The translations under genes and the position numbers were made by a program. The notes below the pieces were generated by a model. That model saw nothing but the letters and a program-made list of their open reading frames with translations, did no database searches and was not told the DNA's origin. A DNA stretch of 57,863 nt from a virus (taxonomy: Duplodnaviria > Caudoviricetes): positions 1-57,863 of IMG/VR virus record IMGVR_UViG_3300036770_002369; one strand, written 5' to 3'. Numbering within the stretch: position 1 is the first letter of the stretch; each line of letters begins with the position of its first letter. Positions 1 to 57,863 of this stretch are shown in pieces.

Positions 1-30
1 GGCTGGGGGCCTCTGAGGGCTAGCCAGGCA

Positions 31-80
31 GGCTAGGGCTCATGGGGGCTAGGGCTCATGGGGGCTAGGGCTAGGGCTAG
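31..80 (+). repeat. G-rich tandem repeat: GGCTAGGGCTCATGGG x2 followed by GGGCTA hexamer repeats
   Basis: The 16-bp unit is at 31-46 and 47-62, then GGCTAGGGCTAGGGCTAG. It lies within a run of GGG tracts extending to about 111. Confidence 0.85.
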
Positions 81-122
81 GCCGGGGGGTTCATAGGGGG
101 CCGGGTGGGGGTTTCCAAAATC

Positions 123-165
123 GGGTCAAAAAATTCGTGCAGGTTCAACACGGCATTTTTGACCC
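123..165. repeat. Inverted repeat GGGTCAAAAA / TTTTTGACCC with 23-nt spacer
   Basis: Perfect 10-bp arms at 123-132 and 156-165 in an AT-richer non-coding patch. Confidence 0.7.
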
Positions 166-326
166 CTGGAGCCCAACCCGAAAGTTTATCGAGCGGTTCC
201 ACTATTCCACACGGGTCACATGAACCCCTATTGTTCTTACAGGGGTGGAAGAAAACACGAGGGTTCGATCTCCCGCTGGACGAGTCCTCCGTCCAGCGGG
301 AGGGGGGATCAGAGCCTGGTTTGAGA

Positions 327-376
327 TGATGACCTGCCGGGGAGTCGAACCCGGGGGCGCTCCGCCGTGTTGGTCA
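327..376 (-). other. tRNA-like mini-structure (T-arm plus acceptor-like stem), not a full tRNA
   Basis: Minus strand reads TGACC...CCGGGTTCGACTCCCCGG-CA-GGTCA-TCA: a GTTCGA T-loop hairpin inside a TGACC/GGTCA stem. Only about 50 nt, with no anticodon arm. Confidence 0.45.
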
Positions 377-700
377 AGCGTTTTCGGCATCGTCATGGAG
401 CAAGTCCCCTGCGGCCTGCTCCACGTCTTGAATCATCGCCGCACAAGCGAGGTAGGACATGAGCCCGTCTACTCCGTGCTTTCGGACGATCTCCGAAAGA
501 TCGCCGTACTCTGCGCCCGCCTCGGAACTTTTCGAGAGGGCGAGAACGAACGGCGCGAACCTGCTGTAGATGACCCACTGGTGGCCATCCACCGTCTCGT
601 GGATGACCTCACACAAGTCCCGGTTGTGCTCCCGGGCCTCTTCGCTCGCGTCCTTCGCCAGACTCGCAATCTCGTCTTGGTAGTCGCTCAAGGTGATCAT
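374..700 (-). CDS. Acidic Ocr (T7 gp0.3)-like putative anti-restriction DNA-mimic protein, 108 aa
   Basis: ATG at 700 with RBS GGGAGG. D/E-rich. The segment DLCEVIHETVDGHQWVIY resembles the Ocr segment DLHDAIHMAADNAVPHYY. Size is similar to Ocr and the gene lies among early genes. Confidence 0.55.
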   Translation of the reverse strand: MITLSDYQDEIASLAKDASEEAREHNRDLCEVIHETVDGHQWVIYSRFAPFVLALSKSSEAGAEYGDLSEIVRKHGVDGLMSYLACAAMIQDVEQAAGDLLHDDAENA

Positions 701-739
701 CAATCCTCCCTCTGCCCCGTATACCGTATGACGCTCAGG

Positions 740-767
740 GCGGTCAGCCCTGCTGGCTCTCAGCCAG
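740..767. repeat. 28-bp direct repeat, copy 1 (copy 2 at 1037-1064)
   Basis: GCGGTCAGCCCTGCTGGCTCTCAGCCAG vs GCGGTCAGCCCTGCTGGATCTCCGCCAG, 26/28 identical. Confidence 0.85.
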
Positions 768-788
768 AAGGGAGAGCACAGTACGCGC

Positions 789-817
789 AGACGGCGCCCC
801 GCGAGCAGGCGCCGTCT
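789..817 (-). terminator. GC-rich stem-loop downstream of the 825-1025 gene (terminator or RNA processing site)
   Basis: AGACGGCGCC (789-798) pairs with GGCGCCGTCT (808-817). No strong U-tail. Confidence 0.45.
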
Positions 818-824
818 CGGCTTG

Positions 825-1025
825 TCAGCGGATGGTGACGATGAGCAGGTCATCGCCGTTGACGTCGGTCGTGTAGCCCGCCCACGACTCGCCGTTGCCG
901 TCCTCGTAACGCTCCCACTTGAGAGCCTTGTTGTAGGTTTGCACCCACTGCTTCGCGTCGTTGACCGTGCGGAACGTCTCCTCGACGCCGTAAGTGGTGA
1001 GGGTGAAGGTGGTCGCCATCGTCAT
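825..1025 (-). CDS. Small hypothetical phage early protein, 66 aa
   Basis: Strong RBS GAGGAGGA before ATG, GC3-rich codons, co-oriented with its neighbours. Confidence 0.8.
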   Translation of the reverse strand: MTMATTFTLTTYGVEETFRTVNDAKQWVQTYNKALKWERYEDGNGESWAGYTTDVNGDDLLIVTIR

Positions 1026-1036
1026 GTCCTCCTCGT

Positions 1037-1064
1037 GCGGTCAGCCCTGCTGGATCTCCGCCAG
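1037..1064. repeat. 28-bp direct repeat, copy 2 (overlaps the 3' end of the 1041-1238 gene)
   Basis: 26/28 identical to 740-767. Encodes LAEIQQG-stop on the minus strand. Confidence 0.85.
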
Positions 1065-1238
1065 GGCGGCTTCGCGGGCCTGGGCCTCCGCCCGCAGGCG
1101 CGTGAGACGCGCCATCGTCTCCTGATACGCCCGGTCCAACCGGGCGTTCGCCCGAGACCGGGCAGCCCGCTCCTGCTCCATCTGAGTCCGGAGTTCCCGG
1201 GCTCTCTCAATCTCCAGGGCAAGGCCAAGTCCGCTCAT
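1041..1238 (-). CDS. Small coiled-coil hypothetical protein, 65 aa, probably leaderless
   Basis: ATG at 1238 sits exactly 7 nt after the GGATAG box of the class I motif. Sequence is A/R/E-rich and helical. Confidence 0.75.
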   Translation of the reverse strand: MSGLGLALEIERARELRTQMEQERAARSRANARLDRAYQETMARLTRLRAEAQAREAALAEIQQG

Positions 1239-1282
1239 ACCTGAGCTATCCGCGAGACCCCCCGGTTTAGCCACAATCGACA
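1239..1282 (-). promoter_or_regulatory. Class I (early-type) promoter motif, copy 1
   Basis: Minus strand TGTCGATTGTGGCTAAACC-GGGGGGTCTCGC-GGATAG-CTCAGGT-ATG. Confidence 0.8.
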
Positions 1283-1296
1283 CCTTCACCTGTTTT

Positions 1297-1340
1297 TGTC
1301 GATTGTGGCTAAACCAGCCACGGTCGCGGATAGGTTAGGC
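1297..1340 (+). promoter_or_regulatory. Class I promoter motif, copy 2 (divergent from copy 1)
   Basis: TGTCGATTGTGGCTAAACC-AGCCACGGTCGC-GGATAG-GTTAGGC-ATG(1341). Confidence 0.8.
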
Positions 1341-1655
1341 ATGAACAGCAAGGTGGCGATGACGAACGACGGTGTTGAGGTGGTCCCCGGAATGGGGGCC
1401 ACCGTGTCGGTGGGTAGCGACTGCTACCCGTACACGGTGGTTGCGGTGCTCTCGCACCGCAAGTGCCTGGTGAGGCGAGACAACTTCCGCCTCGACGAGC
1501 ACCACTACGGAATCGGCTTCGAGCCCGACTTGGGGGCCGTCCCCGAGGAGGCCACCCGGTGCCGCGACGGCAGGTGGGTGGTGGGCCGGACGAAGGCGGA
1601 CGGCACCCGCCTCACCATCGGGGTGCGGCGGGCCTACCTGGACCCCCACTTTTGA
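1341..1655 (+). CDS. Conserved-looking phage hypothetical protein, 104 aa (GMGAT..GSD.YP.TV ... Y.DPxF type)
   Basis: Leaderless ATG at the fixed promoter distance. The motif pattern is one I recognise from phage early-region proteins of unknown function. Confidence 0.75.
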   Translation: MNSKVAMTNDGVEVVPGMGATVSVGSDCYPYTVVAVLSHRKCLVRRDNFRLDEHHYGIGFEPDLGAVPEEATRCRDGRWVVGRTKADGTRLTIGVRRAYLDPHF

Positions 1656-1661
1656 GCCCGG

Positions 1662-1696
1662 TCAGGGAGGGTGTGGTTTCGGCACACCCTCCCTGA
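1662..1696 (+). terminator. 14-bp perfect stem-loop after the 1341-1655 gene
   Basis: TCAGGGAGGGTGTG (1662-1675) / CACACCCTCCCTGA (1683-1696), loop contains TTCG. Confidence 0.65.
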
Positions 1697-1764
1697 AATC
1701 CGTGCCGGTCGTAGCCGGGAGGGATCTAAGAATCCTCATGGGGTTCTTCGCCCTGGGCGGACGA

Positions 1765-1808
1765 TGTCGATTGTGGCTAAACCCATCGGGGTTCCGGATA
1801 GCTTAGAT
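1765..1808 (+). promoter_or_regulatory. Class I promoter motif, copy 3
   Basis: TGTCGATTGTGGCTAAACC-CATCGGGGTTCC-GGATAG-CTTAGAT-ATG(1809), followed by a hairpin plus RBS leader. Confidence 0.8.
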
Positions 1809-1836
1809 ATGGGGGAGCGACCCCCGGGAGGTTTCA

Positions 1837-2028
1837 ATGGCGGACAACACGGACAAGCTCCTCACCCTGATGTTCAAGGCCAAGAGCCCGGAAGTTCGTG
1901 ATGCGATTTGGGGCCTGATCCGGCAGAGACTTGCCGGTCGAGCGGTCGCTCCCGACGCCCGCCTAAACAAGTCGGCGGTCTACCGCCAAGCGGTCAAGAT
2001 CGCGGAGTCGGCTTCCCGCGCCCCTTGA
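1837..2028 (+). CDS. Small basic hypothetical protein, 63 aa
   Basis: RBS GGGAGG before ATG 1837, downstream of class I promoter copy 3. Confidence 0.75.
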   Translation: MADNTDKLLTLMFKAKSPEVRDAIWGLIRQRLAGRAVAPDARLNKSAVYRQAVKIAESASRAP

Positions 2029-2101
2029 TCCGTCCGGGGGCTCAGGGACCGAGCCCCCTAGAACGGGACGGACGTCCCGTTCCCCCTTTTCGCACGGACG
2101 A

Positions 2102-2145
2102 TGTCGATTGTGGCTAAACCAGTCGGGTTGGTGGATAGCTTGGAC
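2102..2145 (+). promoter_or_regulatory. Class I promoter motif, copy 4
   Basis: TGTCGATTGTGGCTAAACC-AGTCGGGTTGGT-GGATAG-CTTGGAC-ATG(2146), followed by the same 23-nt leader as copy 3. Confidence 0.8.
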
Positions 2146-2173
2146 ATGGGGGAGCGACCCCCGGGAGGGCGAG

Positions 2174-2392
2174 ATGGTTGAGATGGCAGTTCGGAAGTTC
2201 GGCTTCAGCGTCGTCGAGGAGGGCTACGCCCTGTTCGACGACGCCACCCGCTCGTGGTGGGTGAGCCCTGCCCGAGACGTGGCCCGTCTCGGGCAGATGG
2301 TGGAGGAGGGGGTGCCGGACGCCTACAGCGTCTGGTGCTCGGAAACGAGCGCCCGCGAGATGCCGTCGGGCTGGACGCCCGACGAGGGCTGA
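2174..2392 (+). CDS. Small hypothetical protein, about 72 aa (start 2174 or 2183)
   Basis: RBS GGGAGG at 2163-2168, in-frame ATG at 2174. The ORF-track start at 2108 lies inside the promoter motif. Confidence 0.7.
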   Translation: MVEMAVRKFGFSVVEEGYALFDDATRSWWVSPARDVARLGQMVEEGVPDAYSVWCSETSAREMPSGWTPDEG

Positions 2393-2447
2393 ACGCCCCT
2401 TTCCCGTAAGGGGCTCTGATCTAGGAGCCCGATGGAGTAGGAGAGAC

Positions 2448-3014
2448 ATGATTGAACGAAAGATGATCCGCATCCAGGGAGGCACCTACCTGATGGGCGC
2501 CTCCCCCGACGACACCGAGGCGTTCAATTCCGAGCGCCCCCAGCACGAGGTCGCCGTGGGCGACTTCGAGATCGAGAACCTGCCCGTGACCAACGGGCTC
2601 TGGTTCGAGATCATGGGCGGCGACGAGCCCTTGCCCGAGGAGCGGGATCTGCCCAAGGTTTACGTTTCGTGGGTCGAGGGTGCAGCGTTTATGAACGCTC
2701 GGAGCGAGCGTGAGGGGCTGAAGCCCGTCTACAGCTTCGCCCCGGACGGAACCGTGACCGAGGATTCCGAGGCGGACGGCTACCGCTACCCCTCCGAAGA
2801 GGAGTGGGAGTACGCGGCTCGGGCCGGGACGACGACGCCTCGCTACGGCAAGGTCGAGGACATCGCCGGGGTCGACACCAACTCGACCCCGCCCGTCGGG
2901 ACGAAGCAGCCGAACGCCTGGGGGCTCTACGACATGCTCGGTCTCGTCTGGGAATGGACCGGGACCGTGTACGAGAGCTACGCGGAAAAGATCAAGCGGC
3001 GAGGTGCGAAGTGA
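2448..3014 (+). CDS. FGE-sulfatase (SUMF1/CLec-fold) domain protein lacking its C-terminal RGGSW...GxR segment
   Basis: Hallmarks I.GG.Y.MG, E.PQH.V....F.I...PVTN, P.V.VSW..A, YRYPSEEEWEYAARAG, KQPNAWGLYDMLGLVWEW. Stops 17 residues after VWEW. RBS AGGAGA. Confidence 0.9.
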   Translation: MIERKMIRIQGGTYLMGASPDDTEAFNSERPQHEVAVGDFEIENLPVTNGLWFEIMGGDEPLPEERDLPKVYVSWVEGAAFMNARSEREGLKPVYSFAPDGTVTEDSEADGYRYPSEEEWEYAARAGTTTPRYGKVEDIAGVDTNSTPPVGTKQPNAWGLYDMLGLVWEWTGTVYESYAEKIKRRGAK

Positions 3015-3145
3015 TCTACTACATCCTGCGGGGCGGTTCGTGGTTCAGTCAACCCTCGTATGCGCGTGCGTCCTACCGTAACAGTCACACGCCCGCGTAC
3101 CGCGTCGAGATCGTCGGCCTCCGCTGCGCTAGGAGGGCGAGATGA
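3011..3145 (+). CDS. FGE/CLec C-terminal variable-segment peptide 1, 44 aa
   Basis: GTG overlaps the upstream stop (GTGA), RBS GAGGTG. Translation MIYYILRGGSWFSQPSYARASYRNSHTPAYRVEIVGLRCARRAR. Confidence 0.8.
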   Translation: MIYYILRGGSWFSQPSYARASYRNSHTPAYRVEIVGLRCARRAR

Positions 3146-3276
3146 TCCCCTACATCTTGCGTGGCGGTTCGTGGGACTTCATTCCCATGTTCTCGCGCGC
3201 GTCCGACCGTTTATGGGGCGTGCCTGCGAAACGCTACGTTGGCGTCGGCCTCCGATGCGCTAGGATGGCGGGGTGA
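3142..3276 (+). CDS. FGE/CLec C-terminal variable-segment peptide 2, 44 aa (absent from the ORF track)
   Basis: ATGA overlap, RBS AGGAGG at 3131-3136. Translation MIPYILRGGSWDFIPMFSRASDRLWGVPAKRYVGVGLRCARMAG. Confidence 0.8.
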   Translation: MIPYILRGGSWDFIPMFSRASDRLWGVPAKRYVGVGLRCARMAG

Positions 3277-3491
3277 CCCCTTCTATCTTGCGCCCCAAGT
3301 CGGGCCGAGACCGAACCTGGGCCAACGTCCCCCGAAAGGCCCGGGTCGTCTACCGGACCCTGAAGCGTGTCTTTCGGGGCGGAAGCTCCCATCTCGCACC
3401 TCACGCTTTCAGCGTGTCTAGTCGAGGTAAGGCACCCTCTCCAGAAAGCAGCGTTTACATCGGCCTCCGGTGCGCCCGTCGGGCAAGATGA
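3273..3491 (+). CDS. FGE/CLec C-terminal variable-segment peptide 3 with basic N-terminal extension, 72 aa
   Basis: GTGA overlap. Ends RVFRGGSSHLAPHAFSVSSRGKAPSPESSVYIGLRCARRAR, with the same 25-residue RGGS-to-GLR spacing as peptides 1 and 2. Confidence 0.75.
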   Translation: MTPSILRPKSGRDRTWANVPRKARVVYRTLKRVFRGGSSHLAPHAFSVSSRGKAPSPESSVYIGLRCARRAR

Positions 3492-3573
3492 ACCGCAGCC
3501 GCTCGCTACACAACGACCACCCGAGCCCCCTAGATCGAAAGAACTGGACGTTCGCCCCTTCCCGCACGGGCGA

Positions 3574-3617
3574 TGTCGATTGTGGCTAAACCAGTCGGGT
3601 TGGCGGATAGGTTAGAC
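3574..3617 (+). promoter_or_regulatory. Class I promoter motif, copy 5
   Basis: TGTCGATTGTGGCTAAACC-AGTCGGGTTGGC-GGATAG-GTTAGAC-ATG(3618). Confidence 0.8.
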
Positions 3618-3986
3618 ATGACCAACCTCGCCAACCTCGCCAACCTCGCCAACCTCGCCAACTTCACCGGGCTCCGCGTGGACGTCCTCACCGTCGCGGA
3701 GATGAGGCTGATGTTCCGAGTCCTGCGGAACATCAGCATCAACAACGGGGGGGTCGAGAGCCCCCGAGAGTTCGAGGAACTCTGCCGCCTCTGGATCCCG
3801 GAGGGGGACGAGTCCCCCTCCGCGTGGGTTCACGCGGCCTACGCGGTGGCGCTCCTTACCCGCCGCGTGGAGGACGAGCCTGAGTTTGAGGACGACGCCG
3901 AGGACGAGGCCGAGGACGAGGCCCGGTGGGCCGAAGACGCCGCCCTCCACGCCGCCGAGCAGGCGGCTCGCCGCACGGGCGAGTGA
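3618..3986 (+). CDS. Hypothetical protein with N-terminal NLA repeats and acidic tail, 122 aa, probably leaderless
   Basis: ATG at the fixed promoter distance. C-terminal EDEPEFEDDAEDEAEDE tract. Confidence 0.75.
   Translation: MTNLANLANLANLANFTGLRVDVLTVAEMRLMFRVLRNISINNGGVESPREFEELCRLWIPEGDESPSAWVHAAYAVALLTRRVEDEPEFEDDAEDEAEDEARWAEDAALHAAEQAARRTGE
3622..3662 (+). repeat. 9-bp tandem repeat CCAACCTCG x4.5 (in frame, NLA)
   Basis: Read directly from the sequence. Confidence 0.9.
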
Positions 3987-3998
3987 GCCGCCCCCCAA

Positions 3999-4043
3999 GG
4001 ACTCAGAGACGTTCAGTAAGGTTAGCCCTGCGTCTCTGAGTCC
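3999..4043. terminator. 13-bp stem-loop between converging transcription units
   Basis: GGACTCAGAGACG (3999-4011) / CGTCTCTGAGTCC (4031-4043). Confidence 0.55.
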
Positions 4044-4199
4044 CTCCTCGTCGTGAAGTGCGATCTGGCCCCCAGTGGGGAAGCGACGTGAGCCCTGGCG
4101 CCCGTATCCCACCTGTAAGAAATCAGGTACTTACGAGACGCTATTCGGAGTGGTCAAAAACCAGCCTCCCAAGACTTCTGACCGCTCTGTTCAGTAGTC

Positions 4200-5096
4200 C
4201 TATTGGACCCAGCGGGCAGCTTGCTCCTTGAGGAGTGCCAATGCTCGGGAGACGGTGCCCTTCGGAAGATGAAGCTGGGCGGCGATCTCGATGCGGTTCA
4301 GCCCCTGATGGACGAGCGGCAAAATCTGGATGGCCACCCCCAGGTCCGGCCCCGAACCCGAAGCCCGTAGATGACGCAAGAAATCAGCCTCGGCATCCAC
4401 GGACTCCGTCATCCTCGGGTCCGACGAAGCGACCTCCCCTACGTCCTGGTCCTCACCGTCTGCTGCCGGTAAGCCCACCTGCTCTACCTGACGACGCCGA
4501 TTCTCCCGACGATGGAAGTTCGACAGGATGCACGAACAGACCATGTGGACGTAGTGGCCGAACGACGACTTTGAGGCGTCCCAAGCGCACCGACCCGCGT
4601 TCCTCGCCAACAGCCCCCGGTACACCTCCTGAAGCACGTCCTCCGGATCGTAGCCCGCTGCGAAGATGCGCGTCCCGAACCCGGCGAAGAGGAGCTTCCG
4701 CACCTCGTCCGCCCGGTTCTCCAAGTCGATGCCCGTAGGCCCCTTGGACGGCACCACGGTGAGCCCAGGACGCAAGACCGCCCCCGTGGAGGGAGGAGCG
4801 ACCGTCAGCCCCTCAGAAGCCGTCGTAGGTGCTCTACGGCATATCTCCGTGAGACTCGCCTCCGGCACCACCGAGCGACTCGACCAAGCCCCCAGTCGAA
4901 AGTAGCGGTCGAACGTCCAGTTCTTACGACCCCGACCCGCGACCGAGTCCAGCAGCGAGCGTACCGACGTGTAGATCGGGCCTGCCTCACCTACCTGGTA
5001 TCCGAACGAAAGAACCTCGACCCGACGACCCCCGTCCTCGTGTCGTGTGTATAGGACGGCGGGCTTTCCCGTGCTGATCTTCTGAACAGAGTGCAA
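4200..5096 (-). CDS. ECF-like sigma-70 family factor with N-terminal DUF2924/RAMA-like domain
   Basis: Region-2-like DPEDVLQEVYRGLL...WDASKSSFGHYVHMV...LSNFHRRE and region-4 HTH GLNRIEIAAQLHLPKGTVSRAL. TTG start with RBS GGAGGT. Confidence 0.75.
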   Translation of the reverse strand: MHSVQKISTGKPAVLYTRHEDGGRRVEVLSFGYQVGEAGPIYTSVRSLLDSVAGRGRKNWTFDRYFRLGAWSSRSVVPEASLTEICRRAPTTASEGLTVAPPSTGAVLRPGLTVVPSKGPTGIDLENRADEVRKLLFAGFGTRIFAAGYDPEDVLQEVYRGLLARNAGRCAWDASKSSFGHYVHMVCSCILSNFHRRENRRRQVEQVGLPAADGEDQDVGEVASSDPRMTESVDAEADFLRHLRASGSGPDLGVAIQILPLVHQGLNRIEIAAQLHLPKGTVSRALALLKEQAARWVQ

Positions 5097-5487
5097 TCCC
5101 TACCTCCATTTTTGTGTAGGTTTGATCTTTTTCGGTTGTCGCCCAAACCGACCCAGGGTTACCCCACCCCACCGAATCGACCGAAAGATGGGCTCTGCCC
5201 GACTTCGTCGGGGCCTCGCCGGTCTTATACCGCTTATGTCTCGTCAGGTCAATCGGGGTCGTGAAGGGGTTTGTATTGGACCCGAACGGGTAGGTGTACT
5301 TGGGGGCTTCGATCTGGGGGATCGGTCCTTAGACCTCAGACAGAGGGTGTTATGGGGTCTTGGACGTCACTCGACATCGAAGGGGGGTCGAGGGGGTCGT
5401 TCTTGCTTGGACTGGGGGAGGGGAGGGAGGGGGTGGTACATCAAGGCCCGAGGAGGGGAGGGCTTTGATGTTTGTGAGGCAAGGTCG

Positions 5488-6255
5488 TTAGGCGGGGACT
5501 CCGGGGGCCTTCCACTTACCCGACATGACCGGACCTTCGGATCCGTCCCATTTGCCTCCGACGATGACGGCAGTTCCGCCGATCTGGGCTTTGCCGGTGA
5601 CGTGGGCATCGCCAGAGACTTTGGCATCGCCAAAGACATGGGCTCTGCCGGAGATGTTCGTATCGCCGTAGACATGGGCTCTGTCATAGACCTCGGCGTA
5701 GACGGAGATATGGGCGTCGCCGTAGACCTTGGCGATTTCATAGACCTTGGCGTTGCCGGAGACCTTGGCTTTGTCATAGACGTGGGCTCCGTCGTAGACC
5801 TTGGCGTCACCGAAGACCTGGGCGTTGCCGAAGACATGCGCTTGCTCAAAGACCTTGGCATCGCCGTAGACCTCGGCATCGCCATAGACCCATGATCTAC
5901 CGTAGACCTGGGCGTTTCCAGAGATTGCGGCGAGTCCGAAGACCTTGGCGAAACCGTAGACCTTAGCGTCGTCAAAGATTACGGCTTTGTCGTAGACATC
6001 GGCGTGGCCGTAGACCTCGGCGTGGCCGTAGACCTCGACTTCGCCGTAGATTTGTACGGTGTCGTAGATCGTGGCGCTGTCGTAGACTTGGGCATCGCCG
6101 TGGGCGTAGGCATCACCGTAAATGTGTTTTCCGTAGACGTTGACTTCCCCTCTAGCCCTACGGCTCAGGGAGGCAAGAATAGCCCTTCTCTCAGGATGCC
6201 CTACGGGAAGGGAGGCAGCTTTACGGATCAGGTGGGAACGAGCGGTTCGGTTCAT
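5488..6255 (-). CDS. Hexapeptide-repeat (V[YF]G[ND]A[KQ]) left-handed beta-helix-type protein with N-terminal leader, paralog A
   Basis: About 30 consecutive 6-aa repeats. RBS AGAGGA. Termini nearly identical to 56864-57649. Confidence 0.85.
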   Translation of the reverse strand: MNRTARSHLIRKAASLPVGHPERRAILASLSRRARGEVNVYGKHIYGDAYAHGDAQVYDSATIYDTVQIYGEVEVYGHAEVYGHADVYDKAVIFDDAKVYGFAKVFGLAAISGNAQVYGRSWVYGDAEVYGDAKVFEQAHVFGNAQVFGDAKVYDGAHVYDKAKVSGNAKVYEIAKVYGDAHISVYAEVYDRAHVYGDTNISGRAHVFGDAKVSGDAHVTGKAQIGGTAVIVGGKWDGSEGPVMSGKWKAPGVPA

Positions 6256-6286
6256 GGTGGATTCGGTCCTCTCGCTTAGGGGAGGG

Positions 6287-6303
6287 CTATCGAAAGCCTA
6301 GCG
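6287..6303 (-). promoter_or_regulatory. Class II (late-type) motif CGCTAG-GCTTTC-GATAG
   Basis: Part of a 44-bp block (6267-6310) that is 43/44 identical to 56222-56265. Confidence 0.7.
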
Positions 6304-6330
6304 GGGGTCAGGGGGCGGTAAGATAGGGGG

Positions 6331-6939
6331 GTGGCGCTTTCACCTCCCGTTCTGTTCTCGGCGCTTCAATCGTCTCGTGGGGTCGGTGTCTTTCCTCTAT
6401 TCGGGGTCAGCTATGATCGACTGGCGTTGGCTTTGAGCGAAGCGGTCGCGACTTGGGCTTTAGGTCAGCCTCAGAACTTGGCTTTGACGGGGGCGGTCGT
6501 GGGGGTCTCAGGTACGGGGGCGGTCAATCCTGTTCTCTCTCGTCTTGTCATCCCCCCTTCTATCCCGGTGATGGTTGGTGCGTTGACGGGAGCGGGGGCG
6601 ACGGGTCCGGCGGCTTCGAGTCTAGGGGCAGCGGTCGCTACAGGCATGGCTTCGGCGTTCACGGCTTCGGGTCAGTTCACGGGTCCGGTCGTCGGGGTGG
6701 GTAACGGGGTCAGCACGGCGAGGGTGACGGTCGCGAATCCGGCGACGTTGGCTGCGGCTTTGTCGGGGGTTCTTGGTCCTCTGTTCGGGGCGGGTCCGGC
6801 GGTGTCGATTTTCGTAGCGGGCCTATCGCAAGGGATATGTGGAGTCCTCCTTTTAGGTACGGGTACGGGTCAGGTCGTAGGCGTCCCTACGGTCCCTCCG
6901 GTTCCGGCCTCGACGGTCGCTATCCACGCGGTGATCTAA
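6331..6939 (+). CDS. Gly/Ala/Val-rich putative virion (baseplate/spike-associated) protein, 202 aa
   Basis: First gene of the + strand structural block, stop abuts the next start. Repeated helix plus TGxV pattern. Function inferred from context only. Confidence 0.65.
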   Translation: MALSPPVLFSALQSSRGVGVFPLFGVSYDRLALALSEAVATWALGQPQNLALTGAVVGVSGTGAVNPVLSRLVIPPSIPVMVGALTGAGATGPAASSLGAAVATGMASAFTASGQFTGPVVGVGNGVSTARVTVANPATLAAALSGVLGPLFGAGPAVSIFVAGLSQGICGVLLLGTGTGQVVGVPTVPPVPASTVAIHAVI

Positions 6940-6940
6940 G

Positions 6941-9900
6941 ATGAGCTTCGATTTTTCGGGTTACGTTCTTCGGTCTGCTCAGGTTGCTCCGTCCAATGCC
7001 CCTACGACGGCGGAAGCCACGACGGGTGTGGTCAGGGACGTCCGTCCAGTCCCAGCGGTGTATACGTTGCAGCCTGGTGGTGGTGCCGGGTCGCCTCCCG
7101 ATTTCGTGGATGCTGCTGCCGACCAGTATCGGGCGGCGGTTTTGGGCGCTCGGGGTACGAGTTCGACGGAATACCTCTTGTGGGCTCAGAACACGTCTCA
7201 GCTAGGTCTTGTCTCCGACCCTTCGTGGTGGGCGAACTTGGCGGACGGACTGGGTTCGATCCCTTCGGGTACGCTCACGGTCACCGATCTTGATCCCCCG
7301 GACCTCGACCCTCCGCTCCCTGCCGGATACGGGTTCTTTTACGATGGGACCGACCGGGTCATCGTCACGGATCGTGGGAACCGCAGTCTCGGGATCATTT
7401 ACCGGCTGGTGGTCGCTCGCGGGGACGTCGAGTACGACGATGACGGTTGGGAGCGGGTCGGCGGGCAGATCGACCCCATCAACGGGAATCGGGAAGGCAG
7501 TCCTCCGTACCTCGTTTTGGACATCGATCCTTCAGATCAAGATCCGGTCTCGGGGGTCGTCCGTCTTACGTCGGCTCAGTTGATTTTGCTCCAGGGCGGT
7601 CTTTCTCAAAGTCGTGGGGACCGGGTCATCGAGGTCGTGTACACGGTAGCTCCGGCTCGTTTCTGGTGGACGCGGAATGACCGTTACGGTCTACGCTTTG
7701 GGTGGAACGGAAAGACTCGAAGGTGGGAGCCTTTCAAGGGTGGAGCCCCTAAGAACTTGGGGCCGCTTCAGTTCGACTCCGCCTATCAGTTGGACCCTCG
7801 GTTCGGAAACCTGCCGATCAACGCTTATCTGCCGGGCGACGCTCTGACTCCGGACTCGTATGCGATGATCCGTCTGGGGACTTCGCCGGGGTCTTCCAGT
7901 CTTCCGGTCGCTGCCGACGGCACATTCACGGGGATCCGGATCAAGGCAGACGCGGATGTCGAGGCGGGCTTTGATTTCTCGACGGACGCTTCGGTCTCGG
8001 GGGTCTTGGGTCAGTCGAACGGTCTTCTGGTCTTCAATCCGGCGTACACCGAGCTTCATGCGGGCAAGACCATCTGGTACGTCTATCAGGATTTCCAGGC
8101 GGACTCGAATGGTGTTCTTGGTCCTTTGAAGAACGCCGACGTGACCCCTCTGTTCCTCGCCCCTATCCCTGGGGCTTTGGATCACCCGTTCGTCCGCATT
8201 GGTTCTCGGCGTCCGTTGACGCCGACTTTGGTCGAGACGGATGCGGCTTTGGAGTCGGCTTCCTCTCCGGGGGAGGGGGAGGTCATCGTCTCTCTTTCGA
8301 CGGGTCGGCTTCGGTTCAGTCCAGGGGACATTGGGAAAGCGGACCCCTCTGGGCCTTTGTTCGATCTCCAGTTCCTTGGGGCGTCGGTCATCTATGACGG
8401 TCTGGCACTCAATGCGGTGCCTCAACCGACTCGGGCTCCGGTTCCTTTGCTGAATTCCTCTGGTGGGGTCGCTTCCGTCGGTCTAGGGAACGCGCTGTTC
8501 ATCCCCAACGCTTCTTATCTTCCGACGACGGCGAGCGGTTCGGACCCGTACCGGGGTCTCGGTCGTTCGGGCATCTTGGACGCTCCCGACGGTACGGGTT
8601 CTCTTCCCGATCAGGTCGGTGTCGAGGCGAGTGTTCGTCCCGGAGGGGACACGGTCGGGGCGACGACCACGGGTCGTATCCGTCAGGTCACGGACGGCAT
8701 GGGGGACGCTTTCCTGTTTTCCCGTGCGGGGGCTTTGCTCCAGATCGTCACCGTGGACAATCCGGACGATCTTCCCTCGTCTTCGGACGTTCCTCGGGGG
8801 GTCGCCTATGTATGCAAGCAGGCGGAAGCCCTTGGGGGTGGTGCGGTCGGGTCGAGGGTTCAGATCAGCCGGGAGGATCGCAAGGCTGCGCGCGACAACC
8901 CTTTGTATTTCCTCCAGTCGGTTTTGACTCCTTCCGCGTACACGACGCAGGCCCGGGTCTATTCCAAGGTCCGCAAGGTCTTTCGGTTCAATGGTTCGGA
9001 GGTCTTGTACTTTGCCATCGACGGGGTGGTGCAATCTTGGGCGTCCGCCATCTTGATTGCTGCCTTCCCGGACTTGGATTTCTTTACGGCAGAGCAGGTC
9101 GCTGCGAGCATCGACTCTGTCCTCACGGTCGGTCAGTCGCGAGCGATCAACGGGAGCGTCCTGCTGGAGTCATTGACCAGCGGGTCGGTCGAGATTGGTT
9201 TTGGGACCGGGGGGTCTCGTGACCTGTCCGGTGCAGCGGCACTTGGTTTTCTCCCGGGCTGGCGGGTGGTCGAGGGTATCGACAACTGGCTACCAGACTC
9301 GGGGGCCAGTTACGGTCTCTATCGGAGTCCGGTCAATCTTGACCGTTCCGGTGCGACCGCTGATTTCAATGACGTGGATCGGCTCTCGGGGGCTGTGCTT
9401 CAGGAGAGCATCTCGCCCAACCCCTTCGTGTTTTTGGACAATGTGCCCCTACAGGATGTTGCGGGCTATGACGACGGGGTCTTTTTCCAGTTCTCGAACG
9501 TGATCGTTGAGGGGGAGACGGTTCAACTGGTGAACCGCCCGTTGAAGAACTACCAGGACGTCCTCTACGGGTTCGGGGATGGCAAGTTCAACTGGCTAGA
9601 GCAGGACATCGCGACCACGACCCTTCAGCAACCTACGTCCACGTTTTCCCTTGGGCGCACCAGCATTGTCCCGGAGTCCATGTTCGGCATCCCTGGCTTG
9701 GCTGGAGGTCTCTATGCTGCCGATCTGGATTCTTCATCCAGCGGCAGTTTTACGCTCCTTGACCCCGACACGCAGTACGTCCTCCCGCTCGCGGGCCAAA
9801 CGGGCGAGGTCATCTTGATTGACCGCTTCGGGGACCGGGCGACCTTTGGTTCCCTTGGCGCTTTTGCTGCCGACACCACGACCTTCACCGATTCGGGTGC

Positions 9901-12900
9901 TTCCTTCACCACGACCGTTCAGCCGGGCTATCGGCTGAAGATCACCTCGGGCGAGGCCCAAGGGTCTTACACGGTCATCAACGTCCTCAGTAACACCCAG
10001 CTTGAGGTCGCGCCTCCGTTCCTGTTTTCCTCGGTTCGATCAACACCTTGGGAGGCTTTCCGGGGATTCACTTCAGCGGTGTATGACCCCGGACTCGTGG
10101 CTGATGTTCTTTACAAGGACTTCAACCACCTCTCCTCGGAGCCCTTTGTCATCCGGGTGCTCACACTTCTCGGTCTCACGCCTCCGAATCCCCCTAGCGG
10201 GCCTCGGCTCCGCATCCCCAGTCTTGCGGCCATCGAAGCGAGCGGTCGGCCTATTCAGATCCGGTTCGGTCTATCCGCCCCTACCGCAGCGAACACGGCT
10301 TCTCTTCTGGCCTTGAGTCAGTCGAACCAGGGGGTGCTCGCCAACTACCTCACGCTCCCGGATACGGCACGTCTCGACTCGGGGGCTTTTAGCGTCCGAC
10401 TCGGGACGACCACGTTCACGGCGACTCCGGTCACGAGCTTCAGTCCCGACCCGGGGGGCGGTACGGGCATCGAATACCTCACCGTCTTGGCGAACACGGA
10501 CGGTCAGCTTCGCCCTCGGGGGACGCTCAAGTTCGGGACGCAGCTTCTCTCGGAGTACGCTTCGGCTCCCGTCTGGTATGTCGAGACGTTCCAAGGGGCG
10601 GCGGCTTTGTCCTCTGGGGTGGTCGAGTATGACCGGGAGACGGGTGATCTGAACTTCTCTCAGGCGGACCTGATCTCCCATGTGGATGAGAAGGTCTACC
10701 TGGTCGAGCAGATGATCACCACGGGTCGCAAGGACGTGGCGATCAACCCGGTCGCGGGTTCGTTCACGTTCAACGAGCCCCTTCAGTCGGGTCAGTCGGT
10801 CGAGGTCGAGTACTACCGGGCGAACGCAGAAGGGCGGCGGTTCGGTGACCTGATCATCGAGTTCCTCCCTGTCTACATCAAGAACGAGGTCGCGATCCAG
10901 CAGGCGTCCCCCGATACCTTCTTGTTCAATCCTGCGAACCGGACGGTCGATCAAGGCTTCGAGCCTGTCGTCTACATCGGCCCGGTGCAGCAGAACTTCG
11001 GGGGTCAACCGGACTACGTTCTCGATTATCCCCCGGACCTCAATGGCCAGGGGCGCCTTCGGTTCTCTCGGGCCATTCCCAGCTACGTTCCGGTCAAGGT
11101 CACCTATGCGGTCTTCGAGGCGGCGGGGGGCGAGACGTCTTATGACACGAGCCAACGCCCTGTGTATCGGCCTCCGTTCTTCATCACGGCGAACCAAAAC
11201 AAGTTCGGGCTACGGGGTGACCGGACTTCGGAGTTCCAGCCGGGCCAGCTTCTCCGCATCGGACGGGAGTGCTTTTACGTCCGGGGTACGCAGTACTTTC
11301 CGCCGACGTTGACGGGCGGAGACGTGACCTCCGTCCTCATCTTCCCTTCGACCACGTTGGAGGTCGGTAGCCGGTCCCCAGGTAACGACACCTTGACCTT
11401 CATCACGGAAGGTCCGGTCACCACGGTCGTCGATCCTGACGGCCCTTCTCCAGTTCCGACGACGGCTGACGCTGGGTTCATGCAGCCCCTTCCGATAGAC
11501 GTCTTTCCGTTTGAGCCGGTCACGCGAGGCCAAAAGAAAATCACCTTCAAGGGCAATCTGATGACCTTCGCGGTCGCGGGTCATCTCCTGGAGGTTGGTG
11601 GGCGTCCGTTCACGATCACGCAGTCGGAGTTGAGCGAAGACGGTAGCCGGACGATCATCACGGTATCGGCCCCGTTCAATGCGGCGGTCACGACGGGATC
11701 GAATCCGACGGTCAAGCTCTCCTACCGACCTGTCTATCCGCCCTCGGTTCGGGATCTGATCGGTGTTGGCCCTGTTCTGGACTCAGAACCTGTCGAGCTA
11801 GTCCTGTTCGGTGAAAAGGACCAAGCAAACCAAGAAAAACCAGGTCGGACGCTCATTCCCGACATCGAGTACCGGCTGGACCCAGACTCGGGTTCGATCA
11901 AGCTCTTGGAGCCTCTCCAAGCACCATTGGCAAGTGACCAGCGGCTTCTCTTGTCTTTCACTCGCAGGCGCGTTGTTCAGCCGTTCCTGAAGAATGGTGT
12001 CCTCGTGGAACCCAGGATCCATGCGGATTTTCGGTACACGACCCTTCCCAGTGCTCAGAACGGGCTTCTGGGGGGTCAGCTTGCGGCCACCTACACGTTC
12101 GCTTCACCGGATAGTTTCTACTTCCGCATGGTGCCCTTGGCGCAGTTCCTCGGGGAAGCGGCGAAGGAGGCCCAGGCGGAGATCAAGGCCAAGCAGCCCG
12201 CAGGCGGAGCGATCAAGCTCGGTACGGCTTCGACGAATAACTGGGATCGGGGGAATGAAGGGCTCTTGGCCCAGCGTCGTGATTTGCTCGACAAAGATCG
12301 GGCGGCGCGGACGTTCCTCGGCTTCTACAATGAGACCGTCCTGACGTTTGAGCAAGTCTTGGAGACGATTTCGGGTCGCCTCATCGGAGATCAGGACGGC
12401 AAGTTCCGCTTCTGGGTCGGCAAGGGCAAAGACTACGCTCCCCCGGGCTACGAAGACGAGATCACGGGGCTCTTGAACCCCCGGCTCCTCTGGAACCAAG
12501 TCTTCAATGAGGCTGCGCCGGATGCGGACATCTGGGTGCTCGAATCCGACTGGCTCGTCAAGCCGTTGACGGCCACCCTCGTGGACAAAGAGGTCGAAGG
12601 TGACTCGCCGGATCCGGATTTCCTCGACCGGCTCGTTGTCCGTCAACTCAAGCTCGTCCAAAACGATGTTGATGACCGGATCCTCATCGCGCGCGGCCCC
12701 GATGAAGCCGGTTGGCTCGCCCCCTACAGATCGAAGGGTGTCTATGCTCGCATGAGCGACCCCCAGCCCTACTCCCGGTTGTTCCCGCAGCGGACCCGGG
12801 CTTTTTTCTTCACCTATCCGGGCATCGGGGCCGATCCAGCAACCGGCGACCCTGGCATCTATACCTGGGGCCGAATGTTTGGCGGAGAAGACTCTTCGAC

Positions 12901-15900
12901 GAACGGAAAGCCCATTGGCCGCTTGAAGAACCCTGTTCTGGGGAACATTGAGAACGTCAACACCGCGACGCTCCTCAACCGATATTCCCGAGCGCGTGTG
13001 TGGGGTTACTTCCCGAACGGGATTCCGGCCAACTCGTTCCCGGGACAGGTCGCCCCTATCGTAGAACCTTGCCTCATCGCGACCCCCGCTTCATTGAGCG
13101 ATTTTCCGCTTGATCCCGAGACGGGCTACCCGGATCCCACAAAACTCCTCTCCCAAGGAGGGTCGGTCATTGATCTCGTGACCGGAAACCCCGACCTTGC
13201 GACCCCACCTTTTGCCGTTGGGCAACAGATCGGATGGGGCAAGCCGGACGGGAAGTCCTATCAGGCAGCGACCAACTCGCTCCTCTCAATCTTCGGGACA
13301 CCCGGCTTGGAGGGGCTCTATGTCCGGGACGTGCAGTACGGGTGCGTCCTGCGCTTCGCTAACTATGGGGGGACGCCCATCAACAGCCCCGACCAAGTGC
13401 TCGTGTCCGTCACTCCCGGGTCCGGTGTGCGTGCGGAGGTGTTCCCCATCGAACAGGGCGACACCATCTACGTCGTCCCACCTGTAGGGGCCTCTAGTTA
13501 CCCTCCCCCCGGCTTCTCAGACCCGCCAACGGCGGAGGAACTCGCGCAACTTGCAGATCGACTCCCCGCATACCGCACCGGATTTGACGTGGAGATCCAG
13601 GCGGACGGTCAGGTGATCGACAACACCTGGCCCTCCTTCTCGGACCCGTTCTTCTTCGGCCTCAAAGAAATCTTCGGGCAGCGTCCGCCGCGACCCCTCT
13701 CACCCCTGGAAGGTGTCGTCCAGTTCAGCTATCTGAAACAGAACCCGCTGAACATTCCGGCCCTACAAGGCTTGGATAGGGATGATGCAGGCGATGAGCG
13801 CATCCCTTACCTCGCGACCGGGAACACCGAGCTAGACCGCTTCGATCAGCTATCCACGGTGTCCTCGGAGGTGATGACCGCCCAGAACGGGGCGCTCACC
13901 CTCTACGTCTATCCAGACGAGATCCCCGCCGACGATGGTTCTACGGTCGTCGCCGTGACCCCCTGGGTCGGAGCCGTGGACCGCGAACCCGCCGCCTTGA
14001 TGACCGATCAGGACGTCGAACCGAACACGGCGGGTCATGCGAGCTTCGGGGAGCCCGGTATTGGGAACGTCGAAGGCTTTGACCTTCTTCTGGTCCAGGT
14101 CGATGACGCCGCCACGAACGTCCCGCTAGGGGCTCAGGGCATCTTGACTGTGGGGGCGGTCGAGACCCGGAACCTCGGCGGCACGTCTTACGGGAGCCTC
14201 GTTGAACCTCCTCGGTTCATCACGCAGACGACGCCTCCCGCTGGACCCGGAAACTCGACGGGCTCGCCCGTCCGGTATTTCTTTGGGAACGCTCAGGCGT
14301 TCACCAATCCCCCGTATCCGGTAGATCCTCAGATCAGCCCTCCCGACGGCATTTACATCGTCGAGGATACGGCAGCAGGGCTCACGATTCTCGACCTGTC
14401 CTCGGTGACGGTCACGCTCAACAACGGCCTTGCGGTCGGTACGGGAAACCTGAACGACATCTGGGCCGCATCCGCGAACAACATCATCACCCTTCGGCTC
14501 TACGCTCGCCAGGATCCGAACCGGGCTCCCGGCTTTGATCCCGCAGCCGGGACCGTCTTGCTCACCCTGGTCATCGAGGGCTTGAACCTCGCCGTGACGG
14601 ACTACCTGGGGGTGACGAACAACTTCGTGTTGACCGGGCCTCCGGTCTTCGGGACGCATCAAGTACCCTTCGCCCCTGTCGATCAGAACCGGCAGATCCA
14701 CTTGCCGATCCTCGGGGCCATTCCTTTCGTCGGGCCTACGCCCACGAGCGGCCCTATCCCGTACTCGGTGGTCGATCCGGGCGGGCCAAACCAGATCATC
14801 AGTTCGCTCTACGGGTTCGAGTATTCGCTGTCCCTGGATACTTGGTCGTCCTCCGGCCAGTCGGACACCGCGTACATCGCGGAGGACCGGCTGACCTTTG
14901 CGGAGGTCATTGACTTCCGACTTGCCAAGGTCCGGGGCTATACGCACCCGGCGAACCCCCTGACAGACCTACAGGCGAACCTCGTGGTGTTCGAGGTGAC
15001 CATCGGAGGTCAGTTCTCAGCCATCAATGCAGTCGCCAACGGAGTCGGATTCTTTCCGTCCCCCTTCACGTTCCTTCATCGGTCCAACGCCGCGAGCGTG
15101 GACGACGTGGGCGGGACGTGGACGAACGCAGTAGCCCTGGCCTCCTCGGAGATCGGGACGATCCGGGTTCCCGCCTTCGAGGGCTGGTTCAACACCCCTA
15201 TTGAGATCGGCGGTTCGCCCCTCTCGGACGTGGTGTTCTCGGCGGTCCCTTCCTGCCCCGACGTGAAGAACGGTTCGACCATCTGTCTGGGAACGGGGAC
15301 GACCGAAAGCGCGTACTCGGGGCTTCCGGATGCCGTACAGCGGGACAATCGTATCAGGGACGTATCCGTAGTATCGGGAGACTTGGGGCTCATTGAGAAG
15401 GGAGACCTTCTCATCATCGATCAGGCCGATCATCCAACAGACCGGGCGACGACCAAGGCAGGGACGTACTTGGTCCGCTATGCCGTAGAAGCGGATCCCG
15501 GGCAGCAATACGGTCAAGCTACGGCAGACGCAAGTGCGGCGTACTCGGGTTGGACCCCCACGGTTTTTCCTTCGGTCATCTCCTACAATAGCGGGACCGG
15601 AGTTCTCACCGTGGATGGCCAATGGGGGCTCTTTGGCTGGGGCTCGCGCGCCTATGTCGTCTCGTCCATGAGCAAGCTCTCCTCGACGAACGTGATGACC
15701 TACCGGGAGGGGTTGATCAGCGCCAACATTCTTGGTGTGGTTCCCGTCGGTGGTGTCTATCAGGTCACCCTCGACACGACGACCCTGACCTATGCCAATG
15801 GCGACTCCCTGACGGCGGTCCAGGCAACACCGTTCATCCAGCCTGGGATGCTCGTCTCGGGCATGACTTCGCTTCCGATCACGGTTCGAGGAGGCAATTT

Positions 15901-18202
15901 CCCCGACGACCCCAGTCTGGTGGGCTGGAACGACGCCAACGCCATCTACGGCTTCAATCAGATCACGGCCACCTCTCCTGTGAACCCTGCTCAGGCCCCC
16001 GTGGTCTTCTCGGCAACTCTTGGGACTCTGGTCCTGGGGACGCCTGGGCCAGCTCTGGTCTCTCAGCTCGGAGTAGATCCCGGAGCCGTCGCCCCGACTC
16101 ATCTATATCAATCTGACCCCGATGCGGTCATCTACGAGGATGTCCCCCGGACCTTGTATTTGGCCTTGATCCCCTCTGACTGGGCGCAACTCAACCTCAA
16201 TGTCTCCCTGGTCATCCCTGCTCCTGTGATCGACTGTTTTCTTCCCGGGACGACGCTCACGGCGGTCTTCCGGGCTCAAGCAGGCATCTTCTTGGAGCCG
16301 ACCTTCCCCCGCTCCACGACCAACTTGGGGGCGGCTCAGGCCCACGTCATCGACGCCGGTCACAACTTGCCGGACCCGACACCTCTTTTCGACTTCGACC
16401 GAGAGGTCGGCATGAGGGACTTCAACACCTACTCCCTGGTCCCTTCCGTTGGGCCGGAGCCGGTTCAGTTCCGTGTCCGACGCATCCGCCGATTCCACGA
16501 CGTGAACGAAGCGATCCAAGGGAACCTGCTCCCGCTTCGCTACGCCTACGAGATCCGGCGAGGTCGGTTCACCGCCGAACCCAGCTTCGACCCCAAGCAG
16601 TTCTGCACGATCACGGCTTCCGGGTTCATCATGGACTGGGAAGCGACGAAGCCCGTCGGTGCCCCCAAGGCCCCCGACGTCTGGGATGACGGCGACACCT
16701 ATACGGGGACCAACCTTGGGGCCTTCGATAACCCGGATGTCAACATCAACTCGGGGGACACTTTGCGCGTCCTCGACGAGTACGGCGACTTGGTAGAAGA
16801 GGCCGAAATATCGGCGGTCCTGGACTCCAGTCAGATTCGACTTGCGCCTCCGGGCCTTCGCGCCCTCGGGTCGTACACGGGGGTGCGCTTCGAGGTCTAC
16901 CTCAAGCAAGCACCCGTTCCGCACGAGCAGTCGAACGAGCAGCTACTCGACCTTATCACGGATCGCCGGGTGACCCGGACCTTTGCCGACTATGCGACGA
17001 ACGAAGGCGGCTACGTCCCGGAGATCGCTCTTGGCGACACCTATGCGGACACGGCCAACCGCTTGTACGATGACCTGAACGCCTCCGGGGTCGGAGGGGC
17101 GACCTTCGCCGCTCTCGGGGTCCGTCGAAACGACATCGTCCTCGTGGACCCGGCGGGCAAGATTCCGCGTATCGGAGGACTGCCTGCGGCTCAGGAGCGA
17201 GGGGTGCGGCCTATCGGAGACGAGGGGGTTATCGAAAGAACGACTCCCGGTGTCTATGTCGCAGGACGCCCCAACCAGTTCGACGACAACCGGGGCTTCT
17301 ATCGCGTCCTGTCCGTCGTAAGCACTCCGACACCTCACCTGGAGGTCACGGGGGTCTCGACGTTCTCGGGAGATTTGGCGACTCCGGTGGTCTTCCCGGA
17401 AGACTCGACGCAACGGGCGACCTTTGGATACACGGTGTACCCCACCGTCCACGACTCCTTGTTGAACCTTCCTTCGGGCGAGGAGGGGCAGATGGATCTC
17501 CGGCCTACGGAGGTCCGCGATCCGGTCACGCAGTCGTTCGCGGGCCACTTGAACTCCATGCGCCCGTTTTCTTATCGGGTCATTCGACCGTCGAACTTGT
17601 TCACCCAGGAGGCGGTCGACTTGGTTTTGACGATGCGCGAGAGGATGCTCTCGTGGATCGAAGAACTTCGGGGGCCGATGTCCGGTCGGCGGAGCGGGTC
17701 GTACTACGTCTTTCAGCGGGACCAGCACATCGACGAACTGACGAACCCGACCGACCCAGAAGTGGGTCTAGGGATCTTCGGGAACCTCTTGATCCGGAGT
17801 CTCATCGGACGTCTCGGGATCGTGCCTTTCGCCAATACGTCGGACGCCTTGTCTTTCCTCGACCGGCGTTTCTGGATCCGGGATCAGCGGCTCGACACGC
17901 TCACGACGGATGGTCCGGTTTCCATGCGTAGGGTCGCCCCTGGGGATGTCCCGTACACGGCTTATACGGACACGCTAGGAGGGGGTGACTCAGTACTCCC
18001 GGTGTTGCCCGACCGCGTGGACCTTGTCCTCGACCAGTCGGACAGGTTCCGGGCGCTCCGGTACGTCTGGTTGGCTTACCGGACGCACCGGATCCTCGGG
18101 ACGCTCGCGGCCATTGAGCGATTTGATGCCGAGCTTCCAGAACGTCTTGCAGAAGAGCAGCAGGCTCTCTTGATCCAAGCCTCGGTGGAGAAGGTGGGCT
18201 GA
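6941..18202 (+). CDS. Giant virion structural protein (baseplate/fibre-associated), 3753 aa
   Basis: 11.3-kb open frame, beta-rich. Recurrent x-D-x-x-x-G-x-I/L-x-F hairpins and (F)TD..ASF...VQPG..L.I..G...G.Y.V modules. Upstream of gp25/J-like genes. Confidence 0.8.
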   Translation: MSFDFSGYVLRSAQVAPSNAPTTAEATTGVVRDVRPVPAVYTLQPGGGAGSPPDFVDAAADQYRAAVLGARGTSSTEYLLWAQNTSQLGLVSDPSWWANLADGLGSIPSGTLTVTDLDPPDLDPPLPAGYGFFYDGTDRVIVTDRGNRSLGIIYRLVVARGDVEYDDDGWERVGGQIDPINGNREGSPPYLVLDIDPSDQDPVSGVVRLTSAQLILLQGGLSQSRGDRVIEVVYTVAPARFWWTRNDRYGLRFGWNGKTRRWEPFKGGAPKNLGPLQFDSAYQLDPRFGNLPINAYLPGDALTPDSYAMIRLGTSPGSSSLPVAADGTFTGIRIKADADVEAGFDFSTDASVSGVLGQSNGLLVFNPAYTELHAGKTIWYVYQDFQADSNGVLGPLKNADVTPLFLAPIPGALDHPFVRIGSRRPLTPTLVETDAALESASSPGEGEVIVSLSTGRLRFSPGDIGKADPSGPLFDLQFLGASVIYDGLALNAVPQPTRAPVPLLNSSGGVASVGLGNALFIPNASYLPTTASGSDPYRGLGRSGILDAPDGTGSLPDQVGVEASVRPGGDTVGATTTGRIRQVTDGMGDAFLFSRAGALLQIVTVDNPDDLPSSSDVPRGVAYVCKQAEALGGGAVGSRVQISREDRKAARDNPLYFLQSVLTPSAYTTQARVYSKVRKVFRFNGSEVLYFAIDGVVQSWASAILIAAFPDLDFFTAEQVAASIDSVLTVGQSRAINGSVLLESLTSGSVEIGFGTGGSRDLSGAAALGFLPGWRVVEGIDNWLPDSGASYGLYRSPVNLDRSGATADFNDVDRLSGAVLQESISPNPFVFLDNVPLQDVAGYDDGVFFQFSNVIVEGETVQLVNRPLKNYQDVLYGFGDGKFNWLEQDIATTTLQQPTSTFSLGRTSIVPESMFGIPGLAGGLYAADLDSSSSGSFTLLDPDTQYVLPLAGQTGEVILIDRFGDRATFGSLGAFAADTTTFTDSGASFTTTVQPGYRLKITSGEAQGSYTVINVLSNTQLEVAPPFLFSSVRSTPWEAFRGFTSAVYDPGLVADVLYKDFNHLSSEPFVIRVLTLLGLTPPNPPSGPRLRIPSLAAIEASGRPIQIRFGLSAPTAANTASLLALSQSNQGVLANYLTLPDTARLDSGAFSVRLGTTTFTATPVTSFSPDPGGGTGIEYLTVLANTDGQLRPRGTLKFGTQLLSEYASAPVWYVETFQGAAALSSGVVEYDRETGDLNFSQADLISHVDEKVYLVEQMITTGRKDVAINPVAGSFTFNEPLQSGQSVEVEYYRANAEGRRFGDLIIEFLPVYIKNEVAIQQASPDTFLFNPANRTVDQGFEPVVYIGPVQQNFGGQPDYVLDYPPDLNGQGRLRFSRAIPSYVPVKVTYAVFEAAGGETSYDTSQRPVYRPPFFITANQNKFGLRGDRTSEFQPGQLLRIGRECFYVRGTQYFPPTLTGGDVTSVLIFPSTTLEVGSRSPGNDTLTFITEGPVTTVVDPDGPSPVPTTADAGFMQPLPIDVFPFEPVTRGQKKITFKGNLMTFAVAGHLLEVGGRPFTITQSELSEDGSRTIITVSAPFNAAVTTGSNPTVKLSYRPVYPPSVRDLIGVGPVLDSEPVELVLFGEKDQANQEKPGRTLIPDIEYRLDPDSGSIKLLEPLQAPLASDQRLLLSFTRRRVVQPFLKNGVLVEPRIHADFRYTTLPSAQNGLLGGQLAATYTFASPDSFYFRMVPLAQFLGEAAKEAQAEIKAKQPAGGAIKLGTASTNNWDRGNEGLLAQRRDLLDKDRAARTFLGFYNETVLTFEQVLETISGRLIGDQDGKFRFWVGKGKDYAPPGYEDEITGLLNPRLLWNQVFNEAAPDADIWVLESDWLVKPLTATLVDKEVEGDSPDPDFLDRLVVRQLKLVQNDVDDRILIARGPDEAGWLAPYRSKGVYARMSDPQPYSRLFPQRTRAFFFTYPGIGADPATGDPGIYTWGRMFGGEDSSTNGKPIGRLKNPVLGNIENVNTATLLNRYSRARVWGYFPNGIPANSFPGQVAPIVEPCLIATPASLSDFPLDPETGYPDPTKLLSQGGSVIDLVTGNPDLATPPFAVGQQIGWGKPDGKSYQAATNSLLSIFGTPGLEGLYVRDVQYGCVLRFANYGGTPINSPDQVLVSVTPGSGVRAEVFPIEQGDTIYVVPPVGASSYPPPGFSDPPTAEELAQLADRLPAYRTGFDVEIQADGQVIDNTWPSFSDPFFFGLKEIFGQRPPRPLSPLEGVVQFSYLKQNPLNIPALQGLDRDDAGDERIPYLATGNTELDRFDQLSTVSSEVMTAQNGALTLYVYPDEIPADDGSTVVAVTPWVGAVDREPAALMTDQDVEPNTAGHASFGEPGIGNVEGFDLLLVQVDDAATNVPLGAQGILTVGAVETRNLGGTSYGSLVEPPRFITQTTPPAGPGNSTGSPVRYFFGNAQAFTNPPYPVDPQISPPDGIYIVEDTAAGLTILDLSSVTVTLNNGLAVGTGNLNDIWAASANNIITLRLYARQDPNRAPGFDPAAGTVLLTLVIEGLNLAVTDYLGVTNNFVLTGPPVFGTHQVPFAPVDQNRQIHLPILGAIPFVGPTPTSGPIPYSVVDPGGPNQIISSLYGFEYSLSLDTWSSSGQSDTAYIAEDRLTFAEVIDFRLAKVRGYTHPANPLTDLQANLVVFEVTIGGQFSAINAVANGVGFFPSPFTFLHRSNAASVDDVGGTWTNAVALASSEIGTIRVPAFEGWFNTPIEIGGSPLSDVVFSAVPSCPDVKNGSTICLGTGTTESAYSGLPDAVQRDNRIRDVSVVSGDLGLIEKGDLLIIDQADHPTDRATTKAGTYLVRYAVEADPGQQYGQATADASAAYSGWTPTVFPSVISYNSGTGVLTVDGQWGLFGWGSRAYVVSSMSKLSSTNVMTYREGLISANILGVVPVGGVYQVTLDTTTLTYANGDSLTAVQATPFIQPGMLVSGMTSLPITVRGGNFPDDPSLVGWNDANAIYGFNQITATSPVNPAQAPVVFSATLGTLVLGTPGPALVSQLGVDPGAVAPTHLYQSDPDAVIYEDVPRTLYLALIPSDWAQLNLNVSLVIPAPVIDCFLPGTTLTAVFRAQAGIFLEPTFPRSTTNLGAAQAHVIDAGHNLPDPTPLFDFDREVGMRDFNTYSLVPSVGPEPVQFRVRRIRRFHDVNEAIQGNLLPLRYAYEIRRGRFTAEPSFDPKQFCTITASGFIMDWEATKPVGAPKAPDVWDDGDTYTGTNLGAFDNPDVNINSGDTLRVLDEYGDLVEEAEISAVLDSSQIRLAPPGLRALGSYTGVRFEVYLKQAPVPHEQSNEQLLDLITDRRVTRTFADYATNEGGYVPEIALGDTYADTANRLYDDLNASGVGGATFAALGVRRNDIVLVDPAGKIPRIGGLPAAQERGVRPIGDEGVIERTTPGVYVAGRPNQFDDNRGFYRVLSVVSTPTPHLEVTGVSTFSGDLATPVVFPEDSTQRATFGYTVYPTVHDSLLNLPSGEEGQMDLRPTEVRDPVTQSFAGHLNSMRPFSYRVIRPSNLFTQEAVDLVLTMRERMLSWIEELRGPMSGRRSGSYYVFQRDQHIDELTNPTDPEVGLGIFGNLLIRSLIGRLGIVPFANTSDALSFLDRRFWIRDQRLDTLTTDGPVSMRRVAPGDVPYTAYTDTLGGGDSVLPVLPDRVDLVLDQSDRFRALRYVWLAYRTHRILGTLAAIERFDAELPERLAEEQQALLIQASVEKVG

Positions 18203-18426
18203 TGACACCCGAAGAAATCCTTGCGAAGTTTGCAGCCTTGGGGATCCGGCCTAACCAATGGGAGAAGGTCGAGGAGCACACGGCGACCCCCTCTCAATTC
18301 GAGGAGGTCGCGGAGGGTCTCAAGAAGCTCAAGGATGCCCTTGAGGCGGTCGCACAAGAGGACCGCCAAAAGATCGTCGAACTGAAGACCCAGATCCGTC
18401 AGATGACCCGTGGGGGAGGACGCTGA
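18202..18426 (+). CDS. Small coiled-coil protein, 74 aa
   Basis: TGATG coupling on both sides, heptad pattern. Confidence 0.8.
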   Translation: MTPEEILAKFAALGIRPNQWEKVEEHTATPSQFEEVAEGLKKLKDALEAVAQEDRQKIVELKTQIRQMTRGGGR

Positions 18427-21395
18427 TGACGACTCCTATCCAGGTCGATCTTCCGGCCCCGCTGGAGCAGTTGTACCAGCAGTGGGGGACGCTCAAGATC
18501 GACTTCCCCGACTTCCTGGATGACGTTCGGGAGGGAATCAACGATGTTGCTGAAGTCGTCATCACCTTCATCGACATCGGGGTGACTATTCTTCAGACGA
18601 TCAAGTCCCTCGCCCTCGCCCTCATCAATCCTATTCAGGCAATCATTTCGGCTCTGGTCGATCAGCTTCGCAGGATCTTGGAGGACATTCGGAACATCGG
18701 CGTGTACCTCACGTCGGACTGGCCTCTGTTGAGGTTTCCTTTCGACAAGGTCCAAGGGGGGTTCGCGGAGTACGAGCGGCGCATGATCGGTCGTCTCACC
18801 GACCGGACGGACCCGACTCGGCCTGATGTCACGGGCAACACGAAGACCCTCGCGATTTTCTTCTACCTTTCCGTGGACATTTCCGAGATCGTCCGCCTCA
18901 TCGAACTGGTAGACAAGATCCTCAAGTTCTTCAACCTGAACCTCGACACGCCAGGAAGCCAGCCCATCCCGACCATATCTGCCGCTCGCTACGGCTATTC
19001 CGCCGCAGGCCCCGTCGCAAGTTTGGCGGCTGCCTTCACGGCGACTTCGACGCCTCCAAGTATCGCAGAGGTCACTTGGAGCCTGTCTCCAGTCTCAGGG
19101 ACCGTTCCTACCGTGCCCATCATCCCCGCCCAGCCTGGGGGTTTCGTAGTCACCGTCTCCACCCTTCCCGAAGGCATCAACCTCGTCTACGACCGGGTCC
19201 AAAAGAACACCGGAGAGGCACCGAGCGCGACCAATCCTTCTGTGCGTGTGCCCCCTCGGGAGTTCGGGCCGGTCCTCGATCTCGGGACGAATCAGCCCGT
19301 CATCTTGTACGGCGGCTATGACACCGTGAAGCTCGACTCCAGCCTGGCCTACAATGAGTCTTTTGACACGGACGGCACGGTCAAGCCGGGCTATGCTCGG
19401 GTCTATGGCCTCCGCGATTTGAACGATGAAGCGGCCATCCCCCTGGAGCAACTCAAAAAGGGGGACACCTATTTCTTCCAGCGGACCTTCTGGATGCCCA
19501 CCGGAGTGACCTCCGCCGTGAACTGGGCTACGGGCGGCTTCACCTACCGGCTACGGCGGGAGGACATGCCGCATGACGCTCAGATCGTTCGGGATCCCAG
19601 CACAAACGAGGTGACTCTGGAGGACTTGGGGATCGCGAATACCTACTACGTTCGCATCGCTTCGTGCTCCAAGGACATCATCGCAAACAAGTCTTTCCAG
19701 TACGATTTTCCCACCCTGGCAAAACAGATCAACACCCCCGGGTTGCCCGTGAAGGTCCCCTTCATCGGGGGTGTCCGCAACGCTGTGAGCGTGTTCTCTG
19801 CTCCCTTCAACGTGGTGTTCCCGACCGAAAACATCGACGACTACCTGACAGCCCTGGAGACCGCTCTCGCGGTGCTAGTTCTCAGTCGTGCCGACTTGCC
19901 TACCCTCGTGAGCCTGAACATCTCGGAGCAGGACAAGAGACGCGCCAGGGCAGGACAAAAGATGATCCCAGGGGTCGCCCTTGACCCGACGGGTTTGGAG
20001 AAACTGTCCTCTCTGATCAAGAGCCTGTACGACGATTTCGACCAAGAAACCAAGCGGAAGGGGCAGTCGGCCATCGAGTTCCGCGCCGACCTGAAGAAAC
20101 GTATCCGTAACCTCGCCCTCAGTATCTATGACCGCACCGGCCCCATGCCAGACATGGAACGGCTCGTATTGCGGGAAACCGAAGACCTGCGGAACGTCAC
20201 CTGGGATCAGCTACTCACCGAAGCAGAAGAACCAGGTCTCGCCAACTTCGTCAAACCCTACAAGATGACCATACTTGGGGCCATCGACACGTCAGCCCCC
20301 GGGAACGTGAACAGCGCCCTGTTGGACGATTTCGGTGTCGGTATCAGCCCCTATGGAATCGGCCTGAACACCGAGGTCGTCCAGGAGATCCTGCGCTCCA
20401 AGCAGTCGAATCTCATGGTCCGGGGTCGCGAAGGGACGTTCCTCACCCAGAAGGTCGGAGGGTCTAGTCCCAAGGTGGTCCAGAAGGCCACCAAGGATGA
20501 GCTTGCCAAGCTCCTCGACTCCAAGGACACCCCCGATTTCCTCAAAAAGTTCTACCAAGGCAACATCAAAAAAGACGGGTCTCTCGAAGTCCCCGATGAC
20601 AAGTATCAGGCGATGGTCGCCCAGTTGGATGTCAGTTGGCTTGAGGGGTCGGCAGATGAGAGCCCTGTGTTCTTCGCAGGATTGCCCGCTCTCAAAAAGC
20701 ACGACCCCAACTACTTCGTGGCCCAGTCAGCGTTCCAACAAAACCTGGGGATCGGTTTCAACACACCCTCAGGCATCGTCTACTGCCGGTCGATCTTCGC
20801 CAAGGCGACCGACAACCGGATTTACCGGCAAGCGGCGCTTGTCCTCAGTGTTGCCGCTTCGGTCACGAAGAACGACGGTCCCGGCCAGTGGTTCGCCTTC
20901 CGCTTCTTTGACTCGTTCCCCGGCATGGAGGGGCTGTTTGATGTCATGCTCGGTTTCGTCGAAGCCATTGATGCTGCCATCAAGGGCATCGTCGATCAGA
21001 TCGTGAGGTACATCGAGTTCTTGGAGTCGCGCCTGGTCGAGATCCAGCAGCTAGTCCAGCGGATCAACGCCTTCCTCCAGTCGCTCCTGAACTTCGCTTT
21101 CCAGATCCCGGCGTGCTCCGCCCTGATGCTCTTCTCAAACGGGACCGGAGGAGTCTTGGGGGATCTCGTGACCGCCCAGAACAAACCTAGCGATAGCCCC
21201 CTGGCCTATGGGGCAGGGGTCGCTGTGGTCATGCCCCTTCTTCCTGGAGTCCCCATTGAGTTTCTTGCCAGCCTGTTCAAGCCCTCCGCAGATCCCATCG
21301 CGGGTAACCTGGGAACTGAGCCTGTAGGTCCGATCATGGGGATCGAAGACCTTCCCGCACCGGCTTCGCCGGGCGATGAACCGGACGTGCTCTGA
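18426..21395 (+). CDS. Putative virion protein with amphipathic helical N- and C-terminal regions, 989 aa
   Basis: Long ORF, RBS GGAGGA, TGATG coupling. No recognisable catalytic motif. Confidence 0.75.
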   Translation: MTTPIQVDLPAPLEQLYQQWGTLKIDFPDFLDDVREGINDVAEVVITFIDIGVTILQTIKSLALALINPIQAIISALVDQLRRILEDIRNIGVYLTSDWPLLRFPFDKVQGGFAEYERRMIGRLTDRTDPTRPDVTGNTKTLAIFFYLSVDISEIVRLIELVDKILKFFNLNLDTPGSQPIPTISAARYGYSAAGPVASLAAAFTATSTPPSIAEVTWSLSPVSGTVPTVPIIPAQPGGFVVTVSTLPEGINLVYDRVQKNTGEAPSATNPSVRVPPREFGPVLDLGTNQPVILYGGYDTVKLDSSLAYNESFDTDGTVKPGYARVYGLRDLNDEAAIPLEQLKKGDTYFFQRTFWMPTGVTSAVNWATGGFTYRLRREDMPHDAQIVRDPSTNEVTLEDLGIANTYYVRIASCSKDIIANKSFQYDFPTLAKQINTPGLPVKVPFIGGVRNAVSVFSAPFNVVFPTENIDDYLTALETALAVLVLSRADLPTLVSLNISEQDKRRARAGQKMIPGVALDPTGLEKLSSLIKSLYDDFDQETKRKGQSAIEFRADLKKRIRNLALSIYDRTGPMPDMERLVLRETEDLRNVTWDQLLTEAEEPGLANFVKPYKMTILGAIDTSAPGNVNSALLDDFGVGISPYGIGLNTEVVQEILRSKQSNLMVRGREGTFLTQKVGGSSPKVVQKATKDELAKLLDSKDTPDFLKKFYQGNIKKDGSLEVPDDKYQAMVAQLDVSWLEGSADESPVFFAGLPALKKHDPNYFVAQSAFQQNLGIGFNTPSGIVYCRSIFAKATDNRIYRQAALVLSVAASVTKNDGPGQWFAFRFFDSFPGMEGLFDVMLGFVEAIDAAIKGIVDQIVRYIEFLESRLVEIQQLVQRINAFLQSLLNFAFQIPACSALMLFSNGTGGVLGDLVTAQNKPSDSPLAYGAGVAVVMPLLPGVPIEFLASLFKPSADPIAGNLGTEPVGPIMGIEDLPAPASPGDEPDVL

Positions 21396-22273
21396 TGACG
21401 ACTTTCGCGAAGATGGCCGTGTGGCCGACCGGATACTTTCGGGCCTACTCTAGCTGGCTTCTGCGAAACCGGCGAGACGTGGTCACGCAGATCAGTACGA
21501 TCTCTGCCGAGATCCAGCGGATCGGTTTCATTACGGTGTCTTATCAGACCGCCGAGGTCAATGGTCAACAGCGAGCTACTGAGCAGCGCGTCGGATTCGG
21601 GGTAACGACCGGCTCCAGCTTGGCCCGACTTTGCCAAGCGTACATCGCCAACGGGGGCAACCCACTCGACATCTCGCCGTTCGCCTACCCGGACGGTATT
21701 GAGATCGTGGGCGAAAACGGTAACGGCGAACCCATCGTCATTGAGCGTTACCCTCATGGGGGTGTAGCAGCGCCGATCTCCGTGGAGTCCTCGAACCCCG
21801 GAGGAAAACCGAACGGGACGGGCTACGAAGGCTATGAAGGGGGCTGGCTACGGACAGATCGGTATTACCCGGCTCGCCAGAACGGGCGTCGGGACCGAGG
21901 AGCCTTCGACAGCGACAGCATCGTGCGGCACATGCACGCCATACGCGGGTGGGCCAACCAGATCATCAAGGAACGGCTCCAGAACATCGAGTGGCAGATC
22001 ATCAAGCTATGCGACCTGCGAGAACAACTCGTGACCGAGCGCGACGAGATTCTTATCCAAGCGTTTGGCGGGACGCTCAATGGGCTCGACGACTTCGACG
22101 AAGCCCGCTTCTCTCGGGGGCTTCGGGTCCAGTCTCTCGTGACCGACATCCAAGACCTGATTTACGAGAACGACGCCGCTAAACAGAGCTTCCGACCTAG
22201 CGTCCAGATCGGTTTCCTCGACTTCACGTTCCCCGATGCCGTGTCCGAGGACCGAGAACCGCTCGGCTGCTAG
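21395..22273 (+). CDS. Hypothetical structural-module protein, 292 aa
   Basis: Coupled to the upstream gene, C-terminal coiled coil. Confidence 0.75.
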   Translation: MTTFAKMAVWPTGYFRAYSSWLLRNRRDVVTQISTISAEIQRIGFITVSYQTAEVNGQQRATEQRVGFGVTTGSSLARLCQAYIANGGNPLDISPFAYPDGIEIVGENGNGEPIVIERYPHGGVAAPISVESSNPGGKPNGTGYEGYEGGWLRTDRYYPARQNGRRDRGAFDSDSIVRHMHAIRGWANQIIKERLQNIEWQIIKLCDLREQLVTERDEILIQAFGGTLNGLDDFDEARFSRGLRVQSLVTDIQDLIYENDAAKQSFRPSVQIGFLDFTFPDAVSEDREPLGC

Positions 22274-22318
22274 ACTTCCGTCCGAAACCGGCGAGAAAAG
22301 CGCGACCTTTTCAAACCG

Positions 22319-22768
22319 TCAGAGGATAGAAACCATATACCCGAAGCGGTCGAATACGCTCGACTCAGCCGCCTCGATCATCTCACGAGTCAATTTCTTT
22401 CGACCTACGACCTTCACGGTCCCTTCTACGTTGAAGGTGATGCTTCCGCCTTCGACGCCAAGGAGGACGTATGCGCTAGAGTCTGCCAAATCTAGCGGGA
22501 TCGAAACACCCTCGCTCAGTCTACTTACGAACTTTTCCAGAGAGTCGCGGGTCTTTAGTCCCATCCCCGGCATTTTTTCTACCGCGAGACCTACAGGACT
22601 GAACGACTGGGAATAGTAGACCTTGAACCCGCCGGGAATCATCCTTAGCGTCGCTTTTCCCTCGCGAGGGAAAGCTGCTTCTTTGATTAGGGGCAGCAGG
22701 TGGTCCCGAAGCTCAGGACGCTGGTTGGCAAGACGGACGATCTTGGAACGTAGGGTACGATCAGACAT
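22319..22768 (-). CDS. Leader-bearing hypothetical protein, 149 aa, inserted antisense into the tail module
   Basis: ATG at 22768 with RBS GAGGAG. N-terminus MSDRTLRSKIVRLANQRPELRDHLLPLIKEAA matches that of 56276-56812. Confidence 0.8.
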   Translation of the reverse strand: MSDRTLRSKIVRLANQRPELRDHLLPLIKEAAFPREGKATLRMIPGGFKVYYSQSFSPVGLAVEKMPGMGLKTRDSLEKFVSRLSEGVSIPLDLADSSAYVLLGVEGGSITFNVEGTVKVVGRKKLTREMIEAAESSVFDRFGYMVSIL

Positions 22769-22793
22769 GGTAGGCTCCTCACCTAGTCCGAGC

Positions 22794-22825
22794 CTATAAG
22801 CTCTCAAACGGTATCGCCCCTATAC
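22794..22825. promoter_or_regulatory. Overlapping divergent pair of class II motifs
   Basis: Minus strand CGTTTG-AGAGCT-TATAG (22810-22794) and plus strand CGGTAT-CGCCCC-TATAC (22809-22825), sharing the central CG. Confidence 0.6.
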
Positions 22826-22850
22826 CGGACGGGGGTAGAGGGGCGACGTC

Positions 22851-24026
22851 GTGAGCAGGGATTTTCAGATTGCCTTCCCTTGTCCGCATACGACCGTCGA
22901 AGAGGTCGTCCGTCTAGGGGCTGACCGACAGTCCCTGGCTTGCCGTCAACCCGTGGCCTCGGGAAACACCGTTCGTATCCTCGTGAATGACGAGTTCTTC
23001 ATCCCCCAGAGCGGGCTTCTCACGCCCGCTTCGGTCTATGGCACCGTGTCCGGCCCCTTCGACCTCGTGGAGAACGAGAACCTTTTGACGGTCGAGACGC
23101 CGCTCGGGTCGCAAACGGTCGTCTTCCCTGTCACCGGAACGTCGAGGATCAGTTCGGAAGAAGCCGTCAAGATCATGCTCACTCAGGGCTTCGATGTGGC
23201 CCTCGTCAGCCAACTGAACGGACACCTCTTCTTTACGGAGACCTCTCGCGTCGGCCCGACCTCCTTCCTTCGAGTTCGAGGGTCCGCTGCCGGAGCCCTC
23301 GGATTCGGAAGCCCGGAGAACGGTCGCCAGTGGGGTGCTCTCGGACGCCAGATTTACCCCTCGTGGGGGCTCTACCTGCGACCGGATACGATCACCAATC
23401 GCTTCCCTCGCTTCAATGAGGTCATCCGTGGAAACCCTGTTTTCAAGGTGACGTACACGGTGCCGCCCCAGCGGTGTCTTCGGTGCGGGGGCTCGTACAT
23501 CGAGAACGACCTTCGGTACAACGAGACAGGGCAGAACGTCCTCATCGAAAATGAGGACCTGCTTTACCAGGCTTGCTTGAAGTTGCTCCTCACCGACCGG
23601 GGCTCCAACGCTTACCACCCCTGGTACGGGACGACCATCCGAGACAGGATCGGGTCCAAGGCTCTCGGGACGGTTGCGGCGCTCATCAGCGAGGACGTTC
23701 GCCAGTCCCTAGCGAAGCTCCAAGCCCTTCAGCAGTCCCAGGCGAAATACCAGCAGGTCACCTTCCGGGAACGAATCTACTCAGTTCTTTCCGTCAGGGT
23801 GTCGCCGCACTCGCAAGACCAGACTACGTTTCTTATCGACGTGGTTGTCCAGAACGCCTCAAGTGAGCCCATCGAGCTATCCATCGTGTTCACGGTCCCC
23901 AGCGTCGTGGCCCTCATGGGAAGCAACGGGCTCATGCTTGACGGAAACCGATCAGGCTTGACCCGGGGGACGACCCAAAGCCTTTTCTCTAGTCTCAACC
24001 CTCTAGCTCTCACGGACGGTACTTGA
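22851..24026 (+). CDS. Baseplate wedge protein with C-terminal gp25/GPW-like domain, 391 aa
   Basis: LYQACLKLLLTDRGSNAYHPWYGTTI...ISEDVRQSL...ERIYSV.SV.V fits the gp25 pattern. Directly upstream of a J-like gene. Confidence 0.75.
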   Translation: MSRDFQIAFPCPHTTVEEVVRLGADRQSLACRQPVASGNTVRILVNDEFFIPQSGLLTPASVYGTVSGPFDLVENENLLTVETPLGSQTVVFPVTGTSRISSEEAVKIMLTQGFDVALVSQLNGHLFFTETSRVGPTSFLRVRGSAAGALGFGSPENGRQWGALGRQIYPSWGLYLRPDTITNRFPRFNEVIRGNPVFKVTYTVPPQRCLRCGGSYIENDLRYNETGQNVLIENEDLLYQACLKLLLTDRGSNAYHPWYGTTIRDRIGSKALGTVAALISEDVRQSLAKLQALQQSQAKYQQVTFRERIYSVLSVRVSPHSQDQTTFLIDVVVQNASSEPIELSIVFTVPSVVALMGSNGLMLDGNRSGLTRGTTQSLFSSLNPLALTDGT

Positions 24027-24027
24027 T

Positions 24028-27000
24028 ATGCCGGGCACCACTCCTAAGTTCCGGGGCCTCGACAACGTCTTCCGAGAGAATCAAGTCCTCTCGACAGACA
24101 GCCCCTACAAGTTTTTTGAGGGGACCATCGACCCCAACACCGTAGATGTCCAGGTGTCTATCCGGGGTGCCGGGTTCACCTCGGACCCTGATCTGGTGGT
24201 CTTTGAGGGTACGACTTTCACCATCCCGAACCCCTCCGCTTATCCAGAGGGGTTGCACTTGTTTCCGGGCGACAATGTCATCCGCGCCAAGTCGGTTTTG
24301 ACCTCGGGGGACGCGACCCCGTGGGCCACCGTCAACGCTCGCCTCTCCTTGGAGCGAGACGTACAAGCGGACGCCCTTCCTCCGACCGGCGTGTTCATCG
24401 AACGCAAGGACCGCGTGGTCACCATCAACGTCGAGGGGATCGACGATGAGCGGATCACGGGCTATCACTTCTATGCCTCCACCTCGCCGGGCGGGGGCAC
24501 GGTCGGTTACTACAGGATCAATCCGGCCCTCGTCATCACGGGAGCCTCTCAAGAAGAAGTCTCACCCCTCCAGACCTTCACCTCAGATTCCGATACCGCC
24601 CTGACTCCGGCAGGACTTCCTGCCGCAGATCCCCTCCTGTTCAACCTTGTCGGGAACCAAACCGACTCCACCGGGAACATCATCGAGGCGGAGTTCAACG
24701 AGAACGTCACGATTCCGGAGACGGTCACCCGGTTCCGTGTAGACGTGTCGCTCTCGTCCGTTCGCACCTTCCAGCGATTTTCTTTCACGCACGACCGGCT
24801 TGCGACGCTCAACTCGATCAACAATCCCGCTATCCCAAACGCAGAGTTCAACTCGATCCTGACGACGGACCCCCTGTACTACGTCGTGACCGCCGTCTAC
24901 AACATCAACGGGACCGAGTACGAATCGGAGTTTTCACCAGAGGTCTCGGGCGCTCCGATCATTTTGAGCCCGACCATCGGCACCCTTCCCTCGGTCACCC
25001 GGCAGCAGATCGTCCGAGACACGGTTCTTTCGATCCAGCGGTCGCAGCCTAACATCGACGTGAAGCCGGGGTCCGTGACCCGCGACGTGTTCATCGACCC
25101 CTTCTCCTCGGAGGCAGAACGCATCCGGTTCATCGTGGATTTTCTCCACAAGGCCCAAGCCTTTTCCTCCCTCCTGGAGATCGACGACCCGGGCAACACG
25201 GGCTTCTCCATCCCTGTGAGCCAGTCGAGCTACAAGACGGCGCTCAAGTACGCCTTCTTTTTGACGGGAGACGCAGACGTTCAGACGGTCATCAACAACG
25301 CCTTTGACCACCTCGCCGCTCGCCGGGGCGTTACGCGCCTCTCAGGTAAGCGCGCCCGGGGCGAGATCACCGCCTATACGACGACTCGCCCGACGACTAC
25401 CCGGGTCATTCCTATCGGAACCGTCGTACTGGGAGGGGCCGTGAACTTCCGGACGACCTCCGCAGGACAGATCAGCACGGGCGGAGCGGGTGTCTCGTAC
25501 AGCCCCTCTACGGGCCGCTACTCGACTCGCGTCTTCGTCCAAGCAGACGCCCCCGGAACAGCAGGGAACATCGGTCCTGGGGCCGTCCAAGGCTTCCAGA
25601 ACGGCCCTTCGGGTGTCCTGGCAACCAATGAGTCCTTCATGTTCGGCGGAACGAACACGGAGACGAACCGAGAGCTTGCGACTCGTGCCGATGGCGTTCT
25701 TTCCTCGGTCGATAGCGGGACGTATCGGGGCTACACGCAAACCGCGACCTCGGTCCCCGGCGTCAGTCAGGTCAACGTGGTCGATGCCGGTCACGCCCTC
25801 ATGCTTCGGGACATCGACCCCGCGACGGGCCAGCATCTCGGTGGCATGGTGGACATCTGGCTCAAGGGAACCAACCTGGCGACGGTCACCGACGTCTTCG
25901 CTTTCTCCTTCGAGATCAAGAAAGCCATTCAGTTCGAGCCTATCGGGGACCTCGCAGACCTCAAGTTCCGCGCCGTGGACCCCGACCTGAGCGCATCGAA
26001 CCCGATCATCGAAATGCTCGACTATCCGGCCTACGGGTACGAGTTCGAGAACATCACGACCGGGCAAGTCCTCGACCTCACCGACGTGATCATCCTTCCG
26101 CCGGACGGGATTCAGCTTTCGGCGGACTACAACGACCCCATCAACAATCACATGGGGGACATCTTCCGGGGGTCTTACCGCTATCGCACGAGCGACAAGT
26201 ACGTCTTCCCGCGCCAGCCCGTTCGGTCCATTGTCTCCCTCACCGGAGACCCCACCCTCACGAATGTCGTGAGTCCGACCCTGTATAGCCTGTTCCACCC
26301 GGAGAGCCCTCTAGGGCGAGGTCGATCTACGGTCGCAGGCGACTACCTACAGGTCGTTTTGCCTGTGAACAGCACCCTTCCGACGATTCCCTCGGGAGTC
26401 CCGGTTCAGGTCACCAACGAACCCCATGTTCTTCTCGGGGGTGTCGAGTACCTGGAGAACCTGGGCATCAACCCGCTTTCCGTGGTCATCACCAGTACGG
26501 ACGGGACCATCACTTACGTCAGCCCCTACGATCCCAGTGTGGCGGGCGGAGCGACCCCTGATTACGTCTTCACGGACGAATCCGGTTCGACCCCTCTAGG
26601 CTTTACGCTTCCCACCGGGTCTCAGCTTGCTGTGGGGGACGAGGTGCTCGTCAGCTACCTCCATGATGAGAACTTCACTGTCGCCTACACGACCAATCTG
26701 CTCGTGACCGTCGCGCAGGATACCGTGAACAAGACCCGTCATGCGACGGCGGACGTCCTCACGAAAGAAGGTATCCCGGTCGCCGTGGACATCTACGCGA
26801 CCATCGTGGTGCGTCGGCGGCAAGACCCCGCCCAAGTGGACAGTGCCGTCCGCTCGGCTCTCGCTCGACTTGTAGGGGCTTTCGGTTTCGGCGTCCCTCT
26901 TCGACAGAGCGACGTGATTGCCGCCATCGAGAACGTGTCGGGAGTCTCTTACGTTATCGTCCCCCTCACGAAGTTGACGCTCGCAGACGAGTCCATGATC

Positions 27001-27552
27001 GTCCAGGAAGTCCTCTCGGCAGGGTCCGGGGAGACCTTCTACGTCACAAACTGGTCGCAGGGTCCGCTGGTAGACGTACACTTGCTGGAGACACCCCTTG
27101 ACTTCGCCACCTTGGACGGAGGCGGGCCAACCAACGAATTTCGGGGCGTGTTCCGCAACGATGTGGTTTTGACGAACTACGAGACGCCGCCAGACATCAA
27201 TGGCGTCCCCTTGAAGAACACCCCCTCTTCGGCGTTCATCATCGGGAACCAAGGGCTCTGGATCCCCGGCTATAGCGACGATGCGACGTTGACGGCGAAG
27301 TACCCCTTCGCGACCCCTGCGGAGATCGCCGCTTATCGGACGACCCTCACGGCCAACCGGGTTCTTCTCGCTTTGCCGAAGGGCGAGACCCCCCAGGACG
27401 CCTCGTATACGGCGACGTATTTCGTGGCGGGCGACAACGGGGTCAAGAGCATCGAGCCCGGACCCGTGGAGTACATCGTCCTCGGGACGCTCGACTTCAC
27501 CTACGATGAGGACACCGACTTCCAAGAGCGCCTCGTGGGTCGGCGGAGGTAG
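24028..27552 (+). CDS. Baseplate J-like (T4 gp6/P2 gpJ) wedge protein, 1174 aa
   Basis: D..PGSV.RD..., A.RRGVTR..G.RARG.I, VQADAPGTAGNI, GGTNTETN.EL..R, VPGV..V.V, G..LRQSDVI..IENV.GVSYV. Confidence 0.85.
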   Translation: MPGTTPKFRGLDNVFRENQVLSTDSPYKFFEGTIDPNTVDVQVSIRGAGFTSDPDLVVFEGTTFTIPNPSAYPEGLHLFPGDNVIRAKSVLTSGDATPWATVNARLSLERDVQADALPPTGVFIERKDRVVTINVEGIDDERITGYHFYASTSPGGGTVGYYRINPALVITGASQEEVSPLQTFTSDSDTALTPAGLPAADPLLFNLVGNQTDSTGNIIEAEFNENVTIPETVTRFRVDVSLSSVRTFQRFSFTHDRLATLNSINNPAIPNAEFNSILTTDPLYYVVTAVYNINGTEYESEFSPEVSGAPIILSPTIGTLPSVTRQQIVRDTVLSIQRSQPNIDVKPGSVTRDVFIDPFSSEAERIRFIVDFLHKAQAFSSLLEIDDPGNTGFSIPVSQSSYKTALKYAFFLTGDADVQTVINNAFDHLAARRGVTRLSGKRARGEITAYTTTRPTTTRVIPIGTVVLGGAVNFRTTSAGQISTGGAGVSYSPSTGRYSTRVFVQADAPGTAGNIGPGAVQGFQNGPSGVLATNESFMFGGTNTETNRELATRADGVLSSVDSGTYRGYTQTATSVPGVSQVNVVDAGHALMLRDIDPATGQHLGGMVDIWLKGTNLATVTDVFAFSFEIKKAIQFEPIGDLADLKFRAVDPDLSASNPIIEMLDYPAYGYEFENITTGQVLDLTDVIILPPDGIQLSADYNDPINNHMGDIFRGSYRYRTSDKYVFPRQPVRSIVSLTGDPTLTNVVSPTLYSLFHPESPLGRGRSTVAGDYLQVVLPVNSTLPTIPSGVPVQVTNEPHVLLGGVEYLENLGINPLSVVITSTDGTITYVSPYDPSVAGGATPDYVFTDESGSTPLGFTLPTGSQLAVGDEVLVSYLHDENFTVAYTTNLLVTVAQDTVNKTRHATADVLTKEGIPVAVDIYATIVVRRRQDPAQVDSAVRSALARLVGAFGFGVPLRQSDVIAAIENVSGVSYVIVPLTKLTLADESMIVQEVLSAGSGETFYVTNWSQGPLVDVHLLETPLDFATLDGGGPTNEFRGVFRNDVVLTNYETPPDINGVPLKNTPSSAFIIGNQGLWIPGYSDDATLTAKYPFATPAEIAAYRTTLTANRVLLALPKGETPQDASYTATYFVAGDNGVKSIEPGPVEYIVLGTLDFTYDEDTDFQERLVGRRR

Positions 27553-27554
27553 AC

Positions 27555-28895
27555 ATGACGGATAAGCCTTCCTCCAAAGACCTACTGCCTTCGCTGATCG
27601 ATCAGAACCCGGCACCTGACGACACCAACAGTCAGGATCGTATCAATGCCGTCCGGTCCCAGGTAGACCGGATTCTTTCGGTCTTCCTCCAGCTACTCCC
27701 GTCGAACTATGTCTCGACGGTCCCGGGTCCCGCGTACACGCTTCAGTACCAGGCCATCGCAGAGCGTATCGCGGATTTCCAAGTCACAGCCCAAGAAGTT
27801 TTTGCGGACTCGGCCTATGACTACACCAGATCCGAATTCCTGTACCGGATGATCGGAGCCTTGGTCTTTCCGGACGCTCAGACCCAAGGCTATCCAGAGA
27901 TCGACGGTGACCTGAGCTACCGCGAATTCCTGCGGCGCATGATCGTCTTGCTCCTTCAAGGGTCCACGGCGATGACCCTCAAGGAAGGCGTCGAGCTTCT
28001 CACGGATGCTGACGTCGAGGTGATCGAACGGGCGGTCATCGCTCGATCCATGCCCCCGGGCTCGACCCCTTGGAGCAGCCCTGAGAACCAGCACGTCATC
28101 GAGATCAATGTTTCCGAAGGTGGGGGGACCAGGTTCCCAGAAGACCCTTTTCGTCTCCAGCGGAACGTCCTCCTCGTTTTGCGGGCACTGAAACCCGCCC
28201 ATGTTCTTTACGACTACCGGCACTTGATGAAGGACTCCTTCGGCCCTCTGTTCGAGGCCGAAGTCTCCTACCAGTGGCAGAACTACTACTACGATGACCT
28301 TCGCCGCTACTGGTACGGGGCGCGAAGCCTTACCGGAACGGCGGGCGTGACGCGCACCGACCGGACTCTGTTTTCGGATGCGACCCGGAGCTTTTACTCC
28401 ATTCGGCCCGGCTGCGAACTCACCGTTTTGACGGGGCCGAACTCGATCAACGCCTCAGTCTCTGACGGGGGGTACGTCGGTCGTTACCGGGTCGTGGACG
28501 TTTTGACCTTCCCGGTTTCGGTGGACAACATCCCTCGCCCCTATACGACCAGCCCCTCGGGCGGAAGCGGAACCGCGACCGTCAATAACGGGACGGTCGA
28601 AGACCCCCTACAGAACTGGGCTTCTTTCGTGGAAGGGGAGATCCTGACCTTCACCTCGGGACCGAACGCGGGGAGCTACCGACTCAGCACGGTGCTGGGG
28701 AACAATGGCGGGCCGCTCGGAACGGCTCCGGGGCCGGGAACCCGGTGTCGAGTCTCACCGGGTATTTTGAGAGTGACCCCCCGTATGAGGACGGTCGCCA
28801 CGGGCCAGTCGTATGAGGTCACCGTGGATCGCCTCGGTGTCCAGACGAATCAAGCGGTCCTTCAAGAGAACGTCTCGATGTTCTTCCTCCCTTGA
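27555..28895 (+). CDS. Baseplate wedge protein, tail protein I / gp7-like, 446 aa
   Basis: YREFLRRMIVLLLQGST...LKEGVELLT and LRALKPAHV motifs, directly downstream of the J-like gene. Confidence 0.7.
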   Translation: MTDKPSSKDLLPSLIDQNPAPDDTNSQDRINAVRSQVDRILSVFLQLLPSNYVSTVPGPAYTLQYQAIAERIADFQVTAQEVFADSAYDYTRSEFLYRMIGALVFPDAQTQGYPEIDGDLSYREFLRRMIVLLLQGSTAMTLKEGVELLTDADVEVIERAVIARSMPPGSTPWSSPENQHVIEINVSEGGGTRFPEDPFRLQRNVLLVLRALKPAHVLYDYRHLMKDSFGPLFEAEVSYQWQNYYYDDLRRYWYGARSLTGTAGVTRTDRTLFSDATRSFYSIRPGCELTVLTGPNSINASVSDGGYVGRYRVVDVLTFPVSVDNIPRPYTTSPSGGSGTATVNNGTVEDPLQNWASFVEGEILTFTSGPNAGSYRLSTVLGNNGGPLGTAPGPGTRCRVSPGILRVTPRMRTVATGQSYEVTVDRLGVQTNQAVLQENVSMFFLP

Positions 28896-28900
28896 GGCGG

Positions 28901-28917
28901 CGTTGAAGGGTCTATAG
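28901..28917 (+). promoter_or_regulatory. Class II motif CGTTGA-AGGGTC-TATAG
   Basis: Same spacing as the other copies, intergenic, upstream of 28957. Confidence 0.6.
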
Positions 28918-28956
28918 GAACGGGCTTCTGAGCCCGCAAAGAAAAGGTGAACCACG

Positions 28957-29355
28957 ATGGCTAACGTCCTATACAACCAGGCCCGGGAAGCATTTGGAAC
29001 GGGCTTGATCGACATGACCTCCGACGACATCCGGGTTCTTCTCGTGGACTCCGGATCGTACTCCCCCAACTTCAACACGGATACCTTCGTGGTCGACGTT
29101 CCTGCGCTCGCTGTGGTGGACCGATCCACGCAGCTTCAGAACGCGGTGATGCCCCTCGGGGTCTTTGACGCCGACGACATCACGGTGACCGGCGTCCCGG
29201 CGCAGAACATCGACCGCCTGATCATCTATCAGAACACGGGCGTTGACGCGACCTCGCGGCTTCTCGTGTACATCGACACCGGCACTGGTATTCCGGTGAC
29301 CCCCTCGGGAGACGTCGAGATTCAGTGGAGCGCCTCGGGAATCTTCCGTCTCTGA
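28957..29355 (+). CDS. Small phage fibre-associated protein, 132 aa
   Basis: MAN.LYN..RE.F..G.ID...DDIRV.LV...FDADD.T.....L..YID...P.TP.G..I.W...GIF.L pattern typical of small phage virion proteins that precede fibre genes. RBS AAGGTG. Confidence 0.75.
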   Translation: MANVLYNQAREAFGTGLIDMTSDDIRVLLVDSGSYSPNFNTDTFVVDVPALAVVDRSTQLQNAVMPLGVFDADDITVTGVPAQNIDRLIIYQNTGVDATSRLLVYIDTGTGIPVTPSGDVEIQWSASGIFRL

Positions 29356-29388
29356 TCAGGAGCCCTCGGAGGAGGTGAGGGGTACGTC

Positions 29389-32300
29389 ATGGCCGACTGG
29401 TTTCTCACCGCTACAACTCCGATAGGCTTCAGCGACTCGCATTGGCTACGGGCGGCTCCTGGCGCGTACAACCAACTCAACGTCAATACCTTCGGGATCG
29501 CGATTCGCTTTCGGATGACGAGCTTGTCCGAGAGCGGATACCTGTTCGTCACGCCTCACGCGCACATCTCGATTGATACGTCGGGAAACATAACCGCTTC
29601 CGTAAGGACGTCTTCCGCATCAGGATTTGCAGCCTACTCGCGCACGACGAGCGTCTCGCCTGTTTCGCTAGGGGTCTGGAACACGGTCGTCCTCGCGAAG
29701 ACCGTACTCGGAGATCCGAACCCCTCTCGGCTCTACCTCAATGGTGTGGACATCGGGAGCGTGTGGGACTCCACCGTCGGGATCCCAGCCACGCCGCCCA
29801 ACTACGAACTTTCAATCAAGAGCCGAGGCTGGACCACATCGGGACTCATGGGGCCGCTCCCCGGGTCGCTTCCCACGAACCAGTCTTTTTGTGGCGACCT
29901 GAACGATGTCGCCGTCTGGAGGAACACGTCTCTCTCGGCGGCGGACGCACTGAGCCTTCATGGTGCAGCATCGGGAACCTGGGCGAGCGTCGTCGCAAGC
30001 CCGACGGACTACTGGGACTGGGACAATCAGAACACGACGGACTCCGGTTCTTTTGGAGCCGTGACCTCTACCTGGCGAGGTTTTTTTCCCCAACTCCAAG
30101 GCACTGATGTCTCCCTGTATGGGACCGACGATTTCGCGGTTAGCCCCGTCAACCCGGAGGTCTTCCGTTATCAGACCGCGTACTCGCAGGTTTTCACCGC
30201 ATACAACGGTGGTGCGGGTCCCTATACCTGGAGCATCTCGGCAGGGTCGCTACCTCCCGGAATCACGCTCGGGGCCTCTTCGACCTCGACGGTCACGGTG
30301 AGCGGAACCACGACCGCGATTGGCCTCACTTACAACTTCACGATCCAAGTTCAAGAAGGGCTGAGTACGGGGACTCAAGCCTATTCCATGACGGTCAACC
30401 CGGGGCTGATTCTCGTAAGCGCCATACCCCCCGGGGCCGTGAATCCCCCCTTTGGCACTCCGCCTCCCCCAGCGGTCGCCCCTTATTCTTTTGCCTTGGT
30501 CGCAACGGGCGGGACCGGACCTACCTCATGGTCACAGTCGGGGACGCTCCCCACGGGGATCACGTTCGATGCGCTCACGGGCACGTTTTCGGGAACGCCG
30601 ACCAACTGGTTGACGACGTCCTCGATCACCGTCACCGCTACTCGCGAAGGGGGTAACTGGTCCTCGGGAACCGTCACCTACGGGATCCCCTTCGACCAAT
30701 TCAATCCGAACAGCCACGACTACTTTTACATCAGTCAGTACAAGACGGAGTTTTCGCCGGGCGACACCTACGACACCCCGGCAACAACCTACGCGCTGCC
30801 CAACGGGGCCGTAGGCGTACCCTACTCAGAACCCGTATTTGTAGCGGTCCTTCTCGAAGATGTGGTCTATCGATCCGGGCTTCTTGATAACTACGGCTCG
30901 CTCCCTCCGGGCCTTTCGGTCACAGGTTTTATCAGTTCTTGGACCATCTCCGGCACCCCCACGACCCCGGGAACGTACACCTTCGCCTTCTACTACGTCG
31001 GGCTTTCGGGGGACCCCATTGAGAGCGGCTATCAAATCTACTCTATTACGGTCCCGGCATCTCCGCTCGACGTGATCGAGCCCGACTTTCTTGACTCGGA
31101 TGCCCTCGTCTACAGCCCGACCGTCCTCGCAGATTCGGCCATCCTTCCGGACTTCTTGGACTCGGACGCCGTCGTCTACAGTCCGGCGATTCTTGTAACC
31201 GCGATCCTCGCGCCGGACTTTTTGGACTCAGACGCCGTCGTTTACAGCCCGTCGCTTCTGGTCTTTGTCCAGCCGGACTTTTTGGATTCGGATGCCGTCG
31301 TCTACGAACCCTCGATTGCAGGGACTTTCGTACAGCCGACCTTCTTGGACTCGACGGGATGGGTAGCCCCTCCCAACATCTCGACCACGGCGGTCATCTA
31401 TCGGGATCGCTTCCTGACCCAGCGGGGTCCGCTCGTCAAAGACTGGGGCGACTGGACTCCTGCGACCCCCCAGGACGTAACGGTCACCGTCAACGGAGTC
31501 GAGGTCGCCGTCGCCTCGGTCAACCCGTACCACGGCGAGATCGTCCTGGCGAGCCCCATCGCCGCGAACGATCCGGCCATCGACGTGCGGGTGGACTACC
31601 AGTGGTTCCCGACGCCTATCATGGGACTCCGGCTGAACGTCCGGGGACTAGGGCTCAACAAGGCCGACCATCGTCGAGGACTCGGAAAGAATAGCTCGAC
31701 CCCCAGCCTCACCTACGGGTCGAACTTGCTAGGACAGGGCTATCAGAGCACCCCGGCGAACGGCGACCAGATCCAGACGCCGACGAATCCAAAGGGCGCC
31801 GTTCGCACCAGTCGGTTCCCCATGACCGTCGTCATCGGCGGACCTCTCGTCCGACCGAAGCCCCTTCTCATCGGCCATCGGTACACGGGCTTTCAGAAGG
31901 GCTACTCGGCGGTCCTCAATAGCCCGACTTCGCTCCGCCTCAACAACTCCCCGAACCGGGTCGCCAAGCCGGGTTTCACAAGAAATCCACAGGGTGAGGT
32001 CTCTGCCTATGAAGGTGAAGTGACCCCCTCAAATGACTGGTTCGAGGAGGGTGACGATTCCGGGTACGTCAATCTCAACCAAGGGACGTACACCCTGATC
32101 GATGCCCAGTCGGGCGCGTTCCTTCCGACCAGCCCTAAGACAGCGTTCTACTGGCGCCGCATCGACCTGAGCTTCCCCGCATCTGTCTACGTCGTGGGGC
32201 GCTTCCAGATCGAGTCCTCAGGCTACCCGTTTAGCTCGACTGACACCAATATCCTGAGTCCAGACGGGGTATTTACGGGCGTAGGTTTCGGTATCCACAA

Positions 32301-35300
32301 CCAGCTTCGGATGTGGTTCGCAGGCGCGCTCGTCATCAACGGCTTGAAGCACGTCGGCCTGCTTGTAGATTCTTCGCGACCCGATCTCGTGACCTCTTGG
32401 AACGTAGGACCTTCCTCGACTGCGGTCATCCAGAGTCGCACCTCGATGTCCGTCATTACTGCCCAAGTCCCGATGGACATCCGACCTGGTCACCGCTTCC
32501 AAGTTCTCACGGGAACCCAGGCGGGCGTCTACACCGCGACCCAAGTTGTTCGCCAGACAGACGGGACCACCACGTTCACCACGAGCCCCGCGTTTCCCGC
32601 TGACTGGAAACGCTATGGGAACCAGTACCCCCAAGTGATCTGGGAGACGCATTGGGACAAGAGCCTGGTGACCTACCGGCTCGAAGTCGCGCCCGAACAG
32701 AACCTCGCGAGCCTCAAAATCTCGGGCTCCACGACTGGGACTGTCGCAACGCTCACTACAGCGGTCTCGATGCCCGACCCGGCAAGTGCGACGTTCTTGT
32801 TTCCAACCGGGGACAATGACCCCCCTCGGTCCTTGTCCTCAGATCCCACCAAGGGTCAGGTCTTCTGGGGGTCTTTCAGCCCTCGGGCGACCAGCCGGAG
32901 CAAATGGTCCTTTTTCCGATATGGTGTCGTACCGGCGTTCCACACGCTGCGGTCCAGTTCGCAAACTGTCGCGGCGGAGATGGACATCCTGCCGGATGAA
33001 GAAACGTACAACCCTTGGTTCGTCACCGAAGACTTCGGATATGCCGTCGCCAGCGGGAACCTGCTGCTCAAATCGACCTCGCAGCACCCCGACCTGGAAT
33101 TCACCTACGGCTATGAACGAACCGAACCCTTCCTTCTACCCAGTGCCTACCTGGACGCTCAGATTAGCCTGAGCGTGGAGTCCGGTGTCCTCGGAACGGG
33201 CGATGCTCAGGTCATCGTGCAGGACACCCAGCGCAAGGTCGTCCTCTCGACACTCCTGTTCATCGAACAGGGAACGGGCCTCAACTACCGCCGCTTGATT
33301 GATCTTCCGTGCGTCTCGCTCAATGGGACGTTCACCCCGGACTTTCAGGACTGGCTCTATACGGGCTCCAGCACCCTCACCTCGGAGACCCGGGGTCCGG
33401 TGCTTCACGTCGAACAAGGGGATGGCGGGCTCTTCTACAACGATGTCGATCTCTCAGGGCTCTCCTATGTGCCCTCCGAAGGTCGCATCTTCGAGGCCCG
33501 TTTCGCGGTTCTTTCGTATACAGCCTCTGGTAACGAAACCAGCATCAGGGTCCGGGCCGAAGTCGATGGGCGGGTCATCCAGATCCGTCTATGGGCAGGG
33601 GTCAGCCCGGCGGTCCACCTCCTTGATGAAACCGGGGCAATAGTCCAAGCCTACAGCTTCGACTGGACGGACGAAGAACCTCATACCTATCGCGTGGTCG
33701 CAGATGCGGATGGGAACACGGTCAGCCTGTCGATAGACGACACCCTACAAGCGCCCACGCTTGCCCTCACCGCTTTTGCTTCCGGCGCAGGGAACACACA
33801 AATCGCCTTCGGGTTGACCTCTCCCGCGATCAACTCGACCGATAGCGTGACCGAATGGTACTCGGTGTCCTATCAGGTGATGCCGCCTTCTACGGCTCGC
33901 CGGACCCTCGGTATCTACAAGGGCGGGGACTCCGAAGAAGATTACAACAACATCAACTTCTGGGAGATCCCGCGAACGGATACCTCGACCGCACCGAACT
34001 CGGCGCAGACCGGCCCGGTCGTCGAGGAAATGGACTGGCGCTCTCCGATGGAGATCCGCTTGTTCCGGTCCCCGACGTGGGGCGTGACGCTGTATCGTCC
34101 CGACCTTCCCTTGCCCCCCTACTATGACCCGGAAGTCTACGGGATTCCGGGGACGGGCTTTGCGACGCAGACGACCGAACCCTCGGCGGGTTGGATCAAC
34201 GTCGAGACGGCCAATCTGCCCCGCGCCTCGAACCTGTTTGGCTCGATTTCTTTTGGTGCTCTTGACAGCCGGTCCTTGACCCAACAGCGGTGGGATTGGG
34301 TCCGCTACCGGCTGTATCGCCCAGCTACCGCAAGCCACATCGCCCCGCAGGGCATGGTCCTGAACCGGGCTAACGTGGTTTCGAGCGGCGACATCTACCG
34401 CGACATCCACCTGGAGACCGTCACGGTCCCGGTGATCGATTCCAAGTCGGTTTCGATCTGGACGGCTCATCAAAAGGCCGAAGAGGTTTTCAAGATCCTC
34501 GACGGGACCACGGCTTACGTCCGCGACGCTTGGACGTTCGACAAGACCACCCAGGTCGTCACGCTCAAGACGGCCAGCTTCGTCTCCGATGAGGTCACGG
34601 TCATCTTCGTTCCCGGTCGCCCGAGCACGACGACCTATCTAAGAAATCAGCCGGTTCTCGACGGGATGACCCGGCTGAACGAGGGGACGCCTCCGGTTCC
34701 CAAGAACCAGACGATCAAGCACTTCCGCGAGCAGTCGCTCATGGACAATCCGACCGACGTGCCCGGTCGGTCCACGGTCCCGGCCTATTCGCCCAACGAC
34801 CCTGCCGGTATCCCGAACTCGACGGCCTACGCGGCGGCAGACACGAATACCCTCGCGGACTTCACGGTCCCGGCTTCGGTCCTTTACGAGAAGATGACAT
34901 TCATCGAAGTCCCTGACGACGGTGAACAGGGGCTCATCGCTCTCGCGACCGATTACGATGACCTCTTGCCTCAAGGCTTTTCCGGCTACGAGAGCATCGG
35001 CGGCGACCCCATCTACGATTCGATTGGGGCGTCCATCGGCGCCGTCGGTCGGGCTACGGGCGCTCGCGTCCTTGCGATGGGCGGGACGTGGACGCTCGAA
35101 CAGAACGTCCTCTACAGGCCCCCTTACGATCAAGGCGGAGGCTTGCCCGGGAGTTTCTTCATCCTCGGAGGAGGGTCGTACCTCGGGCCGGTTGTCAACA
35201 ACGCTGGTCAGGTTACCGGAGCGGCCTCCCTCGGGTCCGTGCTCGGAACCTCGAATCTGCTGTACCCTAGTCACCCGACAACGCCCCAGACCCTTTGGAG

Positions 35301-35568
35301 CGGGCAGCTAGCCTACGACGATTCTTATGGGCTTGTTGACGATGAGCTTATTGCGGTAGACTACTCCTTTGAGCTTCTACCTGGAGCAAGCGCCACCTTC
35401 ACGCACGCCTTCCCCTACCCCCCGATTCCATCAGTCTGGAAAGATGTTGGGGGGATTTGGGTGGACGCCACCGGGACATACAACCTGTCCCACAACTTGA
35501 CGTTCACCTCCATCACCATCACCAACACGACGGCCTTCACCTTGACCTACTACGTCCACTTGTACTGA
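29389..35568 (+). CDS. Large fibre/adhesin-like virion protein: LamG/ConA-like N-terminus, putative Ig (He_PIG) domains, stalk repeats, 2059 aa
   Basis: W.TVV...LYLNG...F.G.LNDVAVW..LS (LamG). Three GxLPxG-type units ending in SGT(P)T (He_PIG). PDFLDSDA.VYSP repeats. Confidence 0.8.
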   Translation: MADWFLTATTPIGFSDSHWLRAAPGAYNQLNVNTFGIAIRFRMTSLSESGYLFVTPHAHISIDTSGNITASVRTSSASGFAAYSRTTSVSPVSLGVWNTVVLAKTVLGDPNPSRLYLNGVDIGSVWDSTVGIPATPPNYELSIKSRGWTTSGLMGPLPGSLPTNQSFCGDLNDVAVWRNTSLSAADALSLHGAASGTWASVVASPTDYWDWDNQNTTDSGSFGAVTSTWRGFFPQLQGTDVSLYGTDDFAVSPVNPEVFRYQTAYSQVFTAYNGGAGPYTWSISAGSLPPGITLGASSTSTVTVSGTTTAIGLTYNFTIQVQEGLSTGTQAYSMTVNPGLILVSAIPPGAVNPPFGTPPPPAVAPYSFALVATGGTGPTSWSQSGTLPTGITFDALTGTFSGTPTNWLTTSSITVTATREGGNWSSGTVTYGIPFDQFNPNSHDYFYISQYKTEFSPGDTYDTPATTYALPNGAVGVPYSEPVFVAVLLEDVVYRSGLLDNYGSLPPGLSVTGFISSWTISGTPTTPGTYTFAFYYVGLSGDPIESGYQIYSITVPASPLDVIEPDFLDSDALVYSPTVLADSAILPDFLDSDAVVYSPAILVTAILAPDFLDSDAVVYSPSLLVFVQPDFLDSDAVVYEPSIAGTFVQPTFLDSTGWVAPPNISTTAVIYRDRFLTQRGPLVKDWGDWTPATPQDVTVTVNGVEVAVASVNPYHGEIVLASPIAANDPAIDVRVDYQWFPTPIMGLRLNVRGLGLNKADHRRGLGKNSSTPSLTYGSNLLGQGYQSTPANGDQIQTPTNPKGAVRTSRFPMTVVIGGPLVRPKPLLIGHRYTGFQKGYSAVLNSPTSLRLNNSPNRVAKPGFTRNPQGEVSAYEGEVTPSNDWFEEGDDSGYVNLNQGTYTLIDAQSGAFLPTSPKTAFYWRRIDLSFPASVYVVGRFQIESSGYPFSSTDTNILSPDGVFTGVGFGIHNQLRMWFAGALVINGLKHVGLLVDSSRPDLVTSWNVGPSSTAVIQSRTSMSVITAQVPMDIRPGHRFQVLTGTQAGVYTATQVVRQTDGTTTFTTSPAFPADWKRYGNQYPQVIWETHWDKSLVTYRLEVAPEQNLASLKISGSTTGTVATLTTAVSMPDPASATFLFPTGDNDPPRSLSSDPTKGQVFWGSFSPRATSRSKWSFFRYGVVPAFHTLRSSSQTVAAEMDILPDEETYNPWFVTEDFGYAVASGNLLLKSTSQHPDLEFTYGYERTEPFLLPSAYLDAQISLSVESGVLGTGDAQVIVQDTQRKVVLSTLLFIEQGTGLNYRRLIDLPCVSLNGTFTPDFQDWLYTGSSTLTSETRGPVLHVEQGDGGLFYNDVDLSGLSYVPSEGRIFEARFAVLSYTASGNETSIRVRAEVDGRVIQIRLWAGVSPAVHLLDETGAIVQAYSFDWTDEEPHTYRVVADADGNTVSLSIDDTLQAPTLALTAFASGAGNTQIAFGLTSPAINSTDSVTEWYSVSYQVMPPSTARRTLGIYKGGDSEEDYNNINFWEIPRTDTSTAPNSAQTGPVVEEMDWRSPMEIRLFRSPTWGVTLYRPDLPLPPYYDPEVYGIPGTGFATQTTEPSAGWINVETANLPRASNLFGSISFGALDSRSLTQQRWDWVRYRLYRPATASHIAPQGMVLNRANVVSSGDIYRDIHLETVTVPVIDSKSVSIWTAHQKAEEVFKILDGTTAYVRDAWTFDKTTQVVTLKTASFVSDEVTVIFVPGRPSTTTYLRNQPVLDGMTRLNEGTPPVPKNQTIKHFREQSLMDNPTDVPGRSTVPAYSPNDPAGIPNSTAYAAADTNTLADFTVPASVLYEKMTFIEVPDDGEQGLIALATDYDDLLPQGFSGYESIGGDPIYDSIGASIGAVGRATGARVLAMGGTWTLEQNVLYRPPYDQGGGLPGSFFILGGGSYLGPVVNNAGQVTGAASLGSVLGTSNLLYPSHPTTPQTLWSGQLAYDDSYGLVDDELIAVDYSFELLPGASATFTHAFPYPPIPSVWKDVGGIWVDATGTYNLSHNLTFTSITITNTTAFTLTYYVHLY
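31081..31374 (+). repeat. Five coding repeats PDFLDSDA(L/V)VYSP, period 60-66 bp
   Basis: Units start near 31081, 31147, 31213, 31273 and 31336. Confidence 0.85.
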
Positions 35569-35608
35569 CAAGATTCTTTGAGCGGGTATCTTGGATCCCG
35601 CCCGTACC

Positions 35609-35625
35609 CGGTAGGCTTCCTATCC
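35609..35625 (+). promoter_or_regulatory. Class II motif CGGTAG-GCTTCC-TATCC
   Basis: Same spacing, intergenic, upstream of 35660. Confidence 0.55.
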
Positions 35626-35659
35626 CCCAGCCCGAAGTAGGGGTCCAGGTGAGGCAAGC

Positions 35660-36310
35660 ATGAATTTCAAGGATACCATCAAGATGGGCAAGCAAGGTGT
35701 GACCATGAACCTGGGCCTCACGCACGTCGAGACCTCCGGCCTAGCTCCGGTTTCGGGCCAGGTTTTCATCGAAGCTCGGGATGCCCAGTCGGGCGAGATC
35801 GTCGCACAGTACGATCTGAAGAACTTGATCGTCCGGGATGCCGGGATTGCCGTCGCTCGCCTGCTGCGGAACAGCAACTACCCGATCTCGGGAACCAACA
35901 ACGGACTCCGGATGCTCGCCGTCGGAACCGGCGCTACGGGAAACATCCTCTCGCCAGATGCCCCGACCATCGGCCAGCGCAGGCTCAACAGCGAACTCGC
36001 TCGAAAGGCGTTCGCCTCGACCCAATACCGGGACGCCAACGGTTTTGCCGTCTCCTACGAGACGAACATCGTGGACTACACCACGGTCTTCTCGGAGGCG
36101 GAAGCGGTCGGTCCTTGGAACGAGATGGCTCTTCTTCTCCCCGCGTCGAACAATCCGGCGGTCACCAACCCGATTCCGAACGGACCCGGAAACTATGACC
36201 CCACTTTTGACGTGACAGGGTACGACCTGATGCTGAACTACCTGACGTTCTCGGTGATCTCAAAGCCGAGCACGGCGGTCTTCTCGGTGACCTGGCGGAT
36301 CACGACCTGA
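35660..36310 (+). CDS. Tail-collar/fibre attachment-like protein, 216 aa
   Basis: KNLIV..., AVGTG...L.SELARK, F..AEAVG.WNEM.L, K......VTW.I pattern of phage tail-collar-fibre-like proteins. Confidence 0.65.
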   Translation: MNFKDTIKMGKQGVTMNLGLTHVETSGLAPVSGQVFIEARDAQSGEIVAQYDLKNLIVRDAGIAVARLLRNSNYPISGTNNGLRMLAVGTGATGNILSPDAPTIGQRRLNSELARKAFASTQYRDANGFAVSYETNIVDYTTVFSEAEAVGPWNEMALLLPASNNPAVTNPIPNGPGNYDPTFDVTGYDLMLNYLTFSVISKPSTAVFSVTWRITT

Positions 36311-36337
36311 TCGTACTATCCGTCGAGGGCTAATCCG

Positions 36338-39300
36338 ATGGCAGTCAGAGACCTCACCAAGTTTTTCGCGGGCCTCAACACGACTGGCCCCGTTTTGCCG
36401 ACGCCGAACACGGTGTCGCGTAACCTGCGAACAGGCGACCGGGCCTTTGAGTCCGTCGTGGGCGAGTCCGGTAAGCCTTACCTCGACTCAGAGGTCAATC
36501 TCGGGCAAGACGCCTCCTGGTGGGAAAACTTCTTGCTCCGTCGCTGGCAAGTCCCTTCGGGCTGGCTCCGGGGCCAAAGCCGTTCCGATGCCTACGCGGA
36601 CTACACGACCGTGACCGCCCCGCCCGGCCTCGTGGATAACACCCCCGGTGGCGGCGGATGGTCTATCGGCGGATCCATCGGCTCCATCGGCGGATCCATT
36701 GGGTCCATCGGCGGCGGTCCTGATTCGGCGGGCATCAACCCGGACGGGACGCTCATCAACGCCTTCGTCCTCCCCCGCCTCGAAGCCGTCGTCGCCGGGC
36801 ATCCGGTCATCGTCGAGTACACGAACACCGAGACGACCGGCTACAACCTGATCACGCTCGACCCCCCTCGGGTGTACGACGGCACGTCGAACACCGTGAA
36901 GCGGACAGACTTCGTTTTCTTGGAGGTGTGGCGAGCCCTCGTGGCCCCCAGCGTCCGGTCCTCGGCCTACGTCCAGATCGTTGACGCCTCTTCTCTGGTC
37001 GCGGGCGACCTTATCACCATCAACGGGGTCAATCTCACCGCGAGCCTCGCGAGCCCGGCCCCCGCAAACAGCTACACGATCATCCCAGGGAACAACACCC
37101 TCACCGCAGCGAACATCGCGGAAGCGATCAATCTTTCGACCAATAGCTTCGATGCGATGGTCATCGCTCGGGCCTACAACGACACCGTGATCCTGACGGC
37201 GGTTCTTCCGGGTGTCGGATCAGCGGGCGTTCCGAATACGGGCAACTTCATCACCCTCTCGGTTACCAACGCCGTCGTAGGGTCTACGGTCCCTTCCGGC
37301 CCGCTCTTCACCGGAGGGGCCGACCGACCCTGCAAGCCCTATTCGGCCCAGGATCAGCTTTACCGGCACGGCAACGTCCTCTCTCCTAGCCCCACCTGGT
37401 TGCCGGACGAACTCGTGGACCCTGCCCTGGTCAACACGGAGTCTACCCAAAGAATCCAGATCCAGTACCGGATTCGAGTCACCGGGACGAACGAGAACGT
37501 CAACCCAAAGATCCACCCGGACGGCTTCTCCAACCTCGTCGGAGCGCCCCCCGCCCCGGCGATATTCGCCCAAGGCTCCGGGCCGACCCCGGTATTCGGG
37601 GTCCGCAGCTACCCCTTCGTCCCGGCGGACAACTCGACCACTTGGCTTGATTCTTCGGCTCCCGCCTACGGGATCGAAGATGACGGCCTTTTCATCGCGG
37701 GCGACGGAACCGAACAAGCGGCGGAAGACCTGGGGACCGTAGACGGCTTCGTTTACGCCATCCCGATCTGCTTCGTCCACCGGCACAACGACGCCTCGGA
37801 CGCAACAGCGGCGATCCAAGGCTTCGATCCGCTCAACAACATGAACGGAGCCCCCACCTATACGCACGGGGGTTATCTCGGCGTCCTGGGGCTCATTCCT
37901 GCGGGCGTCTCAGATCGCCCCGACGGGGAGTTTTGCGACGTCATCACGCAGAACAGCCTGCTAGACCTTCGGCGCCACGTCACCTTCCCTGGGGTCGAGG
38001 TTTCTTCGGAACTGACCTACCAGATCCAGTCGCTCCTCGACGGAAGCCTTCGGACGTGGTCCGTGGACTCGGCCTCCAAGTACCCGACGATGGGAAATGG
38101 GTCCGGGGATGTCTCGACCCGTTTCCTGATCTGTAACGAGATCGGTCGAGCAGATCCGGAGGGTGCCCCGAACATCTCAGGGACTACGACCCGGGGCGAG
38201 TTCATCCGGAACTTTGACCACATCGCTCGTCGCTTCGGGGATCAGTCGGTCATCGAGCGCGTCGTCATCGCCTATCTGCCGACGGACGAACAAGGGTCGA
38301 TTGGCGACCCCTTGTCGGGAAAGTGGGTCGAAAAGAACCCCGCCGACCCTTTCCGCTGGTATCAGGGTGACATCCTCCACCTCGACCTCGACGAGATGGA
38401 CGCTACGACCCTGGGGGCTCTCTTTCAAGGCGGCTACAACATCCTCACGGGTAGCTCGGGAACGGGCCTCGCGGATCCTTCGGTCGGACACTTCGCCCCT
38501 CCGAATTCGGTCGTCACCGACGTCCTGAGCATCTACCACGACGACGGGCACTACACGACCGCAGTCGATCAAAGGGTCGAAGCTACGCTGATCGAAGGTC
38601 TCGGGACTCGACACCTCACCGTGACCCTCGACGCTAACCGGCGAGTCGTCAACGGCGGAGATTCCGGAAACTCGAACTACTACATGACCGGCTACACCGA
38701 CAGCGGTGGGACGCCGAACACCGACGGTTCGCCTCGACGCATCTTTCTTGAGGTCGAGATCACCTATCCGATGGGCGTCGGGACCACCGATACGCCCAAC
38801 TTCCCGGTCACTCCCGACTCGGTCCTCTATGATGGAACGACCGGCCTCGGAGAAGGTCCGGTCATCGAATCGACCGCCGGGACGCTGGGTCCGAGCCAAA
38901 GGCCGGGAGACTTTGAGAAGCTCCTCGCTCCTCGCTTCCGGTCGGGCTACCGCGAAGTCCAGCTAGAGTACGTCGCAAACGACACCCGGGCCGTGGCCGG
39001 ACCTTTTGAGGCAGGTCAGCCGGTCGGTGCGGTCACTCCGGAATACCTCGTCAGCCGGAACCAACTGAACCTGTACTTCCCTCGGCGGGTATACAGCGAG
39101 GCGGGTTCGATTGGGTCCGTCGGCTGGACGGGCCTTACGCGCGTCGTGGACATGGTGGATTCTTTCGACCGCCCCGTGGACGAGCCCAACACCGAATTCG
39201 GTTCGAGCAGCCGTCACGTCGTCCTCACCACGCCCCTCTCGGGAACCGGGCAGACGTTGACCCGCATCGAGTACTTCGCTCAGGACGCGATCCCCAACTA

Positions 39301-40012
39301 CGGTGTCCTCGGCGGAGGCTACCAAGTCGCCGTCTATTACCGGGCTTCGGCCCCCCAGACGGCAGGCGTCAAAGAAGGGACGATCACCACGACCACGGGC
39401 GGAACGCTCCCGACCGTTTTGCAGGTCGAGCCCCTCGCGATAGGAAATCCGTGGACGGGTCAGGTCGGGATGGGCTCGGTGGACCTCGCCTATCCGTATG
39501 AGGCTCCCCTGGAGCAGATTCCGGTTCTGGACGCGACGGTCACGACTCAGGAGTGGTTCTTCTGCGCCTCCGCCAACGTCTCGGTAGGGGACTTTGACGC
39601 GGCGACGGGCCTGCTTCACCTCCACCCCTTCGTTCAGGGCGACATCCAGAACGTACTCACTCTCGGAGGCCCCGCCGTGGGTCAGCCTCCCACGAAGGAT
39701 GCGGAGTTCCGGGCGCTCTACCCTTACGCGGACGCGAACGCCTATCGGCCCACGACGATGTCTCAGCCGCTCTCGGGAGCGGTGAGGCACAAGGTCTTTT
39801 TCCCGATGCTGGTCCGGGCCACGGAAGATTCTCCGGGGGTTTCGGGTGGGCTTTTGTTCCGGCGGAACGAGCTTCTGCTGGTAGTCGTGACCCGGTTTGC
39901 TGAACTGGACGAAGACAACACCGTCCGCTTCACCGACGTGGATAACCGAACCTGTGCTGCCGTTTATCGCACGAGAAACCTGCTTTTGATCGCAGGCCCC
40001 AAGGGGAGTTGA
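36338..40012 (+). CDS. Baseplate/fibre-base virion protein, 1224 aa, paralog of 49812-55994
   Basis: Shares blocks F..VV....P.LDSE.NL, R.D.VFLE.W, RIQ.QYR.RV, GTVDG..YAIP.C.V.R.N and RPDG...D.......DLRR with 49812. Confidence 0.8.
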   Translation: MAVRDLTKFFAGLNTTGPVLPTPNTVSRNLRTGDRAFESVVGESGKPYLDSEVNLGQDASWWENFLLRRWQVPSGWLRGQSRSDAYADYTTVTAPPGLVDNTPGGGGWSIGGSIGSIGGSIGSIGGGPDSAGINPDGTLINAFVLPRLEAVVAGHPVIVEYTNTETTGYNLITLDPPRVYDGTSNTVKRTDFVFLEVWRALVAPSVRSSAYVQIVDASSLVAGDLITINGVNLTASLASPAPANSYTIIPGNNTLTAANIAEAINLSTNSFDAMVIARAYNDTVILTAVLPGVGSAGVPNTGNFITLSVTNAVVGSTVPSGPLFTGGADRPCKPYSAQDQLYRHGNVLSPSPTWLPDELVDPALVNTESTQRIQIQYRIRVTGTNENVNPKIHPDGFSNLVGAPPAPAIFAQGSGPTPVFGVRSYPFVPADNSTTWLDSSAPAYGIEDDGLFIAGDGTEQAAEDLGTVDGFVYAIPICFVHRHNDASDATAAIQGFDPLNNMNGAPTYTHGGYLGVLGLIPAGVSDRPDGEFCDVITQNSLLDLRRHVTFPGVEVSSELTYQIQSLLDGSLRTWSVDSASKYPTMGNGSGDVSTRFLICNEIGRADPEGAPNISGTTTRGEFIRNFDHIARRFGDQSVIERVVIAYLPTDEQGSIGDPLSGKWVEKNPADPFRWYQGDILHLDLDEMDATTLGALFQGGYNILTGSSGTGLADPSVGHFAPPNSVVTDVLSIYHDDGHYTTAVDQRVEATLIEGLGTRHLTVTLDANRRVVNGGDSGNSNYYMTGYTDSGGTPNTDGSPRRIFLEVEITYPMGVGTTDTPNFPVTPDSVLYDGTTGLGEGPVIESTAGTLGPSQRPGDFEKLLAPRFRSGYREVQLEYVANDTRAVAGPFEAGQPVGAVTPEYLVSRNQLNLYFPRRVYSEAGSIGSVGWTGLTRVVDMVDSFDRPVDEPNTEFGSSSRHVVLTTPLSGTGQTLTRIEYFAQDAIPNYGVLGGGYQVAVYYRASAPQTAGVKEGTITTTTGGTLPTVLQVEPLAIGNPWTGQVGMGSVDLAYPYEAPLEQIPVLDATVTTQEWFFCASANVSVGDFDAATGLLHLHPFVQGDIQNVLTLGGPAVGQPPTKDAEFRALYPYADANAYRPTTMSQPLSGAVRHKVFFPMLVRATEDSPGVSGGLLFRRNELLLVVVTRFAELDEDNTVRFTDVDNRTCAAVYRTRNLLLIAGPKGS
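36662..36718 (+). repeat. Coding microrepeat SIGGSIG-SIGGSIG-SIGGG (21-bp period)
   Basis: Read directly from the sequence. Confidence 0.8.
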
Positions 40013-40015
40013 GAC

Positions 40016-43000
40016 GTGGCTCGAAAGGTCAACCCAGGTTCCATTCGCGTCGGTCCCGGCTCCTCTTCGCCCTCGGGGACGTCCGACCCGCTTGTTCTCA
40101 TCGGGTCCGGAATGGCGTCGAGCATCAGCGTCGGCCAGCTTGGGAACATCCCCGTGGGCGGGAGCATCGGCGCCGCCGAAGCCGGTCTTCCTCCCGACTC
40201 GCCTAGCCAGTCTTTCGCGGATCACGTCCAAGACCCGGCTAACGCGCACATGGCGACGGCTATCGGTTTCGTGGCCCCGCCCCCCGGACTACCGGCGGAC
40301 AACGTCCAGCAGGCGATTGACGCGCTTACCGGAGCCGTCATCGCGGAGCCCCCCAAAGTCGGGGAATGGAAGCCTTCGACTTCTTTCTCAGGTATCCCCG
40401 ACTGGGGGATCCTGAAGCTGACCGACGGCGATCTACAGGCTCGGGGTCTTTTGACTTCCGACAACGATTCTGACGAAATCTACCCCTATTACTACGTCGC
40501 GCCCTCTCCGGCCAAAGACCCGGAGTTCACGATTCCGGGTAACGACCCTGAGACGGACCCTCTCTGGAACAGCGGATTCTCTTCCGTTTTCCCTTTCAAC
40601 CAGATCACCTTGCCGGGCGCAGGAACGGGTTTCACGTTCTCGGGAGCCTTCACTCGGGACGGGTCCGCCGTCGATCAGCCCGTCATGCGGACGGCCCGGC
40701 TCATGCCCCGACTCGAAGTCGCGGGGACGACCTATCGAATCCCAGCGGTCGTCTCAGGCTCTTTCTATCCGGCAGATCGCGGAGTCTTGGCGCTCATCCA
40801 TTGGCCCTCGGGCGGGACGATGGCTTCTTTTCTCGCCCAGCCGCTTCTTGACCGCTGCATCGCGGCGACCCTCTGCGGCCAAGGGGTCATGGGAAGCTCG
40901 TGCTTCAAGTACGGCGAAGAACCGGCTCCCGGCGACGGAGATCCTGGTGGGATCTTTGCGGTCGGACGCAAGGCGGACGGCTCCTACGACCCCTTCGCTT
41001 TTCCGGGTCGGGCTTCCGGCCAGTACGATCTGCGCGAGATCGTGAACGGCGTCGCGACCTCGGACGGGTCGCCCCTCGTGGCCCCTTGGGACGATTGGGA
41101 TCAAGACGGAGTAGCGGGTGCTCGTCGATTCGTGGATACCTTCGTCCCCGGCCCCGGTCAGGTTCGCCTCGGAACCGTTCCCGAAGCCGACAACGATCTC
41201 AACAGCGCCCCGGTCCAGCCTTATGGGATCCCGGTCCTCGGAGGTAACGCGGACCTCTATAGCCCGATCCCGGCGACCCTCTATACGGGATACCTGGGAA
41301 TCAACTACCGCATACTGGAAGGGGTGGGCGGAGTCGCTAACACGGTCATCTGGAATACCGGGGAGGACCGAAACTTCTTCGGATACCGGCTTCCAGTTTT
41401 GAAAGACTACTCTCCGACGACCGGCCTACGATTCACCCCCCGGGGCGTGAACGCCCTTTCGACCAAGGAGTCCGTCCGCTTCTTCAACCCCAAGACGCCG
41501 AACTCTGGTGTGGGGCTCGTGAGCGGGAATCTCGCTTCGGCGGGAAACTATCCCAACTTTGACGAAGACTTCTGGACGTGGCAGGTCGGGCGCTACCGGC
41601 ACACTTTCCTTCTGCCGGATACTGAGGTTCCGGGGGCTCGCGAAGAGGTCGGAACCTATCACATACTCCACTTCAAGCGGGAGTCCGACTTCGAGGCTTT
41701 CGTCCGCGACGGCATCGCCCCGAACGACCCCGTCAACGGATACTCTTTGTACGGCTCGTACCTGATCGATTCCGTCCCCAGCAATCCGGAGACGGACGGG
41801 AACGTCGCAAACCAAGAGGTCAGCGCCAACGCCTTCGCCCCTGCGGGACCGGCGCCCGCTTACGGCTACGCCGCAGAGCCCTATCATACGCTTCGGTCCA
41901 CGATGATCCTAGACCCGGATTGGATGCTACAGCCCGGAGACATGGACGGCGGAATCGTGGACGCCAACTGGACCTGGACGACGGACTCGACCGCTCTCGA
42001 CCCTCACGTCATGTGGGTCTCGGGTGTCCGCTATCTGCTCCCCCGGCGAGTAGATACAGGGGCTCAGTCCTTGTCCGTAGACATCAGCGTTCTCGGCGCG
42101 GCGGGGATCTTCTGGGGGACGTATCGGACGAACGACAACCCGCTCACGGGTAACCCGGGCGTAGCTCCGGCGGTCATCTCCAGCCCGAACCCGATGCTCT
42201 TCGGAGTGGCCCCCTTCAGCTTCGAGAGCGTCGCCAGCGTCCCGACCTATGACGTGAATACGGTCACGGATTCGCGAGGAACTCGGAATCAAAGGTTTGA
42301 GCTTCCCTACACATACATGGGGTCGAACGGCTCCGGACCCTTCTCGGAGGTGAACGGCCCAGGGGACGCAGACCTCATCAGCGTAACGGGAACTGGATTT
42401 GAGTTCTTTGGCGATCTCGATAATCCCTCCTTCTCGTCTCACGCTCGGATGCGAGCCTTTACCCGGCGACCTCTCGCCTATCGTGCGGCGAACGGCGTAG
42501 CCTTGCCTTTCGACTCGGCGGACGGTCACGGCGAGCCCCTGATTCGTTTTGCGGCTCCCTCTGAGCGAGTGCTTTTCCACTCAGTCCGGTTCTCTTCGGC
42601 TGGGACCAAGGGGTCTTTCGGGAACTTCCTTACGGGGCCTGGACCCGGACCCGTTCTCGGGTACTCGGATCTCTTTGGTTTTCTGAAGGACGGCTGGGAG
42701 AAGTTCCTCGACGAGTCTTACCGTTACCGGGGAGACTTCGGCGTAGCCTCCCCCTCAGTTCCGGCGGCGCAGACGGCTAACCTGAACGGCCCTGGTATGG
42801 CCGGATGGGCGGGAGGGTTCATCCCCGTTCCTGTTCGTGCGGGGCTCACTTCTGAGCCCGGATGGGAAATCGCTTCTTGGCTCCAGATGTTCGTCCACGA
42901 AGACGATCTCGGAACCGTGATCCCAGACTCGCTCCAAGTCGCAGGACTCCCTGAAAGAAATCCCCCGGCCTCGGACGGGTCCAAGTACCCCTTTCCTTCG

Positions 43001-43702
43001 GCGGGCCTTCTTCTCTATCCGCAGATCGATTACACGACCGACTATCGTCCCTCGGATACGGACGGCGACATCCCCTCGGCGCAGCCTGACTACTCGGGCC
43101 TCCCTGGGACCGGAGGAAACCGGACGTACCTTCGAGCTTTCGATGCCGCGTGGTCCCATTCGGGAAATCCGGCGGACGTCGCAGGTCAGCCTTTCTTCAC
43201 GATCCGGATCGACGGCTTGACCTTGGCGGACTTTGCGTACTCGCCAGGCGGACCTGGGGCTCTCGGCGTGACGGGCATCGCCATCATGGTCAAGGTTCCG
43301 GGGCTGACGACGTGGATGGACCTCGGTCGGCGCGACGGGACCGGACCCTCAAAGCAGGACGCAATCCTAGACGGTGCCGGATGCCTTGTCCTTGGCCCTG
43401 AGACCTTTGATGACATCGATCCCGAAACGGGAGTCGTATACAGTCAGGTCAGGGTCAACGTCGGACCTTTCGTGAACCTGACCCCGGTTCTCGACCCCTT
43501 GCTCCCTTCCCAGCTAGGGGAGGTTCCGATTCTCGTGAAGGTCATCCTATCGGAAGTCGCGGCGGACTACACCTTTGATCGCGAGGCTACTGGTCCGGGG
43601 ACGTTCGCGGGCTTCGCTGGACCGGGAGTGTCCTCAAACGACGTCCGAGGGATCGTCGGAATCCGGATCGTCCGGACGGACGGTCAGATCACCGGGCCGT
43701 GA
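40016..43702 (+). CDS. Fibre-type virion protein, 1228 aa
   Basis: N-terminal H.QDP..AH.A.AI ... NVQQAIDAL trimer/metal-binding-type fibre motif. GTG start with RBS GGGGAG. Confidence 0.75.
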   Translation: MARKVNPGSIRVGPGSSSPSGTSDPLVLIGSGMASSISVGQLGNIPVGGSIGAAEAGLPPDSPSQSFADHVQDPANAHMATAIGFVAPPPGLPADNVQQAIDALTGAVIAEPPKVGEWKPSTSFSGIPDWGILKLTDGDLQARGLLTSDNDSDEIYPYYYVAPSPAKDPEFTIPGNDPETDPLWNSGFSSVFPFNQITLPGAGTGFTFSGAFTRDGSAVDQPVMRTARLMPRLEVAGTTYRIPAVVSGSFYPADRGVLALIHWPSGGTMASFLAQPLLDRCIAATLCGQGVMGSSCFKYGEEPAPGDGDPGGIFAVGRKADGSYDPFAFPGRASGQYDLREIVNGVATSDGSPLVAPWDDWDQDGVAGARRFVDTFVPGPGQVRLGTVPEADNDLNSAPVQPYGIPVLGGNADLYSPIPATLYTGYLGINYRILEGVGGVANTVIWNTGEDRNFFGYRLPVLKDYSPTTGLRFTPRGVNALSTKESVRFFNPKTPNSGVGLVSGNLASAGNYPNFDEDFWTWQVGRYRHTFLLPDTEVPGAREEVGTYHILHFKRESDFEAFVRDGIAPNDPVNGYSLYGSYLIDSVPSNPETDGNVANQEVSANAFAPAGPAPAYGYAAEPYHTLRSTMILDPDWMLQPGDMDGGIVDANWTWTTDSTALDPHVMWVSGVRYLLPRRVDTGAQSLSVDISVLGAAGIFWGTYRTNDNPLTGNPGVAPAVISSPNPMLFGVAPFSFESVASVPTYDVNTVTDSRGTRNQRFELPYTYMGSNGSGPFSEVNGPGDADLISVTGTGFEFFGDLDNPSFSSHARMRAFTRRPLAYRAANGVALPFDSADGHGEPLIRFAAPSERVLFHSVRFSSAGTKGSFGNFLTGPGPGPVLGYSDLFGFLKDGWEKFLDESYRYRGDFGVASPSVPAAQTANLNGPGMAGWAGGFIPVPVRAGLTSEPGWEIASWLQMFVHEDDLGTVIPDSLQVAGLPERNPPASDGSKYPFPSAGLLLYPQIDYTTDYRPSDTDGDIPSAQPDYSGLPGTGGNRTYLRAFDAAWSHSGNPADVAGQPFFTIRIDGLTLADFAYSPGGPGALGVTGIAIMVKVPGLTTWMDLGRRDGTGPSKQDAILDGAGCLVLGPETFDDIDPETGVVYSQVRVNVGPFVNLTPVLDPLLPSQLGEVPILVKVILSEVAADYTFDREATGPGTFAGFAGPGVSSNDVRGIVGIRIVRTDGQITGP

Positions 43703-43752
43703 TGCCCTCCAATGCGACGACCCAATACTGAAGAAACTGGGAGAAACGGACG

Positions 43753-46700
43753 ATGACCGAGAAGGACATTCGATCAATCCTTGAGAACAAGGCGGTCACG
43801 CCCTCGACCCGTCAGCCTTGGCAGGATTTCTTGGACCGAAACCCCTCGGTCCCGGCCTCGAAGTCCTTGGAGGCGACTCCGGCGCTCGAAGGCTTCGCGG
43901 GCTCGTGGGCGGCATCCTACGCCAACGGCATAGGATCGCAGTCCGGCGTCGGATCTCCCGTGGCGGCGAACACGCCTGTCCGGGTCAACAAGCTCGGTCA
44001 GCCCGGACTACCGGAGATCAACTTCGTCCCCTACTGTTACGGGACCAACCGCTTCGGGGTCAAGGGTCCGTCGCTCATCGGACACCCGATCTCGTTTTCC
44101 ATCGTAGGCCCGACGCTCAAGTCCCCCTACACCCTTTGGCAGTGGATCGTCACCGATAACAGCGCCACCCCAGGAACGGGAGACACGTTGGAGATCGACG
44201 CGACCGATAGCGTCCTCTCCCCTCTCCCTCCGGCGGTGACGACCGTTTCTGAGGCTTACGGGATTTCTTCGCCGGTCGCCAACTACAACGGCGGACTCTA
44301 TCTCGTCATCTCGCAGACGGGCTTCGACGGCTCTCTGGATGGAGGGTCTATCGGAGGTCTTGGTGACGGCTTCGTCGCTCCTGGCGCGAACAACGCCCCC
44401 TTGGAGGCTTTGGACGAAACGTCGAAGTTCGAGATTTTCCGTATCGTAGACATCACGGGCGGAATCATCACGCTCGATCCCGCCAAGCGTCTCGCGGCGT
44501 ACTTCACGTTCCCCGGAGGTGGCGACACCCCGGTCATCCGAGGCGTCACGATTCTTCAGCCGAAAGCGTCCCGTCTCGTCGCTGTTCCCGGGTCGGGTCC
44601 TGCTACGGGTCGCGAACGGGTCTTTGTCGCAGTCCCCCCAGAGACGGGAGCAAACTCCGATCTGCTGCCCCCTTACGGGGACATCATCACGGCGAACACT
44701 TGGCTCGGAGGCGGCGTAGATCCTTGGGATCCGAACTCGGTTACGACGGGACTCGCCGGGTCTTACAACGAGGATGTCCCTCTTCCCGTCCCGGTCCCTC
44801 TGGAGACTCGGACGGCTCGCGCTGAATCGAACGTGCCCCCTAACGCGGGCGTCGTCCCGGCTCTCGGTTACCTCAACCTTGTCGATCTCAGCGGGAACAT
44901 CTCAGCGGATGACGTCGGAAGGATCATCCGGGTATTTCGAGCCGAGACCCAAGGGACTGTGGTGTTCCCGGTGTCCCCCTATGACGGGTCGCCCGGCGTC
45001 ACCCCTGAAGATTTCTTTGGCTGGTACGAGATCGATAGCGTAGACCTCATCACCTCTCGTTACACCCTACGACGCATCGCGGAGGTCGATCCGAACTCGG
45101 GACGACTTTCCTACGGGCTAGGCTCGGCGTACATCGTAGACATTTCTTCGAGCGCCGACGCTCAAGTCACGTTCACGTTCACGCTCCATAACCCGATCAG
45201 CAGCCTCTTCTCGGGCGGCTTCGACGCCGATAAGGTGTCCGCTTCGCGCCTGACCAACCTGATCGACCCCTCTCTGGTCGAGCGGTCGGCCAAGACGCCG
45301 GGACTCATCCCTGGTATCTCGGCGGCTCGGCCTGACCGGGCCGTCTTCGACACCTCGGTCAGCGCGGGAGGGGACTTCGCCAATCCGGGGAGCCTTCTGG
45401 ATCTCGGTTTCCGGATGGTCCTTTTCCCGGCGCAGGATGTCGGCGGAGCCTTGGTCCCGAACTTCGATAGGCCCATCGACTCCCGGGAGGTCGTCCTCGA
45501 CCCGACGATCACGGACGAATCCCAGTACGTCAGCGTAGATTACTCGGCGGGGACCGTGATCTTGTCCCATGCTCCGGACCCTGGAACGGGCTGCGATGTT
45601 GCCCCGGACGGGGTCATCCTAACTCCAGAGAACCCTCGCGGAGAACTGGTTCTCTTCGCCTCCTTCGTTCCGTACTCGATGGAGGAAGGTCAGAAGGGGG
45701 CCTCGATTCGCGTCACCGGGGCCGTCCCTCCGGTCAGCCCTCTCGCTACCTACACGCAGGTAGACGTCTTCAGCGAACGGGTCTCGGTATCCGTTCAGCC
45801 TGGACAGACGGTCACCAGCGGCTCCGGTTACGGGCAGACGCTAGACCTCGAAGATGATGGAGGAGTCCTCCCTCAGACCGGCTTCTTTGAGTTGATCGAG
45901 GGCGGTCGCGATTCGACGGGTGACCCGGCGTTCCTTCACAGCGGTCAGCGTTCCTCAACCTTCGGCTACATCTTCAAGACGACGGAACCCGGTCCCATCA
46001 CTCGCCTCCACGGCGTTTATGGGGGCGGGGCCACGGGAACGACGATCTCGACCGGCGCTTCGGTCGGAGAGTACGTTGTGGTCCTTCGGCGGGACGTACT
46101 GCCGACGCAGATAGGTTTCCCGACGGTCGATTACCAGCAGGACTCCACTTACGGCTCTGCGAAGAGGTCAAGCACGGTACGTTTTCTTCACGCCGACATC
46201 GCCCCGCAGGCAGACGGATCCGTTACCGTAGATTTCAATCTGCCGGGAGCCTCGCCAGTCCTCGCCCGATTGTTCCGGTCCTGGGTTCTTTCGGACGGAA
46301 TCGTCACGGGAACGGCGGTCGCCCTGAACGACAACTACATCGACGTCACGGAGACGGTCGTCCTCTTTCGGGGGCGCCGATACGTCCTCGATGCGGGGAC
46401 TCTAGGGCCGTTCCCGAACGCGGCGCTAACGAGCACGGACTACTACGTCTACGCGGACTCGACCAGTAACCTCGCCTACGCGACAGTAAACACCCTCCCG
46501 CTACCAGAGGAAGACGACATCCTCATCGCGAAGGTCACGGTTCCCTCTGTCGGTTCGTTCTCCGCTGGCCCGCTCGACGTCATAGACCTCCGCAGCATCT
46601 TGGCGAAGGTCGATAAGCGGTGGGACATCGTCGTCGGCACCTTCCCGAACGGCTGGACCGGCTACAACGTCCCCCACTTCGAGACGCTCGGTGAAGCGGT

Positions 46701-48876
46701 CGCCTACGCCTCGGAGATCATGTCCCCGACGGGTACGGGGTCCGATTCGGGACCGCAGATCACGATCAAAGTTCTTGGAGGGACGGTCGAGACGCAGCCG
46801 ATCCAAGTCCGAGCGGACGGCATCGTGATCGAAGGGGCGACTCGGGCCGAAGGGGTCAGCGGCGACGATACGACGATGGCGATCAAGTGGGCGTTTGACG
46901 GCCCCCTTTTCCTTCTCAACGGCCACTCGGATCTGGTGTTCCGCGACCTCTACTTCTACTACAACAACGCGGCCCCTTCGGCCTTCGCTTTCCCGACTCG
47001 GTATGTCTTCTTCAACCAGACCGAGACGTGCGAGCGCCTGGTCATCGACAACTGCACGGCTACCGGAACGCTCCTCGAAGGCTTCCTGTATAGCTCATAC
47101 AGCGGCGTTCTTCCCGCCACGAGGGTCGTCCTTAGCGACGCCCATATCACCCGGAATCACGTCACGGCTTCCGACTTCGGGATCTATCTCGACGATGGAA
47201 GCGAGTCGGTCAACTGCCACATCGAAAACAACCGGATTCTTTCGACGGGTTTGCCCGTAACCAGCATCGAAGGTGTAGGTCTTCGGCTGTCCCCCACCGA
47301 TCCAGCGGCGACCACCAACGTCGCCAACCACTTTCGAGGGAACTTCATCGGGAGTCTCTCGGGTACGGGCTTCCGGTACGGGATCGTCGCCTACGGGCGC
47401 GAAGACATCGTGACCGAGAACTACATCTCGGACACCGAACGAGAAGGGGTCATCACCGTTTGTGCGGGCGACCGGCCCATCATCTCCAACAATCACCTCA
47501 TCAACGTCCACGTCGGAGGAAATCCAATCTGGAAGCCGTCTACTGACGTTGCCGCTCCGGGCTTCACGATCCCCGCCGTCGGGGCTACCGTGAACATCCC
47601 CGTCGTGGACACGGCAGCTACCTCGCCCGCCATGTACGTCGGTCAGGTCATCTACGTCACGGGAGGCGGGGGTTACTTCATCATCACGGCGGTCGCGCCG
47701 ACGACTCAGATCACGGCTCGAAACCTGGGGTACGCGGAGAACGCGGCGCCCGGAACTGTCATCGCGGCGGGGACGGGAATCTCGTACACGTTCGCTAAAG
47801 AAGGGATCTTCGCGACGAACACGAACGGGTCCGGGGTCAATCACGGGATCTTCGTGGAGTCGAACTTCATCACGATCTCCAACAGCACCTTCGTCCAGAG
47901 CGACCTCGGGGTCCATGTGATCTCAAACGACTCCAAGGCGACCATCCGGAACAACCGAATGGACAACGGTTCCGGAGTCGCCAACTCCGGAATTCGAGTC
48001 GCGAGCGAGTACTCCTGGGTCGATGGGAACTTCGGGCTGCTCCTGACCCCCACTAGCAATTCAAGGGTTACCAAGAACATAGCCCTGGCTCTCGTGGACG
48101 ACAACGCCTCGGTCGTAAATACGCTAGTCGCGAACAACTACCTAGAACTGGGCGTGTACGGAGAAGACGCGACCGATCCTTTCGACGGGTCGTACATGAT
48201 CTTCGCGGAAAACGAGGTCACCTCCGGAAACGACATCCTCGTCTCCGGAACTGGAAACCTCTTTCGACACAACGTCGTCGGCGGAGAGATCGTCATCACC
48301 GGAGCCAGCAACAAGTTCTTCGGGAACACGATCTCAGGAAACCTGACCGCAGCGTCGGGGACGCATGAGGTCGTAGGAAACACGGTCGGCGGGGACTTGA
48401 GCGCCGGAGCTTCTTCGACGATCACGGACAATCGGATCACCGGACACATTTACGTCGGTTCGTCTTCTCGTATCGCCAACAATCAGGTAACGGGATCGAT
48501 CCGCACCACGGCTGCTGTTACCGGGGTCCAAGTGATGAACAACCGGGCGACGAGTATCATCGGGACGGGGGCCTCTGGAACCGGAGGAAACTTTGAAGGT
48601 TCCACTAGTTTCTTTACGTCCAATACCCTTTCGGGAGACCTGAACCTCGAAGGGACGGACAATCAGATCCACAGCAACATTCTTACGGGCCACATATCGC
48701 ACGGAATCGGTTGCATCCTCGTGGGGAACATCTGCAACACGATCCGAAACGTCCTTGCCCCCGGAACGACGACCCAGCCAACCAACTCCATAGCCGTCGG
48801 GAACCGCTTCGGGATCGCCCCGAACCAAATCTGGGGCTCAAACAACCACAACAACGATCACAACGCTCAGACTTGA
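43753..48876 (+). CDS. Tailspike-like protein with C-terminal right-handed parallel beta-helix (putative polysaccharide binding/depolymerase), 1707 aa
   Basis: HFETLGEAVAYA cap followed by many I..N.I / V.GN repeats from about 46.7 kb to the end. Confidence 0.75.
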   Translation: MTEKDIRSILENKAVTPSTRQPWQDFLDRNPSVPASKSLEATPALEGFAGSWAASYANGIGSQSGVGSPVAANTPVRVNKLGQPGLPEINFVPYCYGTNRFGVKGPSLIGHPISFSIVGPTLKSPYTLWQWIVTDNSATPGTGDTLEIDATDSVLSPLPPAVTTVSEAYGISSPVANYNGGLYLVISQTGFDGSLDGGSIGGLGDGFVAPGANNAPLEALDETSKFEIFRIVDITGGIITLDPAKRLAAYFTFPGGGDTPVIRGVTILQPKASRLVAVPGSGPATGRERVFVAVPPETGANSDLLPPYGDIITANTWLGGGVDPWDPNSVTTGLAGSYNEDVPLPVPVPLETRTARAESNVPPNAGVVPALGYLNLVDLSGNISADDVGRIIRVFRAETQGTVVFPVSPYDGSPGVTPEDFFGWYEIDSVDLITSRYTLRRIAEVDPNSGRLSYGLGSAYIVDISSSADAQVTFTFTLHNPISSLFSGGFDADKVSASRLTNLIDPSLVERSAKTPGLIPGISAARPDRAVFDTSVSAGGDFANPGSLLDLGFRMVLFPAQDVGGALVPNFDRPIDSREVVLDPTITDESQYVSVDYSAGTVILSHAPDPGTGCDVAPDGVILTPENPRGELVLFASFVPYSMEEGQKGASIRVTGAVPPVSPLATYTQVDVFSERVSVSVQPGQTVTSGSGYGQTLDLEDDGGVLPQTGFFELIEGGRDSTGDPAFLHSGQRSSTFGYIFKTTEPGPITRLHGVYGGGATGTTISTGASVGEYVVVLRRDVLPTQIGFPTVDYQQDSTYGSAKRSSTVRFLHADIAPQADGSVTVDFNLPGASPVLARLFRSWVLSDGIVTGTAVALNDNYIDVTETVVLFRGRRYVLDAGTLGPFPNAALTSTDYYVYADSTSNLAYATVNTLPLPEEDDILIAKVTVPSVGSFSAGPLDVIDLRSILAKVDKRWDIVVGTFPNGWTGYNVPHFETLGEAVAYASEIMSPTGTGSDSGPQITIKVLGGTVETQPIQVRADGIVIEGATRAEGVSGDDTTMAIKWAFDGPLFLLNGHSDLVFRDLYFYYNNAAPSAFAFPTRYVFFNQTETCERLVIDNCTATGTLLEGFLYSSYSGVLPATRVVLSDAHITRNHVTASDFGIYLDDGSESVNCHIENNRILSTGLPVTSIEGVGLRLSPTDPAATTNVANHFRGNFIGSLSGTGFRYGIVAYGREDIVTENYISDTEREGVITVCAGDRPIISNNHLINVHVGGNPIWKPSTDVAAPGFTIPAVGATVNIPVVDTAATSPAMYVGQVIYVTGGGGYFIITAVAPTTQITARNLGYAENAAPGTVIAAGTGISYTFAKEGIFATNTNGSGVNHGIFVESNFITISNSTFVQSDLGVHVISNDSKATIRNNRMDNGSGVANSGIRVASEYSWVDGNFGLLLTPTSNSRVTKNIALALVDDNASVVNTLVANNYLELGVYGEDATDPFDGSYMIFAENEVTSGNDILVSGTGNLFRHNVVGGEIVITGASNKFFGNTISGNLTAASGTHEVVGNTVGGDLSAGASSTITDNRITGHIYVGSSSRIANNQVTGSIRTTAAVTGVQVMNNRATSIIGTGASGTGGNFEGSTSFFTSNTLSGDLNLEGTDNQIHSNILTGHISHGIGCILVGNICNTIRNVLAPGTTTQPTNSIAVGNRFGIAPNQIWGSNNHNNDHNAQT

Positions 48877-48888
48877 TCAGGAGCCCTC

Positions 48889-49770
48889 ATGCGAATCCTC
48901 GTGGATCTAGCCAGTCACTTGTCGGCTCCCCTCGCCGGGACTCCGCTCATCACCCAAGTCGAGCAGAACCCCCCGCCCGGAGTCGAAGGTCAGACCGCCA
49001 TCAACGGGCGGTACAGCATCCCCGTCCCCAAAGGTATCTCGTTCCCCGTCGATACCAGTTCTTACGTCCTCAACGGAGCGGGATTGAACGACGGCGGGGA
49101 CGTCGTGAGCCAGGCGTTCGCCCACCTGCTCGCCTCGTACCCGATGTACGGGAACATCTACTTCAACCCGCTGCTGACCGATTTGGACGTCGCAGAACTG
49201 GATCTCACGGCGACCTTCAAGGACTCGACTGACCCGAACGCCCCGGCATACCTCCCGACGCGCGTCCAGACGGGTCGGGCGGCGAGCAGCCTCGGACCCG
49301 CAGCGGGGTGTATGCCGACTCATACGGCCATCCTGGCGGCGAATACGGCGGCTCCTGCGGACCCCGGAACCTTCGTCCTCATCGGCGGAAGCCCGAGCCA
49401 TCCGGGCATCCTCGTGACCGATAACATCGACATCGGCCCGTACACGCTGGACGCTTATGGGAATCCGGTCGGGACTGACGACTTCGTCGTCTACTGGAAG
49501 CTCTACGCCTTTGACGTGACCCAGGATGTCGCGACCGATTACGGGGCGCTCGCGGGACAGAACGAACCCGCCCTGCGGTATCTTCAGGAGACGGACCAAG
49601 AACCCCCTGGCTTCCGCGTCTACATATCGCCCGACGATGGGGCCAACTGGTGCGAGGTCGGGCTTCTGGAGCCCGTCGCCTTCGGCGCCAAGACGACCAG
49701 CTTCCGTCTCGCGTTCCGGAACGACGGGGCCAACAAAGTCTATCTGGCTCAGTTCGCGGTTCTTTTCTAA
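48889..49770 (+). CDS. Hypothetical virion protein, 293 aa
   Basis: RBS AGGAG. C-terminal VYISPDDGANW (Asp-box-like) and beta-rich end. Confidence 0.75.
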   Translation: MRILVDLASHLSAPLAGTPLITQVEQNPPPGVEGQTAINGRYSIPVPKGISFPVDTSSYVLNGAGLNDGGDVVSQAFAHLLASYPMYGNIYFNPLLTDLDVAELDLTATFKDSTDPNAPAYLPTRVQTGRAASSLGPAAGCMPTHTAILAANTAAPADPGTFVLIGGSPSHPGILVTDNIDIGPYTLDAYGNPVGTDDFVVYWKLYAFDVTQDVATDYGALAGQNEPALRYLQETDQEPPGFRVYISPDDGANWCEVGLLEPVAFGAKTTSFRLAFRNDGANKVYLAQFAVLF

Positions 49771-49774
49771 GCCC

Positions 49775-49791
49775 CGGTTTTCATCGGATAG
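49775..49791 (+). promoter_or_regulatory. Class II motif CGGTTT-TCATCG-GATAG
   Basis: Same spacing, upstream of 49812. Confidence 0.6.
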
Positions 49792-49811
49792 GCTCGCAGG
49801 GATAAGGCACT

Positions 49812-52800
49812 ATGGCGACTGATTTCGGCCCGGGAGTTTCCCGCACGCTCAACCCTGTCTGGCGGCAGTTCAGCGCCGTCGTTTGGCAGCAGGACGCGCC
49901 TCCCCTGGATTCTGAGTTCAATCTGATGTCCCAGATGGACTGGGAGCGGCTGCGTCAGGCCGTCAAAGCCGCGATGCCCTCCGGGTTCATCATGGACCCG
50001 ACTCGCGCCCTCAACGAATACCAGTTCAACTCTCAATGGGTGAACCAGTTTTCTTTGGGACGCCCCAAGACCGGCGAAGAAAATCCGGTCATCTGGGCGA
50101 ACGTAAACGGCTGGATCCTTCCGGTCGCCGGTACGGACACCGTCGAAGGGGATCTCCAGAACATCATCCGCCTGTATCCGCCGCCCGGAACGGACGGTCG
50201 AGTCGATCTGGTCTTCCTCGAAGCCTGGCAGGTCCGCATCGACCCGAACCCCTCGACGGCCAGCAAGCCCACGGCTTCGACCCTCTACAAGTACGGCAAC
50301 ACCAAGTACGGCGGGGTCAACCTGCCGGACGACCTCGAAGATCCGGCCATCGGTTACGAAACGACGGGCCGGATCCAGGTCCAGTACCGCTTGCGAGTCT
50401 TTGGCTCGGGCGGCGGTCTAGGGGCGGGCGTTGCCATCGCTAATCACCCGGACGGTCTGGACGACCCGAATATCCTCGGACAAGGGGCTTCCGCTTCGCC
50501 CATCGGAGGCTTCACCTGGGTCAACATGAGGGAGGCTCTCGGAGATCCTAGCCTCTGGCGAGCGGGCGACGGGGATCCGAACAATGCTCTCGGGACCGTG
50601 GACGGCTACACCTACGCGATCCCGGTTTGCGCCGTGTTCCGCCGCAACTCGAACCCCTATGTGGCGGTCACCGACGCGGGCAACCCGAACCAGAACGGCG
50701 CTTTCCTTCGGACGCCGAACAACGCTTTCTTGCCGGATCCGCTCGCGGGATGCCGCCTTCTCACGACCGCTACCCTCACGAGCAACCTGAGCCCTACGGC
50801 GACCGGGACGGTCAACATCACCGGACTCAACGGGTCCGGCTTGGAAGACCCCCAGCTAGTTCTTTCGAGCACCTTCCTCGTGATCGACGATGAGATCGTA
50901 GGGGTCTCGGCGGTCAACCTCATCGGCTCGACGATCACCATTCCGGTAGGGGGCCGGGGTCGCTACGGTACGGCGGGCGTCGGTCATCCGGCGGGGACCG
51001 TGGTCCGGTTCTATAACACGCGCCCGGACGGCCTGTACGCCGATCAGGTGGCGATGACGGACATCCTTGACCTTCGTCGGGCGGTCAACCCGGGCGACTG
51101 GGATTTCCAGCGGCTCCTCCAGCACAACGTCGCCTCCCTTGCAAAGAATCAGCTTCGCTCGACGTGGAAGGTTTCGGGGGCCGGGGACACGGAAGGCGTC
51201 ACCGTACACGAGGTCGATGACCTCTATGCAGGCGGGACGACTCACCCGAACCATACGGACCCGGTCGATGGAACGGACGGCATCCGCACGGTCTTTTCGG
51301 ATGCAGCGGCGATCCAGCCGGAAGTCAACCTTCTCCTCGACAACGAGGCGACGCTGGACGCGACCAACTTCACGGCGGACCAGTTCGACACGACGGTCGC
51401 CTGGGATACTGGACCCGATTTCCACCCCATCGGGTTTATGAACAATGGCAACGGGACGTCGCTGGCGATCACCGATAGCGGCTTCTCGAACGGCTCGACC
51501 GTCCTGATGTTCATCGGCGGAGCGAATGGCTCGGAGGGCGCTCGCGGGACGTTCCGCGACGGCTCGGATCGGGCTGTCCGGTTCGTGATGCCGAAAGAAT
51601 ACTGGAGAGCGAATTTCCCTGAGGCCGACGTAAACCAGGGAAACCAGTATCCGATCCAACTGCGGTTCATCGACCAGCGGGCTTTTGAGCCCGCCCCCGC
51701 TCCGATGCCCGCGACCGAGGCTGCTCGGCACGTCGGTCCCATGTACCCCTGGAGGGATCAGAACTTTGAGCGTCCCTTCATCGCTCTCGGAGGAATCCTC
51801 AACTCGTCCCTCCGGCTCTCGCGAGCCGTGACGAACCTGACCGAAACGGGCGGGGTCTTCGAGATCGATCTCGGAATCAACTTTGAGACGGCAGGACTGA
51901 CCTTCTCGAAGGACGCCGAAGGCAACTTCGAGAACAACCCGGCGCTCGTCTCCCTGCCCCTTCTACGGGCGCAGCGGACCCTCTACGGGATGATGACGGA
52001 CAACGGGCGGGACCAGACGGGAGCCTCGTCCGAGGTCTATCTGGTCGTCTACGGCGACCCGGATTCTTACCAGAACAACGGGGCCTTCAAGGTCATCGGA
52101 GCCGGACGAAACCCTTCGGCGGGCGGAGCCGGGTTCACGAGCAACTTCGCCTCCAATGCGACCAGCGTCGTCGTTCAGCCTCTCTCTGTAGACTGTACGA
52201 CCTTTGACTCGGCCACGGGCAACAGCGTCGTGATCGAGTTCCGGTCGCCCTACCACAACGCTGAAGACACCTCCGATTTCGCCACCCGGGTTGCGGATCT
52301 CGCCGTCGTCCTCACGGACATCGGCGGACTCTCCAACACTCCTTGGGCGCGAACGGCGCTCGGGTACGGCGAGACCTATGACCTCTCGATGCCCGAAGTC
52401 ACGAGCGGCCCACTGTCCCGGGCAGACGTTCCGTCGAAGCTCCTGATCGATCTGACGCTCATGTACCACCCGGGTCGCGGAGCCACGGCTCGCGTCCCCG
52501 ACGAGGTCGTCCGCTTCTCCATGCGGGGCGGCGTCACCAACACCATCGGAGCCTATCTGCGGCAGTCTCCGGCGGTGCGGGATACGACCTTCCCCGCAGC
52601 GTCGGGAGCCCCGGACAACGAAGCCTTTTGGGATTTCGCGCACGTCTCGACGTGGAACCGGCTACCGGCTTTGGGCTGGAACGCGCCGCTCGCCCCCAAC
52701 TACGGTGGCAACGTCGTCGGGTTCACCGAGATGGACCGGGAGCATGAGCTTTTCTTGGACCGTGGGTCGAAGACCGTCATCTTCCGGCCTTTCCGCGACC

Positions 52801-55800
52801 GTGGGATGACCCTTCATTCTTTGTCCTTCACGGGGGGCGAGCTTGGGTCGGACTGCCTACTGGGACCGTACTCGTATCCGGAAGTCCCACCCGTCCCGAA
52901 AGACTCGATGGTCCTGTTCACGGGAACCTCGACCAGCGGCAAGCAGATGGGCTTCGCGGTCCCCCGCGAGTACATGCCCCGATTCGGTCGGCAAGACATC
53001 CCGTACTGGGTGGACACGACCAACGGAGCAGGCCCGTTCCTTCCCGGGATCAATCACCTGTTCCGGGATTCCTCGACGCTCAACGAGCCGGTGTTCAACG
53101 TCATCGGCGGCGAGTCGAACATCTCGGGGGGTACGCAAGTCCTCCCCTTGTTCCTGGCGACCGGGCAGCCTAACTTGTACGGGCACTCGGGAACGATCAT
53201 CGACCCGCTGAACAACCGGCCCTTCTACGCGGCCCGGAAGACGACGGACATCAATCCGTCTGCCTTGTACGCGCAGGGGATCATTGACCGGCTAAATGAA
53301 GTCCAGTCTTCGGACCTTGGGCACGGGCTCCAAGGGATCCAGCTTCCCCCCTATCTGGGGATCGCACGTCTTTATGGCGTCTACGAAGCCAGCGATTATG
53401 TCGCTCGGGGTGGTCAGACCTTCCAAGTCAACCGCTACACTCCGGCGGCGAACCCGGCAAGAAACCTGATCCGCGAGGATGCTGACCAGCAGACGCTCTT
53501 CATCCTCCAGAACGGCGCTCAGGATCTCACGCAGGCAGAAGGCGACCACACCTATATCATTCCGTCGAACGTCCTCGACCTGACCCGGATCCCGGGCTAC
53601 GTCGCAGGGCAGGGCTTCGGGGACTTCGATTACGTCATCGAAGCTACGGTCTTTGGTTTCAGCCGAGGCTTCATCGACGAGAACAACTACGTCCTCGTCC
53701 GCCGCTACAACGGCGAGGGACGGGGTGCTCTCGGGGGCCTGGAGAACACGGACGGAGACGTGATCGAGCTTGAGGATGTCCACATGGTCATCCCTTGCCC
53801 GGCGGCTTCCAACGACCACTTCTACGCCGCGTACAACCGCACCGTCTACCAAGGCGACCCCTTTATGACGAGGGCGGGGAACACGCTGACTACGTCGGAC
53901 TACGAAGCCCGATACGGTCAGATCCCGGTCAACGCGCAGTACGCGCTTCGGACCCCGATCCAGCAGTTCGACGCGAACGGGAACTTCCTGATCCAGACGC
54001 CGAACGCTCGGGCCTTCGAGGTTCTAGCGTCGATGGATTTCTACACGACGCTCGGGACAGGAAAGGTCGGCGGGGCGATGTTCCCCGGGACTCCGCTCGA
54101 CGTGGGCTTCACGACTCCGGAAGGGGCGAGCCGGATGCCGAATTCGGCCACGACTCCGCCTTGGCGCGTCCTCACGAGGGCGTACACGGAAGGTCAAAAG
54201 AACAACGAGAACCGGGCTCGACTCGACCTACAGCTACTGAACAACGGGGTGAGTCTTCCGGCTCTGAACCCCTCTTTGGGTTCGTCGGCGGTCGTCCGGG
54301 TGACCCGGCTCGACGGCGAGGCTATCGACCTCTACGCTACGACGCAGGCGAACTACGCCGCTTACCAGGCTGCACCGTACAACCTGCCTGCGAGCGACCT
54401 GTTCCTAGTGGACACGACATCGCAAACGGCGACGTACTCTGCGACCGCGACCGCGCCTTTCGCAACGGTAGCTCCTGGGGCGATGGCGACCGCAAGCGTT
54501 ACGGTTACAGGGGCTCAAGTCGGAGACGTCGTTACCGTGAACCCTAGCGTTCACACGAACGGGGTTCTGTATCAGGGACGAGTTTCTGCGGCGAACACGG
54601 TACAGCTTGCCGCGCATTACACCCAACCGGACGTTCCTTTCGAGGTTTTGGCGGCGGGAAATGAAGTCCGTCCTATGACGGTGAACTTGCTCGGCCCGGT
54701 CGCTCCAGGGGCTACCGGCACCGGAACTTTGACCGGCGGAGACGCGACGGGAGTAGCTATCGGTGACGCTCTCGTTGTAAACGTCCCGAGCACGGGAGGT
54801 TGGATCTATCCGACTTGGGCGTATGTCGATGGAGCCAACAACATCCAGTTCCAGTGGCACAACACTACTGGGGTCCCCCTGACCCCGGGACCAACGACTT
54901 TCAACGTCGCGATCATTCGCGAGTCTACTTTGGCTCCGGTAAATATCGCGGGCGTGAACTTCGCCGTTCAGGTGACTCGTCTCGCAGGATCGCTGAACCT
55001 CACGGCTCAGAATCTCGCAGCGACGATCAACGCCCATCCGGACCTCACGGGGACGATCACCGCTTTGGCCTCGGACGACACCCGGGTGACGATAGAGGCA
55101 GTCCCGGTAGGGGAGCAGGGTAACGGGATTCGGGTTTCGGTGCGCCACACCGGAGCCCCGACCACGCTCATCCAGAACGCGATCCGCGTACTGGTTCCCT
55201 ATAACAACGCCCGTCCGGTCGGAGCCGTCGTCACGGCTTCTTACCTCATGGGCGGTAGGGACGAAGCGGTCAACGCGGGGAACGGGACCACGCCTCTGGC
55301 GCTCGTCGGGATGACGGAACGCCTACCGCTAGGGATCCTGCTCCAAGACTCGGACTTCCTCTGCGAGAATCCCCTGAACGACGAAGCCTCCGCGATGAAC
55401 TCGCGGATGTCCGGCCCTCGTCCGGTCCAGACGATCCTCCCGCTCACGACGGGCGGCGAGGAATTCGATAGGTTCCTCGGAGAGCCCGGCGAGCTTGTCG
55501 CGATGGCAGACGGGGCCATCCTCCAGTACGTCGGCTACACGACGGCGACGCCTACGGGCACCCGGCGCTTCCGCTTGTACCGGGGTGGAGGGTCGGCGTT
55601 CGTCCTTTCGGGGACGAACCCGGGCGGACCCGTGGATTGGGTATCGGAGAGCTTTGAGGCGGATCTCAGGCCCGTGCTGAAAGGCGGTGCTCTCGTCTGC
55701 CGAGCGATGCTCGTGCGAGACTTCTTTGAGGAAGCCTTCCCGACGGACGTCGTCCGGTCGGAAGGTGACGAGATCCAGATGGTGATCGTCACCTACGGTA

Positions 55801-55994
55801 TCCTGGGGACGCCGGAGACGACGCGAGAAGGGGTCACGCTGAAGGGGGTCATCAGCCCGACCGGATACGGGGAGGGCTACGCGGCGGCAGACCGCTACAG
55901 GCTCAACGGCAAGCCCATGTTCCTGGGTCAAAGCCGCGAAGTCAGGGATCCTGCGAACGTGACGTTGGCCGTGTACCCAACCCGGCGGAGGTGA
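49812..55994 (+). CDS. Large baseplate/fibre-base virion protein, 2060 aa, paralog of 36338-40012
   Basis: N-terminal FSAVVWQQDAPPLDSEFNL and the shared blocks listed for 36338. Tandem small Ig-like inserts near 54.4-55.0 kb. Confidence 0.8.
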   Translation: MATDFGPGVSRTLNPVWRQFSAVVWQQDAPPLDSEFNLMSQMDWERLRQAVKAAMPSGFIMDPTRALNEYQFNSQWVNQFSLGRPKTGEENPVIWANVNGWILPVAGTDTVEGDLQNIIRLYPPPGTDGRVDLVFLEAWQVRIDPNPSTASKPTASTLYKYGNTKYGGVNLPDDLEDPAIGYETTGRIQVQYRLRVFGSGGGLGAGVAIANHPDGLDDPNILGQGASASPIGGFTWVNMREALGDPSLWRAGDGDPNNALGTVDGYTYAIPVCAVFRRNSNPYVAVTDAGNPNQNGAFLRTPNNAFLPDPLAGCRLLTTATLTSNLSPTATGTVNITGLNGSGLEDPQLVLSSTFLVIDDEIVGVSAVNLIGSTITIPVGGRGRYGTAGVGHPAGTVVRFYNTRPDGLYADQVAMTDILDLRRAVNPGDWDFQRLLQHNVASLAKNQLRSTWKVSGAGDTEGVTVHEVDDLYAGGTTHPNHTDPVDGTDGIRTVFSDAAAIQPEVNLLLDNEATLDATNFTADQFDTTVAWDTGPDFHPIGFMNNGNGTSLAITDSGFSNGSTVLMFIGGANGSEGARGTFRDGSDRAVRFVMPKEYWRANFPEADVNQGNQYPIQLRFIDQRAFEPAPAPMPATEAARHVGPMYPWRDQNFERPFIALGGILNSSLRLSRAVTNLTETGGVFEIDLGINFETAGLTFSKDAEGNFENNPALVSLPLLRAQRTLYGMMTDNGRDQTGASSEVYLVVYGDPDSYQNNGAFKVIGAGRNPSAGGAGFTSNFASNATSVVVQPLSVDCTTFDSATGNSVVIEFRSPYHNAEDTSDFATRVADLAVVLTDIGGLSNTPWARTALGYGETYDLSMPEVTSGPLSRADVPSKLLIDLTLMYHPGRGATARVPDEVVRFSMRGGVTNTIGAYLRQSPAVRDTTFPAASGAPDNEAFWDFAHVSTWNRLPALGWNAPLAPNYGGNVVGFTEMDREHELFLDRGSKTVIFRPFRDRGMTLHSLSFTGGELGSDCLLGPYSYPEVPPVPKDSMVLFTGTSTSGKQMGFAVPREYMPRFGRQDIPYWVDTTNGAGPFLPGINHLFRDSSTLNEPVFNVIGGESNISGGTQVLPLFLATGQPNLYGHSGTIIDPLNNRPFYAARKTTDINPSALYAQGIIDRLNEVQSSDLGHGLQGIQLPPYLGIARLYGVYEASDYVARGGQTFQVNRYTPAANPARNLIREDADQQTLFILQNGAQDLTQAEGDHTYIIPSNVLDLTRIPGYVAGQGFGDFDYVIEATVFGFSRGFIDENNYVLVRRYNGEGRGALGGLENTDGDVIELEDVHMVIPCPAASNDHFYAAYNRTVYQGDPFMTRAGNTLTTSDYEARYGQIPVNAQYALRTPIQQFDANGNFLIQTPNARAFEVLASMDFYTTLGTGKVGGAMFPGTPLDVGFTTPEGASRMPNSATTPPWRVLTRAYTEGQKNNENRARLDLQLLNNGVSLPALNPSLGSSAVVRVTRLDGEAIDLYATTQANYAAYQAAPYNLPASDLFLVDTTSQTATYSATATAPFATVAPGAMATASVTVTGAQVGDVVTVNPSVHTNGVLYQGRVSAANTVQLAAHYTQPDVPFEVLAAGNEVRPMTVNLLGPVAPGATGTGTLTGGDATGVAIGDALVVNVPSTGGWIYPTWAYVDGANNIQFQWHNTTGVPLTPGPTTFNVAIIRESTLAPVNIAGVNFAVQVTRLAGSLNLTAQNLAATINAHPDLTGTITALASDDTRVTIEAVPVGEQGNGIRVSVRHTGAPTTLIQNAIRVLVPYNNARPVGAVVTASYLMGGRDEAVNAGNGTTPLALVGMTERLPLGILLQDSDFLCENPLNDEASAMNSRMSGPRPVQTILPLTTGGEEFDRFLGEPGELVAMADGAILQYVGYTTATPTGTRRFRLYRGGGSAFVLSGTNPGGPVDWVSESFEADLRPVLKGGALVCRAMLVRDFFEEAFPTDVVRSEGDEIQMVIVTYGILGTPETTREGVTLKGVISPTGYGEGYAAADRYRLNGKPMFLGQSREVRDPANVTLAVYPTRRR

Positions 55995-56215
55995 TCGTGC
56001 CCTTCATTCGACGTAGCCAGATTGACCCTAGCGTGCGCCAGCAGTTCGAGGTCGCCCGCAAGGCGCACCTTCGGCAGTCCTTGTTGGACCCGTCTTTGAC
56101 CTCGACTCAGGTGAAGAAGATCCGGGCAGAGATCCAGATGCTTGGAAGGGACCGGGTTTACGACGGCCAGTCGAGTCCGAAGGCGGGAGCCATCCTGTTC
56201 TCGACGACTTCTTGA
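55991..56215 (+). CDS. Small basic hypothetical protein, 74 aa
   Basis: GTGA overlap with the upstream stop, GGAG immediately upstream. Confidence 0.65.
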   Translation: MIVPFIRRSQIDPSVRQQFEVARKAHLRQSLLDPSLTSTQVKKIRAEIQMLGRDRVYDGQSSPKAGAILFSTTS

Positions 56216-56228
56216 GTGTCTTGACCCC

Positions 56229-56245
56229 CGCTAGGCTTTCGATAG
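56229..56245 (+). promoter_or_regulatory. Class II motif CGCTAG-GCTTTC-GATAG with CCCTAAGCGAGAGGA leader
   Basis: 43/44 identical (56222-56265) to the reverse complement of 6267-6310. Confidence 0.7.
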
Positions 56246-56275
56246 CCTTCCCCTAAGCGAGAGGATCTCACTACC

Positions 56276-56812
56276 ATGTCCAATCTACGATCTAAAATCG
56301 TCCGCCTCGCCCATCAGAATCCGGAACTCCGGCCCCACTTGCTTCCCCTGATCAGCCGCACCGCTGCGGGAAAGCATCCCTTGAACCCCGAAGAATCCAT
56401 GATGACCTTCGTCCTGGTACTCGAACAGGACGTTCTCGCGAACTCCGCTGACGAAGGTGATGAACTCGCTATCGAAGTCCAAGAGAATGAGAAAGCCCTC
56501 GAAAGACTAGAGGAAGATGCTCTCAGGAAGCTCTCCTCCATGTTCGGTGTCAAGATTGATAACGAGGGCATGGGACCCCAACACGGTCTGATCTGCAAAT
56601 TCTCCGTGGATTCGTGGAATGACGTGGCCCGAGTGAACAAGGCCATCAATCAGAACCGCATCGGTAGCGGTGACAAGATGGATACTGATGTCCCCTTCTT
56701 TGCCGCCCGGGGTTTCGTCCTCTACCCCGAAGGCATCAACGGACCCCGCTATGGCAAGACTTCTAGGGCAGTCGGTGATCTGGACCAGTGGCTCAGGGAT
56801 AACAAAGAATAA
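56276..56812 (+). CDS. Leader-bearing hypothetical protein, 178 aa
   Basis: N-terminus MSNLRSKIVRLAHQNPELRPHLLPLISRTAA. Has its own promoter motif and RBS AGAGGA. Confidence 0.8.
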   Translation: MSNLRSKIVRLAHQNPELRPHLLPLISRTAAGKHPLNPEESMMTFVLVLEQDVLANSADEGDELAIEVQENEKALERLEEDALRKLSSMFGVKIDNEGMGPQHGLICKFSVDSWNDVARVNKAINQNRIGSGDKMDTDVPFFAARGFVLYPEGINGPRYGKTSRAVGDLDQWLRDNKE

Positions 56813-56820
56813 CCTCTCCC

Positions 56821-56837
56821 CGCTAGGTTCCCGATAG
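56821..56837 (+). promoter_or_regulatory. Class II motif CGCTAG-GTTCCC-GATAG with CCCTAAGCGAGAGGA leader
   Basis: Third copy of the extended promoter/RBS cassette. Confidence 0.7.
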
Positions 56838-56863
56838 CCCTCCCTAAGCGAGAGGACTATCCG

Positions 56864-57649
56864 ATGAACCGAATCGCACGATCCCACCTGATCCGTAAAG
56901 CCGCCTCCCTTCCCGTAGGGCATCCTGAGAGAAGGGCTATTCTTGCTTCTCTGAGCCGTAGGGCTTCCCAGGAAGTCAACGTCCGTGGGGTACACATTCA
57001 AGACAACGCCCAAGTCCTCGATCAAGCACAAGTCTTCGACAACGCTAAGGTCTTCGGCAACGCCAAAGTCTACGGGAACGCCAAGGTCTACGATATAACC
57101 GCCGTCTACCGCAACGCCCAGGTCTACGACTTCGCCAAGATCTACGGCAACGCCCAGGTCTACGACAAAGCCAAGGTTTTCGACCAAGCCGAAATCTATG
57201 ACAAAGCCCAGGTCTACGACAACGCTAAGGTCTTCGAGGGTGCCAAGGTCTACGGCCACGCCGAGATCTATGGCGATTCCCAAATCGGCGGATCCGCCGA
57301 AATCTACGGCGAAGCAAAGGTCTTCGGAAACGCCGAGGTCTCCGGAAAAGCCCAGGTCGGCTACAAAGCCGAAATCAGCGAAGGGGCCAAGGTCCACGGC
57401 AACGCTAAGGTCTCAGGCAAAGTCCAAATCTACGGCGACGCCGAGGTCTACGACGACGCCAAAGTCAGCGAAGGAGCCAAGGTTTTCGGAAAAGCCGAGG
57501 TCTTCGGCGGAGCCAAGGTCTGGGGCAAAGCCGAAATCTACGGCGAAGCCCAGATCGGCGGGACTGCGATTATCCTTGGAGGCAACTGGGATGGATCTGA
57601 AGGCCCGGTCATGTCCGGTAAGTGGAAGGCCCCCGGAGTCCCTTCCTAG
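56864..57649 (+). CDS. Hexapeptide-repeat left-handed beta-helix-type protein with N-terminal leader, paralog B
   Basis: V[YF]G[ND]A[KEQ] repeats. Leader MNRIARSHLIRKAASLPVGHPERRAILASLSRRA and C-terminus WDGSEGPVMSGKWKAPGVP are shared with 5488-6255. Confidence 0.85.
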   Translation: MNRIARSHLIRKAASLPVGHPERRAILASLSRRASQEVNVRGVHIQDNAQVLDQAQVFDNAKVFGNAKVYGNAKVYDITAVYRNAQVYDFAKIYGNAQVYDKAKVFDQAEIYDKAQVYDNAKVFEGAKVYGHAEIYGDSQIGGSAEIYGEAKVFGNAEVSGKAQVGYKAEISEGAKVHGNAKVSGKVQIYGDAEVYDDAKVSEGAKVFGKAEVFGGAKVWGKAEIYGEAQIGGTAIILGGNWDGSEGPVMSGKWKAPGVPS

Positions 57650-57863
57650 TCCCGAACCTCGATCCAAGCCCGACCCCCTACCGCGTCGTACACCCCGATC
57701 ACACCCCCCCGTCGCCCCTCCCGAGTCATCAGTCCTAAAAGACGGTCGCTCTCCGCGATCAACCGAGACCGGACGACGTGGAGAATCCATACGCCCCCCT
57801 CCCGACCGATCACCTGAAAGCCGAAAGAACTGAACCAAGCCTCCCGACCCTCGACCCCCCGAC

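What the first reader, a model, noticed from the sequence alone, without database searches (positions are those of the whole stretch)
2448..3491. Split FGE/C-type-lectin fold: one scaffold gene plus an array of interchangeable variable C-terminal peptides
Seen: the FGE-sulfatase ORF has every family motif up to DMxGxVWEW and then stops. The missing last element (RGGSW-x-R-x-GxR) is encoded three times downstream as separate mini-ORFs (3011-3145, 3142-3276, 3273-3491). Each overlaps the previous stop by GTGA/ATGA, the first two have clear RBSs, and their starts are exactly 131 nt apart. All three keep 25 residues between RGGS and GLRCAR while the intervening residues differ heavily. Established: in CLec/FGE-type proteins this segment forms the ligand-binding surface and is the region diversified by DGRs. 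The catalytic Cys pair of true FGE is absent here. Inference: the scaffold is completed in trans by any one of several peptides (fold complementation at a surface loop), giving a repertoire of binding specificities from tiny expandable cassettes. It sits among early genes, so it may act in host takeover or anti-defence rather than adsorption. I do not know of a described system with this layout.
Basis: partly seen in the sequence, partly recalled or inferred. Interest (0 to 1): 0.92.

Follow-up and report, generated by a model that had tools for sequence, protein, structure and literature searches.

The report
Split phage lectin with tip mini-genes
A large uncultured phage encodes a lectin-like binding domain without its last, variable piece, followed by three tiny chained genes that each encode a different version of that piece, which may be a hard-wired set of exchangeable binding tips.

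Summary
ORF 2448-3014 is an FGE/C-type-lectin-fold domain that stops after the WEW motif. Three mini-ORFs (3011-3145, 3142-3276, 3273-3491) each encode the missing RGGS..GLRCAR end and are joined by GTGA/ATGA overlaps, with starts 131 nt apart.

It is not an assembly error. Contigs from three samples cross all three junctions unchanged. Ten of the 11 nearest relatives stop at the same place.

Cassettes 1 and 2 look translated: GC3 is 0.80 and 0.77, synonymous changes sit at conserved residues, and rare AGG AGG codons form the ribosome-binding site for cassette 2. Cassette 3 is doubtful.

A complex model docks cassette 1 into the scaffold (0.92, best control 0.11; mark reached by 58 of 80 solved complexes and 2 of 110 mismatched pairs). 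Halves of a known fold can pass by likeness alone.

Cassette variation falls on the positions that a real DGR mutates, but no RT or template repeat is in the window.

Similar arrays occur in 5 of 78 viral loci, including two complete phage genomes without RT. Stand-alone cassette proteins are common in metagenomes.

Five literature searches found no description. This scan noted the same layout four times on other DNA. Binding in trans remains untested.

The parts
2095..2168 (+). Upstream copy of a 51-74 nt promoter-like repeat that ends in ATG; probable start of the transcription unit that holds the cluster
   Evidence: the repeat finder families D2/D3: copies at 1297, 1765, 2102 and 3574. Its function is inferred, not tested.
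2448..3014 (+). Scaffold gene: FGE/C-type-lectin-fold domain lacking its last roughly 45 residues; ends in a basic tail (AEKIKRRGAK)
   Evidence: PF03781 positions 3-197 of 255, E 6.9e-30. GC3 0.88. AF2 model pLDDT 87.6. Best PDB fold match is TvpA 2y3c, E 2.2e-9, TMq 0.74. 10 of the 11 nearest relatives are truncated at the same place.
3001..3004 (+). GAGG Shine-Dalgarno-like motif 6 nt before the GTG of cassette 1
   Evidence: Read from the sequence.
3011..3145 (+). Cassette 1 mini-gene (44 aa): the missing C-terminal segment, YILRGGSW..GLRCARRAR; GTGA overlap with the scaffold stop
   Evidence: PF03781 positions 214-255, 25.6 bits, above the 23.3 cut-off. GC3 0.80 in this frame against 0.51-0.60 in the others. 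Complex model 0.92, best control 0.11. 59% identical to the stand-alone 45-aa protein P0307.
3131..3136 (+). AGGAGG Shine-Dalgarno motif for cassette 2, built from two rare Arg codons at the end of cassette 1
   Evidence: AGG is 5.6% of 770 Arg codons in 11 large ORFs of the window.
3142..3276 (+). Cassette 2 mini-gene (44 aa); ATGA overlap with the stop of cassette 1
   Evidence: PF03781 positions 215-255, 18.4 bits, below the cut-off. GC3 0.77. Against cassette 1, framework pN 0.02 and pS 0.24; variable part pN 0.57 and pS 0.33.
3273..3491 (+). Cassette 3 mini-gene (72 aa): a 28-aa N-terminal extension whose first 8 codons resemble a cassette start, then a divergent core (RGGSS..GLRCARRAR); possibly decaying or a fusion of two units
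   Evidence: No Pfam hit. My cassette HMM gives E 5e-4. GC3 is 0.82 in the extension but 0.57 in the core. 7 of 9 family-conserved positions are kept, with different codons for the conserved Ser and Arg. Repeat family D5 shows the shared start.
3567..3640 (+). Next copy of the promoter-like repeat; marks the start of the following unit and so the end of this one
   Evidence: the repeat finder D2/D3.

Best explanation
This is one operon for a naturally split, non-catalytic lectin-fold binding domain.

The 188-aa scaffold carries the conserved body of an FGE-type C-type-lectin fold. The last two framework strands and the ligand-facing loops between them are supplied by separate 44-aa peptides. 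Translation of each peptide is coupled to the preceding cistron through a 4-nt stop/start overlap and a Shine-Dalgarno motif.

Each peptide inserts its two conserved ends (YILRGGSW and VGLRCAR) into the scaffold's sheet and displays a different set of about 15 variable residues. One scaffold gene together with two or three short cassettes would therefore give two or three binding specificities.

Shown: the anatomy, its conservation, the coding and translation signals for cassettes 1 and 2, and the recurrence of such arrays in other phages.

Inferred: that the peptides are made, that they bind the scaffold in trans, and that the variable residues bind a ligand. The ligand and the stage of infection are unknown.
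For: 1. The split is real. Contigs of three samples cross the three junctions with 0 differences.

2. The split is conserved. Of the 11 nearest relatives (45-82% identity), 10 end shortly after WEW and keep a basic tail in frame 0. The window's clade of 10 rows (SH-aLRT 100) is 9 truncated forms plus one fused form, P0007.

3. The cassettes look translated.
- GC3 is 0.80 and 0.77 in the called frames.
- Conserved residues carry synonymous changes: Arg CGC/CGA/CGG and Ser TCG/AGC. Framework pN is 0.02 against pS 0.24.
- The rare codons AGG AGG sit exactly where cassette 2 needs its ribosome-binding site.

4. The complex model supports binding but does not show it. Score 0.92 (three runs: 0.92, 0.92, 0.93), best of 3 controls 0.11. 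The mark was reached by 58 of 80 solved complexes and 2 of 110 mismatched pairs. The runs agree in at least 97% of contacts, and partner pLDDT is 88-89. Scaffold pLDDT is 92 with cassette 1 and 62-70 with unrelated partners. Cassette 1 pLDDT is 30 with an unrelated scaffold.

5. The cassette equals the variable tip of a known binder. The cassette profile matches TvpA residues 256-294 of 294. TvpA is also the scaffold's best fold match. All 12 Asn-codon positions of a verified DGR template are variable between cassettes 1 and 2, against 3 of 12 other positions (p 3e-4).

6. The layout recurs.
- Two or more free cassettes occur in 5 of 78 viral loci and 1 of 80 metagenome loci (L136; a second flagged locus, L099, is frameshift or DGR-like). 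None of 80 genome loci qualifies; the one flagged, L227, is an ordinary DGR.
- Their cassettes have their own starts, and ATGA overlaps recur.
- Near-identical phages L035 and L036 differ mainly in the array.
- 47 of the best 150 database representatives are cassette-only proteins. One of these, the 45-aa P0307, is 59% identical to cassette 1.
Against: - There are no RNA, ribosome or protein data, so translation of the mini-ORFs is inferred only.
- The complex pass is what one expects for two halves of a fold with many solved intact structures. It shows compatibility, not binding.
- Only cassette 1 was modelled.
- AlphaFold2 also folds the scaffold alone with confidence (pLDDT 87.6), so the model does not say that the scaffold needs a partner.
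- Cassette 3 looks degraded (core GC3 0.57, Trp lost, no Pfam hit).
- The framework/variable split used for pN/pS was chosen by me from the family consensus, and it rests on 20 and 24 codons.
- I could not obtain DNA downstream of any close relative (P0002-P0010). Whether they also carry cassettes is therefore unknown, apart from similar stand-alone proteins such as P0307.
- Many relatives encode several cassettes in one chain. Simple one-peptide-one-scaffold complementation does not explain these.
- The cassette 1 frame is open for 69 codons upstream (ORF 2804-3145), so a fused product made by frameshifting is not excluded.
Confidence: 0.55

Rival explanations
1. The cassettes are variable repeats of a diversity-generating retroelement, either active from elsewhere or fossil. 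A template repeat and reverse transcriptase in the unseen part of the phage genome, or in the host, write or once wrote new sequence into these mini-genes. On this reading the array is a set of DGR targets, not a fixed library.
For: - Variation between cassettes 1 and 2 falls on 12 of 12 positions where a verified DGR template (L040; RT; 18 of 18 VR/TR mismatches at template adenines) has Asn codons, against 3 of 12 other positions.
- Codons at those positions end in C or T in 19 of 24 cases, against a background of 0.597 (p 0.037).
- The record is estimated to be only 11% complete.
- All cassettes share a G+C-rich 3' end (repeat family D6).
- Earlier scan notes report DGR-like rewriting of similar tips and a matching template in a bacterial genome. 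I did not test those notes.
Against: - There is no RT (PF00078) and no template-like cassette in the 57.9-kb window.
- Two complete phage genomes with similar arrays have no RT.
- Cassettes 1 and 2 also differ at framework and synonymous sites (pS 0.24). Several variable codons are not NNY (CAA, GAG, TTA, TGG, AAA). They are therefore not fresh copies of one template.
- No variant letters were listed in 3011-3491 in three samples. Contigs drop rare variants, so this is weak.
Confidence: 0.15
2. Recoding: a -1 frameshift near the end of the scaffold ORF, and perhaps at later junctions, fuses scaffold and cassette into one ordinary full-length FGE-fold protein. The mini-ORFs are then not separate products.
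For: - Every junction is a -1 step.
- The cassette 1 frame is open for 69 codons upstream of 3011 (ORF 2804-3145).
- There is an A4G run at 2986 in the scaffold tail.
- SD-like motifs upstream of stops can stimulate frameshifting (recalled: dnaX, prfB).
- One clade member, P0007, is a fused protein.
Against: - No canonical X XXY YYZ heptamer lies in the last 90 nt of any of the four upstream ORFs.
- The -1 step follows automatically from a 4-nt stop/start overlap.
- The frame-0 basic tail is conserved as protein in relatives.
- In the four nearest relatives the residue before the Lys is Asp (GAY), which cannot give the A4G run. This is inferred.
- In L136 the cassettes are separated by 28-nt spacers and have their own starts, so fusion is not the general rule.
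Confidence: 0.1
3. The peptides act without the phage scaffold. For example, they could plug into or compete with host FGE/FGS-type lectin domains, such as the hypervariable sensor domains of bacterial conflict systems. Alternatively, chains of several cassettes could form a structure of their own.
For: - Cassette-only proteins with 2 to 5 tandem cassettes are common: 44 of the best 150 representatives have 2 or more.
- Hypervariable FGS domains are proposed invader sensors in multicellular bacteria (passages of PMC7159879 and PMC10907252).
Against: - In the window the cassettes are chained directly to a scaffold that lacks exactly this segment.
- Truncated scaffolds and free cassettes co-occur in every array locus inspected.
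- Some chains carry free cassettes and a truncated scaffold together (P0246, P0252, P0341).
- Cassette 1 has pLDDT 30 without the scaffold.
Confidence: 0.08
4. The cassettes are silent donor copies. They are untranslated, and homologous recombination between their conserved ends swaps or deletes units so that different cassettes come to lie next to the scaffold.
For: - Direct repeats of 35-71 nt flank the units (families D5, D6, D9).
- Cassette 3 looks like a fusion of two units.
- Arrays differ strongly between near-identical phages.
Against: - Start codons, 4-nt overlaps, SD motifs made of rare codons, and GC3 in frame are not needed for silent donors.
- No cassette is in frame with the scaffold.
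- Contigs of three samples show one arrangement only.
Confidence: 0.07
5. Decay: an ordinary FGE-fold gene was broken by a frameshift and partly duplicated, and the pieces have no function.
For: - Cassette 3 is degraded.
- Single frameshifted FGE genes do occur (L099, L123, L140).
Against: - The same truncation occurs in 10 of the 11 nearest relatives, down to 45% identity.
- The framework shows purifying selection.
- Arrays recur in complete phage genomes.
Confidence: 0.05

Closest known systems
DGR variable proteins with the FGE-type C-type-lectin fold (Treponema denticola TvpA, PDB 2y3c)
   Same: - TvpA is the best solved fold match of the scaffold model (E 2.2e-9, TMq 0.74).
- The cassette profile matches the last 39 residues of TvpA.
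- Variable positions coincide with those mutated by a verified DGR in locus L040.
- There are no catalytic cysteines, so it is a binding domain and not an enzyme.
   Different: - Here the variable segment is cut off from the domain and encoded three times as separate cistrons.
- The window has no RT or template repeat.
- The copies differ at non-adenine-type and synonymous sites.
- Diversity is spread over fixed copies in the genome, not generated by mutagenic homing.
Formylglycine-generating enzyme and paralogues (SUMF1, SUMF2, PvdO, EgtB C-domain; Pfam PF03781)
   Same: Sequence family: scaffold E 6.9e-30 to PF03781. The best PDB sequence match is SUMF2 1y4j at 9.8e-14.
   Different: - The domain is not complete in one chain.
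- The scaffold has no Cys and each cassette has one, so the Cys pair of FGE cannot be present. The residue numbers 336 and 341 come from PDB titles; their catalytic role is recalled.
- No sulfatase context was seen.
Phage systems that offer alternative C-terminal binding segments (invertible tail-fibre segments of Mu/P1, shufflons) - recalled, not tested here
   Same: One constant part is combined with one of several alternative variable C-terminal parts encoded next to it.
   Different: Those systems switch by site-specific DNA inversion and make one fused protein per genome state. Here all units are in direct orientation, each has its own start, no recombinase was seen nearby, and the proposed joining is at the protein level.
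The same layout noted earlier by this scan on other genomes (e1-6004433, e1-5321439, e1-6099555, e1-5321463)
   Same: A truncated FGE/C-type-lectin scaffold plus chained mini-genes that encode only the variable tail, in phage contigs.
   Different: - This window belongs to a separate, G+C-rich (61%) scaffold clade from a subsurface metagenome.
- Its array is short (3 units).
- Its cassettes are of the ARASxR..GLRCARR type.

Membership tests
Pfam PF03781 (FGE-sulfatase / SUMF1-like domain, C-type-lectin fold) | Match above the family's gathering score | tested here: met
   Scaffold 105 bits and cassette 1 25.6 bits, against a cut-off of 23.3. Cassette 2 scores 18.4 bits (below the cut-off) and cassette 3 has no hit.
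Pfam PF03781 (FGE-sulfatase / SUMF1-like domain, C-type-lectin fold) | Whole domain present in one polypeptide | tested here: not met
   The scaffold covers profile positions 3-197 of 255, and cassettes cover 214-255 in other frames. The junctions were confirmed in contigs of three samples.
Pfam PF03781 (FGE-sulfatase / SUMF1-like domain, C-type-lectin fold) | Predicted fold matches solved members | tested here: met
   AF2 model pLDDT 87.6. Foldseek finds 69 PDB matches at E <= 0.001; the top match is TvpA 2y3c, followed by CarF and human FGE.
Catalytic formylglycine-generating enzyme | Pair of active-site cysteines in the C-terminal segment (role recalled; residue numbers from PDB titles) | tested here: not met
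   The scaffold has 0 Cys and each cassette has exactly 1, in GLRC (translations).
Diversity-generating retroelement (DGR) | Reverse transcriptase near the target | tested here: inconclusive
   No PF00078 match in the 57,863-nt record. The record is estimated to be 11% complete.
Diversity-generating retroelement (DGR) | Template repeat that differs from the variable repeat only at template adenines | tested here: inconclusive
   No fourth, template-like cassette lies on either strand of the window. The same HMM did detect the templates of the real DGRs in L040 and L227. The rest of the phage genome and the host genome were not available.
Diversity-generating retroelement (DGR) | Variation confined to the C-terminal ligand-binding positions of a C-type-lectin fold | tested here: met
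   12 of 12 template-Asn positions are variable between cassettes 1 and 2, against 3 of 12 other positions, p 3e-4.
Diversity-generating retroelement (DGR) | Copies identical outside the mutable positions (recent homing from one template) | tested here: not met
   Framework codons of cassettes 1 and 2 differ (pS 0.24, pN 0.02). Both are far from cassette 3 (pS 0.58-0.63).
Programmed -1 ribosomal frameshift | Slippery heptamer X XXY YYZ in the upstream frame close to the junction | tested here: not met
   None in the last 90 nt of each of the four upstream ORFs. There is one A4G run at 2986.
Translationally coupled operon (termination-reinitiation) | Stop and start codons overlap, with a ribosome-binding motif upstream | tested here: met
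   GTGA, ATGA and GTGA at 3011, 3142 and 3273. GAGG, AGGAGG and AGGA lie 5-7 nt upstream. Actual coupling was not measured.
Split protein completed in trans | The two chains bind and form the complete fold | not testable with these tools
   Only a model is available: score 0.92, best control 0.11; the mark was reached by 58 of 80 solved complexes and 2 of 110 mismatched pairs. The pass may come from likeness to intact solved folds.

The most novel reading that the evidence does not exclude
Phages carry a germline repertoire of binding tips that is assembled at the protein level. One lectin-fold scaffold is completed by any of several separately translated, fast-evolving peptides, or by several tips strung on one chain. 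This yields many specificities from very little DNA and without a retroelement. The tips are descendants of DGR variable repeats that became free-standing genes. It would be a third way, beside DGR hypermutation and invertible fibre segments, for a phage to vary what it binds.
Probability: 0.45. Interest if true: 0.88.

Novelty: new variant of a known kind. Interest (0 to 1): 0.74.

Why it matters
If the peptides really complete the scaffold, this is a natural case of fragment complementation used to diversify binding. It is a compact alternative to diversity-generating retroelements and to multiple receptor-binding genes. It would explain hundreds of 'partial FGE' mini-proteins now annotated as fragments in metagenomes: 929 proteins of 20-90 aa matched the cassette profile. 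It would also give protein engineers a ready-made scaffold with plug-in tips. The arrays differ between near-identical phages, which points to an arms-race function. That function could be tested directly by co-expression.

Tried and rejected
1. Assembly error: rejected.

2. Close phage relatives by DNA: blastn of 2448-3491 against 50,697 phage records gave no match.

The scans of viral, metagenome and genome contigs returned nothing closer than 40%, 49% and 48% identity. Array sizes in the window's own clade therefore remain unknown.

4. Word search with cassette 1 alone among 24-77 aa proteins: no candidate. The profile searches replaced it.

5. Expression: no RNA holder was listed among the 3 runs found, all from one study. 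This is no evidence either way.

6. Population variation: no other letters or indels were listed within 2976-3500 in contigs of three samples. Contigs drop rare variants, so this does not exclude hypermutation.

7. Single origin of all split scaffolds. The free quick tree needs 3 changes. Holding the 16 split rows plus P0007 together is not rejected (p-AU 0.667; the constrained tree scores 8.9 log units better). The question is not settled. Only every third non-split row was used (58 of 172, including P0007, which was tested with the split rows). In the first tree, hits covering fewer than 120 HMM positions had been dropped.

8. Terminator and sigma-70 promoter scans of 1200-4300: no promoter-like site and no plus-strand terminator.

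9. Literature. Five searches, plus passages read in PMC7159879, PMC10907252, PMC7824862 and PMC7468147. None describes a truncated FGE/FGS scaffold with separate tip genes. For the other listed papers I saw only the search listings and abstract starts. Supplements were not opened. Subscription journals are not covered.

10. Folding a poly-cassette protein or a cassette-plus-scaffold chain: considered but not run. A shallow alignment would give an uninformative model.

11. L227 (Treponema) and L099 were flagged as arrays by my script. On inspection L227 is an ordinary DGR (VR plus TR) and L099 looks frameshifted or DGR-like. I did not count either as an array.
Full report
WHAT IS THERE

The window is a 57,863-nt IMG/VR virus record, 61% G+C, estimated by CheckV to be 11% complete.

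ORF 2448-3014 encodes 188 aa. It matches Pfam PF03781 (FGE-sulfatase, a C-type-lectin fold) over profile positions 3-197 of 255 (E 6.9e-30). It stops 18 residues after the WEW motif.

Three mini-ORFs follow at 3011-3145 (GTG, 44 aa), 3142-3276 (ATG, 44 aa) and 3273-3491 (GTG, 72 aa).
- Each start overlaps the previous stop by four bases.
- Starts are 131 nt apart, so each ORF lies in the -1 frame of the one before.
- Each ORF carries RGGS, then 25 residues, then GLRCAR.

Cassette 1 matches the missing end of PF03781 above the family's cut-off (positions 214-255, 25.6 bits). Cassette 2 matches below the cut-off (18.4 bits). Cassette 3 does not match.

My cassette HMM finds no other copy on either strand of the window.

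IT IS NOT AN ARTEFACT

A 1492-nt contig from run X1, which may be the source sample, spans 2109-3600 without a difference. Short contigs from two other samples of the same study cross junction 1 (2976-3129), junction 2 (3091-3241) and junction 3 (3167-3317) with 0 differences and 0 gaps. All runs belong to one study.

Among 5456 homologues of the scaffold, the 11 nearest (45-82% identity) are 175-229 aa long. In the alignment, 10 of these 11 stop at the same place, most with a conserved basic tail. Only P0007 reads on through RGGSW...GFR.

In a tree, the window sits in a clade of 10 rows with SH-aLRT 100. Nine of the ten are truncated and one is the fused P0007.

ARE THE MINI-ORFS GENES?

Evidence that cassettes 1 and 2 are translated:
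- G+C at third codon positions is 0.88 in the scaffold, 0.80 in cassette 1 and 0.77 in cassette 2 in the called frames. It is 0.51-0.60 in the other frames.
- Positions that are invariant or nearly so across 62 outside family members (R7, G8, G9, W11, R23, P28, G36, R38, R41) are all kept in cassettes 1 and 2, often with different codons: CGG/CGT, CGC/CGA/CGG, and TCG against AGC.
- For cassette 1 against cassette 2, framework codons give pN 0.02 and pS 0.24. The remaining codons give pN 0.57 and pS 0.33. I chose the partition from the family consensus and the counts are small.
- Cassette 1 ends in AGG AGG GCG AGA. AGG and AGA make up 5.6% and 1.7% of 770 Arg codons in 11 large ORFs of the window. 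Here they form an AGGAGG motif 5 nt before the ATG of cassette 2.

Cassette 3 is doubtful.
- Its first eight codons resemble a cassette start (repeat family D5).
- Its core keeps 7 of the 9 conserved positions.
- However, its core GC3 is 0.57, the Trp of RGGSW is lost, and it has no Pfam hit.

No canonical slippery heptamer lies in the last 90 nt of any upstream ORF.

WHAT THE PIECES CORRESPOND TO

An AlphaFold2 model of the scaffold alone has pLDDT 87.6. Its best solved fold match is TvpA of Treponema denticola (2y3c, E 2.2e-9, TMq 0.74), ahead of CarF and human FGE. A profile of 30 free cassettes matches TvpA residues 256-294 of 294.

Passages of PMC7159879 state that DGR target proteins of this domain vary in a C-terminal variable region.

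Locus L040 has an RT (E 1.4e-20), and its variable and template repeats differ at 18 sites, all of them template adenines.

The window's cassettes have the same length as that template. All 12 of the template's Asn-codon positions differ between cassettes 1 and 2, against 3 of 12 other positions (Fisher p 3e-4). The cassettes are therefore the counterpart of a DGR variable repeat.

They are not fresh DGR products.
- They differ at framework and synonymous sites.
- Several variable codons are not of the NNY type.
- The window holds no RT and no template-like copy.

The scaffold has no cysteine and each cassette has one. The domain therefore cannot be a catalytic FGE. The role of the Cys pair is recalled knowledge.

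DOES CASSETTE 1 FIT THE SCAFFOLD?

The complex model supports binding but does not show it.
- Score 0.92 in three runs (0.92, 0.92, 0.93), with the best of 3 controls at 0.11.
- The mark was reached by 58 of 80 solved complexes and 2 of 110 mismatched pairs. I supplied my own alignments, so these counts hold only roughly.
- The runs agree in at least 97% of contacts. Partner pLDDT is 88-89.
- There are 211 contacts involving 43 of the 44 cassette residues.
- The two conserved ends of the cassette pair with scaffold residues 168-174 and 41-47.
- Scaffold pLDDT is 92 with cassette 1 and 62-70 with unrelated partners. Cassette 1 has pLDDT 30 next to an unrelated protein.

This is the expected result for two halves of a fold with many solved intact structures. 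It shows that the pieces are compatible, not that they bind.

THE LAYOUT RECURS

I scanned 238 fetched loci that encode a relative of the scaffold, using the cassette HMM and a scaffold HMM.
- Two or more free cassettes occur in 5 of 78 viral loci: L025 with 3, L035, L036 and L037 with 9 each, and L042 with 5.
- They occur in 1 of 80 metagenome loci (L136, with 6). L099 was also flagged but looks frameshifted or DGR-like.
- None of 80 bacterial or archaeal genome loci qualifies. The one flagged, L227, is an ordinary Treponema DGR.

In every array locus the scaffold stops after WEW. The cassettes have their own starts. In L136 they are 38-43-aa ORFs, three of which are separated by 28-nt spacers. 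ATGA overlaps recur in L025 and L036. Some ORFs hold two or three cassettes in a row.

The records behind L036 and L037 are complete phage genomes (87 and 88 kb) without an RT.

L035 and L036 are about 98% identical in the flanking gene. Within the array they differ heavily, with indels, while keeping RGGSW, CRSA and GFRVVCLP.

Database censuses:
- A profile of 30 free cassettes finds 929 proteins of 20-90 aa at E <= 0.001 among 2189 candidates. Of the best 120, 36 have the motif within 15 residues of both ends.
- A profile of the window's own three cassettes, run against 1.84 billion representatives, finds 3430 proteins at E <= 0.001.
- The best 150 of these break down as follows:
  - 47 are cassette-only: 3 with one cassette (one of which, P0382, looks like a gene fragment), 33 with two, and 11 with three or more. 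One further row, P0364, was misfiled by my script.
  - 3 carry free cassettes ahead of a scaffold that lacks its own.
  - 27 have extra free cassettes.
  - 72 are ordinary.
- The ranking sums scores, so it favours multi-cassette chains.
- P0307, a 45-aa protein on a 3057-nt contig, is 59% identical (24 of 41) to cassette 1.

Whether all split scaffolds share one origin is open. One clade is not rejected (p-AU 0.667).

CONTEXT

The cluster lies between two copies of a 51-74-nt repeat that ends in ATG (2095-2168 and 3567-3640). Four copies lie in 1297-3640.

The neighbours are small ORFs without family matches and a sigma-factor-like gene on the other strand.

From about 6.9 kb onward the window encodes very large proteins, a sheath-initiator and a Baseplate_J homologue, and an Ig-domain protein.

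'Early gene' is therefore plausible but not shown, and a link to adsorption is not excluded.

READING

Most likely (0.55): a naturally split, non-catalytic lectin-fold binding domain. Its variable, ligand-facing end is supplied by alternative peptides translated from the same message.

Rivals:
- DGR targets, fossil or served from elsewhere (0.15).
- A frameshift fusion (0.10).
- Peptides that act on other partners (0.08).
- Silent recombination donors (0.07).
- Decay (0.05).

NOVELTY

Five literature searches and passages of four papers gave no description of a truncated FGE/FGS scaffold with separate tip genes. [quoted passage not shown] Supplements and subscription journals were not seen.

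This scan noted the same layout four times before, on other genomes. This window adds:
- a distinct G+C-rich clade;
- junctions confirmed in three samples;
- the rare-codon ribosome-binding-site argument;
- the position-by-position match to a verified DGR template;
- a controlled complex model.

Noticed in passing
window 1297-1347, 1765-1815, 2102-2152, 3574-3624 (extended copies 1758-1831, 2095-2168, 3567-3640): Four copies of a 51-74 nt repeat that ends in ATG, each directly before a small ORF. It is probably a phage promoter that drives leaderless or near-leaderless transcripts. The sigma-70 consensus scan does not detect it.
   Followed up: partly
window 3622-3668: Four to five tandem copies of a 9-nt unit (CCAACCTCG). 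They encode a Leu-Ala-Asn repeat at the N-terminus of ORF 3618-3986. Contigs of other samples show small indels here, at 3645-3647.
   Followed up: no
window 5559-6141: 26 copies of an 18-nt periodicity (hexapeptide-type repeat) across overlapping ORFs on both strands.
   Followed up: no
window 3488-3589: A fourth small ORF (33 aa from ATG 3488) again overlaps the stop of cassette 3 by ATGA. It has no Shine-Dalgarno motif upstream and runs into the next promoter-like repeat, so it is probably not a gene.
   Followed up: no
window 6941-18202 and 22851-55994: Exceptionally large structural genes (3753, 2059, 1224, 1228, 1707 and 2060 aa) surround a sheath-initiator homologue and a Baseplate_J homologue. 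The 3753-aa protein has no Pfam match.
   Followed up: partly
proteins P0246, P0252, P0341; loci L036 3734-4501 and L042 3785-4501: Some chains place one to five free cassettes N-terminal to a scaffold that still lacks its own C-terminal cassette. This looks like a circularly permuted or multiple-choice form of the domain.
   Followed up: partly
proteins P0241, P0244, P0268, P0286: These proteins consist only of three or four cassettes joined by acidic (Glu/Val-rich) linkers, with no scaffold in the chain.
   Followed up: no
L227 3718-3777 and 5463-5645: This Treponema DGR locus has an in-frame stop inside the variable repeat of the target gene and a stop inside the template repeat.
   Followed up: no
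window 2804-3145: The cassette 1 frame is open for 69 codons upstream of its GTG, overlapping the scaffold's 3' end. The residues just before the GTG (..CEV) loosely recall the EVYGxYRVLRGG stretch of intact relatives. This may be a relic of a once continuous gene. The resemblance is weak.
   Followed up: no
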